From an uncultured Nitrospiraceae bacterium (GTDB lineage: Bacteria > Nitrospirota > Nitrospiria > Nitrospirales > Nitrospiraceae), in contig CAVPLT010000002.1 of NCBI GenBank assembly GCA_963706325.1, positions 96,001 through 160,000 of the forward strand: 64,000 nucleotides of DNA, written 5' to 3'. The notes under the pieces are model-generated. The model was not told the origin of the DNA. It did no database searches and worked only from the letters and a program-made list of their open reading frames with translations. Positions within the stretch are counted from its first letter, which is position 1. Each line of letters opens with the position of its first letter. Shown here one piece after another: positions 1 to 64,000 of this stretch. A program made the translations under genes and the position numbers.

Positions 1-428
1 GCTGCCGCGGCGAATCTAATTCCGTCTTCCACCGGCGCCGCGATCGCGACGACCAAAGCCCTGCCGCAGTATGCGGGCAAGTTCGATGGCCTCGCCATTC
101 GCGTTCCGCTGGCGATCGGCTCCCTTGCGGATCTCGTATTTCTCACGAGCCGACGCACCACGGTTGAAGAAGTCAACGCGGTCTTACAGAAGAAGCGGAT
201 AGTGACCGCTATCGGGGCGTGCTCGGCGTGACCGATGAACCGCTTGTCTCATCGGACTTCATTCAGGATCCGCGCGCGTCGATCGTGGATCTGGAGCTGA
301 CGCAGGTGGTGGACGGCGACCTGGTTAAAGTGCTGAGCTGGTACGATAACGAGTGGGGATACACGTCTCAGATGATCAGAGAAGCCGTCAGAATCGCCAA
401 TGCGACAAAGGGGGCCGACGCACAATAG
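1..428 (+). CDS. gap: Glyceraldehyde-3-phosphate dehydrogenase, 3' part; 1-nt frameshift near 184-186
   Basis: Frame 1 reads AAAANLIPSSTGAA...GKFDGLAIRVP and frame 3 continues TEEADSDRYRGVLGVTDEPLVSSDF...KVLSWYDNEWGY, both GAPDH motifs. Adding one T to GTC TT ACA joins them. Confidence 0.9.
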
Positions 429-823
429 GATCAGAGCTCTGTAGAATCAGGGTTGCTTATCGAGTAGGTAACAGATGATCTAGTGTGGTACGCCCAGGGT
501 ACCGATTGTTGGAGTGGCCAAATCTGGATGGACATTGAAGCAATTTCGAGGGCATGTTTGCACCAGCCTGACACACGGAGAGAGGCAGACGAGACGGCCT
601 TCATCTGGCAGGTGAAGCTTCCTGAATGAAATTGAAGTGGGTTTCTGTACGAGACCCTCGGCGACAAGAGATGAGTATGAGATTCTGCTGGCTGGGTCAC
701 GGATGTCCACAGTTACGGCAGGAGCGCATCTCTTGGTGATTCAGGGCTTACCGTTGCAGACTGACGAGCGGTTCCTAGCCTGGGCGCAGGAAGGATTGAC
801 CGAAGCGCCACGACGGAACGATC

Positions 824-1030
824 CTTGCCATCTACTATCTCACGTCTATCGATTCCGTTCATGACACCGTGCAGTTCATTGAACAGGAGTGCTGTTTGGA
901 TGGTTCGTTCGAGGAGTGCATCATTGGGGTGCCTCGGTGGTGATGGTGGCAATTGTGTTGCATATGTTACCGGTGTATTTGTACGACGCCGCCAAAAAAC
1001 CGCGCGAACTGGTGTGCCTGGCGATCCCCC
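824..1030 (+). pseudogene. Cytochrome b/b6 N-terminal fragment (relic)
   Basis: LAIYY...VQFIEQ then, after a frameshift, VLFGWFVRGVHHWGASVVMVAIVLHMLPVYLYDAAKKPREL. This matches the cyt b GWxxRxxHxWxASxxxxxxxLHxxRxxxxxxxKxPRE segment. It is truncated on both sides. Confidence 0.7.
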
Positions 1031-1762
1031 ATATCAGATGTTCTTCCGCCTCAACTTGCAGGACGATGCCACACTTGGAGCATAAAAGTTTCAAGTCCTC
1101 TTCTGTGACGGGCGGGACATTGCTCCTATAAGCATTCCCGGGCGCTGAGGGCTCATCCATGAGGCCGTACATTGTCGCCAACTGATGGGCCAGGCGGTGC
1201 TGATGGCTTTGTGGCGAAGCCAGACGTGGTCATTCATTGCTGGGATCGCGGATGCCAGCTTCCTGAGCTAGAACAAACTCGTCGAACTCATGAAAATGGC
1301 TGATGCAGCGTGGAGAGGATGTTGGATGGCGCCGGCTCCTGGTCCGCCAATGATCAAGGGAGTTACCAAGCCCTTCAACTAAAGGCCCTGGCTTATAAAG
1401 CTTGGTTCGCTAGGCTCTCTCACGGATGGATGCCGATTCCTCAGTCATGGGAAGCACGGAAAGTCTTCAACCACAGTTAACGAAAACCTGAGAACGGGTA
1501 GGCCGTAGTCTGCACTCCCACATCTCTGCTGCACCTTCACCGCTTGAGTGACGCAGTAGGGCGTGGATTATGCTGTGATACGGGCGAGCCCTTCTGGGCT
1601 GGGATGTACTACATTACAATTGGGCGAGTAGCCGGACGCGGCGACGAAGTTGGAGCTCCCTTCCCTCGGCTCTTCGGAAGACCGAAAGAGTAGCGTATGT
1701 GGCGCGTACTGCCACTCAGGCGCCGCCATCGTACGTAGAAAACTCTCTAAGTACGCGAAATG

Positions 1763-1838
1763 TGGTGCCGAGGGACAGAATCGAACTGTCGACACCAGCC
1801 TTTTCAGGGCTGTGCTCTACCAACTGAGCTACCTCGGC
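1763..1838 (-). tRNA. tRNA-Phe(GAA)
   Basis: Reverse complement GCCGAGGTAGCTCAGTTGGTAGAGCACAGCC-CTGAAAA-GGCTG...GTTCGATTC...CTCGGCACCA; 76 nt with encoded CCA. Confidence 0.97.
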
Positions 1839-1911
1839 GTATGGGCAGGACTCGCGAGAGGGGTTTCTGTCTACAGGATCACAGAGGAAAAATCAACTCT
1901 TCAAGCTAGTG

Positions 1912-2002
1912 TGGCGGAGAGGGCGGGATTTGAACCCGCGACAGGCTTTTGACCTGTGCCGGTTTAGCAAACCGGTGCCTTCGGCCACTCGGCCACCTCT
2001 CC
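1912..2002 (-). tRNA. tRNA-Ser(GCT)
   Basis: Reverse complement GGAGAGGTGGCCGAGTGG...CCGGT-TTGCTAA-ACCGG, long variable arm, GGTTCAAATCC...CTCTCCGCCA. Confidence 0.97.
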
Positions 2003-2529
2003 ACAACCTTTCATTCGCAGACCGCGTGCTAGGTGTGGCGCAATATGTCAGGAGGGAATCTCCCTACTGCTTCAAGCAGAGGGGGATCATACCTCAGAGC
2101 ATAGCGTGCACTCAAGTGATTCTGGTCAATGATTCTCCCCGATTGGACGAATGGAGAGTCTTGGCGAGCGTGGTGAATGAGGGCAGATGACTGCAAACTA
2201 CCTTTTCCCGAATTCTTTAAGAATATCAAGAAAGGTGTCATGCCAATTGGCAAGGACTGCCATGCGATGCGCACGGTCTGTGGAGTGGATCACCCGCCCG
2301 CGCACTGAATTGTGTGAGGATAGAAGGCGCGGCGAGCCTACCTGGGGTTGTAAGGCGGCCATGCAGGGTGGATCGGTGGCCGCCGATCGAAGGACGCCGC
2401 TTGTCAGTAGCATACGCAGAGCGTACGATTTTTGACGAGTTCGTGCGCTGAGAGCCTTACTAGAACTTGCCATAGATCCTCGCGGCGTTGTGTGTCGGAT
2501 GAGATGTGCGCTTGAAGCATGTGGGGCGA

Positions 2530-2730
2530 CTACATCCAGAGAATGCGACCGAGCTCCTCGTCGAGTTCTTTGGCACGCTGACACTGGCTGCACCGAGCGA
2601 GGAGACCTTCGGTGCCGGGAGAAGTATGAGAACGAAGCAGCAACTGGTATTTGTGTCCTCCGCAGAAGGGGCAGGCTTTGCCATGAAGTTCTCGGCGCAC
2701 CGATCCAATTCGACCGATTTGTTTGTGCAT
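2530..2730 (-). CDS. Small zinc-ribbon protein (CPFC...CSQC)
   Basis: 66-aa ORF MHKQIGRIG... with two CxxC pairs and GGAG upstream. Confidence 0.6.
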   Translation of the reverse strand: MHKQIGRIGSVRRELHGKACPFCGGHKYQLLLRSHTSPGTEGLLARCSQCQRAKELDEELGRILWM

Positions 2731-3478
2731 GGCTTCTCCGCTGAAAGGGTGGGTTGTTTGGGAATCCACTCGCGGGTAGGTTCACCGTGTGTAGTGGTTC
2801 CCATGCCCAACCATACCGAGGCAAAGGGGTAGTGAGAATACCGTGGAGGAGGGGATGGCGCACTAACCAAAGATGGGGGGTGGGAATAGATTCAAATTCG
2901 AGAGACGAGTAGCAATAAGCAATGTTATAAACTTCAATATGTTAGTGCATATAATTCGCGCAAAAGATTAATTATTGCTATCGCAACTCCACCCGATGTC
3001 TGAGATACGTAGAGATAAGGTCTTGGGTGAAGGCAGATCCCGCCAGGAGGATGCCGGGACCTCTTGCTGCCTTGGGTGGGCACAACCAAAGCAGGCACCT
3101 TCACCCTTTCTCAGTCAACCATGCCACCAGGCGATCTCGCAAGTGCGTAGTTGTTCGGAGTCCACGTCCCCTCTGCCGAGAAGGACAGGGAGTGGAGGCG
3201 GTTCGAAATGGTCCATTGCTCCCGAAAAATCGATCTCCACTGCGGGCATCGGAGCACAGGGAGATTCCATCACATGGAAGCTGATAGCGACGCCATTCCA
3301 ATGACGACCATGCGATCCAGGCGCGAATAGACTCTGTGGGCAATTGATGGCGTATGATTCGGTTCTTCCGCTGGGGCCAGAATGTTCCTGAGGCACTTTT
3401 CAATCGTTTCCTCTGTGTCCTTCAGCCGCCCGTCATGCGTATTCGTTTCCTAGGTTCGCCCTGCCTGTGGTGCAGCCC

Positions 3479-4558
3479 CTACTTCGGTAATTTCGGGACG
3501 GTGATCTTCAGCGGTGCACCTGTGAGGGACTTTAAGAACTCTACCAAGTCGACCTTTTCTTCCGGTTGCAATCCTAACGGCTTGGTGAATTCACTGAGGT
3601 GAGGGTTTTTGCCGCCACCCTGATCAAAAAAATCGATGACTTCCTCCAGGGTTTTAAACGCGCCGTCGTGCATGTACGGAGCCGTCTCCTCAATGCTACG
3701 CAACGTGGGCGTCTTGAAGGCACCCTTGTCGCGCTCCGCTCGTGTCACCATATACCGCCCAAGGTCTTCCTTCAGCGGGCCGACCTGTGGCACTCCCAGA
3801 TTATGAAACTGATTATCGGTCAAGTTCGGACCACTATGGCAGAGAATGCAGCGCGCCTTGCCTTTGAACAGAGCCATGCCACGCACGGCCGAATCAGTCA
3901 TGGCATCGGCCGCGCCCATCACGTACCTGTCAAACGCGCTATTCTGAGACACGATCGTGCGTTCAAAGGCGGCGATCGCTTCCGCGATATGCTGCAAGCT
4001 GGCCCCGCCTCCAAACACGAGATGAAATTGCCGGCGATAGGCCGCAATTTTTGCGATTTTTGGCACGACCGTATTATGCTGCTCCGCCATCTCCACGGGA
4101 TTATGAATCGGGCCGATCGCCTGCTCTTCAAGTGAACCGGCGCGGCCATCCCAAAATTGGAGCGGTATGAACCCAGTGTTATAGACGGTTGGTGCTTGTC
4201 TACCGCCTGCCGTGCCGAACGCGCCGATCGAAACCTGGCGGGCATCGGCAAACCCCGTGCCCGGGTTGTGGCAAAACGCACAGGAGACGGTATTGTTCTT
4301 GGAGAGCCGCGTGTCGAAATAGAGCTGCTTTCCTAGCTCCACCTTTTCTGAGTAGCTCAAGTTTGTCGGTGGGGTCGGCACCTGCGTCGGCATCGGTCCA
4401 ATGTCCGGCACTGTGATGCCGTCGAGTGTGACGGTGCCGTGTGGGGCATAGTCGGACGGAGAGGCCGACGTCAGTGAACTATCAATGAGCAGGCAAACGG
4501 CCAGCAGTAGCATCGACCTACGAAAAATCGAAGGGACTAAGAGTCGCTTAATGAGCAT
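3479..4558 (-). CDS. Di-haem cytochrome c peroxidase (CCP/MauG family)
   Basis: Signal peptide, LGKQLYFDTRLS, haem motifs CAFCH and CILCH, QFWDGRA, FKTPTLR, APYMHDG; AAGGAG SD. Confidence 0.93.
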   Translation of the reverse strand: MLIKRLLVPSIFRRSMLLLAVCLLIDSSLTSASPSDYAPHGTVTLDGITVPDIGPMPTQVPTPPTNLSYSEKVELGKQLYFDTRLSKNNTVSCAFCHNPGTGFADARQVSIGAFGTAGGRQAPTVYNTGFIPLQFWDGRAGSLEEQAIGPIHNPVEMAEQHNTVVPKIAKIAAYRRQFHLVFGGGASLQHIAEAIAAFERTIVSQNSAFDRYVMGAADAMTDSAVRGMALFKGKARCILCHSGPNLTDNQFHNLGVPQVGPLKEDLGRYMVTRAERDKGAFKTPTLRSIEETAPYMHDGAFKTLEEVIDFFDQGGGKNPHLSEFTKPLGLQPEEKVDLVEFLKSLTGAPLKITVPKLPK

Positions 4559-5578
4559 GACATCTCCTTTGGTAGACTATGGGGCACCTGCCGCTCAACC
4601 GAGCAATTTGGGCGGCGCCAGGGGCGGACGAGAGCATCGACGACATCCACAACTTCACTCTATAAAGCCTGCTCGATGCTGCGAGGCATCTTTAAAAGTG
4701 GGCATTCCCTAGCATCAAACTGACCGGATTGTCTAATGATTTCACGGGCGCACAACGAGCGGAAAAACCGGTGTGCCTGATTGTTGACAGGGCGGTGCCT
4801 TAGTCATGCAAGCTCGTAATGCAATCCTGCCATTGGATTGTCCAGGGGCTTTCTGCGACGCGGGTTCCAGCTCTTTGACATTCCACTGCAGGCGCAGACC
4901 CGTGCCAACGCACACCACTCGCTTGTCATTTGAAAGTATAGGCAGCCCGCGAAGGAAAGTGCATCTCCGGCATAACCTTCGATGCGGAGCCCGCATCGTC
5001 GTCCTCATAGCAGAACACGAGACAGGCCAACATTGCGTCGCAGACGCAAGTCTCGCCGAGGTCCTGCCGGAGTGCCATAACGCGTCGAACTAGGTCACGC
5101 CCCGTCACCATCCCGACGAGTGCATAGCCGAAGTTCACCCTCCTGGCTGGAAGATTATGTGGCTTGTCCCTTCGAGCGGGCACTGCGATAGAAGCATGAA
5201 GGGTGGCACTTCAGCCGTCGGCCTCATCATTTCCTTGAGTCATGGCATTGTCCTCCGAAGGTCCGTAAAGGGCTTGAGGAGCTTGTTGAAGAGAGGTCGC
5301 TCTCTCATCGTGTGTGATGCTGACAATACGCGCCATACTACGGAGATGTCCTCGGTACCCGCACCAGGCGAAGCTCCACTAGGAGAACTCGGGAGTTGCC
5401 AGCGGGCTATTTCACACCATGCCCTGTGCTCTGCAAGTCGAATGGTAGTCCTTTGCCAGGCAGCCATAGTGTTAAGCGAAGGATCCGGGGAGGAGAACAA
5501 CGTCTCTCAGGAACTCAATAGACGTCGATCAGTCGCACGTGGATAGAGTGGAAGCACGAACACGCGCCCTGCGCGGTA

Positions 5579-5824
5579 TCATTTTCCTATGTCCCGATCG
5601 ATGTGAAACGCAATCTTCTTAGCCCCCTGTCGTAAGCCCTCTGCCCACAGCCCTTGCATCTCCCCCGTGCCATGTTGCTCTGCCACGGACTTGCAATCAT
5701 GCACCACATTACGCAATGCCGTTTCCAGCAAAGCATATTGGTCCCCCTCTTCTTGCCTGGCAAAATTTGGCTCGTGATGGAATAAGTCGGTATAGAGCCT
5801 GGTGGCTCGTTGGTAGATCATCAT
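5579..5824 (-). CDS. Hypothetical protein
   Basis: 81-aa ORF MMIYQRATRLYTDLFHHEP... with protein-like composition; no family recognised. Confidence 0.45.
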   Translation of the reverse strand: MMIYQRATRLYTDLFHHEPNFARQEEGDQYALLETALRNVVHDCKSVAEQHGTGEMQGLWAEGLRQGAKKIAFHIDRDIGK

Positions 5825-6382
5825 ACGACTATTGCCCTTTTTACTTCCGTGTGGAGGCTTAGCCCGCGTTCGATAGTGGCTGAGTAGTACAACTTCAAAA
5901 TCCATGTAATGAGCAGTCTCATGTCGGCTCCGCTGGCTGATGAAGCATTTCCCCTGTCTCTTAAAAGATAATCGTAGGAGGTTAGACACCCATTAAGGAA
6001 AGCTTAGAAGCTGCTCATGCGACCTAGGGAGCGCAGTGAATCGATGGTGCGTAACGGCACGGTTAGCAGATCGAAGGCCGGTGCGGATATGCTTGCCGCT
6101 AGATGACTCCAGGCGAGCCTGGTTACAGATATGGTTACAATTTCAGCTGAGTGTCACCGTTAAAAAAGGCGGAGGGGTACGGAGAGATTTTTGTCACGGG
6201 GAAAGGGGTTGGCCTTTGTGCATGGCAAGTCTACAGTTCCCGCTCAGATATCGCGATAAAAAGCTTCGATGATATCTCTGTGCCTTTGAGAGCCACGATC
6301 TCAACTAGGTACATCGCTAGCCGTACCTTATGTGAGAATGCGGTACAACCTCCCTAATAACTGCTTAGCAATGGAGGGGGAT

Positions 6383-6558
6383 ATGCCAGTTCGACAATTA
6401 ATGCCACTGCAAAGACCTGTGCGCATTTAGGTTGTTCGTGTGAGGTGGAAGGTGATTATCCATTCTGTAGCCCCGAATGCGCTTCCACAGCGAAGGTGAC
6501 CACTGAGGCTGTGACGTGTCCATGTCGTCACCCAGCATGTAAAACCGTCCAAGTGTAA
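6383..6558 (+). CDS. Metallothionein-like Cys/His-rich peptide; 1-nt frameshift right after the start
   Basis: GGAGG then ATG at 6383. The frame from 6391 reads STINATAKTCAHLGCSCEVEGDYPFCSPECASTAKVTTEAVTCPCRHPACKTVQV* (8 Cys, 2 His). Confidence 0.65.
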
Positions 6559-6632
6559 TTTACGGGTCCACATTCGTGAAATGGGTTGTTCACTTCAACA
6601 GCTTGGCTTGCATCGGCCTGCTTAATTGGATG

Positions 6633-7037
6633 TTACAGCAGCTTCCAATACTCTCGCATTCGCTCAACAACGGCACGGTCGTGTTCGCTCATTTTCAACT
6701 CATGTGTTTCGTCAGGGGAAAACCACCCCATTGCCTGTCCTTCTCCTAAATGGAGTGGTTGATCGTGATAGCGTTCCACAAACACATATTTCGTGTTCAG
6801 ATGCTCTCCATCTCGCACTGTCTGTGACATGAGAAAGTAGGGGTTTCGTACTTGGTAAGACAATTCCTCTAGAGCTTCTCGCTCCAGTGCTTCCCTTGGG
6901 CTCTCTTCAGCTTCGATACCTCCGCCAAAGAATGCCCAGTGATTTGGCAGAGTAAATGCGTCGTGCGTCCGATGTTGAAGGAGTATCTGCCCTGTGGAGG
7001 TATAGAGAATCAATAGAGACACATCTCGTACAGCCAT
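6633..7037 (-). CDS. NUDIX hydrolase
   Basis: Nudix box GGGIEAEESPREALEREALEELSY, preceded by ILLQHR...WAFFG. Confidence 0.9.
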   Translation of the reverse strand: MAVRDVSLLILYTSTGQILLQHRTHDAFTLPNHWAFFGGGIEAEESPREALEREALEELSYQVRNPYFLMSQTVRDGEHLNTKYVFVERYHDQPLHLGEGQAMGWFSPDETHELKMSEHDRAVVERMREYWKLL

Positions 7038-7177
7038 TCGTAACCATAACCTATAGACCGTGGGTAGGTGAGGGAAATCTCTGTTACAGTCGTCAAGCAC
7101 CTGCCTCAGCTTAACTACCTTGCTGAGAAAGGTTATTCAAGGTATGGTCCTTACGAATCGCAACCCAGGAGGTGCAC

Positions 7178-7354
7178 ATGGCATCAAACATCGCGGATCA
7201 AGCCAAGGCGAACGAGCAGGGGAGGCAGATGTACTGTGTTACTTGGCTGACAACCAAGTTCAAACTTTCAACGCAGGAAATGAACAAGCTCATCAGTGCT
7301 GATTCAGGACTGTGCCCTCAATGTGATCAATCAGGTCCATTATTTTGGCGGTGA
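7178..7354 (+). CDS. Small hypothetical protein (CPQC)
   Basis: Strong SD AGGAGGT then ATG; 58 aa. Confidence 0.4.
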   Translation: MASNIADQAKANEQGRQMYCVTWLTTKFKLSTQEMNKLISADSGLCPQCDQSGPLFWR

Positions 7355-7436
7355 CTTATCTGTGCCTAATCAGGTGGTAAACGTCGATCTTGGGGCCACT
7401 GTGTGCGTTCAACCGCACATTTCAAAGTGGTGAAAC

Positions 7437-7702
7437 ATGTTGCCAGTACTGATCCTCTGTTGGATGATCGCGCTTCCCGCGGTGAGCTTGGGGCAGGTGG
7501 ATACTTCGATGGAAATGGGCGGAGCAACGTTCTACAACTTCGGGGGCGTGTCAGGATCAAACCATCGGTGGGTAGGTTGGAGTTCTACAACTTCTGTAAG
7601 GGAACGAACGTCACACGCCAGCAAATGGGCTATACGGACTTCTACACCGCAACACGCCTGCTTTGGAAGGTACCACGCAATCCTTCGGGGAACGACATTT
7701 GA
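7437..7702 (+). pseudogene. Small exported protein, frameshifted
   Basis: Signal-like MLPVLILCWMIALPAVSLG with TFYNFG; the repeated LEFYNF continues in another frame after ~7565. Confidence 0.35.
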
Positions 7703-7711
7703 AAAGTTAAA

Positions 7712-9144
7712 TTAGTACATCCAAAACAAGAAACTGGAAAGTGCGGTTACAGTCACGGTTACAACTAGCGTGTTGAGCGAGCAAGCGGCGTCAGGTATGT
7801 ATGCATAACTGTTGAAATTTGGCGGAGGGGGCGAGATTTGAACTCGCGGATAGGTTACCCCATCTCCGGTTTTCAAGACCGGCACGTTCGGCCACTCCGT
7901 CACCCCTCCAGTAGGTTTTTCTTCTAAGTAGTCAGTAGGTCGTGCAGATGCTCTCGTGAGCCGCCTTTCGTCAGGTTGCGGCTGGGTTGCGTTTTGGACC
8001 TTTTCTTCGTGCGTTTTCTCCGTTCTCTCTTGTGGGTCATCGAGCTGATGGACGTGATGTCGATGATCCCCCTGAAAGAGGTGGGAGTATATATCGAGCG
8101 TGATGCTAATGCTACCGTGCCCGAGCTGTTGTTGGATGTATTTGGGATTGGCTCCCTGCTGAATGAGCAGCGATGCAAAGGTGTGCCGTAAGTCATGGAA
8201 GCGGACATGTCGCAATCCGGCCGCCGTCAGGCAGGCCTGAAGGCGTTGCGCACGAGTTCATTACTCATCCGTTGGTGGGTGGGCCCGATGAAGATCCAAG
8301 GCGCTAGCGGGTCCCCCTTCATGGCCGCCTCGAGGGTCCGCGTCTCCTTCAACCGCTGGAGGACCTGGGCCAGTTGCGGGGACATATCCACGCGGCGGAT
8401 CTTGTGGGTCTTGGTTGTGGTGATTTGTCGGCGCACGATCGCCCGTCGCACTTCAATGAACTGGCCGCGAAAATCGAGATCACCCCACTGCAAGCCGAGC
8501 AGTTCTCCCTGGCGCATCCCGGTTCGCACCGCACAGAGGAAAAGGGGATAGAGCAGAGGAGCCGTGTGCTGCGCCTGGTGGAGGACCGTCCGCACATCCT
8601 CGGCTGTTAAGGGGTCAATGTGAGCGTCGGTCGATTCGCGAGACCGCAGCGACCGGCCCATATTCGACACAGGGTTGGCCGTCACGATGCCATCATCAAT
8701 GGCATGCTGGTAGGCTTCTTTCAGCGGCGTCAGGATGTTGTGAATGGTCCGCTTCTTCTTGCCCTGGACGAGCCACTCGGCAATGAGCCGCTTGATATCC
8801 GTGCGAGTCACTTCATGGAGGCGTCGCGTACCGAGTTCAGGAATGATGTGATGCTCGAGCACGATGCGATAGCCTGAGGCCGTAGAGGGTTTGCAATGCG
8901 CCTCCGCATAGACCCTCAGCCAGTCTGTGAGATAGGCCGCAACTGTAGGAATCGCGCCGTCTTTCGTGGCTAAGGTGATCGCTTCTCCACTCTGTTCCGC
9001 CCATTTCAGCTTAGCCGCGAGCTTGGCGGCAAACGCCTTTGCAAGGGCTTTATCCTTCCCGAAGAATTTCGCCTTGCGCTGCCCGTTCCAGTCCGTGAGC
9101 ACATACCACCCTTTGCCTGGTCGTTCCCGTACTTTTACACCCAT
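7712..9144 (-). CDS. int: Tyrosine integrase; 1-nt frameshift near 8235; reading frame runs through att into the tRNA
   Basis: Catalytic motifs TGMRQGELLGLQWGD, TKT, RHVRFHDLRHTFASLLI and LGHGSISITLDIY. ORFs 8227-9144 and 7712-8215 join if one base is added at TTC AG GCC TGC. Confidence 0.92.
7820..7909 (-). tRNA. tRNA-Ser(TGA), intact copy at the left junction of the element
   Basis: Reverse complement GGAGGGGTGACGGAGTGGCCGAACGTG-CCGGT-CTTGAAA-ACCGG...GAGTTCAAATCTCGCCCCCTCCGCCA. Confidence 0.96.
7869..7910. repeat. att core, left copy (42 bp, 5' half of tRNA-Ser)
   Basis: gttttcaagaccggcacgttcggccactccgtcacccctcca, identical to 26477-26518. Confidence 0.95.
7972..7991 (+). promoter_or_regulatory. 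Putative integrase arm-type sites (GGTTGCG x2, 11-bp period)
   Basis: caggttgcggctgggttgcg; same motif, period and orientation as 26362-26382. Confidence 0.65.
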
Positions 9145-9149
9145 GGTGG

Positions 9150-9365
9150 TTAGTCTCCTCTCCGGCTGGGGCGGTTCGGTTGTTCGTCTCTCATAAGATC
9201 ACAGACGGTCACACCCAACGCGGTCGCTAATCGTTTCAGCGTCGATAGTGAGGGGTCAGCTTTGCCTCGTTCGACATGGGAGAGGAAGGTCTGAGACATC
9301 TTGGCCTTGAGTGCCAGGGCGTCTTGCGAGAACCCTTTTTTGAGTCGGATCGCTTTCAGCAGCAT
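9150..9365 (-). CDS. XRE-family HTH regulator
   Basis: LKAIRLKKGFSQDALALKAKMSQTFLSHVERGKADPSLSTLKRLATALGV; possible TTGACT-N17-CATGCT promoter just upstream (near-leaderless). Confidence 0.88.
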   Translation of the reverse strand: MLLKAIRLKKGFSQDALALKAKMSQTFLSHVERGKADPSLSTLKRLATALGVTVCDLMRDEQPNRPSRRGD

Positions 9366-9399
9366 ACTGTAACGAGCATGGTTAGTATGAGGGGGAAAG

Positions 9400-9651
9400 T
9401 CAAACAGAGAGTTCGGCCACGACGGAATCCACGAGTCGGTCCAGTTCGCCCGGTTGAGTGGCCACGCGAAAGCGAGTCATCCAGGCATCGAACTCATTGG
9501 TCTTCTCTAAGACTTTGCCGCCAATGCGATAGAATGGGAGGGCACAGTTCCGATCTGTCAGCCGATCGCGCAGCCATCCGACCGAGCAAGAAGAATAGAC
9601 CGCCAAGGTCTTGAGATCGAGGTAGGCGGGTGGTGGAGTGGATGGGTGCAC
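9400..9651 (-). CDS. Excisionase-like winged-HTH protein
   Basis: YLDLKTLAVYSSCSVGWLRD...LPFYRIGGKVL...EFDAWM, typical of Xis/HTH_17. Confidence 0.7.
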   Translation of the reverse strand: MHPSTPPPAYLDLKTLAVYSSCSVGWLRDRLTDRNCALPFYRIGGKVLEKTNEFDAWMTRFRVATQPGELDRLVDSVVAELSV

Positions 9652-9663
9652 GTCAGGTCTCAG

Positions 9664-9993
9664 TTAGAAGCCGGTTATATCCTTAGGCGTCTTGCGATGC
9701 TCGATGGCTGCTGGGGCATCAATGACCGTCGCCTGGCTCGCCGGACGCTTTGGGTCGCGTTGAATAATGACGTTGATCGTTGCGTCAGTGGTGTTTTTGA
9801 CCTCGACTGGAATTAATCTGCTCGCGATCTTGTAAAACTCGGTCCGATTTTTCTTGGCCCACTCCGTGAACGCCTCATGTCCGCCAGCTTCGTTGTAGGC
9901 AATCTGGACGGCATCTCGAAACGTGCCCGTTAATCTGTTGGCCACACCCACTTTGCGTCCCCCTGTCTTGGCTCGTCCCCGTTGAAATGGCAT
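9664..9993 (-). CDS. Putative terminase small subunit-like phage protein
   Basis: MPFQRGRAKTGGRKVGVANRLT...WAKKNRTEFYKIASRLIP; this KTGGRxxGxxNK-type N-terminus is common in small phage packaging-region proteins. Confidence 0.55.
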   Translation of the reverse strand: MPFQRGRAKTGGRKVGVANRLTGTFRDAVQIAYNEAGGHEAFTEWAKKNRTEFYKIASRLIPVEVKNTTDATINVIIQRDPKRPASQATVIDAPAAIEHRKTPKDITGF

Positions 9994-10009
9994 TCTTTTT
10001 CCCTCCGGT

Positions 10010-10267
10010 TCAGAACGTGCGAACCGCTGTGACGTATTTGGTATTCACGGCCGCCCATCCGTCGGGGAGGGTGAGAAACGCCCAGACCGTGCCGTCTTCC
10101 TCGTGGTGGATGGCATCAACCTCCGCTGGACCTCGCAGCTTCCCATCATTCCCTAGCCAGGTGATTTGCCGGACAGGTGCCTTTTGTTCGTGGGGCTGTT
10201 CCACACTCAGGTTCTCTTGTTGCTTCCTGGCGGCTTCGACTTGCCGGATAATGTCGAGATATCTCAT
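10010..10267 (-). CDS. Hypothetical protein
   Basis: GGAGG SD, 85 aa, co-oriented within the operon. Confidence 0.6.
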   Translation of the reverse strand: MRYLDIIRQVEAARKQQENLSVEQPHEQKAPVRQITWLGNDGKLRGPAEVDAIHHEEDGTVWAFLTLPDGWAAVNTKYVTAVRTF

Positions 10268-10289
10268 GTCCTTCCTCCCGCTTGGCTTA

Positions 10290-10358
10290 CGAATTAAACG
10301 AAAGAAACGAAATAACTGCCTTGTCGGCGGAGTTAATTCGTTAAATTCGTTTCTTTCG
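10290..10358. repeat. Inverted triplets of 9-bp iterons; putative replication origin
   Basis: CGAATTAAA CGAAAGAAA CGAAATAAC, 15-bp spacer, then the inverse triplet (rc CGAAAGAAA CGAATTTAA CGAATTAAC), at the 3' end of the helicase gene. Confidence 0.65.
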
Positions 10359-11733
10359 TTCCACGATGCCACACCGTCTTGTGCCGTCCTCCACCCTCAT
10401 TGGTCTCTGTCACGGGATGGGCCAGCCCCGCCCGAGTCAACATGGCCTTAGCTTGGGCGAGTCGAGCCGCCGACACGTTGCGGGAGAACAGAGCCGAAAC
10501 GCTGGTATCGTCCAAGCTGCCATGCGCCTCTATGGCGCGTAAGATCGTATCCGCGTGAGGATCGCCGGTGTTGTCCCCCAAAATGTAGCGGGTCGAGGCC
10601 TCGGCATAGCTCCAGAGCGCACAGGCGGCAGAGAGGTGCACGGACTCAATGACGGCTTGCCCATCGAGGACCGCATAGAGGGCTGCGAGGCGCATGACCT
10701 GAGACTCCGCACGCCCGAGGAGATCGCCGGCCATGCCAGGACGTTCTTGGGAGAGCGCATGATACAGAGCGGCCCAGACAGGCTGGGCGTCCGAGGCGAG
10801 CGTCAACGGCGACATGCTGCGGCCGGCTTGGAGCCGTGCCCGAAGTCGTCGGCTCAGCGCGTCCATTTCAGCAGGATGGGGACTTGAGGGAAAGGGCAGC
10901 TCGTTGGAGGACCGTTTCACCGCAATCCACACAAATCGATTCCCGAAGCCGTTACAGGCTTCCGTACTCGTCAGATTTCTCAAAAGTTCATTCTGCGTCA
11001 CGTGCCCGACGATCCCCACGTGAGGGGCGGTGGCCCGGATCCGGTTGCCCTTCGTCATGGGCGCGAGGTCTTTGCCGTCCCAGGCGTCCTGCAACACGCC
11101 CGAGAGACTGTTCCCGTCCCGCTCCATGACGCGGAGCACCACGCCAAATTCGGTTTGTACGAGAAAGAGCCGCTTGTCTTCGATGCCGCTATCTACGAGA
11201 ACTCGTTGCGTCTCTCCGGTTAACTTTCCGTTCTGTCTGATCGGCTCTTCTTTGTATTGAGGATCTCGGACCGAGAAGGCCAAGCCTTCACCGCTGGAGA
11301 GCGTGCCGCGACATTCGCCACGGGTCCACACCGGGTCTGCGTGTTGGCACAGACTTTCAATGCGCTTGTCCGCCGTGCCCTTCCGGCTCTTGCTGGATTT
11401 CCCCACGAGCACCGGCCAAAACAGAAGCGGATGATACCCGCCGTCCAAGATGAGGTGCGGCGCGCGGCCCAACATGACGCCGACCTCCGACAGCAATGAG
11501 ACGAGCAGCGCCACAGGGGCGGCTTCAGTATGTGGCTCGTACAGCCGGACCACCTCGCCCGCCAGTCCATGCAGCGCTTCATCGTTCAGGGTGGGCCAGG
11601 TGTCCGCTATCGGCGCCGGCTCTGCGGACTCAGGGACTAACGGGGCTATCCGGTCAAGAAAGTGATCATGAACAAGCTCCGTGTCAGTCTTAGTGAATCG
11701 CTCGACTTGCTGGAGAAATGCCGTGTCACGCAT
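10333..11733 (-). CDS. DUF3987/YfjI-type replication NTPase/helicase
   Basis: WPTLNDEALHGLAGEVV, Walker-A-like LVGKSSKSRKGT, SSGEGL, EFG, DAWDG, NGFGNRF. Confidence 0.8.
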   Translation of the reverse strand: MRDTAFLQQVERFTKTDTELVHDHFLDRIAPLVPESAEPAPIADTWPTLNDEALHGLAGEVVRLYEPHTEAAPVALLVSLLSEVGVMLGRAPHLILDGGYHPLLFWPVLVGKSSKSRKGTADKRIESLCQHADPVWTRGECRGTLSSGEGLAFSVRDPQYKEEPIRQNGKLTGETQRVLVDSGIEDKRLFLVQTEFGVVLRVMERDGNSLSGVLQDAWDGKDLAPMTKGNRIRATAPHVGIVGHVTQNELLRNLTSTEACNGFGNRFVWIAVKRSSNELPFPSSPHPAEMDALSRRLRARLQAGRSMSPLTLASDAQPVWAALYHALSQERPGMAGDLLGRAESQVMRLAALYAVLDGQAVIESVHLSAACALWSYAEASTRYILGDNTGDPHADTILRAIEAHGSLDDTSVSALFSRNVSAARLAQAKAMLTRAGLAHPVTETNEGGGRHKTVWHRGTKETNLTN

Positions 11734-12182
11734 GTTGCAGACCCTCCGCTTCCAATAGTTGCCACGCACGGCCGACGGGATCGAGCGCCGCGGCGAGTCC
11801 ATCATCGGTCCAGGCTTCAATGGAAAGTCCATGGGCCGCTCGCACCAGGGAGTCCGCTTCTCGGAGCACATCCGCCTGCCGGCCGTTCGCCTTCTCAATT
11901 GCCTCCCGTGCCGCTTTCCTGTGCCCGCTACTCCCACACGCGACGACGCTCACCCGAATCCCATTCGCCGCTATCAAAGAAGAGGTCTGAAATTCTGAGG
12001 CCGAGCGTGCGCGTAATGTCTTCAGCGCTGCAGCCAGCCCAACACTTGAGTAAGACACCGCGATCTCCTTCTCTCACGCTGAGGCTGGGGGAGCGGTCAT
12101 CATGGGAGGGACATCGCGCGAGCCAACTTCGAGGGGTCTGCTTCGCACCGTCCACGAGCTGAACGAAGGCATTGATGGTCAT
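11726..12182 (-). pseudogene. Primase-type Zn-binding domain protein, interrupted (TAG plus frameshift near 11930)
   Basis: ARCPSHDDRSPSLSV...LLKCWAGC (CHC2-like). The downstream frame KAAREAIEKANG...LQHA ends overlapping the helicase ATG. Confidence 0.7.
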
Positions 12183-12385
12183 CGTGTGGTGACCCTGTTC
12201 TCTTGCAAGTCCAGCAAGCCAGCGATGGCTCGGTGTGCCTGTCGAATTAACTCGCGCTGCTCCGGAGTCCACGTCTGTTGTCGCCACACTCGCTCCAACC
12301 ATTCGACAATCAAACGAAGGGCTCGCGAGACAGTGAGAGAGAAGGGTGTCTTGTGAATGGATCGCAACTCACGTATTGTCCTCAT
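12179..12385 (-). CDS. Hypothetical protein
   Basis: 68 aa; ATGA overlap with the next gene. Confidence 0.55.
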   Translation of the reverse strand: MRTIRELRSIHKTPFSLTVSRALRLIVEWLERVWRQQTWTPEQRELIRQAHRAIAGLLDLQENRVTTR

Positions 12386-12474
12386 TGTTCAGGGGGTCCT
12401 TTCTATTTGAGCCGGTCGAGGAGGTAATGACTCCTCGCCGGCTTTCCCTTTGTTAGACCGTGTCATCGCTCGTG

Positions 12475-12678
12475 TTATCCCACCGTCGTGCGATTTCTGA
12501 GCGCCTGACGAACTTCCGTGAGTGAGAACCGCACGCCTCGGCCTTTGACTCCCACTTTGTAGGCTGGGACTCGGCCAGCCTTCGCCATTTTGTAGAAAGT
12601 CGCTTTTGGCAAGCCTAGTGCAGCCGCGCATGCATCTGCGTCGATTAGAGGCGCTTCGGCAGTTGATGTAGATTCCAT
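12475..12678 (-). CDS. AlpA/excisionase-family HTH protein
   Basis: LIDADACAAALGLPKATFYKMAKAGRVPAYKVG...VRFSLTEV. Confidence 0.82.
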   Translation of the reverse strand: MESTSTAEAPLIDADACAAALGLPKATFYKMAKAGRVPAYKVGVKGRGVRFSLTEVRQALRNRTTVG

Positions 12679-12803
12679 GATCTCTCCCCGGTGTTGTGCG
12701 CTTCACCTCGAAGCACACTGATGCTCCAGGAATACCACCAGGAAGAAATGGGGAATACTGCCGTTATGGGATGAAGGTAATTAAAGAAGACAGCTGGGAG
12801 ACT

Positions 12804-13439
12804 TTATTTGCGACCGGTGGGCCTGCCGCGCTTTTTCTTTTGATCGCGCGGATCAATAGCACGGAGCCAGAGTTGAAGGGTTCTATCACTGTATTTGTCT
12901 ACGAATGGTTTCAGTCCGGGTGAATTGATGATCTCCTTGAATGTTGCCGTGGGATTCAGGGCCCATTCTTCCTTGCCAATTTGTTGCACGCTGGGTTTGT
13001 CGACAAAATCCGGCCGCTTCCTGACGGCGACTTTGGCATGGTAACCTTTTACGGCTACATCGCCAGCCAACAGACGCAGGCCTTCCTCCTCACCAAGCTG
13101 AACGGCTTTAGAAATCTCCACAAGTGTTTCGAGGCCATCGTCATAAGTCGGCATCTTTTGTTTCACCAGAACCATGACGAGAGCTGCGTACTTGTATTCA
13201 ACTTGATACTCAAATTGTTTCCGGAGGTCTTCGTAGGTCATCCGACGTTCTATTGCCAAATGAAAGAGCTTGGTTCTTGCCGAATAGAATCTGCTCATGC
13301 ATGGTTTTTGGATCCAGTCAGGCGGAATCCCCTTGATGCCGTCATAAGGCGCCTCTAGCCATGTCTCTAATTCAGGGGCCGAAGACGGAGGAGACGGTTC
13401 TTGAACGGCCGGTGTTGTGAAAGTCGGCTTCTTCGGCAT
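12804..13439 (-). CDS. Hypothetical protein with a possible C-terminal DNA-binding region
   Basis: AGGAG SD, 211 aa, ends YSDRTLQLWLRAIDPRDQKKKRGRP; it occupies the regulator position upstream of alpA. Confidence 0.6.
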   Translation of the reverse strand: MPKKPTFTTPAVQEPSPPSSAPELETWLEAPYDGIKGIPPDWIQKPCMSRFYSARTKLFHLAIERRMTYEDLRKQFEYQVEYKYAALVMVLVKQKMPTYDDGLETLVEISKAVQLGEEEGLRLLAGDVAVKGYHAKVAVRKRPDFVDKPSVQQIGKEEWALNPTATFKEIINSPGLKPFVDKYSDRTLQLWLRAIDPRDQKKKRGRPTGRK

Positions 13440-13554
13440 GTCCACTCCTGCGTGTGGGCCTGGTGAGAGGAGGGCAGTACCAGCTCCAGGAAAGCTGGCC
13501 GATCGGGTGATCAAGCCCGATCGTTACTGCCCGTGTGAGTGTAGCGTTAGAGAA

Positions 13555-13923
13555 TCACGATGTGAAGTGCCGCGTTGCGGTGAATAAGGCCGCAACGAGC
13601 TCAGGATTCTCCTCGCGCCACTGTTGCCAACTTTCATCGGTGAGCTTCCACGCAAGCCATTCCGGATGGTCTGGCGAGGGCGTAAACGGCTGACGATTCG
13701 CCTTGCAGCGTGCGCATCGTTGTGGCCGTCGCGCGATCATAAAGAGATGGCTCCCGCAAAAGTACAGTCCGCATCCGTACTCGCCGCCGTATGGTTGTCC
13801 ACCGCACACATAGGCCAACCCGCGATCGATCTCTTTCCCGCACCCTGGGTGGTCACAGTAGACGGGTACTCCATGCCCGATATCGCGCTTCCAATTCTCG
13901 TCATACCCTAATGACCAGCCCAT
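13555..13923 (-). CDS. Cys-rich phage-type hypothetical protein
   Basis: MGWSLGYDENWKRDIGHGVPVYCDHPGCGKEIDRGLAYVCGG...GCGLYFCGSHL...CARC; GGAGG SD. Confidence 0.75.
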   Translation of the reverse strand: MGWSLGYDENWKRDIGHGVPVYCDHPGCGKEIDRGLAYVCGGQPYGGEYGCGLYFCGSHLFMIARRPQRCARCKANRQPFTPSPDHPEWLAWKLTDESWQQWREENPELVAALFTATRHFTS

Positions 13924-14061
13924 GACGTGTCCTCCTCCATGAACCCCTCAACCCGGCCATGCTTCCCTCACCTCGCGGGAATGGTGGACGGTCATCTGAG
14001 CTGGTGCTGAGGGTACTGGTGCCGGTGGCATTCGTATCAACTCGTTCAGACATCACCCACA

Positions 14062-15059
14062 TCAGCTCCACGCCATGGTTTCGGCCAAGCGATACTCTTG
14101 AGAGACAGGTTCCGCGTCCGTCTCTGCTGGCTTCAAGGCCCACATCCAGTCCGCATAGGCCTGAATGATTCACTGATTTTCTCGAAATTCAACCGCGTAT
14201 AGATGGCCACCGGCCTGGAGTCGTAGTGGTTCAGTACGGCTTTTGCCGTTAAGTCATCGGCTTTGATCTCGTTATACAAGTAGGTGGCCAGCGTGCGGCG
14301 GAAATCGAGCAGCCACAGGTCGGGCATGTTCAGTTCAATCCTGAGACGGTCCCACACCTTCCTCGCCGAGCCTTCACGGAGACTATGTCCGTAGTGTCCT
14401 GGAAAGACAAAGTCGGCGTTTCTTGGGAGCGCACGAATGTAGTGAAGCGCCTGGGTAGGAATCTGAACAAATTGAGGCCGTTTATTTTTGGTGAATCGCT
14501 TCAGCCACTTCCCGTTGTCATCGATCGCATCCCAGCGCATCTCGCACAATTCCTTGATCCGTCCAGGTACCAAAATGCGGCAGGCAAAAAACGCCTGATA
14601 CTTGGGAGACAGGTACTCCAGGGCTCCGAGGAGAGCCCTGATTTCGTTCCGGTCCATGACCCGTTCACGCGGGATGTAGTCGTGCTTATTCACCCTCCAC
14701 GCGGGATTGTGTCCCTCGTAGATCGGGCGTCGGGTGAGTGGGTCAATGCGATCACTGGCCCAGCTGTAGGCCTGCTTGATGAGCCCGAGAGTCTTATTTG
14801 CCTGTGATGGCACGGCCTCCAGGGATTGCTTGAGCAGGAGCACGTCATACCGAGTGATAGCACTCGCGAGACGATCCCGCCATTTGGGAGTATCGAAATA
14901 GAGTTTATAAGTGTATTCGTATGCCCTACCACTCGAACGGGAGCCGAGATGCTTGAGGTATCCCTGCATGAGCGCACCGAACGTAATCCCGTTGTTGATC
15001 TGTTCCGGCACGGCCGGTAGGGGCGTGGGTGGTTGGTCCGTCAGAACATTCATCATCAC
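14062..15059 (-). CDS. Second tyrosine recombinase/integrase; 1-nt frameshift near 14166
   Basis: GRIKELCEMRW, TKN, LDFRRTLATYL, VLNHYD...IY. The C-terminus continues IIQAYADWMWAL...AWS* if one A is added at GA ATC. Confidence 0.82.
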
Positions 15060-15122
15060 TTGTCCTTTCCATGAGCTGTGCGCGGGGAAGCAAAGGCCTC
15101 CCCCGCATGGGTCCTGGATGGG

Positions 15123-15398
15123 CTACCCCTTCTTCCGCTTCAGCTGCAGTTCCAGTCGTCGCACCTCTGTCGCGCTAAGCTTCGTGATGTCGTGTCGCGC
15201 GATGTAGGCCCACGGCCGCTGCTTGCGTTCCCGCTTCAGATCTCGGACGGCTTCGCGCAGATCATCGGTGATCGTGCCGCATGACTCGAAGGGCCCGTAG
15301 TCCGAGTGGTCTGTGCATACTTCATATTGAATTTTTGTGAGCGTGTTTCCCTCCGCAATCACACGGGGTGAGGCTTTCTTAGTGGCGTTCTTCTTCAT
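15123..15398 (-). CDS. Hypothetical phage-like protein
   Basis: MKKNATKKASPRV..., AAGGACAGGA SD, 91 aa. Confidence 0.5.
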   Translation of the reverse strand: MKKNATKKASPRVIAEGNTLTKIQYEVCTDHSDYGPFESCGTITDDLREAVRDLKRERKQRPWAYIARHDITKLSATEVRRLELQLKRKKG

Positions 15399-15588
15399 GG
15401 TTTCCTGTCCTTTCTGTCTGTTTGGTGCCTCTTCCCGCGATGGACAACAGGTGTTCCAGCCGACTGAGCGAGATGCTGGTACCGAGTTTGGACTGTAACC
15501 GAAGGCCACGACCGCCGCGCCCGTTGCGCATGCGCCCGTGGTCATTCGCGGGGGAGCGAAATTGTTTAAAGTTCATCGGGTCGGCTCC

Positions 15589-15903
15589 CTATTCGTTGAC
15601 TACCTTAATCTTTGGATCCAGGTGCTGGAGAATCACCATCACCTCATCGAGGTTCGTCCTGATTTGGTCGAGGTTCTCCGCGAACAATTCCATTGTCGCT
15701 CTCATGTCGTGGCGGTCGGTCTTTGCACTTTCTGAAGCAGCGGGTGTGGCACTCGCGATCATGCGCGCAATGCTTTCCAGCTGGGTCACTTTGTCAAACG
15801 AGTGGGCGGTCATGTCGTGCGCCCATGTCAGCGTGCCATGTTTCGATTTCCAATCATCCATAATTCCCTTGACGAGTGTGGGCTTCGTGGTGGTTTTTGG
15901 CAT
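15589..15903 (-). CDS. Hypothetical helical protein
   Basis: AAGGAGG SD, 104 aa. Confidence 0.65.
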   Translation of the reverse strand: MPKTTTKPTLVKGIMDDWKSKHGTLTWAHDMTAHSFDKVTQLESIARMIASATPAASESAKTDRHDMRATMELFAENLDQIRTNLDEVMVILQHLDPKIKVVNE

Positions 15904-15948
15904 GATGCCTCCTTGTGACTGTGCGGGTTGCTGCCGGGGCTTTTTCGC

Positions 15949-16110
15949 TCACTTCCCTTTCTGCCCTTTCATGGGCGGGCTGAAATGTTGCGTGAGTAAC
16001 CGCCGTATCAGCCCGCTGGCCGTGGTGCCTTCGGCGCGCATGGCGCTGAGCTTGCTCTTTATTGACTTTGGAATTTGGATTTTCAGTCGTTCCATGGGCT
16101 CCGGTTTCAT
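15949..16110 (-). CDS. Ribbon-helix-helix protein
   Basis: MERLKIQIPKSIKSKLSAMRAEGTTASGLIRRLL; AAAGGAG SD. Confidence 0.72.
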   Translation of the reverse strand: MKPEPMERLKIQIPKSIKSKLSAMRAEGTTASGLIRRLLTQHFSPPMKGQKGK

Positions 16111-16137
16111 GCGGTCGTCTCCTTTCATTAAGCTACT

Positions 16138-16212
16138 ATGGGACCATGGTATCATGGGACCTCAATGGGTCAAGTGTGTCCAATTGACACCCATGAAGCG
16201 TTTCGCTACCTT
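16138..16212. promoter_or_regulatory. Back-to-back sigma70 promoters with ATGGG(A/T)C repeats
   Basis: Plus strand TTGACA(16184-89)-N17-TACCTT(16207-12); minus strand TTGACC(16173-68)-N16-TACCAT with extended TG; ATGGGACC x2, ATGGGTC and an inverted CCCAT. Confidence 0.6.
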
Positions 16213-16220
16213 TGCGCCGC

Positions 16221-16394
16221 ATGGAACAAGAAGACACAAAGAGGCAACAGATGGGTGTGCGCATAGCAGCAAACCTCATCGTCGAATCGAAGGTTTTAGC
16301 AGCTCGTCAGAAACGTAGATTGAACGAGCTAGTCGAGGAGGCCCTGCAGGATCTCTTGAAGAAGTACGCGAGTGCGAAGAAGAAATCAGGTTAG
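16221..16394 (+). CDS. Ribbon-helix-helix (Arc/Mnt-like) repressor
   Basis: RQQMGVRIAANLIVESKVLAARQKRRLNELVEEALQDLLKKY; ATG 8 nt after the -10 box (near-leaderless). Confidence 0.78.
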   Translation: MEQEDTKRQQMGVRIAANLIVESKVLAARQKRRLNELVEEALQDLLKKYASAKKKSG

Positions 16395-16408
16395 TCGGAG
16401 GGACCGCT

Positions 16409-16765
16409 ATGTCACTTTCATCTGCACCACTCAACCACTGTCCTGCCCCACTCGTGCCAATCATCTTGGAGGTTATTGCGGCGCACAATTCAGCCATGCC
16501 GAGTGCGGGCGAAGGCATCCACGAAAAAAAGATTGAGATGGCCGGCAGCGAATACGATCAGTTGCTGGTGCTCTATTACGAATCCTTTGGGAGCCCCTTC
16601 TCCTGCAATGATCCACAAAAAGGAGTGACGTACACCCTGTCTTTCGTCGACAAACCGGCCGTCGTGCACGAAACCATCACCAACGCGGCTCGCCACTATA
16701 CCGCTCGTGTGAAACTGATGAAATTGCCGCCGCTCCCGGATCTGGAAGACCAACCTAGTCCATAG
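16409..16765 (+). CDS. Hypothetical protein
   Basis: GGAGG SD, 118 aa. Confidence 0.55.
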   Translation: MSLSSAPLNHCPAPLVPIILEVIAAHNSAMPSAGEGIHEKKIEMAGSEYDQLLVLYYESFGSPFSCNDPQKGVTYTLSFVDKPAVVHETITNAARHYTARVKLMKLPPLPDLEDQPSP

Positions 16766-16794
16766 CTCAATAGGACATTTCATAAGGAGAGCCG

Positions 16795-17043
16795 ATGAAC
16801 CACCCCATGCCAGGTATTATGTGGGCGCTTGTTCGACAGCAAATCCAGGTGGAAGCCATCATTAGCGCGCTGGCCGTACAACAGCCGTCACTTCCTCAAC
16901 AGATCATGGCGCAGCTTGAGACCTTACGAACAAGTGGTCGTGTAAAGGAAATCATCGCCGAGGTCTACGAGCAGGTGAATCAGGCGGAAGACGGGGCGTG
17001 GCTCAGCCGACACGGGATACGCGACCCGGCCACGGGCAAATGA
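16795..17043 (+). CDS. Hypothetical protein
   Basis: AAGGAG SD, 82 aa, helical. Confidence 0.6.
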   Translation: MNHPMPGIMWALVRQQIQVEAIISALAVQQPSLPQQIMAQLETLRTSGRVKEIIAEVYEQVNQAEDGAWLSRHGIRDPATGK

Positions 17044-17189
17044 GGCAAGATCAAGCCCCGCTCTTCTCTGGAGTAATTCCATGACCGTTCCGACCGGTAA
17101 GAAGTGCCCACGCTGTGGCAGAATCATGAAGCAGAGCGCTGGCATGCAGCCTGGCGCGATTCAATTATTTTTATTACCTGGAGATTGAG

Positions 17190-17654
17190 ATGAACATGTC
17201 ACTGCCTCTCAGCCGGGCTGGAGTGGCCCAAACGGCATTCGGGATATGGAGAAGTGGTCCGACTGTGGCGTGGGTCCTTGTTATAATGATTTGGGGGTTG
17301 CCGCTAGCTGGATGCACGAATCCACCAACCCGGCCTGTGCTTGGGGCGTTTACTGGAGATGAGCGCGAGATAACCTATCTCGACCAGGTGCGACGGCGCG
17401 ACTCCTCTGCGCTCCAGACTCCGGAGTCGGTCCACAATGCCCTATCCTTCTATCGCGACATGAAGTTCCAGCAACGCGCCCTTTTTCTTCGGTTCCACCG
17501 ACAGTACCCCGAGGCGACACCGCAGGAAATGGCGACCCTGGTGCAGGATGCCCTACCACGGGAGACGCGTTCTGACCTTCCGAACATTCCACCACCAGCC
17601 TTCCAGTGCTTTAGCGTGAACGCAGGGAAAACCCAATCCCTTTCCTGTAATTGA
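17190..17654 (+). CDS. Putative lipoprotein (start uncertain)
   Basis: Hydrophobic stretch followed by lipobox LAGC. Confidence 0.5.
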   Translation: MNMSLPLSRAGVAQTAFGIWRSGPTVAWVLVIMIWGLPLAGCTNPPTRPVLGAFTGDEREITYLDQVRRRDSSALQTPESVHNALSFYRDMKFQQRALFLRFHRQYPEATPQEMATLVQDALPRETRSDLPNIPPPAFQCFSVNAGKTQSLSCN

Positions 17655-17847
17655 TCAGTATTAATGGCCGCAATGCGTTTCAAATGTTGTCATGAAGCTG
17701 CGCACTGGCACTCAGCCATGGAGCGGGATCTGGACCTGGGTGCGCTGCAAAAATGAAACGGTGAAGAAGCGGGAGTAGTCTCGCCGGCACAAAGCTATTT
17801 CAGTCGTCGGTGCTCATGCTCCTCACAAGAAAATTGAGAAGGCGCGA

Positions 17848-18069
17848 ATGTTCCCTCCAAGCTTTGATCTCCATGTTGGTTTGCCCTCAATGGCGGTGGG
17901 CGTCGCATTGTACTTTCTTCCCACAATCATCGCGTGGGTGCGGGCGCATTACAATCGTGTCGCGATCTTGATGCTGAACCTCCTACTGGGTTGGACCGTC
18001 GTGGGATGGATCGTATCTCTAGTCTGGTCCTTTACTAATCCCCCACCGAGCACCCATCACCAGGCATGA
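17848..18069 (+). CDS. Superinfection immunity protein (T4 Imm family)
   Basis: LYFLPTIIAWVRAHYNRVAILMLNLLLGWTVVGWIVSLVWS signature. Confidence 0.88.
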   Translation: MFPPSFDLHVGLPSMAVGVALYFLPTIIAWVRAHYNRVAILMLNLLLGWTVVGWIVSLVWSFTNPPPSTHHQA

Positions 18070-18509
18070 CGCTCTTCAAACTCGGCTTGCTCTTATTCTG
18101 GACGCTCTGGCTTCTGATCGTGTTTCTCACCAATCTCTTTGAGTGGCTCAAGGTGCTGCGGATCGTCCCGCCGTACTGGAAATTCGCCTCTTCAAATTAT
18201 CAGGCCATCGTCCAAGCGACTGGCATCTATCAGGCACCTGAGTGGGTGGCCAAGGTTTTGTTCCTCGGCGTGCTCATCTGGCAGTGTGGAACGCTTCTCG
18301 CGTTCGGACGTGCGCTCCTGTCCATGTGGTGGTATGGAATGTGGCTCTTGGGCCCCGTCATGGAGGCCTTCGCGGCGAGCTTAGGACTTCTGGCCGCCTT
18401 TATCCTAGCCGATGAGATCTTCAAGCAGTATGACCTTGAGCGGGCACACCTCCTGTTGTTCATCGCTCAATTACTGACGGTGCTCTCGATCTATGTGTTG
18501 CCTGCCTAA
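18066..18509 (+). CDS. Four-TM membrane protein
   Basis: 147 aa hydrophobic ORF, ATGA-coupled to the Imm gene. Confidence 0.72.
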   Translation: MTLFKLGLLLFWTLWLLIVFLTNLFEWLKVLRIVPPYWKFASSNYQAIVQATGIYQAPEWVAKVLFLGVLIWQCGTLLAFGRALLSMWWYGMWLLGPVMEAFAASLGLLAAFILADEIFKQYDLERAHLLLFIAQLLTVLSIYVLPA

Positions 18510-18750
18510 GCGTTGACCAGGATTGCTTGGATTCGAGTACGGTGACACAAGTCATTCAGCCTCCTGCAGTCTCCACGTATTGGGAAGTCCACCCGCTGGC
18601 ACCTTCTGCGCGTACAGCATTGCCGTCCTAACTCGTAATGGCTCTTCCAGCGAAGGCATACCGGCTCCGATCCCCCACGAATGTCACCACTGGGCAAGTC
18701 CTAGGGGCTTGCCTACTGCCCTGGACTGTTTGGACGGCGCACCATAGCGC

Positions 18751-19201
18751 ATGACTAACCTACAAAAATTACCCCATATCTCTCTGGCCGAGGTGCAGGC
18801 CAGCTCCGAAGCCGAGGGACATCCTCTTCTCCTGGCGTTTGACGACGGGACGGGGCCTGGAGGGACGTACTGGAAGGCGGGTGATCCAGGGGAACAGACG
18901 ATTACCGTGACGTTCCGGGAGCCCTGCACGCTCGCGCAGATCACCATGGAAGTGGAAGAGCGGGAAGTCGAACGCACTCAGGAGGTGCAGCTCGCGTTGT
19001 CGGTTGACGGAGGACAAACGTATCGAGAACTCGTCAGTCAGGAGTTCAACTTCAGCCCGCAGGGTGCGACGTGGGAACAAGAAACCTGGCAACCCCCCAA
19101 GAAGACCGAGTCACCAATCTTCGATTAGTTATCAAGCCCGATAAAGGCGGACCGAATACCATGCGACGCTGACCTCTCTGAGTTTGTGGCAGGCGGCCTG
19201 A
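18751..19201 (+). pseudogene. Galactose-binding/discoidin-like protein with two C-terminal frameshifts
   Basis: SSEAEGHPLLLAFDDGTGPGGTYWKA...RTQEVQLALSVDGGQTYRELVSQEFNFSP; continues VTNLRLVIKPDKGG and ATLTSLSLW in shifted frames. Confidence 0.6.
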
Positions 19202-19460
19202 CATGACATTCCCTCTCTTCGATTGCCTTTACGCGAATCCCTTCTCACCCTGGTGATTAGCCTCTACCATTCTTACAACAAATATACGCAAAAACCCTAT
19301 ACATTTATGACCGTTACCTATATAATCGGATCCATGGTTTTCACCCCTTCACCCGGCAGCGACACTGCCATAACGGAGCCTGTTATGGATGCGGTCGATG
19401 CCTGAGCTCTCTAAGCCATCCCGCAGGCGCCACACCTTAATTAGAAAGGTAGGTGCCCGC

Positions 19461-20336
19461 ATGTGCAGCCCCTCACCACCAGCCACGCCCGACTTCAAAG
19501 GCGCTGCCCAAGAGCAGGGAACCGCAAATATTGAGGCGGCGAGGGCTCAAGGGAAATTAAACAACCCCAACGTCTACAGCCCTTACGGCTCGCAGACCGT
19601 CTCCTATGACGGTGATCAGCCGACCATCACGCAATCCTTCTCGCCTGAACAGCAGGCCATCTACGACCAGGGCAATGCGACGAAGCTCCAACTCAGCCAA
19701 CTGAGCGGGCAAGGGGCGCAAGCCCTGCAAGGCGTGGTCGGCAAGCAAGTGGATTTCGGCGGGGCTCCAGCTGCCCCTGGCGATTACTCGTCCATGCGCA
19801 ACCAGACCATCGACGCCATGATGGCGCGTCCAAAAGAGGACTACGCCAGGGCCACCGATCAAGCGCAATCCGACCTCGTAGCTGCAGGCATCCGCCCCGG
19901 CACCAAAGCCTACGACGACAAGATGAATCTGCTCCAACGCGGGTTGAACGACGCAGGCACGCAGGCCGCTGTGAATTCCGGCGTGCTGACCTCGCAGGCC
20001 TATCAGATGGATATGGACCGCCGCAAGCAGGCCATTACCGAACAGCTGGCACAACGTCAAGTGCCGCTCAACGAAATCACGGCGCTGATGTCAGGATCGC
20101 AAGTCTCGAACCCCTTCTCCACACCAGGCTTTGCCCAGAACGCGCAAGTCGGCGCCGCGCCGGTGTTTGCCGCGCAACAGGCTACCAGCCAATGGGATCG
20201 AGACAATAACAACGCCGACCGCGCGGCAATGGCTGGCCTCCAGACCGGCATGTTCCAATTGGGTGCGGCTGGGATCAGTGCGATGGGTGGTGGCGGCGGA
20301 GGCGGGAAGGGCGGGACCACGAACAACTACTATTAG
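19461..20336 (+). CDS. Phage DNA-transfer/ejection-type virion protein (orphan)
   Basis: MCSPSPPATPDFKGAAQEQGTAN...NNPNVYSPYGSQT..., Q/A-rich helices, GIRPGTKAY, QRQVPLNEITALMSGSQV, Gly-rich tail; resembles podovirus internal virion proteins. Confidence 0.62.
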   Translation: MCSPSPPATPDFKGAAQEQGTANIEAARAQGKLNNPNVYSPYGSQTVSYDGDQPTITQSFSPEQQAIYDQGNATKLQLSQLSGQGAQALQGVVGKQVDFGGAPAAPGDYSSMRNQTIDAMMARPKEDYARATDQAQSDLVAAGIRPGTKAYDDKMNLLQRGLNDAGTQAAVNSGVLTSQAYQMDMDRRKQAITEQLAQRQVPLNEITALMSGSQVSNPFSTPGFAQNAQVGAAPVFAAQQATSQWDRDNNNADRAAMAGLQTGMFQLGAAGISAMGGGGGGGKGGTTNNYY

Positions 20337-20423
20337 GCTTAAAACGACTACTCCCACCATCACAATTCTGCCTGGCCGCAGGGTCTCGGCCCGAGGCGTT
20401 TGGGAATAGCAAAAACGGCGGAC

Positions 20424-20843
20424 CTATGGTTCCGGAGTCTGAGTGGCCTTAACCGATGCCTCGGTGCATTCCGCCTCGATGAAGGCCGCCGTTGCATCGC
20501 GTCTCTCCCGAAGGGTTTGCTCGACTTCCGTGATTCCTTTATCCCGAAAATCCACAATCTCTCCATCTAGCACGGATAGGTTCGTGATGGATTGTCGGCA
20601 CTTACGGTCTGCCAAGGCCCGCAGATGTTGTTTCAGGATCGCATGTTGTTTGCTATGAGCGGTCTCGCGAACCGAGTTCATCCCGGCCGTGTCGCCCAAT
20701 GCCTTCGTAGCCTCCAATAACTCTTCCGGAATTGGAGTCTGATCAAAGACGGCCTTCAATTGTTCGACACTGTGAGCTCGCGCAGGAGGCGAATTGAACA
20801 GCAGGACACCTATGCATACATAGAAGAAGTAGTGCGCTCTCAT
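20424..20843 (-). CDS. Exported hypothetical protein
   Basis: Signal peptide ending ARA; 139 aa. Confidence 0.6.
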   Translation of the reverse strand: MRAHYFFYVCIGVLLFNSPPARAHSVEQLKAVFDQTPIPEELLEATKALGDTAGMNSVRETAHSKQHAILKQHLRALADRKCRQSITNLSVLDGEIVDFRDKGITEVEQTLRERRDATAAFIEAECTEASVKATQTPEP

Positions 20844-21564
20844 CGGTAGGCCGCCTTTCGTGTCGCGATCGCGGGTCGAGTATATAACATTTGGGTTCCT
20901 GTTCTACCTGACCCCGACTGTCCTGGTCCTGGACGTCAGACGGTAGCACCCTGGTGGCCCATCGCCCCCTTTACCTAGTCGGTGCTCTTTGAGGGCCGTG
21001 AGTCACCGCCCTCCACTCCCACGGCGGTACCGGATGCGGTTCAGCCCATTACATTCGATTCACCATCGGGACCTGGAATCCAACTCCATCAGCCTAGGCA
21101 TCGCAGTCTAGGCCGTGCCTCCTGGGATGGACCACGATCTTTTCTATTACCAGGTTTTTCACTAGTACCGCACCCCTTCCATGGGTGATCCAATGAAACC
21201 ACCTGAGTCTGTCGGACAACCGAGGGGAGACATTTAACACACTCTTCACTGAGCTCTGCCATGTGTAGGAGTTGTGACGTTGGGCAATGCTCGAGGCAAA
21301 GCTGATCCCCGATAAAAGTGCCTACTATTATCGCACGTGCTGATTGATGCCGGCTGTCTCACCGGGGTTGCCTCGCAATCGCGGTCTCGGGTGGGTGAGA
21401 TATAGCCATCTCTTCCAATTCCTACCCAAGCCTTTTTGAAAGGATCCTTATTCGGGAGGGGAACGACTTCAGGGACTCGTACCCCCGCCACCCCCGTTCC
21501 GCCCAGTTCGGGCAGCACACTTTCGAACTGCTGAATGTTCCGAGAACGAATCAGAGGCTATTCT

Positions 21565-22428
21565 ATGGCACCACTGCCTCGTGCGCTCCTTGCCGGTTTC
21601 CTGTTTCTTGTCCCCATCTGCACCTTCGCCGGATGTTCGCTGCTCAACCTTCCGGCAGCGATCCAGGGCGGATATTCCGTGCATGAGGCATCCTACGGCA
21701 CGGGCCCATTAGATAAACTCGACATTTATATCCCACGCGTCAGCCGTAAGGACAAACACGATGTCATTGTTTTTTATTATGGCGGCCGCTGGCGGTATGG
21801 GAAGAAAGAAAATTCTCGTTTTGTGGGCGCGGCGTTGGCCCGCCGAGGCTACGTGACGGTGATTCCAGAGTTTCGCAAATATCCTGAGGTCCATTTTCCG
21901 GTCTTCGTGGAGGATGGGGCGAGGGCGCTAGCATGGGTAGATGAGCACATCGCGGAGTATGCCGGGAGACCTGACCGCATCCACCTGGCAGGTCACTCGT
22001 CAGGGGCACATATGGCGGCACTGTTGACAGTCGATACGCACTATCTGGCAGCCGAAGGGAAGGACGCACGAGTGATCATAAAAGACTTTGCGGGATTAGC
22101 CGGCCCATATGCCTTTACCCCCGCAGACAAAGACCTCGTGGAGATCTTCGGCCCTCCCGACCGGTATCCCCAGATGCAGGCGACCACGTTCGTGAAGGGG
22201 AAGGAACCCCCCATGCTCTTGCTCTACGGGGTAGAGGACAAGACCGTTCTGTCCTATAACCATGAACGACTGGCACAGCGCATTCGTGAAAAAGGCGGCC
22301 ACGTGGAAGTGATCACGTATCCGGAGCTCGGTCATATTGGCATGATCGGCACCTTCTCTGGCTTCGGACCGCATTCTTCAGTCGTCGATGATATGACCAC
22401 GTTCTTTAAGACTCGGAATGGTGACTAA
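21565..22428 (+). CDS. Alpha/beta hydrolase (esterase) lipoprotein
   Basis: Lipobox FAGC, YGGRW oxyanion motif, GHSSG nucleophile, EDKTV, LGH. Confidence 0.88.
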   Translation: MAPLPRALLAGFLFLVPICTFAGCSLLNLPAAIQGGYSVHEASYGTGPLDKLDIYIPRVSRKDKHDVIVFYYGGRWRYGKKENSRFVGAALARRGYVTVIPEFRKYPEVHFPVFVEDGARALAWVDEHIAEYAGRPDRIHLAGHSSGAHMAALLTVDTHYLAAEGKDARVIIKDFAGLAGPYAFTPADKDLVEIFGPPDRYPQMQATTFVKGKEPPMLLLYGVEDKTVLSYNHERLAQRIREKGGHVEVITYPELGHIGMIGTFSGFGPHSSVVDDMTTFFKTRNGD

Positions 22429-22789
22429 GGCACGATATCTCCGAGAGCGGCGATGGCTACAAACTGCAGTGACAGTCGCCGCCTGTGTCCCGGTACTCGC
22501 CGGTGGCCTGGGAATGATCGCCGGGACGGCCATGCTGTCGAACACCACCGGGATCTCTCTTGATAATCATGTCCGTTATTTATCCGGTGTGTTATTCGCG
22601 ATGGGGCTGAGCTTTTTGGCCATCACCCCTAATATTGAGATACACACGGTGCCCATGCGGCTCTTAACGTTTTTAGTCGTGGTTGGCGGAGTCGCCCGTC
22701 TGGCGAGTGCTGTCTTTGTGGGGATGCCTTCCAGTTCGATGCTCCTTGCCATTGTTATGGAGCTGGTAGTGACACCCTTGTTGTGTTGA
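22418..22789 (+). CDS. DUF4345-type membrane protein (probable premature TGA near the C-terminus)
   Basis: LDNHVRYLSG, VGGVARL, ELVVTPLLC*WQSR. Confidence 0.7.
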   Translation: MVTKARYLRERRWLQTAVTVAACVPVLAGGLGMIAGTAMLSNTTGISLDNHVRYLSGVLFAMGLSFLAITPNIEIHTVPMRLLTFLVVVGGVARLASAVFVGMPSSSMLLAIVMELVVTPLLC

Positions 22790-22971
22790 TGGCAATCGCG
22801 ACTGGCGACACGGCCGTCAAATCTCTGATAAAGAAGTTAGCTATCCTGGATTCACCTTCAGGTGCCTTCGTATGCTTTTTCCGGCCTCCTCCAGGGCCTG
22901 GTGTGACCGCCAACCGTGCATGCTCGTGCCTCATGATCAATGCGTCGGTTATGGAGCATATGTCGTTGTTC

Positions 22972-23287
22972 TCACCCTCTGGCCACCAAATCGTCAGTCC
23001 TCAACGTGACCGTCTTCTTACATCGAGGACATCCCCAGTCGTTGAGGTCTAAGGTATTGCCAAAAACGACCGAGCTTCGCCTTTTGATAAAGCGGCTGCT
23101 GGCACATGGGGCAGGGGAAATGGTAGGTCTCGTCAATGATCCGCCAATCGATTTGATCTGGCATTTCCTTGTGTCGCTTCTTCTCCAGATAGGTGAAGGT
23201 AGCCCGCTTCGCATGGCGAACGGTCTCTTCCAGGGCGTTGAATCGCATCGGACGCAACAAGGCAGGATCGCTCACATCCTCCCTCAT
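22972..23287 (-). pseudogene. Small Zn-ribbon-tailed hypothetical protein, frameshifted
   Basis: CPMC in one frame and CPRCKKTV in the next. Confidence 0.35.
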
Positions 23288-23383
23288 CCCGCCGCGCTGT
23301 ACTTGGCAGCGCTTGAGTTGCCAATAGGACTCGAACGACACGTGCTGTTGAACCTCAAGCCGGACGATCATAGATCCTATCCT

Positions 23384-23692
23384 TTACGCTCGGTCATGTG
23401 CTTCGGCGTAGCCGCGGAGTCGGAGCTGGTCCTCCTCGGTCATGCTGATAAACTCGATGCCGGCTTCCCCCTGTGTCGCCCATCGCACCATCCCGACATC
23501 AATACGCACTGACGGGTGACGATCCACCTGCATCCGCAGTTGCACGCTTTGGCCTGGCTCTAAGGGGTACGCAGTCTCTACCCGACAACCCGGAACGGTC
23601 AGATCCCTTACCCGGCCTTCCCAATGGTGGCTTCCGCTGGTGACGATGACCAGGCCCGTGATCGGCTTTCCGAGACTATCTCCTGGCTTCAT
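23384..23692 (-). CDS. PilZ-domain protein
   Basis: GRVRDLTVPGCRVE...VRWATQGEAGIEF. Confidence 0.8.
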   Translation of the reverse strand: MKPGDSLGKPITGLVIVTSGSHHWEGRVRDLTVPGCRVETAYPLEPGQSVQLRMQVDRHPSVRIDVGMVRWATQGEAGIEFISMTEEDQLRLRGYAEAHDRA

Positions 23693-23738
23693 GGGTGCTC
23701 CTCATTGAAGAGAGTTCGTGGAGTGGAGAAAAATGGCT

Positions 23739-24059
23739 TCAGGCCGCGATAAGGGCCGAGGATTCCACGAGGCAGCGCTGCAATTGATCCTGGTCACGGG
23801 TGGAGAGGTCGCGAAATTCCACGGTGAACTCGTCCCAATGGCTCCAGATCACCTCGGCCTTCTGGACCCGGATCGGCCAGGCACTGCCGGGCAGGTAGAT
23901 GCGGAGCTCCAACCTGGCACCGGGTTCGGGGTGATGGGCGGTCTGAATGCTGTACCCGGTGGCCGAGAGGCGATCCACCCGCCCGGTCCACTCACAGAAC
24001 TCTCGGGCGGCGGCAGGACGATAATCTACTCGGCAGGGTACCTCGATCGTCGGCGCCAT
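23739..24059 (-). CDS. PilZ-domain protein
   Basis: LSATGYSI...LELRIYLPGSAWPIRVQKAEVIWSHWDEFTVEF; AAGGAG SD. Confidence 0.78.
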   Translation of the reverse strand: MAPTIEVPCRVDYRPAAAREFCEWTGRVDRLSATGYSIQTAHHPEPGARLELRIYLPGSAWPIRVQKAEVIWSHWDEFTVEFRDLSTRDQDQLQRCLVESSALIAA

Positions 24060-24330
24060 GGTCGGTTCTCCTTGTGTCGGTGTCGTGTGGTGCAAGTTTC
24101 AAGCGTAGCCGGGGAAGGCTGATCTGCCTATGCCACGGAGGACGGAGCACGAGGGAGTACGGAGGGAGGGAGAAAGGCGGAGAGTGCAGGCACGCTAGGA
24201 ATGGGTCAGCGACCTTACAAAGGCAGGAGTTTCGGGGATACAGCCGCCCAATAATCGTCGGCCTGCCATTCCGGTGAGCGTTGCACCTCTTGCGTTTACC
24301 GTGCATTCTTCGTAAGAAGAGCGATACGTC

Positions 24331-25911
24331 TTGCATTGGGAGCAAAACATCGCGACCTCTCCACACTCCAGGTGGCCTCTGTTTCAAGTCCTTGCGGCAG
24401 CCGTCGTCCTGCTCGGCATCGCCTTGATCCCTGTCGTTTTGGTCCAGATTCTCCCGCTGGTGGACTATCCCAACCACATGGCCAGAGTGCATATCTTGGC
24501 CGACGCGGGCCGCTCTCCCTGGCTCACCCAATACTATGAGATCCACTGGAACATTCTCCCCAACCTCGCAATGGATGTGGTGGCGCCCCCGCTCATCGAG
24601 TTCATGTCCACAGAAAACGCCGGCAAGGTTTTCATCGGTCTGACCTTCGCGTTGCTGGCAGGCGGCGTAATGACCTTCCACGCGGCTCTGCACCGGCGTT
24701 GGTCGCCCTGGCCTTTGCTGGCGTTCTTTTTTCTCTATAACAGCGTCTTCCTCTGGGGGTTTCTCAATTATCTGTTTGGGCTCGGGCTCGCCTTGTTCGC
24801 CTGCGCGCTCTGGATGAGACTCCGCGAGCGCTCCGCCGCCCTGGTCATTCCTTTGTTTTCACTGATAAGCACCGTCCTGTTCTTCGCCCACCTTTTTGCT
24901 TTCGGCGTCTTCGCCATGGTGGTCCTGACCTACGAGGTCGCCCAGTGGTGGAACCATCGTCGCGAACGTATGCCAGACTTCGGCAAACCCTGGTGGAAAG
25001 CGCTTCCCACCGTGGTGCTGCCGCTCATCCTGCTCCTACTGTCCCCCACCTTTAAATCCAATCCGGACAATGACCCTTTTTGGTATAGAGGGTTGAAACC
25101 GCCTGCCGTCGTTTTTCTTCCCCTGACGACGAAGCTCGAAGCGCTGAAGGGCACGCTTCGCACAGAGCACCTGACGCTTGATCGCGTGACGGGAGTCGTC
25201 CTCTTTGCTCTCCTGGCAGTCGGGCTGGCGCGGCGCCGCTGTTCTGTCTTGCCCTCGATGTACCTTCCGCTGGGAGTCCTGACGCTGGCGACCGCGGCCA
25301 TGCCCAGTTCAATCGGCAACACCGCGCTAGTCGATATTCGAATGCCCATCGCCCTTGTGTTGTTCGCCCTCGCAAGTTCTGACTGGCCGGTGACGAGCCG
25401 ACGGTGGCTGGTGCTGCTGGTATCGATACTAGGCATGTTATTTGTGGTCCGGATGGCCGCTATCACGAACGATTGGCGCGAAACAGATCGTTACTACCGC
25501 CAGTTCGTGCATCAACTCGACCAGCTGCCGGAGGGCACCCGTCTGTTGTCGGCTATCAAGCTGGCAACCTTTGACGCGTACTCTCACGCGGATGGACGGA
25601 TTCCCGAAGCCATGCCCATGAACAATCTTGCCTGTTGGGGAGTCCTCCGGCGATCAGTGTTCGTTTCGAACCTCTTTACGGCACCAGGACAGCAACCCAT
25701 TCAGCTTACTCCGGCTGTTCGAGCCCTGCTCACGATGGAAGAGTTCCTTGTCCAAGGTGATCCGATCCCATGGGACCGGATCGGCGACCAATACGACTAT
25801 GTGGTGATACGACGAAGTCGACGGCTGAAGCCCCCTGTCCCGGCAAACTTCACGCCAGTCGGTTCCGGGGATGCGTTCCAGTTTTATCGGACCGGAAGGG
25901 GAGCGCCCTAG
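24331..25911 (+). CDS. Polytopic membrane protein, probable GT-C glycosyltransferase
   Basis: About 10-12 hydrophobic segments, acidic first loop PLVDYPNHMAR, WGFLNY, and a soluble C-terminal domain. Confidence 0.65.
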   Translation: MHWEQNIATSPHSRWPLFQVLAAAVVLLGIALIPVVLVQILPLVDYPNHMARVHILADAGRSPWLTQYYEIHWNILPNLAMDVVAPPLIEFMSTENAGKVFIGLTFALLAGGVMTFHAALHRRWSPWPLLAFFFLYNSVFLWGFLNYLFGLGLALFACALWMRLRERSAALVIPLFSLISTVLFFAHLFAFGVFAMVVLTYEVAQWWNHRRERMPDFGKPWWKALPTVVLPLILLLLSPTFKSNPDNDPFWYRGLKPPAVVFLPLTTKLEALKGTLRTEHLTLDRVTGVVLFALLAVGLARRRCSVLPSMYLPLGVLTLATAAMPSSIGNTALVDIRMPIALVLFALASSDWPVTSRRWLVLLVSILGMLFVVRMAAITNDWRETDRYYRQFVHQLDQLPEGTRLLSAIKLATFDAYSHADGRIPEAMPMNNLACWGVLRRSVFVSNLFTAPGQQPIQLTPAVRALLTMEEFLVQGDPIPWDRIGDQYDYVVIRRSRRLKPPVPANFTPVGSGDAFQFYRTGRGAP

Positions 25912-25997
25912 GGAGTGGTCGTCATCCCAACCATTCATAGAGATGTAGCAGCACCGCGAAGGCCGGGGGGGTCTTTCTGGGGCCTAACGGCAGTTGA

Positions 25998-26262
25998 GTT
26001 CTTTCGTTTAATTCGTTTATTTCGTGAAGAGAAGCGCGACGGGCTGGCAGGGGATCCGGACCCGTGAGCAACTCCAAAGGCGAAGGGTCGGGGGGTCTGG
26101 AGGCAGAAACGGCAGTAACGCCCTCCGTCACAATCTGTCCCATTCCTCAGTTCGGTCGTTTATGTCGTTTCGGTCGTCTGCTCCCTTGGCAGAATGGGCG
26201 AACGCATCCCGCGCCTTCGAGACGCCTGGTCAGGGGCTTATTTCGCTAATTCGCTTATTTCG
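25998..26262. repeat. Three clusters of 9-bp iteron-like triplets
   Basis: rc 25998-26024 CGAAATAAA CGAATTAAA CGAAAGAAC; rc 26150-26176 CGACCGAAA CGACATAAA CGACCGAAC; rc 26237-26262 CGAAATAAG CGAATTAG CGAAATAAG. Confidence 0.65.
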
Positions 26263-26361
26263 CCAGTAGACGCAGCACGCAAGGCTGCCGTGGAGATGTG
26301 TGTAGCTAGGCCAGGGGTGCCCTTTATTGGGGTGGCCCCGCCGACAAACCGCGTGGGTCTT

Positions 26362-26382
26362 CTGGGTTGCGCCTGGGTTGCG
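26362..26382 (+). promoter_or_regulatory. Putative integrase arm-type sites (CTGGGTTGCG x2)
   Basis: ctgggttgcgcctgggttgcg, matching 7972-7991. Confidence 0.65.
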
Positions 26383-26476
26383 GAATTGCGGACGGCTTGC
26401 ACAATTTTGCCGTCTCTTGCACTGGGGCGGGCGACTATCTATAGCGTGGACAAGGACTTACGAGGAGTGGGAATCA

Positions 26477-26518
26477 GTTTTCAAGACCGGCACGTTCGGC
26501 CACTCCGTCACCCCTCCA
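26477..26518. repeat. att core, right copy (displaced 5' half of the host tRNA-Ser)
   Basis: Identical to 7869-7910; similarity ends just past the anticodon loop. Confidence 0.95.
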
Positions 26519-26538
26519 CACCGGCCGAGAACTGCTTA

Positions 26539-27879
<1,341 letters not shown>

Positions 27880-27965
27880 TCAATGAAGTGGGTGACGGTT
27901 TCGAGATGAGATGATCACAAAAAAGGCAATTGACAATGTCCGGCAGCGGCGGCACGATACAGATC

Positions 27966-28973
27966 ATGAAGCTCGTCACGAATCCACCAAAATCATTTGA
28001 AACGACGCAACGCGACGGCCTCGAACCGCCGAAGCGCGTGGAGGTTCAGCTCTTTGAGGACGACACCAAAGAGATTCTGAGCAGGAACGACAGTCCCGAT
28101 CTCCCATTTCGGTGGAGCGTAAACCCCTACAGAGGCTGCTTCCATGCTTGCGCCTACTGTTATGCCCGGCCGTCTCATGAATATTGGGGATTCGGCGCGG
28201 GATCGGATTTCGAATCTAAGATCGTGCTCAAGCGGCGTGCGGCGGAACTTCTGCGGCAGGCATTTGCCAAACCGTCCTGGAAAGGCGAGCTGATTGTATT
28301 TTCCGGCAATACGGATTGTTATCAGCCCATTGAATCAACGCTCGGCCTGACGCGAGCTTGTCTGGAAGTCTGCGCGGAACATCGAAACCCTGTCGGCATC
28401 ATCACGAAAGGGGCGCTGGTGGTTCGCGATTTGGATCTGTTTAGGCGCCTGCATGAGGAAGCCTCGATTCGGGTCTACTTTAGTATGGCGTTTGCCGATG
28501 ACGCCGTGGCGCGTGTGGTGGAACCGCAGGCGCCCAGTATCAGCAAACGCCTTGAGGCGATGCGCGTCTTGTCGGAGGCCGGTATTCCGACCGGAATTTC
28601 CGTGGCGCCGATCATTCCAGGTTTAAATGAAGATGCCATACCTCAGTTGTTGGCGCGCGCCAAATCTGCCGGCGCGACGACCGCGACCTGGAGCTTGCTC
28701 CGTTTGTCGGGGCATGTGGAGACCGTCTTTCTCGAACGCATGCGCGACGCATTTCCCGATCGCATCGCGAAAATCATCCATCGCATTCAAGAAGTACGGG
28801 GCGGCTCGCTGAATGATGCCGCGTTCTTCAGCCGGCATCACGGCAGCGGGACCTATTGGCGTTGTATTGAACAACTGTTTGAACTGGCATGTAGGCGTGC
28901 TGGTTTCGTCTCGGATGATCCACCGGTTCCGCAAACGTTCCGACGCATTCAGGCTCAACAATCATTGTTTTAA
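27966..28973 (+). CDS. Radical SAM protein, PA0069/Rv2578c (SplB-like) family
   Basis: NDSPDLPFRWSVNPYRGCFHACAYCYARPSHEY, NTDCYQPIE. Confidence 0.92.
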   Translation: MKLVTNPPKSFETTQRDGLEPPKRVEVQLFEDDTKEILSRNDSPDLPFRWSVNPYRGCFHACAYCYARPSHEYWGFGAGSDFESKIVLKRRAAELLRQAFAKPSWKGELIVFSGNTDCYQPIESTLGLTRACLEVCAEHRNPVGIITKGALVVRDLDLFRRLHEEASIRVYFSMAFADDAVARVVEPQAPSISKRLEAMRVLSEAGIPTGISVAPIIPGLNEDAIPQLLARAKSAGATTATWSLLRLSGHVETVFLERMRDAFPDRIAKIIHRIQEVRGGSLNDAAFFSRHHGSGTYWRCIEQLFELACRRAGFVSDDPPVPQTFRRIQAQQSLF

Positions 28974-28981
28974 ATGGAGAT

Positions 28982-29368
28982 GTGCTCGTGAAACATAACC
29001 CCGGATTCTTGAATGCGGTCGAAGCAGCCAAACAATATGTGTGCGAATGCACCGCCTCAGATGTAAAAACAAAAATGGATCGCGCCGAATCATTTCGTTT
29101 TGTCGATGTGCGTGAGGATAACGAATATGAGCAGGACCATGCGGCAGGAGCTATCCATCTCGGCAAGGGTATTATTGAACGGGATATTGAAACGGTGATT
29201 CCGAATAAGCACGAGCCGGTCGTCTTGTACTGCGGGGGTGGGTACCGGTCGGTTCTGGCGGCGGATAGCATTCGACGGATGGGGTACACCAACGTGATCT
29301 CTATGGATGGCGGAATGAAGGCTTGGCGCGAGGCGGGTTATCCCATTGAGAAGGGCCGTCATCCGTAA
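28982..29368 (+). CDS. Rhodanese-like sulfurtransferase
   Basis: VDVREDNEY, HLGKGIIERD, LYCGGGYRS. Confidence 0.92.
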   Translation: MLVKHNPGFLNAVEAAKQYVCECTASDVKTKMDRAESFRFVDVREDNEYEQDHAAGAIHLGKGIIERDIETVIPNKHEPVVLYCGGGYRSVLAADSIRRMGYTNVISMDGGMKAWREAGYPIEKGRHP

Positions 29369-29371
29369 GTC

Positions 29372-30442
29372 ATGTCCTTTTCAAGGCGCGAGCTTTTTCG
29401 CAACAGCGGCTTTGGTCTCCTCTTGCTCCCGGCCATTCTGCGATCCCCGCGGAACGTGCTTGGTCATCTGCTCTTCGACCCAGAGGGCCCGTTGGTCCCA
29501 CCTAAGCCTATTCCCCAGAATCTGTTCACGCGAAATGGAAAATCGGTGGTGTCGATCGTGCATGGGAAAGACCCTGGCCGCATGCTTCAACGCGCTATTG
29601 AGTTGCTGGGCGGAATTGATCGATTGGGCCTGCGGGGGAAACGTGTTTTACTCAAGCCCAACGTCTTGAACGATCGACCGCCCCCTTCGACCACCAATCC
29701 ACAGGTGGTCGGTGCGATGGGGAAGCTGGTCAAGCAGGCAGGCGCCGCCGAACTGGTGGTGGCGGATGGGTCGGGAATCATCCGGCTTCCGACTTCCGCA
29801 AACTTAACGACCACCGGCATGCGATCGGCGGCCGACTCTGCAGGGGCGAGAGTGCTTGCCTTAGAGGACGAATCATGGGTGCGTCTCGAACCTCCTGAGG
29901 CGCACGCCATCAGGAAGTTTTATGTTTCTCGACCGGTGTACGACGCCGACATCGTGATTAACATGCCGGTCATCAAAACGCACCGCTTCGCGGAGTTTTC
30001 CTGCAGCTTGAAGAACTTCGTGGGGGCCGTGCATCCTCGCTATCGGCCCTCCGTGACATTTTGGACCGGAGACTGGCACGAACGCATTGCTGAGGTAAAT
30101 CTCGCGGTGCATCCCGCGCTGACGGCTGCTGACGGCACCATGACCATGATCGAGGGCGGTCCGACCTCAGGCACGGCGGCGCAGACCGATTTATTGATAT
30201 GTAGCGGCGACCGTGTCGCCGTGGATTTAGTGGCGATTGCCTTGTTGCGCTCGTTCGGCACCTGGCCGAAGCTGCAGGGGAAGCGGATCGGGGATCAGCG
30301 ACAGGTCAAGCGCGCGGCCGAGTTGGGGCTCGGTGTGGGGTCAGGACGCGACATAGAACTGGTGAGCGGGGAGATAGAAGCGGCTCCACCAGCCTTTGTT
30401 CAGCTGGTGGAGCATATACAGCGGGACCTACTCGGCGAATAG
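29372..30442 (+). CDS. DUF362 protein with Tat signal
   Basis: SRRELF twin-Arg motif, VLLKPN, TTNP, INMPVIKTH, SLKNFVG. Confidence 0.88.
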   Translation: MSFSRRELFRNSGFGLLLLPAILRSPRNVLGHLLFDPEGPLVPPKPIPQNLFTRNGKSVVSIVHGKDPGRMLQRAIELLGGIDRLGLRGKRVLLKPNVLNDRPPPSTTNPQVVGAMGKLVKQAGAAELVVADGSGIIRLPTSANLTTTGMRSAADSAGARVLALEDESWVRLEPPEAHAIRKFYVSRPVYDADIVINMPVIKTHRFAEFSCSLKNFVGAVHPRYRPSVTFWTGDWHERIAEVNLAVHPALTAADGTMTMIEGGPTSGTAAQTDLLICSGDRVAVDLVAIALLRSFGTWPKLQGKRIGDQRQVKRAAELGLGVGSGRDIELVSGEIEAAPPAFVQLVEHIQRDLLGE

Positions 30443-30445
30443 CCG

Positions 30446-31003
30446 CTACTTGTTCGTCCGATCAAACTCCTTGATCACTTGCTCGGTCAGGTCGATGGTG
30501 TCCTTGTTGAAGATCACGATCTTCACCGTTTGTTCGCTGCCCTTGTCCAGCACCAGGTGGTACCCCGCCTTATCAGCCACCGTCTGCGTGGCCACCGCAA
30601 TCTTCTTCATGTAGTCGTCGACGAGTTCCTTCTGCTTGCCCTGCAGTTCCTGGTTAAACTCCTGAGCACGCTTCTGGTAGTCCTGAATCTTGCTGCGGAA
30701 GGAGGTTTCTTTATCCTTCTTTTCCGTCTCGCTGAGCTTGGACGCCTGCTCTTTGAGTTGCTTTTCGCTGTTGCGCAACTCCTCTTCATCTCGAGACAGC
30801 AACTTCTGCCGAGTGGCCACATATTCGCGCAACCCATCCAGGGCTCGCTTGCCGGCCTTGCTCTTTTCGAGAACCACCTGGGGATCGATGACCCCCATCT
30901 TGAATTCCGCCGCGGGGCTCGTCGAGATCACGCCAAGGGTCGCTGCGACGAGAACGCCGACGATTGCCGCAAGCCGGCCTGTTCCTTGCCACTTCACACC
31001 CAT
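30446..31003 (-). CDS. skp: OmpH/Skp periplasmic chaperone
   Basis: Signal peptide, KMGVIDPQVVLEKSKAGK, coiled coil, DLTEQVIKEF. Confidence 0.9.
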   Translation of the reverse strand: MGVKWQGTGRLAAIVGVLVAATLGVISTSPAAEFKMGVIDPQVVLEKSKAGKRALDGLREYVATRQKLLSRDEEELRNSEKQLKEQASKLSETEKKDKETSFRSKIQDYQKRAQEFNQELQGKQKELVDDYMKKIAVATQTVADKAGYHLVLDKGSEQTVKIVIFNKDTIDLTEQVIKEFDRTNK

Positions 31004-31208
31004 CTCAGGACTCCTTTCGCCGGAAAAAATTGTCTCTACACAAACTTTGGGAGAATAGCCGCCCACGCATATCGTGTCAAGAAGGGACCACCGGCGTCCA
31101 GCATCCGATTTGACAGCGATGAGACCGGCAGCTATAAGCCACGCAGGGTCGTATCTCACCCATTGTTCCAGCCTTCCGTCGACCCTCGAGGCTGGAAAGG
31201 AGTGTAGG

Positions 31209-31610
31209 ATGCTTTTGGATCAGCAGCAGTCTCATCACCTATTTATCAGGGCCCTCCAACATGAAACGATCAACTGTGAGCACGCCGGTTGCCCGGGACC
31301 CGTTGAAACTCTCGATCAGTCTCAAACTCGGGATCGAGTCAAAACGTTTCATATGCAGTGCGAGCGATGTGGTTGGCAAAAGACCGTCACCGGCTCTGAA
31401 CAACTGACTCCACCCTGGGACAACGCCGCGCTGGAGCTCCTGGCCGACGAACATCTCATGCATCAGCAACCGGTCTGTCCGTTCGATGACACGCCGGTTA
31501 TATTTATTTCGATGCCGAATCCGCGACGAAAAGCCAAGTACCGGCTTGCCTGTTTCTACTGTGGTCGGCAGACAGAAATGGACTGGCCACCGCCGGAGAG
31601 CAAGCGATAG
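31209..31610 (+). CDS. Cys-rich (Zn-binding) hypothetical protein
   Basis: CEHAGC, CERC, CPFD, CFYC. Confidence 0.7.
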   Translation: MLLDQQQSHHLFIRALQHETINCEHAGCPGPVETLDQSQTRDRVKTFHMQCERCGWQKTVTGSEQLTPPWDNAALELLADEHLMHQQPVCPFDDTPVIFISMPNPRRKAKYRLACFYCGRQTEMDWPPPESKR

Positions 31611-31649
31611 TCATGGAAGGAAGGGCTATGTTGCGCTGATTCAGGGCAG

Positions 31650-33257
31650 CTAGACGAAGTATCGGCTGGTGTCGAAGTGGTACGCAGTGTTGTCGACAAG
31701 TTGTAAAATGCTGTGTCTGTAAATTCCCGCTCCATCCCGCTCAGTCAGATCGAGTTCGAGGCCTGCTTCCACGGGAGAGCCCTCCTCATCAGTGATGACC
31801 TTCACGGTGGGACGTTCGGCCTGTTCCTTCTCCTTGGCCGGCTTCAACACCACGGCCAAGGAACCGGAATCGAGCCTGACAAGACTGCCGATCGGGATAA
31901 TTCCGACGCAATTGACAAAAAGCTTCAGTAGGACGGGATCGAAAGATTGCCCGCTCTTGCCGAACATGAATTTGAGCACATTCGACGGCGACATCGGTTC
32001 GCGCCGGTAGACTCGCGACGAGGTCATCGCATCGTAACAATCGGCGATCGTAATGATCCGGCTCGCAACCGACTGTGTCCAGGGGACGCTTAACTTCGGA
32101 TAGCCGGAGAAATCATAATTCATATGGTGCTCAAACGAGGCGGCCGCCATTCGCGCCGGAACATTGTTGATTCCCCGCGATTTGACGAGCGTGAAGACGC
32201 CCTCTGTCGGGTGTGACCGCATGATGGCCCACTCATCCTGAGTGAACTCTCCTGGCTTGTTCAAGAGATCCAATGAAATAGCGCACTTGCCGACGTCATG
32301 AAACAGCGCCGACAAGCCGAGATCGGCGAGTTCGACTTTCGGGTATCCCGCTCGATTCCCCAGTGCCATTGCGAGGAGTGACACGTTGACGGAATGGTTG
32401 TGCGTATATTGGTCATGACACCGCAGATTGGTCAGTCCCAAGAGGGTCGACTCATCTTGCATCATCAACTCGACGATGTTTTGAATCGCGCGTTTGGCTT
32501 GTTTGAAGCTGACCGTGCCGCCGGCCCGGGTATTTTGGGCCAAATCACCCACTGCTGCAGCCGCCCTGGCATATCCGCCTTTGGCCAGTGCCTTGGCGTT
32601 GTGCGCAGGATTTTCTGTGCCGCCGGACGAGGCCGCCGTGCCTGCGCCATGGGCGCCATCCTGCGTCTGGCTCTGATCGAGGTGTCGGAAATTGAGCACG
32701 CGCGGTTCTTCCAGCTCGATACCCTTGACCCCTTCAGTCCTCAGCGCCTCCTGCAAATCATCGAGGGTATGTTTCTCGGGGTCGAGGCTGACAAAGAGGT
32801 AGGCGAACTCCCGTAAGTCTTTTGATTCTGCCCCCGACGCGAACGACAGGCCTCCGATGCGCCATTTATTCAGCGCTTCGATAATGCTTGAAAATACCGC
32901 CATCTGCTGCGAGTTCATTTTCAAATGGCTGTCACCGAGAAACAAAAAATCGTTCTGCAGTCGCAACACGACGGGGTGGTCTGCGGCCAAGGTTTTGACC
33001 AATGTCAGCATCGAGTCCACCGGCTTGTCGAGTGCCGCATTCGTGCGACCGTGAATGCGCGACGTTTTGATCAGGACGTTCAGTTGCGTCACCAGCTGAA
33101 TCCCCAGCATGGCCAGCTGCTGGTCGAGGATGTCGCCTGCCTCTGACCCTTTGGCAATCTTATTGGCGAGCGACCGTTCGTGCGTGAGGATCGGATGCGC
33201 CGCGTCGACATTCGGACCTGGTTGGGTCGGAGAAGGTGAATCGCTCACTGGCGGCAT
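31650..33257 (-). CDS. HD-GYP phosphodiesterase
   Basis: HSVNV, LFHDVGK, HPTEG, EHH...SGYP, IADCYDAMTSSRVYR. Confidence 0.92.
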   Translation of the reverse strand: MPPVSDSPSPTQPGPNVDAAHPILTHERSLANKIAKGSEAGDILDQQLAMLGIQLVTQLNVLIKTSRIHGRTNAALDKPVDSMLTLVKTLAADHPVVLRLQNDFLFLGDSHLKMNSQQMAVFSSIIEALNKWRIGGLSFASGAESKDLREFAYLFVSLDPEKHTLDDLQEALRTEGVKGIELEEPRVLNFRHLDQSQTQDGAHGAGTAASSGGTENPAHNAKALAKGGYARAAAAVGDLAQNTRAGGTVSFKQAKRAIQNIVELMMQDESTLLGLTNLRCHDQYTHNHSVNVSLLAMALGNRAGYPKVELADLGLSALFHDVGKCAISLDLLNKPGEFTQDEWAIMRSHPTEGVFTLVKSRGINNVPARMAAASFEHHMNYDFSGYPKLSVPWTQSVASRIITIADCYDAMTSSRVYRREPMSPSNVLKFMFGKSGQSFDPVLLKLFVNCVGIIPIGSLVRLDSGSLAVVLKPAKEKEQAERPTVKVITDEEGSPVEAGLELDLTERDGAGIYRHSILQLVDNTAYHFDTSRYFV

Positions 33258-33265
33258 CCTCGCAA

Positions 33266-35146
33266 TTAGGAATTTGCGGCTGATGGGGTGTTCTGCCGAT
33301 GCTGACGACTGGCGACCGAGAGAGCGGTGGCGCAGGCCTGTCGAACAGCCGTCCCGCCTTTCTTCTGGCCGACGGTCAGAGCGGCGATCGCCGCCGGCGT
33401 CCCGAGTTTCCCGAGCATATCTGCGGCAAGCAGCGCCAACTCTTCTTTTTTCTTTCGGTTGGTCCACGACCACTCGGTCAACAATCCTTGCCAGTAGGGG
33501 ACAGCGTCATCGACGGCGGTCTGTTTCATAGCCAGATAAATCGCCCGTTTTTCCGCCGACGACCGGTCATGGAATTCGTCCGTTGTGACGAAGGGAGCCC
33601 AGACAGAAAAGGCCGCGCTGAATTGTCCGCTGGCGAGGACTTTCATAGCCGTCAAACGAACCGTTTCGTCACCGTCACCGAGCAAGCCGACCAACTTGGT
33701 CCCGTTGCCAGACGGACGCAACATCGCCAGGAGCCGAAGCGCATCGCGCCGCACAGTCGATTCCGGATGCCGAAGCGATTTCTCTACCGCATCGGCGAAA
33801 CGAGGATCGTGCCAACGCGTGATGAGCGCCAACAGGTTTTTCACATAGACTGGTCGCTTGTCGGTCAAGCCGCGGACAATCGGATCGGCGTTGTCTTTCG
33901 CAATCGTTTGTAACGCTTCCATCACGATCGCCTGATGCATCGGCCCTTCCAGCGCGGCCAATAGGGCGCAGAGTCCAGGGACCGTCTCCTTGCTCATCAT
34001 GAGCAGGAGGGTGAGCAGACCTTCGGCCTTCGCATCGGGTGTTCGGTTTAAATAGGTGCCGATGGCTTTCAGTCGTTCCGGCCTAGCCAATCCTTCGAAG
34101 AGGCCGGCGACCTGTCGCTTGTGAGGCTCGGAAAGGTCCGGACGAACGGCCTCGACATCTTGCAGCAAGGCCAAGACGGTTTCGAGCACCGTCCATTGCC
34201 CGTTGCGAAGGAGTACGTCAAGGACGCTGTCCCACACTTCAAAAAGTTTGGTCAATACTGCCGCGGACTGTTCCGACGCCAATACGGCTGTTAAGACATC
34301 GAGGATATAGAGTGTGGCGTCGCGAGCGGTTTCCGTTTTGATTTCTTGTGTGAGGGTATCGAGCTCGGATTGAGAGACCTCGTACCCGACGACACTGGCG
34401 TGGAAACGTTGGCTTCTGGCGGCTCCAGTTCCAGCGCCCGTTGGCCCGCCGGCTCCGTCCGTGAAGCCATGGCCTTCATCCCCTGGCGATCCCCCAGGCT
34501 TCTCTTTCTCACGGGACGTCATCGCCTGTTCACGGTCGAGAAGTTCGCGAAGAGACGTCACCGATGTATTCATATAGCCCTGAGTCTGCAATTCGAGTTC
34601 ATCGCCTCCGAATCCGGAGGATCGGACCAGTTCTTCTGCGGTAACCAGGGTGATGGTGGAAAGATTTTTTGCCCATAAGCGGGTGACGATATCGTCATCG
34701 TCGTCGTCGTTCGGTCCCTCTTCCGATCCTGTGTCGCGAGCAGAGGTGCCCCACAGGGCATCCAGAAAAAACGAAAGGTCCGCTTGCGTCAGCCCCTGAT
34801 GGAACGTCAATTCTCGGATTCCATCCGAATACATCGTGAATGCGAAGCTGTCGCCGGTGGCATCTCGTTCGGGTTCGTAGACGACTTCCTCTCCGAAGAA
34901 CAATTGGTTGCGCTGGACGAGAAATGCGACGCGGGTGTGATGCTCGAGATGCAGTGTCAGCTCGTCATAAAACTGCTGAAAAAATCGCTGTGCGACGGGA
35001 TTCTTCGTGCCAAATGTCCGTGCGGATTTGGCTGCTTTGTCGAGCAGCTTGAGCAACTGTTTGACGGCGGTGACCTCCGGATCGACACCTTCTTTTACGA
35101 AGGGCGCAATGGGAGCTGCCTCTTCAAACGACTTAGTAGATTCCAT
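33266..35146 (-). CDS. HEAT-repeat protein
   Basis: C-terminal repeats VRRDALRLL, VRLTAMKVL, VRQACATAL; in an operon with the HD-GYP gene. Confidence 0.82.
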   Translation of the reverse strand: MESTKSFEEAAPIAPFVKEGVDPEVTAVKQLLKLLDKAAKSARTFGTKNPVAQRFFQQFYDELTLHLEHHTRVAFLVQRNQLFFGEEVVYEPERDATGDSFAFTMYSDGIRELTFHQGLTQADLSFFLDALWGTSARDTGSEEGPNDDDDDDIVTRLWAKNLSTITLVTAEELVRSSGFGGDELELQTQGYMNTSVTSLRELLDREQAMTSREKEKPGGSPGDEGHGFTDGAGGPTGAGTGAARSQRFHASVVGYEVSQSELDTLTQEIKTETARDATLYILDVLTAVLASEQSAAVLTKLFEVWDSVLDVLLRNGQWTVLETVLALLQDVEAVRPDLSEPHKRQVAGLFEGLARPERLKAIGTYLNRTPDAKAEGLLTLLLMMSKETVPGLCALLAALEGPMHQAIVMEALQTIAKDNADPIVRGLTDKRPVYVKNLLALITRWHDPRFADAVEKSLRHPESTVRRDALRLLAMLRPSGNGTKLVGLLGDGDETVRLTAMKVLASGQFSAAFSVWAPFVTTDEFHDRSSAEKRAIYLAMKQTAVDDAVPYWQGLLTEWSWTNRKKKEELALLAADMLGKLGTPAAIAALTVGQKKGGTAVRQACATALSVASRQHRQNTPSAANS

Positions 35147-35295
35147 ATGATTCTGTCGTATCCTGAGGTCCTTGCTTCGTCAAGAAAATTGTCGCTCCGC
35201 GCAGATGCGGTTCAGACGAAATCCGTATTACCACAGGTCAGATCGCAGGTGAGTCTCACATTGCGCTGCGTCATACGAGACGTTAAAATTCCATC

Positions 35296-35964
35296 ATGAA
35301 TCTTGTTCAGAATTCTCCACTCATTATTTGTTTTGGTGATAGTCTCACTTCCGGATACCAGACACCCAGCCTCGCGCATCCTCACTCAGAGGCAACCCCC
35401 TATGGCCAGGTCTTGCAGGAGCGACTTGGCAACCGAGGACGCGTGGAGATCAGCGGTATCTGCGGCGAGGTGACCGGAGAGATGGTTTTACGCTTTCGCA
35501 CTGCGGTGCTGAATCGTCGTCCTCAGATGGTGATTATTCTCGGAGGAACGAATGACCTGGGATGGAATGCTGATCCTTCCGAGATCATGCGAAATCTCAC
35601 CAAGATGTATGAATTGGCCCGGGCTGCCTCGATTGTGCCTGTTCCTGTGACCGTGCCTTCCATTCGCCTCGAGATGGATCAGGACAATCCTGAGGCCGCC
35701 TCCTGGCTCGTCGAACATATTCACCGCCGAAAGCGTCTGAATGCGCTGATCGCGGACTATGCCGATAGAAAGGGGCTGCTGTATTGTGATCTGTTCACTG
35801 CCACGGCCGAACCGGACTCACTCTTGCTGGCCGAACCCTACTCGAATGACGGGCTCCATCTGACCACCAGCGGCTATGAGCTGTTCGGCCGGTTGCTGTA
35901 CGAGCAGCTGTTCGCTTCTTCTGCGGCAGGTCACCCGGCGGTGTCGGACTCGGCTGGGTCATGA
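35296..35964 (+). CDS. SGNH/GDSL hydrolase
   Basis: FGDSLT, GGTND, DGLH. Confidence 0.92.
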   Translation: MNLVQNSPLIICFGDSLTSGYQTPSLAHPHSEATPYGQVLQERLGNRGRVEISGICGEVTGEMVLRFRTAVLNRRPQMVIILGGTNDLGWNADPSEIMRNLTKMYELARAASIVPVPVTVPSIRLEMDQDNPEAASWLVEHIHRRKRLNALIADYADRKGLLYCDLFTATAEPDSLLLAEPYSNDGLHLTTSGYELFGRLLYEQLFASSAAGHPAVSDSAGS

Positions 35965-36275
35965 TCGGGGAGGTTACTGATCGAGATTTTGCCAGGGTGG
36001 TTGAGCAGGCCAGGATGCCGGTGCTGGTCGAATTCTGGCAACCGGGCTGCGGTCACTGTGTCGCGCTCCTGGCGCAGTTGGAACAGTTGCAGCAGGACGT
36101 AGCACAAGCGCTGACGATCGTGAAGATGAATGTCCAGGAGAACTTTCAGATTCCGGCTGAACTCGAGATCAGTTCGTTGCCGGCGCTGGCCCTCTTTGAG
36201 GGCGGGGCGTTCGTACGGTTTATCGGCGGAATCGGCACGAAGGATGAGATTCGTCAGCAGCTGCCTCTAGATTAG
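35961..36275 (+). CDS. Thioredoxin
   Basis: VLVEFWQPGCGHC. Confidence 0.9.
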   Translation: MIGEVTDRDFARVVEQARMPVLVEFWQPGCGHCVALLAQLEQLQQDVAQALTIVKMNVQENFQIPAELEISSLPALALFEGGAFVRFIGGIGTKDEIRQQLPLD

Positions 36276-36351
36276 GTCTCGGCGATCCAAGACGCGGCAG
36301 GAGAGGTCCATCGCGGTTCACATGAACACTCACCGGGCTTTTTCTCCGCGG

Positions 36352-37896
36352 CTAAAGCACTCGCCAAGCGCGTCCGTCATTCTCTATCATTCGTTCGGCC
36401 TCCACCGGTCCCCAGGTTCCGGCAGAATACTCCGGCAACCAGCGTAGTTTCTGTTGCGCCCAGCCCTCCAAGATCTTAGTGACCCAGGCCCAGGATGCTT
36501 CTACGGCATCGCGTCGCATGAACCGCGAGGCGTCGCCGGTCATGACGTCGAGCAGCAACCGTTCGTAGGCTTCCGGAGACGGACACCCAAACACGTCGCT
36601 GTATTGAAAGTCCATTTCCACGGGGTGGGTTTGCGCGCGCGTGCCTGGCACACGCGAGATGATCCGCAGAGAGAGCCCTTCGTCCGGCTGAATCCGCAAG
36701 GTCAGGACATTCGCCGGCTGGGGATGGGCAGGGTCGGCGTTGAAGAGAATCTGCGGAATGTCCTTGAACTGCACGGCAATTTCACTGGCCCGTTTGGGCA
36801 AGGTTTTTCCCGTTCGAAGGTAAAACGGCACGCCCGACCAGCGCCAGTTCTCCACGAACGCTTTGACCGCCACGTACGTCTCCGTGGTTGAGTTCGGGTT
36901 GACGCCTCTCTCCCGGCGGTAGCCGGGCACGGGTTGATCCTGCGCGGTACCCTCCGCATATTGGCCGCGGACGGTGTATCGCTCGACATCCTTGCCGACG
37001 ATGGGCCTGAGACAACGCAGTACCTCCATTTTCACGTCGCGCACGACATTGGGGTCCAGCGAATACGGCGGCTCCATCGCGACAAGACAGAGCAGCTGCA
37101 ACAGATGATTCTGGATCATATCTCGCAGAGCGCCGGCTTCTTCGTAATAACTGGCTCTCGTCCCGACGCCCTCCGATTCACTGACGGTGATCTGGACGTG
37201 ATCGATATACTTATGATTCCAGATCGGCTCGAAAATACTGTTGGCGAAACGAACCACCATGAGGTTCTGGACGGTCTCCTTCCCGAGGTAGTGATCGATT
37301 CGAAAGATCTGAGACTCATCGAAAACCTTGCCGGTCACTTCATTGATCTGCTGGGCTGAGGCCAAATCCCGTCCCACCGGCTTTTCGACGATAATGCGCG
37401 AGTAGGATGAGTCTGTCGACGGCGGAGTTGCTAGTCCGGCCTGGGCGAGTCCTTCGCAAACCGAAGCAAAGGAACTCGGAGGAATACTCAGATAAAAAAT
37501 GCGGTTGCCGGGCAGCTGCATGTCGCGCTCGACCTGTTCGGCCTTGTCACGGAGTGCGCTGTAGGTCTTGGGGTCGTCATTTTCACCTTGGATATAGAAT
37601 AGGTGGGGTTCGAAGGCCCGCCAGGTGTCCTCGACCAATGCTTGCCGGGAATGTTTGACCACGCCTTCTCGAACCAGATTACGGAAGTCCTGATCGCTCA
37701 TCGGCTTGCGGCCCAATCCAATCACCGCATACTTGGCCGGCAAGAGGCCATCGAGTAGCAGATTGTAGAGGGCCGGGATGAGGCGCCGTCGCGCAAGATC
37801 TCCCGATCCGCCGAATATGATCAGCGTGCACGGTTCGACCGGAGTGATCGATTCAGGGAAGGGCTTGATGTCAACGGGAGTTGTGGGGGAGGACAT
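36352..37896 (-). CDS. zwf: Glucose-6-phosphate 1-dehydrogenase
   Basis: GGSGDLA, EKPVG, RIDHYLGKE, NWRWSGVPFYLRTGK. Confidence 0.98.
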   Translation of the reverse strand: MSSPTTPVDIKPFPESITPVEPCTLIIFGGSGDLARRRLIPALYNLLLDGLLPAKYAVIGLGRKPMSDQDFRNLVREGVVKHSRQALVEDTWRAFEPHLFYIQGENDDPKTYSALRDKAEQVERDMQLPGNRIFYLSIPPSSFASVCEGLAQAGLATPPSTDSSYSRIIVEKPVGRDLASAQQINEVTGKVFDESQIFRIDHYLGKETVQNLMVVRFANSIFEPIWNHKYIDHVQITVSESEGVGTRASYYEEAGALRDMIQNHLLQLLCLVAMEPPYSLDPNVVRDVKMEVLRCLRPIVGKDVERYTVRGQYAEGTAQDQPVPGYRRERGVNPNSTTETYVAVKAFVENWRWSGVPFYLRTGKTLPKRASEIAVQFKDIPQILFNADPAHPQPANVLTLRIQPDEGLSLRIISRVPGTRAQTHPVEMDFQYSDVFGCPSPEAYERLLLDVMTGDASRFMRRDAVEASWAWVTKILEGWAQQKLRWLPEYSAGTWGPVEAERMIENDGRAWRVL

Positions 37897-37922
37897 AATC
37901 TGCGTTTCCGGTAATTAAGGTG

Positions 37923-38816
37923 TCAGCGCCTGACGCTGTGTCCGCCGAAGGCGTTTCGCAAGGCCGCCAACATTTTCTCTGCGAAGGATTCTTCCTGCCG
38001 TGATCGAAATCTCGTGAACAACGCAGCAGTCAAAGTCGGAACCGGCACATCCTTATCGATCGCGTCTTGAATCATCCAGCGACCCTCACCGGAATCTTGC
38101 ACATAGCCTTTTAATTTTTCCAGTTTGGGATCCTGCTGCAACGCGCCGACGGCCAGCTCCAACAGCCACGATCGCACGACGCTGCCGTGCATCCACACAT
38201 CGGCGATTTTAGCCAGATCGAGCCGATACTCGCTTTTTGCCATGAGTTCGAAGCCCTCGGCATAGCCCTGCATCATGCTGTATTCGATGCCGTTGTGAAC
38301 CATTTTGACATAGTGCCCGGCGCCGTGGGTTCCCATGTGTGCCCAGCCCTGTTCAGGCGCCAACGTTTTGAAGATAGGGGTCAATCGTTGAACTGTCTCC
38401 TGCTCGCCTCCGACCATGAGGCAGTAGCCCACGGTCAATCCCCATACCCCGCCGCTGGTTCCGACGTCTATATAATGAATCCCCTTCTTCTTCAGCTCGG
38501 CGGAGCGGCGCGTGTCATCGTGAAAGTGGGTGTTACCTCCGTCAATAATGGTATCGCCCGGTTGGAGCAAGGCCGCGATGGCTTGCACCGTTTCTTCAGT
38601 CGGCGCTCCCGACGGGACCATGACCCAAACGGCGCGGGGAGCCGCCAATTTTGAAATGAGGTCGCCCAGTGAAGAGGCGCCCACACAACCCTTGTTCTCC
38701 GCCTGCTTCACAATTTCCGGGGTGCGGTCGTAGGCCACGACGCGATGCTGTCCCTGCTGCAAACGCGTGACCATGTTCATTCCCATCTTGCCGAGTCCGA
38801 CAAATCCAAGTTCCAT
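37923..38816 (-). CDS. gnd: 6-phosphogluconate dehydrogenase (short type)
   Basis: GLGKMG, IDGGN, SGGVWG, GHYVKMVHNGIEY, RNAFGGH. Confidence 0.97.
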   Translation of the reverse strand: MELGFVGLGKMGMNMVTRLQQGQHRVVAYDRTPEIVKQAENKGCVGASSLGDLISKLAAPRAVWVMVPSGAPTEETVQAIAALLQPGDTIIDGGNTHFHDDTRRSAELKKKGIHYIDVGTSGGVWGLTVGYCLMVGGEQETVQRLTPIFKTLAPEQGWAHMGTHGAGHYVKMVHNGIEYSMMQGYAEGFELMAKSEYRLDLAKIADVWMHGSVVRSWLLELAVGALQQDPKLEKLKGYVQDSGEGRWMIQDAIDKDVPVPTLTAALFTRFRSRQEESFAEKMLAALRNAFGGHSVRR

Positions 38817-38971
38817 AGTTGACCCTCTCTGATGATGCGGCTGTGCAACGACTGATGCTGAGACTGTAAACCCTTGGCGCGTCACCGATATGATTCTGTG
38901 TCGATGCTACCACTGCCCAAAACAGGGACGCCAACAGATGCTTGTCAGTGAACGTAGACGACGCGCTGCCG

Positions 38972-39778
38972 TTAATCCACACGAGGTGGAAGCGGGATAT
39001 CACGGAACAGAGCGTCGGCGAACCGTCGACCGCACAGGAGTCGTTCGTGAAGCGTGGCCGCGCTCAGGAATTGGCCGGCCAGGTCGCCGAGTGCCGGATC
39101 GCGGGAAGCCATGAAGCGAAGCGAATCAACCGGCGCGGTGAGCCAAAGGCCTCGAGTTCGAAAGAAGGCCGAAAGACAATCCTCGAAAAAGACCTGGAGG
39201 AGGTATTGGGCCGTGTTGGGTTTGTCGCGTAAATCTTCGACTTTGCCCAGCCAATGGAAACAGTCCGCTTTCAGACGGATGCGCTCATGGAGACTGGCGG
39301 CCGGGGGGCCCTGGCGGAACCGTTGCGCGGCTTTGGCGATCAGCTGAGCCGCGATCTCCTCGTGGTCAAACAGAATACGTCCCTTACGGAGGAGAGGCGC
39401 CAGACGGGGAGAATAGTCGACATCCTCGGAGACGGTTTTATGCTCGCCATAGCGGATGTCTACCAGCCGGTCGGCGACGCGAATCATTTCCTGCCCGTTC
39501 GCCGGTCCCTTGACCAGGACGATGAGATCGATATCGCTGTGGGCCGTCACGGCGCGCCGCGCTCCGGAGCCCACGAGAATGACACCGACCAAATCACCGC
39601 CGCGTTTGGCGCGCACATATTTCAGGGCGACGCTGAGGGCGTCGTCATAGCCGGGCGGGGGAATCGCCGGGGGCATCTCCGGTGGTTCAGGAATGTCGAG
39701 CAGCTCAGCCTTCAATTCTTCGGAGGAAGGAAGGCCTGGCGAAGACTGAGACGAGGAGGCGGTCAAGTGTGATTCCAT
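38972..39778 (-). CDS. Nucleotidyltransferase-domain protein
   Basis: GSGAR...SDIDL pol-beta-family motif plus a helical C-terminal domain. Confidence 0.82.
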   Translation of the reverse strand: MESHLTASSSQSSPGLPSSEELKAELLDIPEPPEMPPAIPPPGYDDALSVALKYVRAKRGGDLVGVILVGSGARRAVTAHSDIDLIVLVKGPANGQEMIRVADRLVDIRYGEHKTVSEDVDYSPRLAPLLRKGRILFDHEEIAAQLIAKAAQRFRQGPPAASLHERIRLKADCFHWLGKVEDLRDKPNTAQYLLQVFFEDCLSAFFRTRGLWLTAPVDSLRFMASRDPALGDLAGQFLSAATLHERLLCGRRFADALFRDIPLPPRVD

Positions 39779-39803
39779 GGATAATCGTTGTGTCCTAGAC
39801 GTG

Positions 39804-40031
39804 TCAGGTGGCTTGCACACGTTGAATATGTTGTTCAAGAGTGCCGAGCCATTGGTCGAAAGGTTGCTCGGCATCGACGACAATCTCAAGCTTGCCATTG
39901 GGGAGTTTGCGGACTACGCCCGGAGTTTCCGGGGAGAGGGGAATCTCCACCCATTCACGATTGAGGCCCAAAGCATCTGTCAAGTCAAGAATCCGGCTGA
40001 TCTGTTGAAACGAAACCGCGTCGAGCGTCAC
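39804..40031 (-). CDS. Small hypothetical protein
   Basis: GAGGT SD then GTG; 75 aa, co-oriented in the operon. Confidence 0.65.
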   Translation of the reverse strand: MTLDAVSFQQISRILDLTDALGLNREWVEIPLSPETPGVVRKLPNGKLEIVVDAEQPFDQWLGTLEQHIQRVQAT

Positions 40032-40106
40032 GCATACCTCTCACTGTTGTCCGGTGTGAGGGCATTTTAGGAGGGGGCCGGCGGCCTGTCAATGCGAGGA
40101 ACGCCG

Positions 40107-41138
40107 TTACGAGCGAAGGGTATGCCCGACAATGTCCGCCGCACGCTCGATGGCATCGGCTGACACATCCAGATGTGTGACTGCGCGACATGTTTTTCCG
40201 CCGACAGCGTTCACAAGCACGCCTTCCCGCTTGAGCGTCGCGACGAACGCCGGCATTGAGAGCCGTGAACTGTGCACATCGAAAAACAAAATGTTCGTCT
40301 CGACCGCACCGGGATTGATAGAGACGGAAGGAATCTGCGCCAGCAGCGCGGCGAGCCGCTGTGCATTCGCATGATCCTCCGCCAGGCGTTCAATATTATG
40401 CTCCAGTGCATACAGGCCCGCAGCAGCGAGGATACCGGCTTGGCGCATGGCGCCCCCATACATTCGGCGGAACCGTCGCAGGCGTGCCAATAGCCCTTCA
40501 TCGTCCGTAGCAATCAACGAGCCCACCGGCGCGCCAAGTCCTTTTGAGAGACAAAAGGTGACCGTCTCAAAGTGCCGGGCATAGTCTGCTGCGGAGGTCC
40601 CCGAGGTCACCACGGCATTGAAAAGCCGAGCCCCGTCCAGGTGCATGGGAATGTTATAGGTGGAAGCCACTGCGCGGATGTCCTGGATCGATGCAAGCGG
40701 ATAGATCGTCCCGCCTCCGGCATTGTGGGTGTTTTCGAGACAGATCAGCGCGGTCTGAATGCTGTAGGCATCTTTGGGGCGGATGGCGTCCTCAACCTGC
40801 TCGGCAGTCATAAGCCCTTGCGCACCGTTCACCCCATGCAATTGCACACCGGCCAGCGCCGCCGCGGCGCCCTGTTCATACCGCACGATGTGTGAGTGAC
40901 GCTCAACGATCACTTCACGTCCTGGTTCCGTTTGCGCGCGCAGGCAAAGTTGATTCCCCAGCGTGCCGGACGGCACGAAGAGCGCGGCTTTTTTCCCGAC
41001 GAGTGTCGCGCCGCGCGCCTGAAGTTGATTCACGGTGGGATCTTCCCCATACACATCGTCGCCTACCTCGGCGCGCGCCATGGCTTCGCGCATGGCCGGA
41101 GAGGGCCTAGTGACGGTATCGCTTCGGAGATCGATCAT
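40107..41138 (-). CDS. ltaE: Low-specificity L-threonine aldolase
   Basis: [48 protein letters not shown]. Confidence 0.96.
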
Positions 41139-41251
41139 GGGATTGAAGATGCTCTGCACAGAATAAGTTAGCCCCAGCATTGTGGCGGATCAGCGGCGTT
41201 CTAGCAAATTTTTCTTCCGCCGGTGATACACTGCCACTCACTTGGAGTCGC

Positions 41252-42601
41252 ATGGAGCGATTGCGTCGATCAGTTGCCCGTTTCATACAGGCCGAGCCGC
41301 AGGAACTGCGGCCGTTGGCCTGGTCATTCGGCTATTTCTTCTGCCTCCTCTGTGGGTACTACATTCTTCGTCCTGTACGCGACGAAATGGCCATTCAGGG
41401 CGGTGTCCACAATCTGCCTTGGATGATGACCGGCACGTTTGTGACTCTGCTGGCGGTGACGCCTTTGTTCGGCTGGCTGTCGGCTCGCTATTCTCGCCAC
41501 CGTCTTCTGCTCGCGGTCTACGGTTTCTTCATCGTGAATCTCATCGCCTTATATTTCCTGATGACGAGTCAACTGTACATCGAGTGGGTCGCGCGCGGTT
41601 TCTTCGTCTGGCTCTCGGTGTTCAACCTTTTCGTGGTGTCGATCTTCTGGAGCTTCATGGCTGATCTCTTCACGCCGGCGCAGGGCGCGCGCCTCTTTGG
41701 CGTGATTGCGGCAGGCGGAAGTACCGGCGCGTTGTTCGGTCCCCTGCTCACTACCGGCCTGACCTATCTGCTCCCGGTTCCTGTGCTCATGCTGGTCTCG
41801 GCCGTCTTTTTGTCTGCCTGCACTGGATGCATCTACAAACTGGAGGCCTGGAGTCGCACTCGGTCCCTGTCTCATGAGGAGAATATCGGGGAACCATTGG
41901 GCGGCCAGCTGCTGGCTGGCATTCGCTTGGTGTGGGCGTCGTCCTATTTGCTCGGTATCTGCGGATATCTCTCGCTCCTGACCATGACGGCCACGTTCCT
42001 CTATCTCGAACAGGTGCGTTTAGTGGCCGAACATTTCTCGACGCCGGAAGCCCGAACGCGTTTGTTCTCGACGTTGGATTTTGCCACCAATGTCCTCACG
42101 TGGCTGACCCAGATCCTCATCACGAACCGACTGGTCGGCCGGTTTGGTTTGATCGCTCCGCTGCTGTTTCTTCCGCTCCTCAGTCTGGTCGGTTTCCTAG
42201 GCATTGCCCTGTGGCCAGGACTGGCGATGTATGTGAGTTTTTCCGTCCTGCGGCGAGTCGGGGAGTATGCGTTATCGAAACCGGCTCGCGAGGTGCTGTT
42301 CACGGTGGTCAGTCGCGAAGAAAAATACAAGGCGAAGAATTTCATCGACACGGCCGTTTCGCGCGGAGGCGACGCCTCTACCGGATGGTTGGTATCTGGA
42401 ATCAAACTCCTCGGTGTGACCACAACCCAGATGGCCTGGGTCCTCATCCCGCTCATGTTGCTTTGGGCCTGGCTGGGCCGCTGGCTTGCCGCCTCCCACA
42501 GTGCGCAGGTTCGCAAGTGTTTTCCTTATGCACTCTCTCACGAGAACCGGCTGGACGGGAGGGAGGCTCTCTTTGACTCGCAAAAAAATCGCATGGTATA
42601 G
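41252..42601 (+). CDS. NTT/ATP-ADP translocase-like MFS transporter
   Basis: YYILRPVRDEM, FWSFMADLF, KPAREVLFTVV, KYKAKNFIDT. Confidence 0.88.
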   Translation: MERLRRSVARFIQAEPQELRPLAWSFGYFFCLLCGYYILRPVRDEMAIQGGVHNLPWMMTGTFVTLLAVTPLFGWLSARYSRHRLLLAVYGFFIVNLIALYFLMTSQLYIEWVARGFFVWLSVFNLFVVSIFWSFMADLFTPAQGARLFGVIAAGGSTGALFGPLLTTGLTYLLPVPVLMLVSAVFLSACTGCIYKLEAWSRTRSLSHEENIGEPLGGQLLAGIRLVWASSYLLGICGYLSLLTMTATFLYLEQVRLVAEHFSTPEARTRLFSTLDFATNVLTWLTQILITNRLVGRFGLIAPLLFLPLLSLVGFLGIALWPGLAMYVSFSVLRRVGEYALSKPAREVLFTVVSREEKYKAKNFIDTAVSRGGDASTGWLVSGIKLLGVTTTQMAWVLIPLMLLWAWLGRWLAASHSAQVRKCFPYALSHENRLDGREALFDSQKNRMV

Positions 42602-42711
42602 TCCTGCCCGGCAGCAATCAGTCGGGTATTTCAGTCATCTATCGTTGGGACATGGGCGGATTGTCGCCGCGCCAAGGTCCCCCACTCACCAGATTACTAC
42701 ACAGGAACACC

Positions 42712-44076
42712 ATGGTTGAAGTTCCGGTTAAAATGTATCTCGATAAGTTATTGAAATTGTCTCGGGAAGCTGTGCGCCCGTTCGCTCTCATATCGGGTCC
42801 CGTGCGGGACAGGGCCTTGCGAGCAATGGCGACGAATCTCGCGGAGGCGGAAGAGGCCATCTTGGCCGCCAACGAGAAAGATGTGGATGCGGTCGGAAAA
42901 TCGATGGCCGGATATGAAAATCGAGAACGCGTACGGGACGCGGTGGCGCGAGTTCGCATGACAGCTGATGACGTGAAGGCGATGGTGGATCGACTGCACC
43001 GAATCGCCGACCTGCCCGATCCTCTCGGCGAGGTTATGGGTCGTCACGATGAGTCCAATGGGCTTCAGGTCAGTCGCGTTCGTATTCCGATCGGGGTCAT
43101 CGGTATTGTCTCTGAATTGGCGCCGCTGGAGACGATCGACGCGCTGGCACTCTGCTTGAAATCGGGCAATGTGTGCGTCTTTCGCGGCTCACCCGATTGG
43201 ACGTTGACTCAGCAGACCATCGCCGAGTGCTTGAACCGTGCGACTGCAGATGCAGGTATTCCCTCCGGCGCCTGCACCATCATCGACCGTCCGGAGAAAG
43301 AGGCGGCGCTGGAGCTGATCAAATCGGGAAAGGCATTGGACGCGATCATTCCCCGCGGTGGCGCCGGGCTCCGAAAGGTCGTTCAAGAACAGGCCAAGAT
43401 GCCGATCTTGTGTCATGACGGCGGCATTACCCATGTCTATATCGACGACGACGTGGAGATTCCACTCGCGCAAAACATTGTGGTGAATTCGAAGGTACAG
43501 CTGCCGGCTGCGGCCAACGCGCTGGATACGCTGCTAGTCCATCAGGGTATCGCGAGACCGCTTTTGTCGGCGCTGATTCTTCGATTGCTCGACGAATTCA
43601 AGATCGATGTGTACGGCTGTCCGAAGACCGTGTCATTGATGGGGCAGATGCTCATGACGGGCCACAAGGCCGTCAAACCGGCCCAAGATCAGGATTGGAA
43701 CAAACAGTTCCAAGGTCCGAGCATGGCCATCAAAATGGTGTCGAGTTTCGATGAAGCCCTGGACCACATCGCGAAGCATGGGCCAAGCCACACCTGCGTC
43801 ATCGTTACGAAATCATATGACTCTGCCATGCGCTTCACGAAGGAGGTCGACGCAGGGACCGTTCTGGTCAACGCTTCCTCGCGATTGAACGCAGGTGACA
43901 GCCTGGGCCTGGGTGCCGATGTCGGATTGAGTTCAACTCGGCAGCATGCGCGAGGACCGATCGGCCTCGAACAACTCACGTGCGAAAAGTATGTCGTCTT
44001 CGGCAGCGGGCAACTACGGCATCCGCATCCGGTGCCGCTGGCCTATGAAGACGCCATCATGCTGAAAAGGCCGTAA
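42712..44076 (+). CDS. proA: Gamma-glutamyl phosphate reductase-like protein lacking the catalytic Cys
   Basis: RIPIGVIGI, KSGN, IIPRGG, VNASSR, HARGPIGLEQLT; PAAANALDTLLVH replaces PxxCNAxETLLVH. Confidence 0.8.
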   Translation: MVEVPVKMYLDKLLKLSREAVRPFALISGPVRDRALRAMATNLAEAEEAILAANEKDVDAVGKSMAGYENRERVRDAVARVRMTADDVKAMVDRLHRIADLPDPLGEVMGRHDESNGLQVSRVRIPIGVIGIVSELAPLETIDALALCLKSGNVCVFRGSPDWTLTQQTIAECLNRATADAGIPSGACTIIDRPEKEAALELIKSGKALDAIIPRGGAGLRKVVQEQAKMPILCHDGGITHVYIDDDVEIPLAQNIVVNSKVQLPAAANALDTLLVHQGIARPLLSALILRLLDEFKIDVYGCPKTVSLMGQMLMTGHKAVKPAQDQDWNKQFQGPSMAIKMVSSFDEALDHIAKHGPSHTCVIVTKSYDSAMRFTKEVDAGTVLVNASSRLNAGDSLGLGADVGLSSTRQHARGPIGLEQLTCEKYVVFGSGQLRHPHPVPLAYEDAIMLKRP

Positions 44077-44114
44077 GGCGTGAAACGTGAAGCGTATCTC
44101 GTTGAGAGGACTCT

Positions 44115-45338
44115 GTGCCTTGCGATACGAATGACGAGCTACAAGCGTCGCTTCACGATCACTTAGCTTGGTGGGGGCTTCGGCATGTTGAGTCCGACGC
44201 CGCCTATTTCTCATGGCAACGAGAAGTTTTGACTCCGCAAGAAGTTGCGACGCTCCACCAACACATCGAAGCCAAGCGACTGCCGACCGCCGGTCCCTCC
44301 GCTGAAATCGCCTTCTACGATCTGACGGCCCAGCCCCGATCGGTGCCTGCCCTCTACAGTCAGCGATACGAATATTATCTCCAGGTCGGATCACGCGTCG
44401 CGCGCCATCTGCACGATGCGACATCCGTGCTCGATGTCGGCTGCGGGATCGGCATCCTCACCACGTTTTATGCGCAACAGCATCCGAACTGTACCGTGCT
44501 CGGGGTGGACCGTTCACCGGCCTCCATCGATCTCGCCCGGCAGCGGGGACAGACGCTGGGACTCACGAATCTGCGCTTTGACTGTCTGGATGTCGATCAG
44601 CAGGCGTTCGCCGGCGAGGTTGATGTGATTATTGCGACGCACACGTTGCTGCAGGCCGAGCAGGACCCCGGTCTGCCCAGTCGCGACTGGAGCACCTTCG
44701 AGCGTTCGGCCGATGCGAAGGCCCAGCAGCAGTTTGAGGAGAGAACCGGTTTAGGTGTTCGGCTTGATCGCCTCCGCGCCGGGTTGACGACGCAAGGTCG
44801 AGTGATCGTATTCGAAAAGACCAGGCAACTGGCCCGACGCGTGCCGTTTCAACGGGCACTGGCCGCGCGGGGCCTACACATGCTCACGCCGCCAGAGCCT
44901 GTGCGGTATCGACTGGTGGAGGAAGTGACGGACGACGGACCCTTGTATGCGCTTAGTGTCAAACTTCCCGAAACGGTTCTGGGGTGGGATGAATTACCGG
45001 AGCCGGCTGAGGCCCCGACGTTCGATCTCGAGAAGCCTCGATCGGTTCGCGCCCAAGGAGAGGAACCTCTGTATGAAAACCATGCAAGTTCTGCGGAACA
45101 GGCATGGATGAAGTTGCCGGATAAGCAGGTGCTGGAGCAGGCCACTCACGAAGACTCGGATGGCCGGCAATTACATGTGGAAAGGGGAAGGGCAGCGGGT
45201 TTGCACTATCTCTATTGCGCGAATACCTATGATCAACGTCAACTCGTGATCATTGAACCGGCTCGCGCCGCCGTGCTGGAAACATACTATCGCGAGGTCA
45301 CCAGCGATATACAGAACAATGCCACGGGGCGCTCGTGA
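44115..45338 (+). CDS. Class I SAM-dependent methyltransferase
   Basis: VLDVGCGIG, LGVDRS. Confidence 0.82.
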   Translation: MPCDTNDELQASLHDHLAWWGLRHVESDAAYFSWQREVLTPQEVATLHQHIEAKRLPTAGPSAEIAFYDLTAQPRSVPALYSQRYEYYLQVGSRVARHLHDATSVLDVGCGIGILTTFYAQQHPNCTVLGVDRSPASIDLARQRGQTLGLTNLRFDCLDVDQQAFAGEVDVIIATHTLLQAEQDPGLPSRDWSTFERSADAKAQQQFEERTGLGVRLDRLRAGLTTQGRVIVFEKTRQLARRVPFQRALAARGLHMLTPPEPVRYRLVEEVTDDGPLYALSVKLPETVLGWDELPEPAEAPTFDLEKPRSVRAQGEEPLYENHASSAEQAWMKLPDKQVLEQATHEDSDGRQLHVERGRAAGLHYLYCANTYDQRQLVIIEPARAAVLETYYREVTSDIQNNATGRS

Positions 45339-45340
45339 CC

Positions 45341-46186
45341 ATGTCTTCCACTGATCAGCCTGAACCCTCCGGGGTGACCGAGTCGGAAGTGGTAGGTATC
45401 GTGCCTGCCGCAGGACTCGCGAAGAGACTACAGCCCTTTCCTGGCAGCAAGGAGGTGTTTCCGGTCGGCTTCGCGATCGATAAGGACACCGGGATGCCTC
45501 GCCCCAAAGTGGCGGCGCACTATCTGCTGGAAAAATTCCGGGCTGCCGGCATCACTAGGGCCTACGTCGTGATTCGTGACGGCAAGTGGGACATTCCAAA
45601 TTACTTTCGCGACGGCCGTTTGGTGGATCTATCGCTTGCCTATATCGTCATTCCAGGATCACTGGGCGCCCCCGACACCATCGACCGTGCCTATCCCTTT
45701 CTCGAAGAGAAGCGCGTGGCATTCGGTTTCCCCGATATTCTCTTCGGTCCTGACGATGCCTATCGACAGCTCATCGAGACGCAGGAGCGGACCCGTGCCG
45801 AGGTGGTACTGGGGTTGCATCGGGTCTACAATCATCGAGTCTGGGACATGGTCGATTGCAAAGCCGATGGTCGTGTAAGGAGTATCGTCATGAAGCCGGT
45901 TTCGACGATCTTGACCCACGGCTGGTGTTGCGCAGTCTGGACGCCGGTTTTTTCGACCTTCCTGCATCGCTTCCTTCGCGCAGACGACACCCGTCGCAAG
46001 TTGGGAAAGCTGGCGAGCAAGGCCAACGATCTCGGCGGAGACCTCGCGATGGGTGTCGTGCTGCAGGCTGCCCTCAAAGAAGGGTTGCCGGTGCAGAGCG
46101 TGATCTTCCCCCACGATACATACATCGACATCGGGACGCCTGAAGACCTCCTCAAGGCTGTGCGTCAATTTCAGCCGCCGGAATGA
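45341..46186 (+). CDS. Sugar-phosphate nucleotidyltransferase (dTDP-glucose pyrophosphorylase-like)
   Basis: GIVPAAGLAKRLQPFPGSKE, FGFPD, YIDIGTPEDL. Confidence 0.88.
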   Translation: MSSTDQPEPSGVTESEVVGIVPAAGLAKRLQPFPGSKEVFPVGFAIDKDTGMPRPKVAAHYLLEKFRAAGITRAYVVIRDGKWDIPNYFRDGRLVDLSLAYIVIPGSLGAPDTIDRAYPFLEEKRVAFGFPDILFGPDDAYRQLIETQERTRAEVVLGLHRVYNHRVWDMVDCKADGRVRSIVMKPVSTILTHGWCCAVWTPVFSTFLHRFLRADDTRRKLGKLASKANDLGGDLAMGVVLQAALKEGLPVQSVIFPHDTYIDIGTPEDLLKAVRQFQPPE

Positions 46187-46198
46187 GGCTCGGCACAT

Positions 46199-49100
46199 TT
46201 AGGGATAGGTCGCGAGGAGTCTTTCGACGGCCTGTAGGTGTGTTTCTCCTTCCTTGGCCTTGAACTGTCGTCGACAGGCAGCACAGAGGCGGAGGCGACC
46301 GGCGATCGAACGCACGTCCCGATCTTCATTGTAAAAAAATGGACAGTCGGCAGGCCCGACACCACGGCGATGGGGCGTGAGGTCTGCCACGACCGCCGCC
46401 GCCAAGTGGGCCATCATCCGTTCGACGGTGCAGTCCTTCTCGTTCAGGTGTTCCAGCACCCCGAAGGTCGAGGCCACGAACAGCGCGTCCCGTCGCCAGA
46501 AATAGAGGTTCCTCGCCGTCCTGCTCCTGAGCGGAAAATTGATCATACACACGAGCTTGTCCACACCCAATTCCTTGGGCTTGGCCTTCAGTCGATCGTA
46601 GAGTGTTTCCGCGACGACAAATGCCTGGTTATTATCTTGTTCGCGTCGCCAGGTTCCGATCGGCGCCGGGAATGACACGGTCTCGAAGGAGTAGATGTTC
46701 TGCGCTTGCGTAAGACGATCACAAATTTCCGGCAAGTGAGGAATCATGCGATGGGCGTTCCACATGCCGATTTTGATCCGGTCTTGCATCGCGCGCCGGC
46801 GTCGCCGTACCGTGGCGGTGCGTGTTCGCTCATACTCGGCTGCCGCCCGAGGCAGACAGAGGCGCTGAGCCGGATTCCGCGCAAACACCACGGGCACGGC
46901 CCAATCGATGGCCTCTCCAGAAATCGAATAATTGACTGCCACACGTGCCTCACGGGCGGCGTCGCCGATGGTTTGGCCCATGGCTAGGGCCCAGTAGAAA
47001 TGGCGCGAAAAGGAGGTCGCCGAGACATCCAAAACCGGATACTGGTTGGCGACGACAGCCGGCACGCCACCGGCGATCAGAGCCTGAGCAACGCCGCGGC
47101 TGAAATCCTCCCGTCCCCCTCGCCCGGTCTCGCAGGCATTCAGGCAGACCAGGCGAATGCCGCGCCTGCATAGGATCTGCCGGAGGGTCGAAGAATCCAA
47201 CTCCTGCACGCCGCCATCCGCGTTCTCAAAGACGAGGTACCCGCAGTCTTCCTGCTCCCGATATTCACCATGACCGATGAAATGCAGAATATCGAACGGT
47301 TCACTGGAGGACTCAAGCGTCCGATGCAACAGCTCGGGCGTGGCATCAAGCAGGAGTTGGACTTCAGCCAGATTCGCATCAAGCAAGCGGCGGAATCCGC
47401 TACGGATAACATCAGCTTCCTCCTCAACAGAAAGTTTGGCGAGCCCCAGCGGTTGGGCGACGACCACGAGAATACGCATGGGACCGCCCCGGGCTGGAAT
47501 ACGTTCGGCGGGAATAGCGGTGAGGACATTGCGCGTGAAGTTCACTTCTTCGAGCGCAAGGAACGTCCGGCGATCGGGATCATAGACGAATTCCCAGGCT
47601 TGGTCGGCAATCCAATCGATATCCGAGGTAAAGATGAGGTTGAGCCGTTGACTCGTCTGTTCGGATCGCGCCGCATCGTAAAGTCGCCGTACTTGGCCTG
47701 GAAACAGCGCCTTGAACAAGGCTACTCCGAATTGTTGGAGATCATGCTCACCAGGCAGAGCCGGAAACTTTGGATTGCCCTGAATGTACCCCTGAATATG
47801 GTCCTGTGCGGTCTTGATCTGCTGCCATTGAACATCGCCTTTGTCGCCCCTCGATCGTGTGTGTGATGAGCCCTTCTCGGGCCGGGTCCGCAAAGTCTCC
47901 ATCACACGCGCGTTCCGGAAGGTGGCGATAAGCTCCGCTACCTGGTCATCCGGATGCGAATCGACCAGGGCAATCTGAAACACATCATCCGGTTCGGGAC
48001 TTTGAGTGAGGGAGACTGCGACGGGGAGGATTCGAGCGGCCGGCACTGCCTGGGCTGTCGCCATGGCTGGAGCCGGCGAGGACGTGGCCGCCATGCTGGG
48101 CCGCCCGTCTACAGGAACGGCGCTGCGGCGCCTACCGGACGGCAAGTCTTGCTCGATGACAATCGATGTAGCCGGATGCGACTGTCCGCGCAGGGCGCGA
48201 ACCAAAAAATCCACCGTGCCGGGATCCTCAAAGAAGTTCACGTGATTGACCGGCTTGTGCTGCGAGAGGTTCCCGCCTAATCCAAAGCAACCGACGCGAT
48301 CTCCTGGAATCGTGACCGCAGCCCCGCTCCCCGCGTCCACACGCCAGCCGCCTTCCGTCGGCACGACGAGATCGTTGGCCGACGTAAAAAATAGATCGGC
48401 CCCCGCGTCGATGATGCGCTGCAGTACGGTGGTGTCGGGCTCGAAGTTCGCGACCAGCGCCGAATAAGCTTGGTTCGAAGGGCCCGGCGACGCCTGCAAG
48501 AGGCGAATGATATCGCCCTTGTTATCCATCGAGGCCAGGCCGGGTAATCCGCCGACGATGCGATGGGCGATCCACGACAGGGCTTCACTGACGAATTCCA
48601 TGCCTGTTGTGAACGGGTTCTCGGGGAACAGCTCCAATACATTAGACAGCCAGTTGGTGTACTGAGTGACATGGTCCGGCGAAGCCAGGGGTGTCCCTTC
48701 ATTCGGACTCGCGACGAGCACGGCTCGGCCAATGACAAATCGATCGGCCAGCGGACCAAAAAGATCCCGGCGTTCAACCAGGTGGCGCAGGACCAAGCCG
48801 CCGCGCGAATGCGTGATGACGTCAAAGGTCGTCGGGCGATCGGGCAAGGCGTCGAGCAACATCCGTACATTATCCTGGGGGGTACGGCTCAGGGTGAAAT
48901 GATCGAAGCCATAGATGCGATTGCCGTATACGTCCTGCAGTTCTTCAAAGAATCCTTTGCCGTTGCTGCCCTGTGTAAGCGCCAGCCCGTGAAAGGCCGC
49001 TTTCGTGCTGGAAAACGTGCCGTGAAGAAAGAGGAGATTCCGTTCAGATGTAGTTAGCGTCTTCAGATCTGCGGCGGGCAGGTTCGGTTCTTCACCGAGT

Positions 49101-49651
49101 CCCGCGGCGGTTACGGCTAGCCACCCTTCACGTTGTTTTTTGAGTTTCCACGTTGCGGTTTCCCAGAGTAACGCAAGCTTCGAGAGGGCAAAGTCGGCGA
49201 TCTTGCCCGCGATCTTAAGGACCACGGTTTTAATAGCCGCGCTGATAAACCCGCGGCGGCCATCCGCGTCGACGAGAGGAGCCGCCGGCACGGGAATCAG
49301 AAAGCGGTAAATTCTTCGCGCGCCTCGCCGCATGCCGCGGCGAGCGGGTTCCGTCGGCATATGAAAGCGAATTGCCCCGGAGGCGTACCGTGTCATCACC
49401 ACGTATGCTTCATCGGGGCTGCCTTCCACGTCCAGGGTGAGCGGGGCCGGCGCCGCTTCGCCCCGCCGTGCCTTGGGCGTGGCCACAAGAGTCTGTTCGA
49501 CCTCCCAGCGGCTGGTTGCCGTCAGATGGGCTACGAAGGGATCCGGTGCTGCCGCTGCTGCGCGGCGCCCTGCGCGAACCGGCCCTGCAGCACGCACGTC
49601 CCATCCTTCCGCCGTCGACCAGGTGACCTTGCCTGATTTTTTCTGCGCCAT
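46199..49651 (-). CDS. Alpha/beta-hydrolase + CHAT (caspase-like) + zincin-like fusion protein
   Basis: LHGTFSS, THSRGG, NDLVVP and NH (lipase triad); ILHFIGHG and CLNACETG (CHAT dyad); C-terminal AHL...H...CPF...LCAAC. Confidence 0.85.
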   Translation of the reverse strand: MAQKKSGKVTWSTAEGWDVRAAGPVRAGRRAAAAAPDPFVAHLTATSRWEVEQTLVATPKARRGEAAPAPLTLDVEGSPDEAYVVMTRYASGAIRFHMPTEPARRGMRRGARRIYRFLIPVPAAPLVDADGRRGFISAAIKTVVLKIAGKIADFALSKLALLWETATWKLKKQREGWLAVTAAGLGEEPNLPAADLKTLTTSERNLLFLHGTFSSTKAAFHGLALTQGSNGKGFFEELQDVYGNRIYGFDHFTLSRTPQDNVRMLLDALPDRPTTFDVITHSRGGLVLRHLVERRDLFGPLADRFVIGRAVLVASPNEGTPLASPDHVTQYTNWLSNVLELFPENPFTTGMEFVSEALSWIAHRIVGGLPGLASMDNKGDIIRLLQASPGPSNQAYSALVANFEPDTTVLQRIIDAGADLFFTSANDLVVPTEGGWRVDAGSGAAVTIPGDRVGCFGLGGNLSQHKPVNHVNFFEDPGTVDFLVRALRGQSHPATSIVIEQDLPSGRRRSAVPVDGRPSMAATSSPAPAMATAQAVPAARILPVAVSLTQSPEPDDVFQIALVDSHPDDQVAELIATFRNARVMETLRTRPEKGSSHTRSRGDKGDVQWQQIKTAQDHIQGYIQGNPKFPALPGEHDLQQFGVALFKALFPGQVRRLYDAARSEQTSQRLNLIFTSDIDWIADQAWEFVYDPDRRTFLALEEVNFTRNVLTAIPAERIPARGGPMRILVVVAQPLGLAKLSVEEEADVIRSGFRRLLDANLAEVQLLLDATPELLHRTLESSSEPFDILHFIGHGEYREQEDCGYLVFENADGGVQELDSSTLRQILCRRGIRLVCLNACETGRGGREDFSRGVAQALIAGGVPAVVANQYPVLDVSATSFSRHFYWALAMGQTIGDAAREARVAVNYSISGEAIDWAVPVVFARNPAQRLCLPRAAAEYERTRTATVRRRRRAMQDRIKIGMWNAHRMIPHLPEICDRLTQAQNIYSFETVSFPAPIGTWRREQDNNQAFVVAETLYDRLKAKPKELGVDKLVCMINFPLRSRTARNLYFWRRDALFVASTFGVLEHLNEKDCTVERMMAHLAAAVVADLTPHRRGVGPADCPFFYNEDRDVRSIAGRLRLCAACRRQFKAKEGETHLQAVERLLATYP

Positions 49652-50357
49652 GATCTGCCCCCAAGTTTGTCAGTATGACTGATGCGATTCTGTTGTTAGG
49701 TCGCATTGCGAATCGTTCGCATCTCGATCCGCAGTGCGTCACACAACATGATCCCGACCCCACCTCCGTGAGATTCGTGGCCAATCGGGCTCGCCGCGCT
49801 TATCCCACAATGGGAGAAATCAGGCAAGCCTTTCCTAAAGAGTTTTCGAAATCTAGGTATGTTATCGCCAGGAATGATGGTGGGCAGTGCATGCGGGAGA
49901 AGCAGACTGATCGACCCGGTGGAACCAGGCGGAAACTGCGGTGAGCTCAGTCTTCCATAGACTGTTGAGTGACCACCTGGTCGTCCGAGACGAAAACGAC
50001 GGACCTCTCGAGCCGTACGATGTGATTGATGATCACGAATTCCGATCAGCGGGCTACCATGGCCGTTGGTCTTCTACGATCAACTGTACCTCATGAGCCT
50101 GTGCGCTCGTGCTTCGGTGGGCTTCCCGACATGCGGCAATCGCCGCAACGGGCTGTCGGCGGCGTCTCACCCGTTTATATCCAGTCGGCCGCTAGCCTTC
50201 ATGATCAGGAACCCTCAGCGAGGTCTTGAGCATCGAAGCGCGCGCATCTAAAGGTAGGCGAAGGCGACCAGTACGTCTGCTGCATGATAGGTAGGGACAT
50301 AGCGAGGGCCGACGGTATACCTATACAGACAACGTGACGGGTTGGCTGAGCGGCCGC

Positions 50358-51098
50358 CTATGGACATCCGCTCGCACAATTTCCGCCATGCAAAGCCTGT
50401 GTTGTGGTCATGTTCATGCGCAAGGATTCATCGACGGACAGCCGAAAATTGGTTTTGAGCGCGTCCGTGGCAAGGATCGGCCGGCCTTCGAACAATGACT
50501 GAGGTTCACTGAGAAAGGGCCCGATAGCCATGGCCTGACTGAGGCCGGCGATATGGGATTGATGAGTCTTTACGCTTTCCTGAACCGGTCCGATGAGGCT
50601 CGAAGTCCTATCGCGCGGAGTGATGATACTCTCGGGCAGAATCGTTCGTGTTTGAAGGACCTGCCTCTTTCCATTATAACTGAAAGCCGGTACCCTCATG
50701 ACAGTGATAGATTTACTAGACCCCTTGCCGACAGACCTAACCAGAGCTTGATTGATTACAGTATTCCTGCGAAATGACTGGCTCCAGCAGGTATTCCCGC
50801 TACCTATCCATTGGTTGGAACGGGTGCTTCTCAAGAGTGGTGCGGCTTCCAGAACCAAAGCAGGCAAGAGGTCTCGCTGAACGGTTAAGGTCAGCGGTAA
50901 CGAGGTATCCTTCCAACTCGTGATGCCTTCGATGGCGCCGCTGCGGGACATCTCAACTGACTGACAATCAGCCGGTGAGGCCAGAGCCGCAGGGGCGGCC
51001 AGACCCATGAGCAAGGTGACACCGACGAGTGCCGGAATGATCCGAGATACATGTTCGAGCTCACTGGGCTGCGCATGCTGTTGGAATTGAGGCGTCAT
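50358..51098 (-). CDS. Exported hypothetical protein
   Basis: AAGGAGG SD and a signal peptide ending ALA; 246 aa. Confidence 0.6.
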   Translation of the reverse strand: MTPQFQQHAQPSELEHVSRIIPALVGVTLLMGLAAPAALASPADCQSVEMSRSGAIEGITSWKDTSLPLTLTVQRDLLPALVLEAAPLLRSTRSNQWIGSGNTCWSQSFRRNTVINQALVRSVGKGSSKSITVMRVPAFSYNGKRQVLQTRTILPESIITPRDRTSSLIGPVQESVKTHQSHIAGLSQAMAIGPFLSEPQSLFEGRPILATDALKTNFRLSVDESLRMNMTTTQALHGGNCASGCP

Positions 51099-51276
51099 GG
51101 AAGCCTCCTTTCTCCTCTAATCGTCTGTGTCAATTAGACACGACATCCGCGCCGCCGGGGATAAGTCAGGGCCCAATTCCCGTGCCGGATGTTATGCGAG
51201 GCATGTGTGGGATCTTCCCTACAGGCGGTAGAGAGCCGAGAGGCTGTGGAGAAAAGATATGAGAAAAAAGAGGGCC

Positions 51277-51912
51277 TTACACGATTAAACGATGTTCGAG
51301 CGCGTAGCGGGTGAGGTCTGCGGTCGATTTGAGATGAAGTTTTTCCACAATACGGGCTCGGTAGGTACTCACGCTCTTCACACTCAAGGAAAGCTCCTCG
51401 GCGATATTCGTGACGGTTTTTCCGTGAGCAATCAAGCCCAGAACCTGAAATTCCCTGTCGGATAACTTTGTATGCGGAGGCTGGTTGGCATCTCCTTGCT
51501 GGAGTTGAGTGGCGAGCAGATCAGCGACAGAAGGACGTATATACTTCCCGCCACCCATGATTTTTCGAATCGCCTGGACCAACTCCTCGGGAATGCTCTC
51601 TTTGGTCAGATACCCGGCGGCTCCGGCCCGCAGAACGCGTACCGCGAATTGGTCTTCCGGATGCATACTCAACACGAGGACAGGAATTTCAGGGTGACCC
51701 GCCTTCAGCTCATGGAGGGCGTCCAGTCCGCTTCTGCCGGGCATCGTCAGGTCCAGCACGATGACATTCCATCGATGCTTACCTGCTTGTTCGAGCAGTT
51801 CCGGGGCAGTGGAAGCCTCCCCAATCATGACGCCCGGGAATTCATCGGTCAGCACTTGGGTCACCCCTCGGCGCACAAAGGGATGATCATCGGCGATCAG
51901 TATCCGTATCAT
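51277..51912 (-). CDS. NarL/LuxR-family response regulator
   Basis: ILIADDH, VLDLTMPG, GYLTK, LSDREFQVL...LSVKSVSTYR. Confidence 0.96.
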   Translation of the reverse strand: MIRILIADDHPFVRRGVTQVLTDEFPGVMIGEASTAPELLEQAGKHRWNVIVLDLTMPGRSGLDALHELKAGHPEIPVLVLSMHPEDQFAVRVLRAGAAGYLTKESIPEELVQAIRKIMGGGKYIRPSVADLLATQLQQGDANQPPHTKLSDREFQVLGLIAHGKTVTNIAEELSLSVKSVSTYRARIVEKLHLKSTADLTRYALEHRLIV

Positions 51913-54011
51913 GCAGTCCCTCCCAGGACTGGTAACCGCACCGTCACGGTGGTTCCTTTTCCTGGAGTCCCCTGGATCGAGAGATCGCCACCCCATTGTG
52001 TCGCCCGTTCCCGCATACCAAGCAGCCCTAATGAATTGGTGTTGGCCAGCGTCGAGGCGGGAATGCCCACGCCATTGTCAGCAACTTCAAAAACCAGCCA
52101 GCCGGCTGAGATGTTCAAGCGCGTGTGGATAGTGGAAGCTTGAGCATGCCGCACTACGTTGGTGAGGATCTCCTGGTAAATCCGAAAGATGGCCGTAGCC
52201 TGGGCCGGCCCGATGGGAATCGGCACCGACGGCATCGACCACTCGCATCGTATCCCAGTTCGCTTCTCGAAATCACGTGTCTGCCAGTCGAGGGCAGCCG
52301 CGAGGCCGAGTTCATCCAGCACGCTCGGCCGCAATGCGGTCGCAATCGCGCGTACGGACTGAATAGTGCCATCCAGTTGCCGCATGGCTCCCTGGATCCG
52401 CTCCAGCATCTGCGCGCGGCTGTCGGCGGCCTCGGGAAGCGACAGTCGTCTCGCCACCCAGGACAGGTCGAGTTTCAGACTCGTCATGGCTTGTCCCAAT
52501 TCATCGTGAACTTCTCGCGCAATGCGCGCTCCTTCCTCTTCTCGCGCCGAATGCAAACGTGTCATCAAGGCCCGCAACTGGTCACGAGACTGATTGAGTT
52601 GGAGTTCCACTTGTTTGCGTTGTGTCATGTCAACCATAAGCCCGAGCAATCCACAAATGGTGCCGTCCGGATCCCGTAAGGGAGCCGTCGAGAGACTGGT
52701 GTAAACGGGGGTGCCGTCCTTCCTATAGCGCACCACTTCCAAATCCGTGAAGGCTTTGTCTTCCATCACGCGTTCTCGCAGGAACCGATGCTCATTCAAC
52801 TGTTCGGGCGCCACAGTCGGAAGCGGACGCCCCAGCACCTCCTCCTCCCGCCAACCATAGATCTTTTCGGCAGCCGGATTCCACAGACGGCAGAGGCCCT
52901 CCGCATCGAGACTCACGATTCCCACCGGCGATGCGTGGACGAGGGCGGTCAGTCGGTCATTGATCTCTCTGAGCCGCTCATCCATGGATTTCCGATCGGT
53001 GATATCCATCCAGATCCCAAGCGTCTCCTTGGGTGATCCGTCGGCAGCCCTTTGAAGTACTGCCTGGTCAAGAAACCAGCGATAGGTGCCATCGGCGACC
53101 TGCCAACGATATTCACTATTAAGCGTGCCAGTCTCAGGGAGACGCTGGAATTCTCGAAACACGCGCTCCCGGTCGTCTGGATGGAGGCGAGCCGCCCATA
53201 ACCCGGGATCTGTGAAAAATGAGGCGCCGAGAAAGCCGCTGACCTTTTCGATGTTCTGACTGACCCAGAGGGCCGCAAAATCCTCCGATGCTTTAGCAGA
53301 ATAGATGACGATCGGCAGCGCGCGCATGATCAAAGTCTCTTTCGCGAGGCTTTCCTGAAGGGCTTGCTCCGTGCGACGACGACCCGCGAGTCCTACGCGA
53401 TAGACCGTTCCCATGATCAACACGATGCCCACGGCAAGGATGCTGCCGGTTTCGGCCACTGTAATCGTCGATTGCGCAATGGCGGTCGTCCGATGGGAAT
53501 GCTCCAACAGCTGGACCTTCTCTGCCTCCCGTAGGTCGGTGATCAGAGCGCGGATCCGTTCCATGTCCTCCTGACCTTTGCCGGAGAGTAGAACATCTCT
53601 TGCCGCGGAAAATCCTCGAGATCGACGCAACTCGATCGAGTCGGCGGCGAATGCGATGCGGGATGTGACGAGACCGATGAGGGTTTCGATCTGGGGGCGC
53701 AGTTCAGGCTCGTGGGCGGTGAGGGTTTTGACATGGGCCAACCGTTCTTGAATCTTGTCTGTGGCTCGCTGGTAGGGTTCCAGAAAGGAGCTCTCGCCGG
53801 TGATGATGTAGCCTCGTTGCCCGGTTTCGATTTCTTCGACGAGAGAGAGAATGCGCTGGAGACTCCCTCTAACCTCTCGGCTGTGGACCACCTGCGCCGA
53901 ACTGGCCATAAACTCGGTCGAGCTGCGGTATGCCACGAAGCCGATCCCCAGCAGGAGAACCAACATGAGGGCGATGGCAATTTCCGTTTTTCTCTCAAGA
54001 CTTAGATGCAT
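51909..54011 (-). CDS. Sensor histidine kinase (CHASE3-PAS-PAS-HisKA_3)
   Basis: ETGQRGYIITG...FLEPY (CHASE3), HPDDR, IAREVHDELGQ, EILTNVVRHA, DNGVG. Confidence 0.95.
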   Translation of the reverse strand: MHLSLERKTEIAIALMLVLLLGIGFVAYRSSTEFMASSAQVVHSREVRGSLQRILSLVEEIETGQRGYIITGESSFLEPYQRATDKIQERLAHVKTLTAHEPELRPQIETLIGLVTSRIAFAADSIELRRSRGFSAARDVLLSGKGQEDMERIRALITDLREAEKVQLLEHSHRTTAIAQSTITVAETGSILAVGIVLIMGTVYRVGLAGRRRTEQALQESLAKETLIMRALPIVIYSAKASEDFAALWVSQNIEKVSGFLGASFFTDPGLWAARLHPDDRERVFREFQRLPETGTLNSEYRWQVADGTYRWFLDQAVLQRAADGSPKETLGIWMDITDRKSMDERLREINDRLTALVHASPVGIVSLDAEGLCRLWNPAAEKIYGWREEEVLGRPLPTVAPEQLNEHRFLRERVMEDKAFTDLEVVRYRKDGTPVYTSLSTAPLRDPDGTICGLLGLMVDMTQRKQVELQLNQSRDQLRALMTRLHSAREEEGARIAREVHDELGQAMTSLKLDLSWVARRLSLPEAADSRAQMLERIQGAMRQLDGTIQSVRAIATALRPSVLDELGLAAALDWQTRDFEKRTGIRCEWSMPSVPIPIGPAQATAIFRIYQEILTNVVRHAQASTIHTRLNISAGWLVFEVADNGVGIPASTLANTNSLGLLGMRERATQWGGDLSIQGTPGKGTTVTVRLPVLGGTA

Positions 54012-54864
54012 TGCGTCCGGCTGCAGCGAGCCGTCTCAAACCTCACCGATTGCAAGCAATGGCACGGCGGGACGCCATGCTATCACGCCTCTTGCACGCG
54101 ATGGGATCACTCCCTTGCGGTCAGGACGTTGACCGGCGAAATGCGGATGCGAGTCACTGAGGAGCAGAACCATGAACTCGAGACCATCATCATAGATCAA
54201 AAGCAGTCCTTTCTCCGATGCAGTCCAATGGAAGTGCATTCGGACTGGATGACGATGAGATGCTAGTGAGTTCTCCTTCCGATCGCTATCAGCATTCAAG
54301 AACTTCGTCTGTGGGACGCAGCCTACAAGGCCGTGGTCGAAGGCCTGATGGGACCGATGGCCCTTCTGCATCGTGTCCGGCGCTCGTTGCGCGAGAACGC
54401 AGTCATCAGAATGGAGAGGGGCGTCGAGGTTACGCTAGACTGCGAGCGAATCGTACACATAGATCGCGCTCATGTCTAGAACGTCGCTCGGCTTCATGGG
54501 CGGCGAGACAAGGGGGGACATTCGGTCGTTGATTCGATGACCTTTCAGCGGGTGGGCACAGGGAGTTCTCCTTCTTTGAGTTCAAGAGCGTCCTCATCGG
54601 CGTCCGGCGGGAGGCGACATGGGTCAACCCTGAGAGTCCACGTGTTCAGGTCGGCTTGATCCACCGTCAGAACAGGCGAAAGAGGAAACATCAGAAAAGG
54701 ATGGGAACATCTTTCACATGCAATGCGCGAACGCGGTCGTCCAGAGCTGAGAATGAAGCGTTCCGTGATGAAAGAGCCGAAGGCTGTGGAGTGTCCGGAG
54801 AACGGGGAATAACCAGCGACGAATCAGCAACGGGCGATGGGTATTGGTCAGCCGAACCGATGTA

Positions 54865-55974
54865 TCAGAGGGATACAGTACCAATAGGGTCCGCGCTAGT
54901 GAGCTTTTGAGCGCTCGCGTCTTCCTGATCGCAGCTCTGCATCATCATTTGACGGACCTCCGTCGGCGAAAAACGCGCGGCAGCGGCGTTGACCTGTTGA
55001 TACCAATTGAGGACCGGCTCATCGTCATTGGCTACGGCCTGTTCGTAGACAAGACGGCACAGCGTCAGGAACGCGGCATAATCACGAGACAGCCATGATG
55101 CGGCCATGTCCGGGAGGCGTTGGTTCTTGATATTGCCCCAAGACCAGGCGCGAGGAAATCCGTACTGCAGGGGGGAGACGGCTCCGCTGGTTTCGAGGAC
55201 TAGGGGGGCAAGGACATCTGCCACGGTCTGCTCTCCGCAGACTGATGCCTCTCGGACGAAGACCCGTGTCGGATGTTCGAGCAAAGCGGGAACCGTCGCG
55301 AGATCGATCTGCACATCCATGAGGTCTTGATACAACTCTCGAATTCGAACCGCCTCGAACACGGCTGCTGCGTTCTCCTCGCCATCGGGCAATGACCCAT
55401 CTAGTGTGCGAGTGGCCCTGCCGACCGGTTCAAGCGGGTGCAGTTGCAGGAGTTTCGCGCCTTGTTCCGCTGCGAATTGCGCGACCCAGTCCAGCTCATG
55501 GATGTTGTGAAACGTGAGTGTAAAGATGAAGCCGAATGGAACGCCTGAGCGACGCAACCCTTCCAACCGCTCGCACATGTCCTCAAACGCTCGCGGGGAA
55601 CCGCGCATGAAATTGTGCGAATCGGGAACACCATCGAGGCTGATTGCGACGAGGTCGCAATCAGCCGCTAAGATGTCCAGCTGCCGTTGATCGAGCAACA
55701 TCCCGTTAGTCGTGACAGTGGTGACCAGACCCGCAACATGCGCGCAGTGAAGCAGCCTGCCGAGCGCAGGATACAAGAGCGGTTCGCCACCGGACACCGA
55801 TATGACCCTGTACCCGATTGTGGCCGCATCAGCCACGACGCCACGCAGCAGCTCGATGTCCAGCTGTTCCGTCACCGCCGGTCCGGAGTCGGAATAACAA
55901 TGCAGACACTGCAGATTGCAGCGTCTGCCGGGGTGCACTTGCAACGTGGGGAATTTTCCAGCCGGCCCTTGCAT
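54865..55974 (-). CDS. Radical SAM enzyme (no SPASM Cys cluster)
   Basis: CNLQCLHC, SGGEPLL, TTNG, ISLDG; ATG 7 nt after the stop of the small upstream gene. Confidence 0.92.
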   Translation of the reverse strand: MQGPAGKFPTLQVHPGRRCNLQCLHCYSDSGPAVTEQLDIELLRGVVADAATIGYRVISVSGGEPLLYPALGRLLHCAHVAGLVTTVTTNGMLLDQRQLDILAADCDLVAISLDGVPDSHNFMRGSPRAFEDMCERLEGLRRSGVPFGFIFTLTFHNIHELDWVAQFAAEQGAKLLQLHPLEPVGRATRTLDGSLPDGEENAAAVFEAVRIRELYQDLMDVQIDLATVPALLEHPTRVFVREASVCGEQTVADVLAPLVLETSGAVSPLQYGFPRAWSWGNIKNQRLPDMAASWLSRDYAAFLTLCRLVYEQAVANDDEPVLNWYQQVNAAAARFSPTEVRQMMMQSCDQEDASAQKLTSADPIGTVSL

Positions 55975-55981
55975 GAAATGT

Positions 55982-56257
55982 CTATCCTCGTAACGTGAAC
56001 TTGATCTGAGCGATGTTAGGACGCGGAGTGCCATGGATCAAGATATTCAGGTCGCGCAATTCCTTCAACTTCGTCAAGGCCGCCACGTTGGCTTTGAAGT
56101 TCGCCACGCCGGTTTGCACGGTTCCGGTGATCACGTCCGGATGGGGAGTGCCAAGCTCGTGCCAATCGATGATCTTGACACCCTTCAGTTTACTCTTGAT
56201 CGCTGTTGCTGCCGTTCCGATCTTCGCTGACCCACGCCCGCTTGGTTGCTTCGGCAT
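55982..56257 (-). CDS. 91-aa protein with an internal 40-aa duplication; putative radical SAM substrate/precursor
   Basis: AAGGAGGT SD; KLK...GTPHPD (aa 23-41) aligns with KLK...GTPRPN (aa 63-81). Confidence 0.8.
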   Translation of the reverse strand: MPKQPSGRGSAKIGTAATAIKSKLKGVKIIDWHELGTPHPDVITGTVQTGVANFKANVAALTKLKELRDLNILIHGTPRPNIAQIKFTLRG

Positions 56258-56572
56258 CAGAAACCTCCTTGTGTGTGTAATACCTGTCCACGCTGATCCG
56301 CTTGTCAGCGGTCCGAGGCACCATACCTCTTCCTGATTCAAACGACAAGTATTTCCGCTCACCAGCAGAAGGAGTGACGGAACACTCCTTAGGGGGGCGA
56401 CGTTCTCATATACGTAATCATAACATCGGTGATGGCGTTCGCGGCGGTTTGTCCCGCCTCGCTCATGCAAAAAAATGCGGCATCGTATAGCCACACTCGT
56501 AAAACAAGGAGGCAAGAGATCAGCAGTGGACGGGTTGGTTGAATCAGAGACCGACGAACCGACGCAGATCGA

Positions 56573-57352
56573 TTACGGCTCGATCTGCTTACCCCAATGC
56601 TTCAAGAACGGAGCAATGGTATCGATTGGAATTGGGAAGATGGTGGTGGAGTTTTTTTCTGCCGCAATCTCAACCAACGTCTGCAGATAGCGGAGCTGCA
56701 GCGCAGCAGGGTTACGACTGATGACGTCGGCGGCGTCCGCCAGGCGCCGGGAGGCTTCGAATTCACCTTCGGCATGGATGACCTTCGCGCGACGTTCGCG
56801 CTCCGCTTCCGCTTGACGCGCGATGGCTCGTTGCATTTCCTGCGGCAGGTCCACGTTCTTCACTTCCACCGCGCTGACCTTGATTCCCCAGGGCTCCGTC
56901 TGTTGATCGATGATGCGTTGAAGGTCGGCGTTGATCTGTTCCCGTTTCGAGAGCAAATCGTCGAGCTGGCTCTGTCCGAGCACGCTGCGAAGCGTTGTCT
57001 GCGACATCATGGAGGTGGCGTAGAGGTAGTCTTCGACTTGGATGATGGCCCGCTCGGGATCCACCACCCGGAAATAGATGACGGCGTTCACCTTGACGGT
57101 GACGTTGTCTCTCGTGATGACGTCCTGATGCGGCACGTCCATCGTCACAGTTCGCAAGCTGACGCGCACAAGCTTGTCGATGAACGGGATGATGACCACG
57201 ACACCGGGACCGTTCCCACCGACGAGTCCACGGGCCAGCCTGCCCCATCGGAAGATCACGCCCCGTTCGTATTCCCGGAGGACGTTGAACCCCATCAGGA
57301 AGAGCACCATCACGAGAAACAGGAGCGCAAACGGACTCGCGAGCGGACCCAT
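56573..57352 (-). CDS. SPFH/band 7 (slipin) protein
   Basis: [38 protein letters not shown]. Confidence 0.96.
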
Positions 57353-57353
57353 A

Positions 57354-58685
57354 TCAGACCCCTTTCTTCGGCACGGGTTTCACATGCAAACGTAAACCAT
57401 CGAGACGCGTGACTTCGGCTTCGTCGCCTGGCTGGAGCGGTTGCTCGCTGATGGCCTCCCAGAGTTCGCCTCGGACGGCCAGTTGACCCTGGGGAGTCAG
57501 CGCTGTTTTGACGATCCCCACCAGACCGACCATTTCTTCGCGGCCGGTCACCGGCGGGCGCCGCATCGCCTTCACTCCCATTCCGACCATTAAGAAGGAA
57601 AAGGCGGCGGCGAGTGCGACGACCGGCAGGATGACCGACCAGGAAATTTGTAGAAACTCCACATCGGTTTTGATCAGCATCACCGATCCGAGGAGCATCG
57701 AGATGATCCCGCCGATGGCCAGCAAGCCGAAGCTCGTGATGGTGGCTTCCAGGATGAGGAAGACGATTCCGAGGAGAAACAACAGCACGCCCGCGTAGTT
57801 CACCGGCAGCGACTGTAAGGAATAAAACGCCAGAATCAGGCTGATGGCGCCGACCATGCCGGGCAGAATCGCTCCTGGGTTATATAGCTCGGCAATGATT
57901 CCGACGGTGCCGATCGTCATGAGCAAATAGGCGATGTTCGGATCGCTGAGCGTTTTGAGGAATTCCAGACGAAGGCTCATGGGAAATTCGCGCAATCTCG
58001 CGCTCGCGGTGTGCAGCACCTTCGCGCCGGTTGAGAGAGGGATTGAACGGCCGTCGAGCTGCTTCAGCAGCGCCGGAAGATCGTCGGCAATTATGTCGAT
58101 GATGTTCAGCTTCAGCGCTTCCCGTTCCGTCACGGAGAGGCTCTTGCGCACGGCATCCTCTGCCCAGGCTACGTTACGTCCACGCTGCTCGGCGATTGTT
58201 TTGATGTAGGCCACAGAATCGTTTTCCACTTTCTCCTTCATCGTTTTATCCATCTCGGCGCCGCCCATCACGACCGGGTGGGCCGCGCCGATGTTTGTGC
58301 CGGGAGCCATCGCCGCCACATGTGCCGCCATGGTGAGAAATACGCCGGCAGAGGCGGCCCGTCCGCTGGGCGGCGACACATAGACGACCACTGGAATGGT
58401 TGAGGCGGTGATGTCCTTGATCATGAGCCGCATGGAGGTATCGAGGCCGCCGGGCGTATTCAGGCGGAGAATCAACGCCTCGGCGTCGCCCTCTTGAGCG
58501 GACTGGAGCGCATCGTGGAAGTATTCAGCGGAGACGGGGGTAATGACCCCGTCGTACGTAGCAACCAATAGGAATGAGTCGGCTCGCGCGTCAGTAGGGT
58601 CTCCGAACAGAGCGGTGAGAAACGCAATCGTTACGATGCTGAGGTGGAAGACTGATAGCTGAGGACGATGTCTCGGGACAGGCAT
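57354..58685 (-). CDS. nfeD: NfeD membrane-bound serine protease
   Basis: [28 protein letters not shown] region and a C-terminal OB fold; adjacent to the SPFH gene. Confidence 0.94.
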
Positions 58686-58825
58686 GGAAGTGTCTCTCCC
58701 ACAAGACCGAGGCTTAGAGTGGCGGCCGTAGGAGGTCAGCATACGAGCTGCCCTAGAGCCAGTCAAGGAAGCGAGGAGAGGCTGATAAGTGGCGTCGAAC
58801 GAACTGAAGTCAGTGGGGGCCGGTC

Positions 58826-59101
58826 CTAGCTGGGGCGAACATCGTACAAGACCCAGACGCCGATGGCGACGAATCCAATGCCCGCTATGAGTTTCAGCAT
58901 CCGCGGCGAGACATACTGAGAGAGCTGCGCGCCCACCAGCACGGCAATGAGACTGGAGAGCACAAGGGCCGCAGATGAAGCTGCAAATACGCCGAGTTTA
59001 CTGACGCGTGGATCTGCCGCAAACAAGAGTGTGGCCAGTTGGGTCTTGTCTCCCAACTCAGCCAGAAAGACGGTCACAAAAATCGGCCAGAGCGTCAGCA
59101 T
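58826..59101 (-). CDS. UPF0016/TMEM165/GDT1 family protein
   Basis: FLAELGDKTQLAT. Confidence 0.93.
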   Translation of the reverse strand: MLTLWPIFVTVFLAELGDKTQLATLLFAADPRVSKLGVFAASSAALVLSSLIAVLVGAQLSQYVSPRMLKLIAGIGFVAIGVWVLYDVRPS

Positions 59102-59165
59102 CGAGGAAGCTCCTTGTATCATGTGGGGGTTGAGGAAAAAGGTCGCCACCAGGTTCGGTGTTTGG

Positions 59166-59390
59166 TCACGACAATTTCTGCACAACGAAGGGCGCGAGGT
59201 AGTAGGCCAAGATGGATATGATCACGCCGACCACCACCCCGAGCAAGCCGCCCGCAAAGAGCCCAACGAAGGGCAGGAAGAAGACGACGAGAATCATGCC
59301 CACGGCGAGGAGCTTGTGACGAGCATAGAAGCCTGCGCGTTGTGCACTGGTGAGCGAGTCGGTGAAGGATAGGTCTGAAGACAGATCCAT
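59166..59390 (-). CDS. Small two-TM membrane protein
   Basis: 74 aa with two hydrophobic helices. Confidence 0.6.
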   Translation of the reverse strand: MDLSSDLSFTDSLTSAQRAGFYARHKLLAVGMILVVFFLPFVGLFAGGLLGVVVGVIISILAYYLAPFVVQKLS

Positions 59391-59515
59391 GACGGCAGTA
59401 TAGTACAAAACTCGGGCAGGAGTTTCAGAAAGTGCTGGAAGAAAAACTCCACGCTCCTGGCGGTTGTCTTTCCTCCCCTTCATCGCAATGTTTCCTGGTA
59501 GTAGTAGGGAGGCGG

Positions 59516-60960
59516 CTAGTTACCTTTGGAATGAGACATCTTGAGCCGTGCAAGGCATTCGAATGCAGGTTCATGATACCTCTCACGACGCGACTTTTTC
59601 GAAATCGGATGAATCCGCGTTCGACATTCGTGCTTAGAAGTCCGACTCGCATCATTGTCTCCCACATCAAGGCCGTGGCCGCTTGCCAGTTTTCCTTGGA
59701 CCGGAGGGTCCAAGAGCCGTACCCACGTGCGCTTGTCGGACGCGCCGGTGACAATGGCGTCAAACCGCTCGCCAATTCGCGGTTCCACAACAGCGCCGTG
59801 GCTGATTTTCTCAGTGGTCGTTCGACTCGTTCCGCATCCGTCTTCCTTCTCCGTGCAGCGTCCCGCAAGATACTCCAGTTCGTCCGGACGATAGGGTAGT
59901 GGCGCTCCAGAAAGGGCTGCTTTAGTCAGTCGTTGCGTGATCAGATCTGGAAAACGCCGGTTAGGAGCCGTGGAATGGGTTTAGTCTTTGACCGCCAAAC
60001 CGGAATGTTCAGGCGCGCCGTCCTTCGACTGATCGAGGACGTATTCTCCCCGGCCGATGAGTTTCACAATTGCCAAGGAGAGATCAGGAAATCTGACTGG
60101 GTCGGCTTTGTGACGGGTGACGAGAAAGGATTCGAGCGCCCGCGCGTTGGCCTCGGCCGGTAAAATTTCGCCCCAGCGTGCCGCCATCTCGACGATCCGC
60201 TGCCATCGATCAGGTGAACGCAGAATGCGACGAAATGAAGGCACGTCGTGGCTCTTCAGATATGCCGAGGTCGCCTGATTGGCCGCGATCATAAAATCTT
60301 CGATCAATTCCTTCGCGCGATTCTTGTGCTGACCTTGAGAGCCGTCAGCACGTCGCCTTCAAAGACGGCCCGTGGTTCAATCGTTTCAAGACCCAGGGCG
60401 CCCTGTTGATGTCGTCGAGTTTTGAGCCGCTGCGACATGGTCCTGGAGGCGGAGTTGCGCATCGAGACCGGATAAGGCCTTGACTCGCTCCGGCACAGGC
60501 CCCGTTCCCGTGAGCCAAGCGGCCAGGCTGTTGTAGGCCAGCTTCGCATGGTTGTGGACAAGCGCTCGAAAGAGCGAGGATCCGGGGACTGCGCCATCCT
60601 CCGCGACAACGAACTCCACCACGATGGCCAGACGGTCCTGCCCTTCGCCGAGGGATGTCAGGTCCGTCGAGAGCTTCTCCGGGAGCCGGGGGAAGATTTC
60701 GCCGGACGTGTAGACCGACGTTGTATTATGTCGAGCGTGCACATTCAGGGCAGAATCCTTTGGCGACCAACGCATCTACATCAGCAATCGCAACCAGGAT
60801 GCTTGCAGAGCGGTCAGAATGTGGCGTGGCGACCGTGAGCTGGTCGAGATCGCAGGAATCATCATTGTCAATCGAAGGCCAGAGCAGTTGTGTCAGATCA
60901 CGTACCTGAGGCGATAGGTCGATTGCTGGGGTCGTGATGCGGGCCAACTCGGCCGATGGT
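59516..60960 (-). pseudogene. RNB-domain ribonuclease (RNase II/R family) pseudogene
   Basis: SIDNDDSCDLDQ, NTTSVYT, LIEDFMIAAN and HSTAPNRRFPDL spread over five or more frames, with an in-frame TAA near 59981; N-terminus missing. Confidence 0.85.
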
Positions 60961-61163
60961 CTAAGAGCTCCGCCGCAGGCCGTGCGGCCAGAATTAAGAG
61001 TGCCAGCGAGGCTTTATCACTGTGTGGGTGAATGCGAAGAGAGCCTGGGCGATGGTTTGCGTAGAACGAAACACTCAGGAGACCTATTATCGGAAACAGT
61101 AGATGTCCTCAGAGCCTCCTGAACAGCGGTTCGACCCTCTGCCTATGTGCGCAACTAGCTGTC

Positions 61164-62666
61164 TCACTGTTCGGATGGTCCCTGATTCTGAAGGTGTGTT
61201 TCCATTGCGACCTGGACTCGATCAGCAATGCGGTCGGCAAGGAGTTGATGCGCAAGCTCATTGGGGTGTGAGTCAAGCATATTTACAATGAGGTCTTTGT
61301 ATGCATGGCCCGAGAAAACCTCTGGGCCTGCAGGCCAGATCGGCAATCCATGAGCAGTGGCTGCCTTAACGAAATGATTGTAGTCACTGCCAACATCCTT
61401 GCTCGCTACCACCCCGATATTGAAAGGCACAATCGTGACAAGGGTACTGGACGTGGACGCCAGAGATACAAATCGGTCTAGGTCACGAAAGTGCTCATTC
61501 AAAAGTGCATTGTTTTCATATGGATTACTGAGCTCTGGCGACGGAGCATACGTCAACAGCCTAAGTCGAACGTAGATGCTCTGAAATAGAAAAGAATTCT
61601 TGAACAGAATACGAACTGGACTTATCGCTGCAAAAAAAGAAGTTGCATGCTCACTTTGACCTTCACGAGGCGTCACTTGAGCTAGATAATCGATGTCGTT
61701 AAAAGCGTAGAGAAGAACGGTTATGTTTGGCTTGAGCTCTTGCATGGTTTTCAGAAACTCGATGTGAGTCAAGGTATGCGTGTCGCCTAAACTGGCATTC
61801 AGTGATGTCCACTCAACTCCTTTCAGTTGGTGTAACCGCTTAGCAACTTGCTCTCCAAAGCGATCTTTTGTGTGGGGCAACCCCCATCCGAAAGCCAGCG
61901 AGTCGCCCACCACCAGCAGTCGTTGGTGGCCGACGGAAGCGAGGCGGCCATGCTCAGCATCGCGAAATCCCGCCTGATTCAATGAGACGAATTTGCGTGT
62001 CCACAGTGCCGTTGTGTAGGTGGGATAGCCTTGTGACTGTGGCGCCACAATGGCGAACAGGCGGATCCCGCCTTCGATTGACACCAGGAGAACGGCTGTG
62101 ACCCAGACCGCCAGAATGATCGCACCTGCTTTCGAAGTACGCCCACGAGGCACCACCAACTCGGCGAGACCAAGTGTGGCTACCAGCAATGCGGCCCATA
62201 ACACAAGTGCCGCGAGAGGGTGCGATGAACCGAACAGGTTCAGGTCAGCTATTTGGCCCCAATTTCTCGATGCATCCAAGCCGTTTAGAACGTATCCAGT
62301 TCCCCACATCAGAACACCAAAGTCAAAGCACACAGATGCAATCGAGGGTTGATACGTATCAAAGCTAAGCCGCCTGCTACGAATCCAGGCATTCGCAACG
62401 ACCATCAAAAATAGTGCGCCTGAGATAACGATAAGTACCAGGTAAGGCCAGGACCATAAGCCGAATACGTCTCTATTCTGCGATCGGTACGCGAGACTGC
62501 CGAAGAAAAAGAGGCCCAGCCCTATGACTCTCGCGGCATGGGCACGAACCGATGCTTCCAGAATGACTGAGCCTGCGGAAACGCCGGACGGTTCACTTTG
62601 AATGTGAACGTGGTTTGCACCACTATCATTGCAGCTCTGCTTCGTTAGCGTCTGTAAAGTTTCCAC
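61164..62666 (-). CDS. Membrane-anchored SGNH/GDSL hydrolase
   Basis: About 5 TM segments, LNQAGFRD, VGDSLAFG, FND, DSHPN. Confidence 0.85.
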   Translation of the reverse strand: METLQTLTKQSCNDSGANHVHIQSEPSGVSAGSVILEASVRAHAARVIGLGLFFFGSLAYRSQNRDVFGLWSWPYLVLIVISGALFLMVVANAWIRSRRLSFDTYQPSIASVCFDFGVLMWGTGYVLNGLDASRNWGQIADLNLFGSSHPLAALVLWAALLVATLGLAELVVPRGRTSKAGAIILAVWVTAVLLVSIEGGIRLFAIVAPQSQGYPTYTTALWTRKFVSLNQAGFRDAEHGRLASVGHQRLLVVGDSLAFGWGLPHTKDRFGEQVAKRLHQLKGVEWTSLNASLGDTHTLTHIEFLKTMQELKPNITVLLYAFNDIDYLAQVTPREGQSEHATSFFAAISPVRILFKNSFLFQSIYVRLRLLTYAPSPELSNPYENNALLNEHFRDLDRFVSLASTSSTLVTIVPFNIGVVASKDVGSDYNHFVKAATAHGLPIWPAGPEVFSGHAYKDLIVNMLDSHPNELAHQLLADRIADRVQVAMETHLQNQGPSEQ

Positions 62667-62773
62667 GAGCGATTGTTCTCCGAGTTGAATTGTAATGGTT
62701 AGATGAATAGTCTACCCACCGCGGCAGGGCGCATGCGCTCGTACTCTGTGAACAACGGCGTGCCCTCCATCCG

Positions 62774-62953
62774 TTAGAACACAGAATAAATCGCTGGAGC
62801 GAGTACACTTCCTTCAAGGAAAAATGCCAGGGCACTCAATGCCAGCAAGACAAAAATGACCGGCGCAAGCCAATAAGACTTCTTTTCCTTCAGATACGTG
62901 GAAAATTCTGTGATCAGGCTATAGTAATCGTGCACTCGTGTAATCGTATTCAT
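62774..62953 (-). CDS. DUF5989 (SxtK-like) small membrane protein
   Basis: EFSTYLKEKKSYWLAPV...GSVLAPAIYSVF; AAGGAGG SD. Confidence 0.85.
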   Translation of the reverse strand: MNTITRVHDYYSLITEFSTYLKEKKSYWLAPVIFVLLALSALAFFLEGSVLAPAIYSVF

Positions 62954-62981
62954 TTGGCCCTCCTTGTCGGCTATTGGTTCA

Positions 62982-64000
62982 TCACGAAACTGAAACATTT
63001 TTAGCTGTCTCTGGCTGAACGGTTGCGATGCGTGCTGACTCTTTCCGTATGGCCGACCATTTCCTCGCATATAAGCAGCACTCTCTGAACACGATGAACG
63101 AGATGATGGCGCCTGGGTAAAACCAGAATCCCCCAAACCGCGACGTGATGCCTCCACAAATCAAGGCCACAATCATGGAGGTGAAATCGGCTACCGGGCC
63201 GAGTGGCTCGAACACCTGCATATGTTTGGAATTAGTCATGAGGCCATCCTTGCGGATCACCTCCTGCTGCCAGGGGCGTTTCTCATACGGTTTCAGCCGA
63301 TCGGTTTGCGGAACGCCTGGCGCAGCCGTATCCTTCAGGACATTGTCGTCGCAGGCATCGATGCAGGCGTAGCATTTGATGCACTCGGTGTTAATCACCT
63401 TCCCATTAAAATGAAATATCTCCCGACTGACATCGATGCCTTGCGGGCAGGCATTACTACAGTCGCGGCAGCCGGTGCACTGGGCCACGCGTGTGATTTT
63501 TGTCTGTACCGGTGAGATGTTCATGAGCGGGACCATCATGGGAGCATAAGGACAGAGAATCCGACAAAATGCGCCCTGCCCATAGCGTAAGTTCAGTACG
63601 ATGCTCATGGTGAATTGAATGAACAGAGCCAGCCCGAATGCCAGCAGGTAATCATTCCACGTCGGCTTGATGTCAAAATTGAAGAACGCGGTCTTTGCGA
63701 ACGCCTTGCCCTCATAGCCAGGCAAGTCCGCAATGGGCACCGGCGCCATGACGTTTACCTTGGGGGAGAAGCCGACGTTGTGAATGAGGATGATGACTGG
63801 CAGCAGAAGTACAAATAGGGCGCCTATCCTCAAGAGCCAGCGATGAGGCGTGTTGACCAGCACGTTTTTTTCGCGCAGGTTCATATACTGGCGCACCTTC
63901 AACTTGCGTAGGATCCAATCCGCGAATTCGATCGCCCCGCGCATGTGACAGACCCAGCCGCAAAACCCACGTCCCCAAATCAAGATGGAGACTAAGATAA
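62982..64000 (-). CDS. Membrane 4Fe-4S protein (NapH/MauN-like polyferredoxin), 5'-truncated by the window
   Basis: GRGFCGWVC, FCRILCP, CTGCRDCSNACP, CIKCYACIDAC. Confidence 0.88.
   Translation of the reverse strand, partial: ILVSILIWGRGFCGWVCHMRGAIEFADWILRKLKVRQYMNLREKNVLVNTPHRWLLRIGALFVLLLPVIILIHNVGFSPKVNVMAPVPIADLPGYEGKAFAKTAFFNFDIKPTWNDYLLAFGLALFIQFTMSIVLNLRYGQGAFCRILCPYAPMMVPLMNISPVQTKITRVAQCTGCRDCSNACPQGIDVSREIFHFNGKVINTECIKCYACIDACDDNVLKDTAAPGVPQTDRLKPYEKRPWQQEVIRKDGLMTNSKHMQVFEPLGPVADFTSMIVALICGGITSRFGGFWFYPGAIISFIVFRECCLYARKWSAIRKESARIATVQPETAKNVSVS

Follow-up and report, generated by a model that had tools for sequence, protein, structure and literature searches.

The window, i.e. 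the whole stretch of 64,000 nucleotides that was analysed, harbors an integrated element whose ends are marked by a perfect 42-bp direct repeat at 7869–7910 and 26477–26518, 18,608 bp apart, exactly where a first-pass annotation of this DNA had placed it. The repeat is the att core and equals the 5′ half of a tRNA-Ser(UGA) gene, a correspondence that the annotation did not state; the tRNA and the integrase gene int lie on the same strand. ARAGORN detects this tRNA at 7820–7909 and no second tRNA-Ser(UGA) in the assembly, and the cloverleaf fold of the rebuilt gene has a z-score of −2.66. The features around the two ends are the following:

26539..27864, minus strand: host serS (PF00587/PF02403), which natively precedes the tRNA, with a sigma70-like site at 27855–27883
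26477..26518, minus strand: host-side copy of the att core, the tRNA 5′ half that was displaced, some 20 nt past the end of serS
7911..26476, no strand: island body, 18,608 bp with one core copy, from the repeat spacing and the empty sites of relatives
7869..7910, minus strand: int-side copy of the att core (exact repeat), 42 bp, the tRNA 5′ half through the anticodon loop
7820..7909, minus strand: rebuilt tRNA-Ser(UGA) (ARAGORN), 5′ half island-derived, 3′ half host-derived
7974..7990, minus strand: arm-type repeat on the int side, 82 nt ahead of the tRNA; its codons spell NATQPQP
26365..26381, minus strand: arm-type repeat in the opposite attP arm; in the circle it lies 135 nt past the start of the tRNA

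Among 20 loci of the same family, fetched around single matches, serS lies just upstream of the whole tRNA in 19, and the tRNA is whole in all 20; the sole locus without an adjacent serS, L323, holds an int remnant. Since the serS–tRNA pair is uninterrupted in relatives, the island parts tRNA-Ser(UGA) from serS and re-heads it: after integration, 18.6 kb separate serS from the complete tRNA, which now follows int immediately and in the same orientation. The identity of the repeat stops two bases into the 3′ anticodon stem in the window, and in four relatives (G250, G383, G582 and G594) one core base, base 16, differs between the fragment and the full tRNA, which locates the crossover 3′ of base 16. 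Judged from these repeats, the island recombines at the anticodon loop of tRNA-Ser(UGA). Behind the 5′ tRNA fragment we found neither a terminator nor a stable fold. The circle joint (26476 to 7869) is absent from the contigs of four public runs out of 20 listed, all used as contigs, an absence that carries no weight against a circle; the one joint from 7910, in run X11 (side 20), most likely comes from the arm repeat of a related element. The genome contains two occurrences of the 17-nt arm-type pattern, and islands of relatives show it at comparable offsets; its int-side copy has low synonymous change (pS 0.06). By analogy with known attP layouts, the pair would represent arm-type sites.

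The remaining island contents comprise:

9150..9365, minus strand: HTH_3 gene ending 5 nt before int, a candidate regulator or excision factor, found beside int also in relative L343
10333..12302, minus strand: primase-like gene (PHROG primase) and CHC2 zinc-finger gene (PF01807, weak), a replication module
14133..15059, minus strand: second tyrosine recombinase, 308 aa (PF00589)
17848..18069, plus strand: membrane protein of the superinfection-immunity type (PF14373; phrog_1039)

No NCBIfam model reached its cut-off in the island. A 315-aa ORF at 19389–20336 matches phrog_6121 ('virion structural protein', E 2e-40); it stands alone, as nothing else in the island was recognised as a head or tail gene. 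Parts of the island between 11650 and 26360 match other places of the same genome (G000) at 72–93% identity, namely C4 671–686 kb, C4 233–235 kb, C1 353–361 kb and C7 315–333 kb, which suggests that related islands in this genome form a family whose members exchange modules.

The integrase gene in this genome

The integrase possesses an N-terminal SAM-like/core-binding domain and a catalytic domain (PF14659 and PF00589 above cut-off, together with a phrog_1 match), encoded as follows:

8227..9144, minus strand: int N-terminal ORF, 305 aa, ending early (PF14659; PF00589 positions 3–115 of 172; phrog_1)
8239..8242, minus strand: frameshift, one base missing compared to L001, L047 and L051 (alignment; contigs of runs X1 and X2)
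7712..8257, minus strand: int C-terminal frame, out of frame with the start codon (PF00589 positions 113–169)
7712..7868, minus strand: tail of the integrated state, 16 tRNA-coded residues and 35 from the DNA behind the tRNA, unconserved
26458..26476, minus strand: codons that would end Int in the circle (DSHSS, stop)

The N-terminal ORF contains the SAM-like domain and the first part of the catalytic domain, while the second frame contributes the HxxR box, the catalytic tyrosine (codon at 8089), a 60-codon tail, the reading through the tRNA and a host-derived end. The catalytic residues are hence split over two frames in the window, whereas they lie in one frame in L047 and L202–L214, and the frameshift near 8241 precedes both HxxR and tyrosine. 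The first-pass annotation stated that the int frame reaches the core without a stop. For the entire gene this is incorrect, as the ORF from 9144 stops at 8227 after 305 aa. It stands for the HxxR/Tyr frame, which is open from 8257 to 7712–7714 and lacks the stop between 8050 and 7911 that the annotation had named as a refutation of its proposal. The translations it gave are likewise correct: the integrated frame reads GGVTEWPNVPVLKT over the core and then GDGVTYPRVQISPPPP...LSSFLFWMY*, and the computed circle junction ends ...PVLKTDSHSS*.

The frameshift as an assembly error is ruled out by contigs from two studies, either of which may be the source sample of the assembly: a contig of run X2 spans 7881–9387 with 0 differences and 0 gaps, and one of run X1 spans 7827–8473 with 12 substitutions and 0 gaps. 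Such a comparison is able to see indels, as an inserted base at 16166 appears in all four runs; there an extra G follows the position, and the assembly probably contains a one-base error. A programmed frameshift was also considered; we saw no slippery motif by eye, and three relatives carry the extra base. The int of the window is thus a pseudogene, and neither tail should be made. Since int is frameshifted ahead of the catalytic residues, the island is probably locked in.

Reading of the integrase frame into the tRNA in relatives

Loci for comparison were collected by a DNA query with the int tail over 371 genomes of the family and by protein queries, and many show int followed by a tRNA on the same strand. 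The catalytic Tyr codon and the tRNA are a fixed 180 nt apart, and this in-frame spacing is conserved in relatives: among 16 non-redundant 5′-type representatives, the frame continues beyond the anticodon in nine, and each of these has a spacing of exactly 180 nt. Reading into the tRNA is found for 5 of 6 intact or contig-cut int genes versus 5 of 10 broken ones; the one 'intact' case that is not read through, at a tRNA-Cys, aligns in two pieces and may be broken itself. In a clade of 29 rows taken from a tree of 114 proteins, 16 proteins read into the tRNA and 13, often their sisters, stop at +26 to +62. One protein cluster stops at +44 in all six members, and another, of ten, has six members that read through and four that stop early, among the latter P0023, a frameshift variant; some early 'stops' may thus reflect decay. 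The first-pass annotation had asked whether related integrases also lack a stop before the core: 16 of the 29 proteins do, and the other 13 do not.

The second copy of the core allowed the other C-terminus to be predicted. The 5′ fragment was found in 15 of 20 genomes searched; it is absent at ≤2 mismatches from G560, G571, G038, G503 and G393, although G038 has a decayed fragment. Its continuations read DSSPS, DKEPT, DSDTSEPQ, DSDPQQPSKTP and D(L/V)DPQEPPKTA, and one fragment in G536 runs on into a different element. P0150 is a full-length integrase that ends exactly in DLDPQEPPKTA, i.e. in the attP form predicted from the two ends of the islands, and P0137 has a second attP-type ending with a non-tRNA tail of 21 aa. 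These endings imply that attP-type junctions exist, either as circles or in tandem arrays. All attP endings are short (5–21 aa) and polar and begin with Asp, and otherwise share no motif; the integrated tails, of which 24 are distinct, measure 4 to 101 aa beyond their tRNA-coded residues and have no end in common. Hence the central claim of the first-pass annotation, that att lies inside the int frame and recombination alters the C-terminus, holds across many relatives, with P0150 and P0137 as proteins in the database. By these comparisons the tail swap is real in the clade, but optional.

Distant 3′-type relatives read into their tRNA as well (32 of 44 intact representatives, 26 of them past the anticodon, against a null of 42%); on these counts, reading over att is a habit of the family and not special to this element. 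Among viruses, close relatives were scarce: one search of IMG/VR gave a single match of 32%, a second gave one close contig (L231, 72%) within its best 80 matches, and a third gave this contig again; the best matches among GenBank phages were about 30%.

Several loci show other uses of the same layout. The clade occupies the 5′ half of a tRNA-Cys(GCA) in L341 (G440:C21; 42-bp repeat about 7.3 kb away) and that of a tRNA-Ser(CGA) in L342 (G450:C4; 41-bp repeat about 4.4 kb away). An intact 400-aa relative in L213/L340 (G295:C1, about 1696600–1697900) stops 47 codons after the Tyr, lacks TATACT and is followed by an apparent tRNA-Ser(GCU) 5′ half left uncompleted. In L343 (G009:C13; positions 242–302 and 3265–3354), tRNA-Ser(UGA) is used from both sides, with a 5′-type int upstream and a 3′ fragment (bases 30–90) 3 kb downstream. 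G536 (L175, L180, L184 and L185) has four core copies, two on one contig 13.8 kb apart, which probably represent a tandem array of different 5′-type elements.

We then asked what is conserved in the tail. With the 180-nt spacing, codons 18–59 are free of stops in 10 of 10 divergent representatives versus 6 of 50 control frames. Codons 40–59 are stop-free in all 11 tails of a set that omits the indel loci L136, L137, L138, L155 and L160 and early-stop proteins without DNA context, while a neutral simulation gave a mean of 4.6 (P ~0.001). The tail frame is thus, as far as these alignments tell, open more often than neutrality predicts, which counts against a mere by-product of reading. The residues behave differently: from pooled, non-independent pairs, dN/dS is 0.05 for the catalytic part versus 0.48 and 0.79 for two tail segments, suggesting that the tail sequence evolves nearly freely. 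AlphaFold assigns P0004 a pLDDT <50 from residue 373 on, so the tail is predicted to be a disordered extension, and the swapped part begins 74 residues after the catalytic Tyr. Eleven integrated tails had sufficient length for a hydropathy score, and that of the window ranks first (KD19 1.63), a peculiarity of this genome; the VTVTV stretch in it is read off a GTAACC-type DNA repeat. We found no conserved degron in either the attP or the integrated set of tails.

Some further observations concern the same DNA. The GTAACC-type repeat (7750–7775, 50–75 nt past the tRNA 3′ end) occurs also in L313, L320 and L328, i.e. in 3 of 20 relatives, and may be an arm site of a decayed 3′-type island; the G+C content is lower (0.50) at 6001–8000. 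The tRNA 3′ end (7820–7831) is read in the int frame as four consecutive prolines in every integrated form, which we take to be a possible EF-P-dependent stall. An ATTGA(A/T)TT-like word at about 7928–7945, 25–38 nt before the tRNA in the window and relatives and with several early stops nearby, resembles an IHF site.

A promoter-like motif in the catalytic codons

The rebuilt tRNA has lost serS as its upstream neighbor, and a candidate for its promoter lies within int:

8086..8114, minus strand: promoter-like TAGCAT-17-TATACT inside the catalytic motif, candidate promoter of the rebuilt tRNA with a leader of about 170 nt

This motif occurs once in the genome. With a two-box matrix learned from G000 it scores a modest 4.8, about the median of the training set, and in most of 22 loci TAG(C/T)AT-17-TATACT, ending about 176 nt before the tRNA, ranks no lower than fourth. 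TATACT over the catalytic Tyr codon is present in 21 of 24 5′-type rows versus 1 of 59 3′-type rows; these rows are related, and the counts are not independent. It is missing from three 5′-type rows: L311, the row of the tRNA-Cys locus, and a row whose int is unrelated and flanks a tRNA on the opposite side. TATACT needs an ATA or GTA codon; in this genome, 6% of Ile codons are ATA and 8% of Val codons are GTA. A scan of 58 codons in 12 rows, two or three of them frameshifted further upstream, flagged only two third positions. One is where the −35 box begins, with T in all 12 rows (expected 0.20; Gly/Ser/Cys codons), and the other is the second base of the −10 box, A in 11 of 12 (expected 0.07; ATA and GTA).

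Decayed islands point to the same region. In G035, G506, G503, G038 and G450 the match is confined to the last 330–650 nt of int, and in L323 (G244:C1, about 146200–146480) some 240 nt of int, delimited by eye, are left before the tRNA, with TATACT and the 180-nt spacing kept; these remnants were found with a query from the int 3′ region and are biased in what they retain. L323 also has a stronger site, TTGCCA-16-TACAAT, that ends 9 nt before the tRNA. The −35 box TAGCAT matches the consensus poorly, and a plain consensus scan of 7600–9700 returned 0 sites. Directly before the tRNA, no promoter is shared among the 22 loci, with a strong one only in L323 and a weaker one in L159. Taken together, codon usage and conservation suggest that the motif within the catalytic codons probably transcribes the rebuilt tRNA.

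Known systems and competing explanations

Phage Mx8 reportedly loses a much longer integrase segment on integration. The first-pass annotation had compared the locus to this phage, aptly so, as attP lies in the coding sequence behind the catalytic domain. The integrases of Mx8 and Mx9 carry attP inside int (PMC6070905, PMC11610982), and integration gives Mx8 int a new 3′ end with changed specificity (PMC6070905). Mx8 and the relatives studied here share a tyrosine integrase, an attP in its coding sequence, the new 3′ end and a catalytic domain that stays whole; attP lies within int in the clade, in the window only within the out-of-frame piece. Unlike in Mx8, the core here is a tRNA 5′ half that is read in sense, read-through is optional in the clade and the window copy is frameshifted, and the attP ending of 5–21 aa is unconserved, i.e. 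there is no substantial conserved C-terminal segment of the phage state.

As an island, the element resembles those with a 5′ fragment in Islander, of which excerpts report 159 among 3919 (~4%; PMC4383910). It has a full tRNA with a 5′ fragment upstream on the same strand at a distance within the range of 2–200 kb, a crossover in the anticodon loop, an integrase gene in between and an uninterrupted target in related genomes (the 19 of 20 loci above). The Islander account allows for Mx8/SSV-type overlap, and its excerpts describe neither a promoter in the catalytic motif nor in-frame read-through of the tRNA (PMC4383910). Islands in 'reversed orientation' appear in the title of Zhao & Williams 2002, as cited in PMC6563490 and PMC1635311, and the available parts of PMC12540744, PMC3448106 and PMC12884075 add nothing on this point.

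The pTN3-like archaeal 'suicidal' integrases likewise have att inside int and a tRNA 5′ half as target (PMC8371274, PMC5495485), a situation described as seldom seen in bacteria; their int is broken into an N and a C part on integration, and the tRNA is transcribed from the integrase promoter (PMC8371274). In both cases the tRNA is cut off from its own promoter: that of pTN3 is expressed from the element, and here a promoter-like motif is conserved, which, unlike in pTN3, seems to be internal to int. Different from pTN3 and SSV1, the core starts 180 nt after the Tyr codon, the enzyme is whole in relatives rather than split into int(N) and int(C), and the protein is a bacterial one with PF00589/PF14659 and no PF16795 hit in a Pfam scan. 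In mycobacteriophage BPs, attP lies in the repressor gene, the free form of which carries a degradation tag (PMC3694055, in part). As in BPs, the C-terminus of a protein is altered by recombination within its gene, with a possible effect on stability; unlike in BPs, attP lies in int, the HTH gene is 1.2 kb from the core, and neither the attP nor the integrated form has a conserved tag-like end.

The explanation we favor for the locus as a whole, at about even chances, is a packed int 3′ end with the tail swap as its by-product and a locked copy in this genome. The element is an integrative island with a primase, and its tyrosine-integrase clade uses tRNA-Ser(UGA) in a rare orientation. It brings a tRNA 5′ half at the end of int, such that integration rebuilds the tRNA behind int, and promoter, leader, arm site and half-tRNA would be packed into the int 3′ end; in most working relatives the ORF is read over this whole control region. 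Because it is read over att, the circle gives an ending of 5–11 residues and the integrated form tRNA-coded residues plus whatever DNA lies behind. We consider it likely that the internal promoter feeds the rebuilt tRNA, in which case the host could not do without the island at this end. The tail swap would, quite plausibly, be mainly a tolerated consequence of packing, the tail being a disordered extension with unimportant residues that several lineages dropped.

RNase P processing and trans-translation are established processes, and together they offer a different role for the tail at the level of RNA. That tRNA processing would cut the int mRNA, as the first-pass annotation had suggested, is plausible. 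The integrated int mRNA holds a whole sense tRNA, so that a cut by RNase P at the 5′ end of this tRNA would leave the message stop-less and have its protein tagged by tmRNA for degradation, whereas in the circle the half-tRNA would stay uncut and a stop follows 5–11 codons on; selection would keep the frame open and ignore the residues. Such an off-switch would account for an open frame with free residues, and the short proper endings of all attP forms, the arbitrary integrated tails, a full tRNA that folds as a cloverleaf where the half-tRNA junction does not, and a tmRNA in the host genome all fit. We regard it as possible but doubtful, as 13 of the 29 proteins in the clade end ahead of the core, 3′-type relatives read antisense tRNA about as often (32 of 44), where the mechanism cannot work, and it is inoperable in this frameshifted copy. 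Equally tentative is the joint proposal that this integration sensor (sense int–tRNA fusion, RNase P and tmRNA) acts together with a Tyr-codon promoter that feeds the essential tRNA and makes the island end undeletable.

Alternatively, the two C-termini could differ in Int activity or site preference and thereby separate integration from excision. The layout is that of Mx8, where the new 3′ end alters specificity (PMC6070905, in part), attP endings are consistently short, polar and Asp-initial, and proteins of the attP form exist. A protein switch of this kind is nonetheless unlikely, given that the swapped part lies 74 residues past the catalytic Tyr in a region predicted to be disordered, that an attP ending of merely 5–21 aa has no motif beyond the first Asp and that early-stop lineages exist. 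The first-pass annotation had proposed that the long hydrophobic tail of the integrated state may repress Int, possibly as a degron; a membrane anchor would be a related reading. Although the tail of the window tops the hydropathy of those scored, either role is very improbable: the 24 tails (4–101 aa) are unconserved, the tail region is predicted to be disordered and nearly free in sequence (dN/dS 0.48/0.79), part of the window's tail derives from a DNA repeat, and the int start codon of this genome lies in another frame than the tail. The annotation had named homologues without a frame into the core as counter-evidence, and such proteins do exist (13 of 29); its state-dependent tail falls for this genome, where int is broken upstream. 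Since int is out of frame here, no tail mechanism can act in this copy.

Both att-in-int (Mx8, SSV1, pTN3) and islands that replace a tRNA 5′ half are already known; this clade combines them in a bacterial integrase whose frame runs through the tRNA in sense, a combination that seems to be new. In the titles, abstracts and passages covered by a literature search, we found neither RNase P/tmRNA control of an int–tRNA fusion nor a tRNA promoter within an integrase catalytic motif; the primary papers on Mx8/Mx9, Williams 2002, Zhao & Williams 2002 and the TIGER paper may already contain parts of these findings. As the integrase of the window is broken, the significance for this genome is modest. 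In the clade, 5′-type members carry a two-box motif in rare codons over the catalytic Tyr that is nearly absent from 3′-type members. If this motif is the tRNA promoter, it shows how the target orientation can flip without silencing an essential tRNA, and it explains why decayed islands leave an int stub before the tRNA. If the RNase P/tmRNA step were true too, the clade would have a new control of integrase level by integration state.

Follow-up and report, generated by a model that had tools for sequence, protein, structure and literature searches.

A putative two-gene radical SAM cassette directed at G-x-P-x-P-D/E hairpin loops in Nitrospira and other prokaryotes

Analysis of a 64,000-nucleotide stretch of DNA from an uncultured Nitrospiraceae bacterium, here called the window, revealed a pair of adjacent minus-strand genes encoding a 91-amino-acid protein (P0001) and a radical SAM (rSAM) enzyme (P0002). 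The pair is best explained as a self-contained two-gene rSAM cassette for post-translational modification, a function that is putative. The G-x-P-x-P-D/E motif of the small protein is very likely the substrate of the enzyme, because it is duplicated, is located in exposed hairpin loops, survives alone in partners with a single loop and has been transplanted to a peptide in Nostoc. The gene layout is of a known type, that of two-gene rSAM systems for RiPP or protein modification, and this particular pair is unnamed.

Organization of the locus

The components of the unit are located at the following positions of the window:

56263..56270, minus strand: Shine-Dalgarno sequence AAGGAGGT, 5 nt ahead of the ATG of the small gene
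55982..56257, minus strand: small gene (P0001), 91 aa, putative substrate protein
54865..55974, minus strand: rSAM gene (P0002), 369 aa, with its ATG 7 nt past the TAG of the small ORF

In a preliminary description, the locus had been presented as a minus-strand two-gene unit between non-coding gaps, with a perfect Shine-Dalgarno sequence on the small gene and the rSAM start 7 nt past the small-gene stop. All three statements are correct, with the SPFH gene 315 nt upstream of the unit and the histidine kinase gene about 850 nt downstream. The 91-aa ORF is a real gene under selection, with a dN/dS of 0.048-0.152 against 11 Nitrospira orthologues, and its Shine-Dalgarno sequence is conserved, AAGGAG(G) being kept at this position in 12/12 Nitrospira loci examined. 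A 107-aa antisense ORF (56013-56336) was taken to be a shadow frame and dismissed: selection follows the minus-strand frame, in which 2312 differences fall on third, 818 on first and 189 on second codon positions.

Contigs of 4/4 RNA libraries, originating from 4 studies, match parts of the small gene with 0 mismatches; as contigs assembled from runs that were selected using this stretch, they indicate presence in RNA libraries and not level or strand. One of them extends 33 nt beyond the small-gene stop. Most of the rSAM gene is uncovered by these contigs and nothing is inferred about its expression. Promoter and terminator scans returned nothing scoring above shuffled sequences.

An NfeD-family membrane protein and its SPFH partner are encoded one to two genes upstream of the pair. 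These neighbors are present at three loci (L006, L189 and L190) and were not seen around the remaining Nitrospira loci examined, so the description of the unit as consisting of two genes stands.

Linkage and distribution of the pair

Adjacency of small-protein homologues to the rSAM, which had been proposed as a check on the system, is found both among close relatives and in metagenomes. The small gene is located directly upstream of the rSAM in 13/13 close loci from Nitrospira and other Nitrospirota (76-94% identity), with differing surroundings. Given these closest enzyme relatives, the window is assigned to Nitrospira. Of 61 related genomes, 14 have the small gene and 15 the enzyme; the surplus enzyme copy is a pseudogene without a 5' end and without a small gene. 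No second family member was found in the source genome.

A metagenome scan using the back-translated motif [VI]-F-P-x-G-I-P-x-P-D yielded at least 120 loci. Among the matches listed, 46 match the small-protein family profile, including 4 weak matches (E>9e-4) that lack the enzyme and were treated as chance. In 39 of the 42 family matches listed, the enzyme begins 8-248 nt downstream in the same orientation, and for the other 3, all strong matches, the stored DNA ends at most 181 nt downstream. By comparison, the enzyme is found at none of the 74 listed loci without a family match, or of the 78 background loci if the 4 weak matches are counted among them. It should be noted that the profile included the small proteins of these very loci, which inflates scores and not adjacency. 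Genome searches starting from the enzyme identified an upstream partner at 4/4 in-family loci (L185, L220, L221 and L222), two of the partners being canonical and two having loop 2 only. Two further matches fall into a sister clade, the Gly/Pro partner of which is a different one, and suggest a larger undescribed group.

The pair is distributed across at least seven bacterial phyla as well as archaea, its hosts belonging to Nitrospirota, Acidobacteriota, Actinomycetota, Pseudomonadota, Chloroflexota, Planctomycetota, Nostoc and one Nitrososphaeraceae archaeon, with phylum assignments taken from the titles of centre genomes. The family is rare in each phylum draw, at 0-3 per 150-400 genomes, and these numbers are lower bounds, as not all first-look candidates of a genome were scored. 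The small-protein profile found 1/251 (phylum of G061), 1/251 (G062) and 0/251 (G064), and the enzyme profile found 1/401 (G065), 1/251 (G064, sister clade), 1/151 (G1216), 0/151 (G1220) and 3/151 (G063, one of them sister clade). Plasmids searched with a Nostoc-type enzyme query at 1e-30 gave no match, nor did phages at 1e-15, and 25 viral-contig loci are generic rSAMs with 20-36% identity.

Peptidase, transporter and RRE genes do not recur among the neighbors scanned (33 + 38 proteins), in agreement with the earlier observation that none is adjacent at this locus, nor is any pathway or defence gene a constant neighbor. There is no constant neighbor besides the two genes, and the pair is the conserved unit.

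The small protein and its duplicated loops

P0001 contains neither Cys nor Tyr. Its features are encoded as follows:

56228..56236, minus strand: R8-G9-S10 motif in the low-confidence N-terminal tail, possible recognition element
56132..56197, minus strand: repeat unit 1 (residues 21-42), from half-against-half and HHalign comparison
56135..56152, minus strand: loop 1, G36-T-P-H-P-D41, hairpin joining strands 27-35 and 42-50
56012..56077, minus strand: repeat unit 2 (residues 61-82), from half-against-half and HHalign comparison
56015..56032, minus strand: loop 2, G76-T-P-R-P-N81, hairpin joining strands 67-75 and 82-90

The internal duplication noticed in the preliminary description exceeds chance. 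The two repeat units are identical at 7/22 positions, the half-against-half score of P0001 is reached by 6/5000 shuffles of the protein, and a family-level HHalign comparison of the two halves gives P=97% and E=2.9e-11. The AlphaFold model of P0001 (pLDDT 76, 31 sequences in the alignment) consists of a helix (15-23), two strands (27-35/42-50), a second helix (51-62) and two further strands (67-75/82-90), corresponding to a predicted duplicated α-β-β unit with a circularly permuted ferredoxin-like fold. Each G-T-P-x-P-D/N makes a hairpin loop in this model. Fold searches returned PilO/EpsL/EpsM-type periplasmic domains as the best match (Z 8.7, rmsd 3.5, 78 aligned), and the best Foldseek match has an E-value of 2.3e-3. 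The likeness to PilO/EpsL/EpsM is one of fold only and lies in the α-β-β repeat arrangement, whereas P0001 is 14% identical and has neither a membrane anchor nor a pilus context. With a Z-score of this size, the similarity may be no more than that of a common arrangement, and it assigns P0001 no function.

P0001 and 37 distant homologues match no Pfam, NCBIfam or PADLOC family. A weak AMEP412 match to the small-protein family (E 0.012, 2/37 members) was dismissed as chance. The small protein has 93 close homologues, and its profile yielded 53 matches at E<=0.001 against 1.84 billion representatives, 3 of which are long phage-tail-like proteins that were set aside as spurious. The tripeptide [RKST]GS is found inside the first 45 residues of 50/61 non-redundant homologues and is kept in the one-loop partners L186 and L226; R8-G9-S10 is thus listed as a possible recognition element. 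Neither a signal peptide nor an export gene is in evidence for P0001, so the default reading is that of a modified protein that stays in the cytoplasm of Nitrospira.

Loop conservation was counted in 61 homologues of less than 70% identity, collected from protein searches only, which avoids the bias of the motif scan. Loop 1 retains the Gly in 61, P(+2) in 60, P(+4) in 48 and D/E(+5) in 55 homologues; the corresponding numbers for loop 2 are 60, 58, 53 and 52. When both loops are pooled (n=122), Gly is found in 121, P(+2) in 118, P(+4) in 101 and the acid at +5 in 107, which bears out the initial view of G-x-P-x-P as the conserved feature of the small protein. The residue x following the Gly varies between Q, T, I and K in loop 1 and between I, T and Q in loop 2. 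Of the two loops, the second is probably the primary site, because the one-loop partners (L186 and L226) keep only this loop.

The preliminary description had further attached importance to the W/H residues preceding each loop, a point that did not survive closer analysis. W32 is found at -4 to loop 1 and H75 at -1 to loop 2, out of register with each other, and among the 61 homologues none has an aromatic residue at -4 to loop 2, 35 have one at -3 and 16 have one at -1. These W/H residues are unlikely modification targets, and a cyclophane role of W32/H75 was dismissed since aromatics are not conserved at loop 2.

A leader-core form of the substrate in Nostoc

The Nostoc-type locus (L097) encodes an enzyme 45% identical to P0002 downstream of a 67-aa peptide. 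This peptide consists of an acidic leader ending in ELEALKGG followed by a core with G-I-P twice, the second of which reads V-F-P-Y-G-I-P-Y-P-D and aligns with loop 2 of the family (P=95%). The two proteins carry consecutive accessions in several Nostoc genomes, such as PHJ61406/PHJ61405. The precursor matches no library family, no peptidase is located inside 3.5 kb at L097, and cleavage probably takes place after GG. As the motif persists in a leader-core peptide in which nothing of the fold is left, it is best read as the target of the enzyme. The earlier proposal of a folded protein rather than a cleaved leader-core peptide therefore applies to this Nitrospira member, going by its predicted fold, but not to the whole family, which includes the Nostoc leader-core and one-loop forms.

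A radical SAM enzyme without auxiliary-cluster cysteines

The following features of P0002 were identified, with conservation counted in 23 full-length non-redundant members of less than 80% identity:

54865..55974, minus strand: complete enzyme, PF04055 being the sole Pfam family above cut-off; no auxiliary-cluster Cys and no RRE
55897..55941, minus strand: Q12-x-H14-P15, then CxxxCxxC (C19, C23, C26); Q12 in 22/23, H14 in 22/23, Cys in 23/23
55438..55446, minus strand: Q177-x-H179 in strand 175-180, each in 22/23; candidate active-site residues
55303..55305, minus strand: D224, 23/23, family-specific; candidate proton donor or base
55168..55197, minus strand: Cys-free SPASM-type hairpin LETSGAVSPL (260-269), aligned to the anSME hairpin

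C19, C23 and C26 are the only invariant Cys residues in the 23 members, no other Cys column exceeds 65%, and the six further Cys of P0002 form no cluster motif. C306 is present in 15/23 members and sits in a helix of the P0002 model (pLDDT 84), while member L135 has three Cys in total, all of them part of CxxxCxxC. The SPASM hairpin of anSME aligns to residues 256-309 of P0002, where both flanking Cys are replaced, and residue 269 is L/V/F/M/I/S/A and never Cys. Two observations of the preliminary description, a CxxxCxxC motif without an auxiliary Cys cluster and a LETSGAVSPL hairpin that lacks the GxVxPC of SPASM domains, thus hold. Based on their core-strand positions in the model, Q12, H14, Q177, H179 and D224 would face the active site. 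The position of D224 is occupied by Thr in both sister-clade enzymes.

Judged by its sequence, P0002 belongs to no characterised family. Its best NCBIfam score is 93.7 bits versus a cut-off of 500, and a 33-member enzyme alignment matches the same models only weakly. The matches to heme/heme d1 rSAM models (NirJ, AhbC and AhbD) stay far below the cut-offs (93.7/500, 82.2/650 and 77/500 bits) and there is no tetrapyrrole gene among the neighbors scanned. Membership in a cofactor-biosynthesis family, raised earlier as a point to check, is thus not found, and the earlier statement that the pair is not a characterised family agrees with rSAM scores far under every curated cut-off. The closest solved relatives by sequence are SkfB (E 4.8e-26) and anSME, and the best fold matches are SkfB (TM 0.59), DesII, anSME and SuiB, with TM-scores of ~0.55-0.6. 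Homology to EpeE is confined to the first 109 profile positions. ESM Atlas clusters of the enzyme carry automatic names only; these refer to PF04055, and SPASM is either missing or reaches 13%.

Most of the enzyme tree lacks resolution, 16/22 inner branches being open, and no transfer history is claimed. Partner and enzyme distances correlate (Spearman 0.45, 2/2000 permutations, 21 pairs), which reflects shared descent and is not used to argue binding. A complex prediction for the enzyme (1-340), SAM, 4Fe-4S and the small protein received a score of 0.00 and counts neither way on binding.

The N-terminal half of P0002 also matches viperin weakly, at 61.9 bits, as well as the PADLOC pVip model (E 7.5e-19), and Q-x-H is found ahead of the Cys motif, similar to the N-x-H of viperin. 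Such features would suit a reading of the small protein as an obligatory subunit or adaptor, comparable to the Y protein of spliceases or to PqqD, with the enzyme acting on a small molecule, a nucleotide (as in viperin) or another protein. We consider this unlikely. The partner is a predicted compact folded domain, as would suit an adaptor, and small Y proteins serve spliceases according to part of PMC11414181. However, the viperin match is partial, covering residues 14-122 (13-125 for pVip), and falls far under the cut-off of 180 bits. Further, pathway or defence neighbors are not constant, the genome has no second family member, and Nostoc possesses the motif alone, without the fold, behind a double-glycine-type leader.

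Proposed chemistry

Based on what is known of its superfamily, the enzyme would bind one [4Fe-4S] cluster and cleave SAM, and the resulting 5'-deoxyadenosyl radical would take a hydrogen from the partner's G-x-P-x-P-D/E hairpin loop. A redox-neutral change is proposed because no auxiliary cluster accepts an electron and because the conserved residues are a Gly, two Pro and an acid placed around a variable x (Ile/Thr/Gln/Lys). This backbone change would be the Cα epimerisation of x, corresponding to T37 and T77 in P0001, to the D-form. The radical might be quenched by a non-canonical donor, either the semi-conserved C306 or reduction and protonation via D224/H14/H179. In Nitrospira, the product would remain a modified folded protein with loop 2 as the main site, whereas in Nostoc the same loop would be modified within a leader-core peptide and probably be cleaved after GG.

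Cα epimerisation of the residue after Gly is our best single guess and is put forward tentatively. Ile, a usual target of epimerases, occupies position x of loop 2 more often than any other residue (33/61), and the C223S variant of EpeE still forms the epimerised product, at a slower rate, as reported in part of PMC13012085. The main objection is that all peptide epimerases described in the relevant part of PMC8326336 rely on a critical Cys, whereas no Cys outside CxxxCxxC is invariant here, with C306 found in only 15/23 members and three Cys in total in L135. In addition, the invariant Gly may be a mere hairpin turn, x may serve recognition instead of being the target, and two conserved His together with an Asp would suit base-assisted oxidation equally well.

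Such an oxidation of the same substrate, amounting to -2 Da per loop, is somewhat doubtful. It would take the form of α,β-desaturation of Pro or x, or of a C-C or C-O cross-link among Gly, Pro and the Asp/Glu at +5, with the conserved His/His/Asp acting as base and the electron returning through the single cluster. The near-invariant Pro residues (P+2 in 118/122, P+4 in 101/122), the acid in 107/122 loops and the conservation of H14, H179 and D224 are consistent with it, and the best fold matches include the oxidative maturases SkfB, anSME and SuiB as well as DesII, which we take to function without an auxiliary cluster. However, the usual cross-link partners are absent, with no Cys in 55/61 small-protein homologues and no conserved aromatic residue at loop 2, and C-C cyclases need auxiliary clusters, according to part of PMC8326336, for which the family has no ligands.

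The Gly, which is the sole practically invariant loop residue (121/122) and sits within a hairpin loop, could itself be the target. PFL-AE abstracts a Gly Cα hydrogen from a loop peptide, as outlined in part of PMC10665898, and a glycyl radical formed in this manner and quenched by oxygen or water would lead to backbone scission, yielding a C-terminal amide and a glyoxylyl fragment, or to α-hydroxylation. This is improbable, as the invariance of the Gly would equally be required by a tight turn, an RVSG-type motif is missing, the neighbors scanned include no gene for a glycyl-radical enzyme and no PFL-activase model appears among the best 25 matches listed. Further, hosts such as Nitrospira and Nostoc live in the presence of oxygen. 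An exposed glycyl radical would be unprotected, judging from part of PMC10665898. The probability left over from epimerisation and the other readings named falls to other chemistry.

Comparison with known systems

Proteusin epimerases (PoyD, OspD, AvpD and PlpD) and EpeE/YydG are likewise peptide-directed rSAMs with Ile/Val-type targets, and the proteusin enzymes carry the radical SAM cluster alone (both according to part of PMC8326336), as does, going by its three invariant Cys, the P0002 family. However, the latter lacks an RRE, an NHLP/Nif11 leader and an invariant H-donor Cys, and it is paired here with a folded protein in which the G-x-P-x-P-D motif is fixed.

SPASM/twitch maturases (SkfB, anSME, PqqE, SuiB and ChlB) provide the best sequence and fold matches and share the retained hairpin, the layout of a small gene plus rSAM and the CxxxCxxC core. 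In contrast to them, the P0002 family has lost every auxiliary-cluster Cys, including the PC after the β-hairpin, its scores are far under curated cut-offs, and its partners are mostly Cys-free with no fixed aromatic residue. Triceptide/cyclophane synthases are defined by a conserved aromatic-x-x motif together with a SPASM enzyme, whereas here there is no conserved aromatic-x-x at loop 2 and no SPASM Cys. An Aro-Xaa-Asn motif is mentioned in part of PMC9062424, an rSAM mapping paper in whose text and two supplementary files neither GIP nor Nitrospira was found.

Precedent for an rSAM acting on a protein substrate exists in CrpC/CrpA (part of PMC13692751). Spliceases (PlpX/PcpX/RhaX) are also backbone-directed rSAMs that act beside a Gly and are able to act on proteins. 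They excise tyramine at XYG, as described in part of PMC11414181, but P0001 has no Tyr and so no XYG, and Tyr precedes the Gly in only 13/122 loops of the family. Some family loops read P-Y-G, including that of the Nostoc core. Glycyl-radical activases (PFL-AE, and the GrcA/YfiD system) resemble the pair in that an rSAM targets a loop Gly of a folded partner (part of PMC10665898), and differ by the RVSG motif and nearby GRE gene that are missing here, the aerobic hosts and the SPASM-type descent of the enzyme. No description of the pair was found in searches of the open-access literature.

Implications

Characterised peptide-modifying rSAMs use auxiliary Fe-S clusters for cross-links or a catalytic Cys for epimerisation. 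The P0002 family has neither invariantly, so its radical cycle must end in another way. It is conceivable, though we hold this view with reservation, that the pair represents the founding member of a widespread group of single-cluster, Cys-independent rSAM protein editors with an undescribed backbone reaction on G-x-P-x-P-D hairpins, be it Cys-free epimerisation, proline desaturation or cross-linking, or Gly-directed scission. The family spans several bacterial phyla and archaea of an ammonia-oxidiser family, two genes suffice, and a version from a cultured organism is available in Nostoc. If the proposed substrate role is true, the six-residue motif, which has been transferred between folded scaffold proteins and presumably cleaved leader peptides, could be a portable modification tag. 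A loop of this length that the enzyme accepts in folded and linear settings alike would be of use in protein engineering.

Genome neighborhood of the pair

Two further features in the window lie outside the pair formed by the small protein and the radical SAM (rSAM) enzyme:
46199-49651, minus strand: protein of 1150 aa containing DUF7379 and CHAT domains
56573-58766, minus strand: NfeD and SPFH/Band 7 operon, directly upstream of the pair

Among the Nitrospira flanks compared, this operon is common to the window and loci L006, L189 and L190. In another Nitrospira relative (L218, G008:C3:41500-47000), the pair is present as a decayed copy in which the enzyme carries two stops and a HisKA-bearing stretch takes the place of the enzyme 5' end and the small gene. 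The pair also occurs in a Nitrososphaeraceae archaeon (L087), encoded by consecutive accessions HTH20776/HTH20777.

Of 21 distant loci examined, 3 have copper-related genes, by Pfam name, beside the pair: a PpoB2 copper chaperone with DUF1326, a tyrosinase and a copper amine oxidase (loci of this group: L064, L100, L143 and L088). The fourth locus of this group encodes a protein with DUF7868, a tyrosinase-associated domain. A separate scan of 38 neighboring proteins contained no copper-related neighbors. Translations of the DNA upstream of the Acidobacteria pair (L063:83-900; L187:380-2800) contain a short unit that recurs in the manner of CRISPR-like repeats and may mark such an array.

Partner variants

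The small proteins of six loci (L076, L100, L143, L163, L165 and L166) make up a subfamily with the sequence G-I-C-[LIV]-D in loop 1 and V-F-P-W-G-I-P-x-P-D in loop 2. Two partners carry a single loop:
L186, 7587-7997, minus strand: one-loop partner
L226, 5502-5834, plus strand: one-loop partner

Both retain the N-terminal RGS motif and loop 2, while loop 1 is replaced, and both contain a [WR]-C-G-[TN] stretch. At L226, in a Planctomycetota genome, further genes lie just upstream of the pair (812-2593 and 3468-5051): a DUF6345 gene and a second, PapB-like rSAM/SPASM enzyme (score 201 versus a cut-off of 340) with a 141-aa unnamed partner.

A sister clade with a different partner

Two loci encode enzymes of a sister clade to the main family (E 1e-61 to 1e-67):
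L219, 6782-7093, minus strand: partner
L219, 5576-6730, minus strand: enzyme
L227, 5534-5836, plus strand: partner
L227, 5954-7132, plus strand: enzyme

Unlike the main family, these enzymes lack both the QxHP motif and D224 and contain an additional C-x-x-F-x-C-x-G-x-x-C stretch. Their upstream partner, an unnamed protein of about 100 aa distinct from the main family's small protein, carries the motif D-D-x-[FY]-G...G-P-R-P, and NCBIfam and Pfam assigned it to no family. The sister-clade enzyme and its own partner make up a second undescribed pair.
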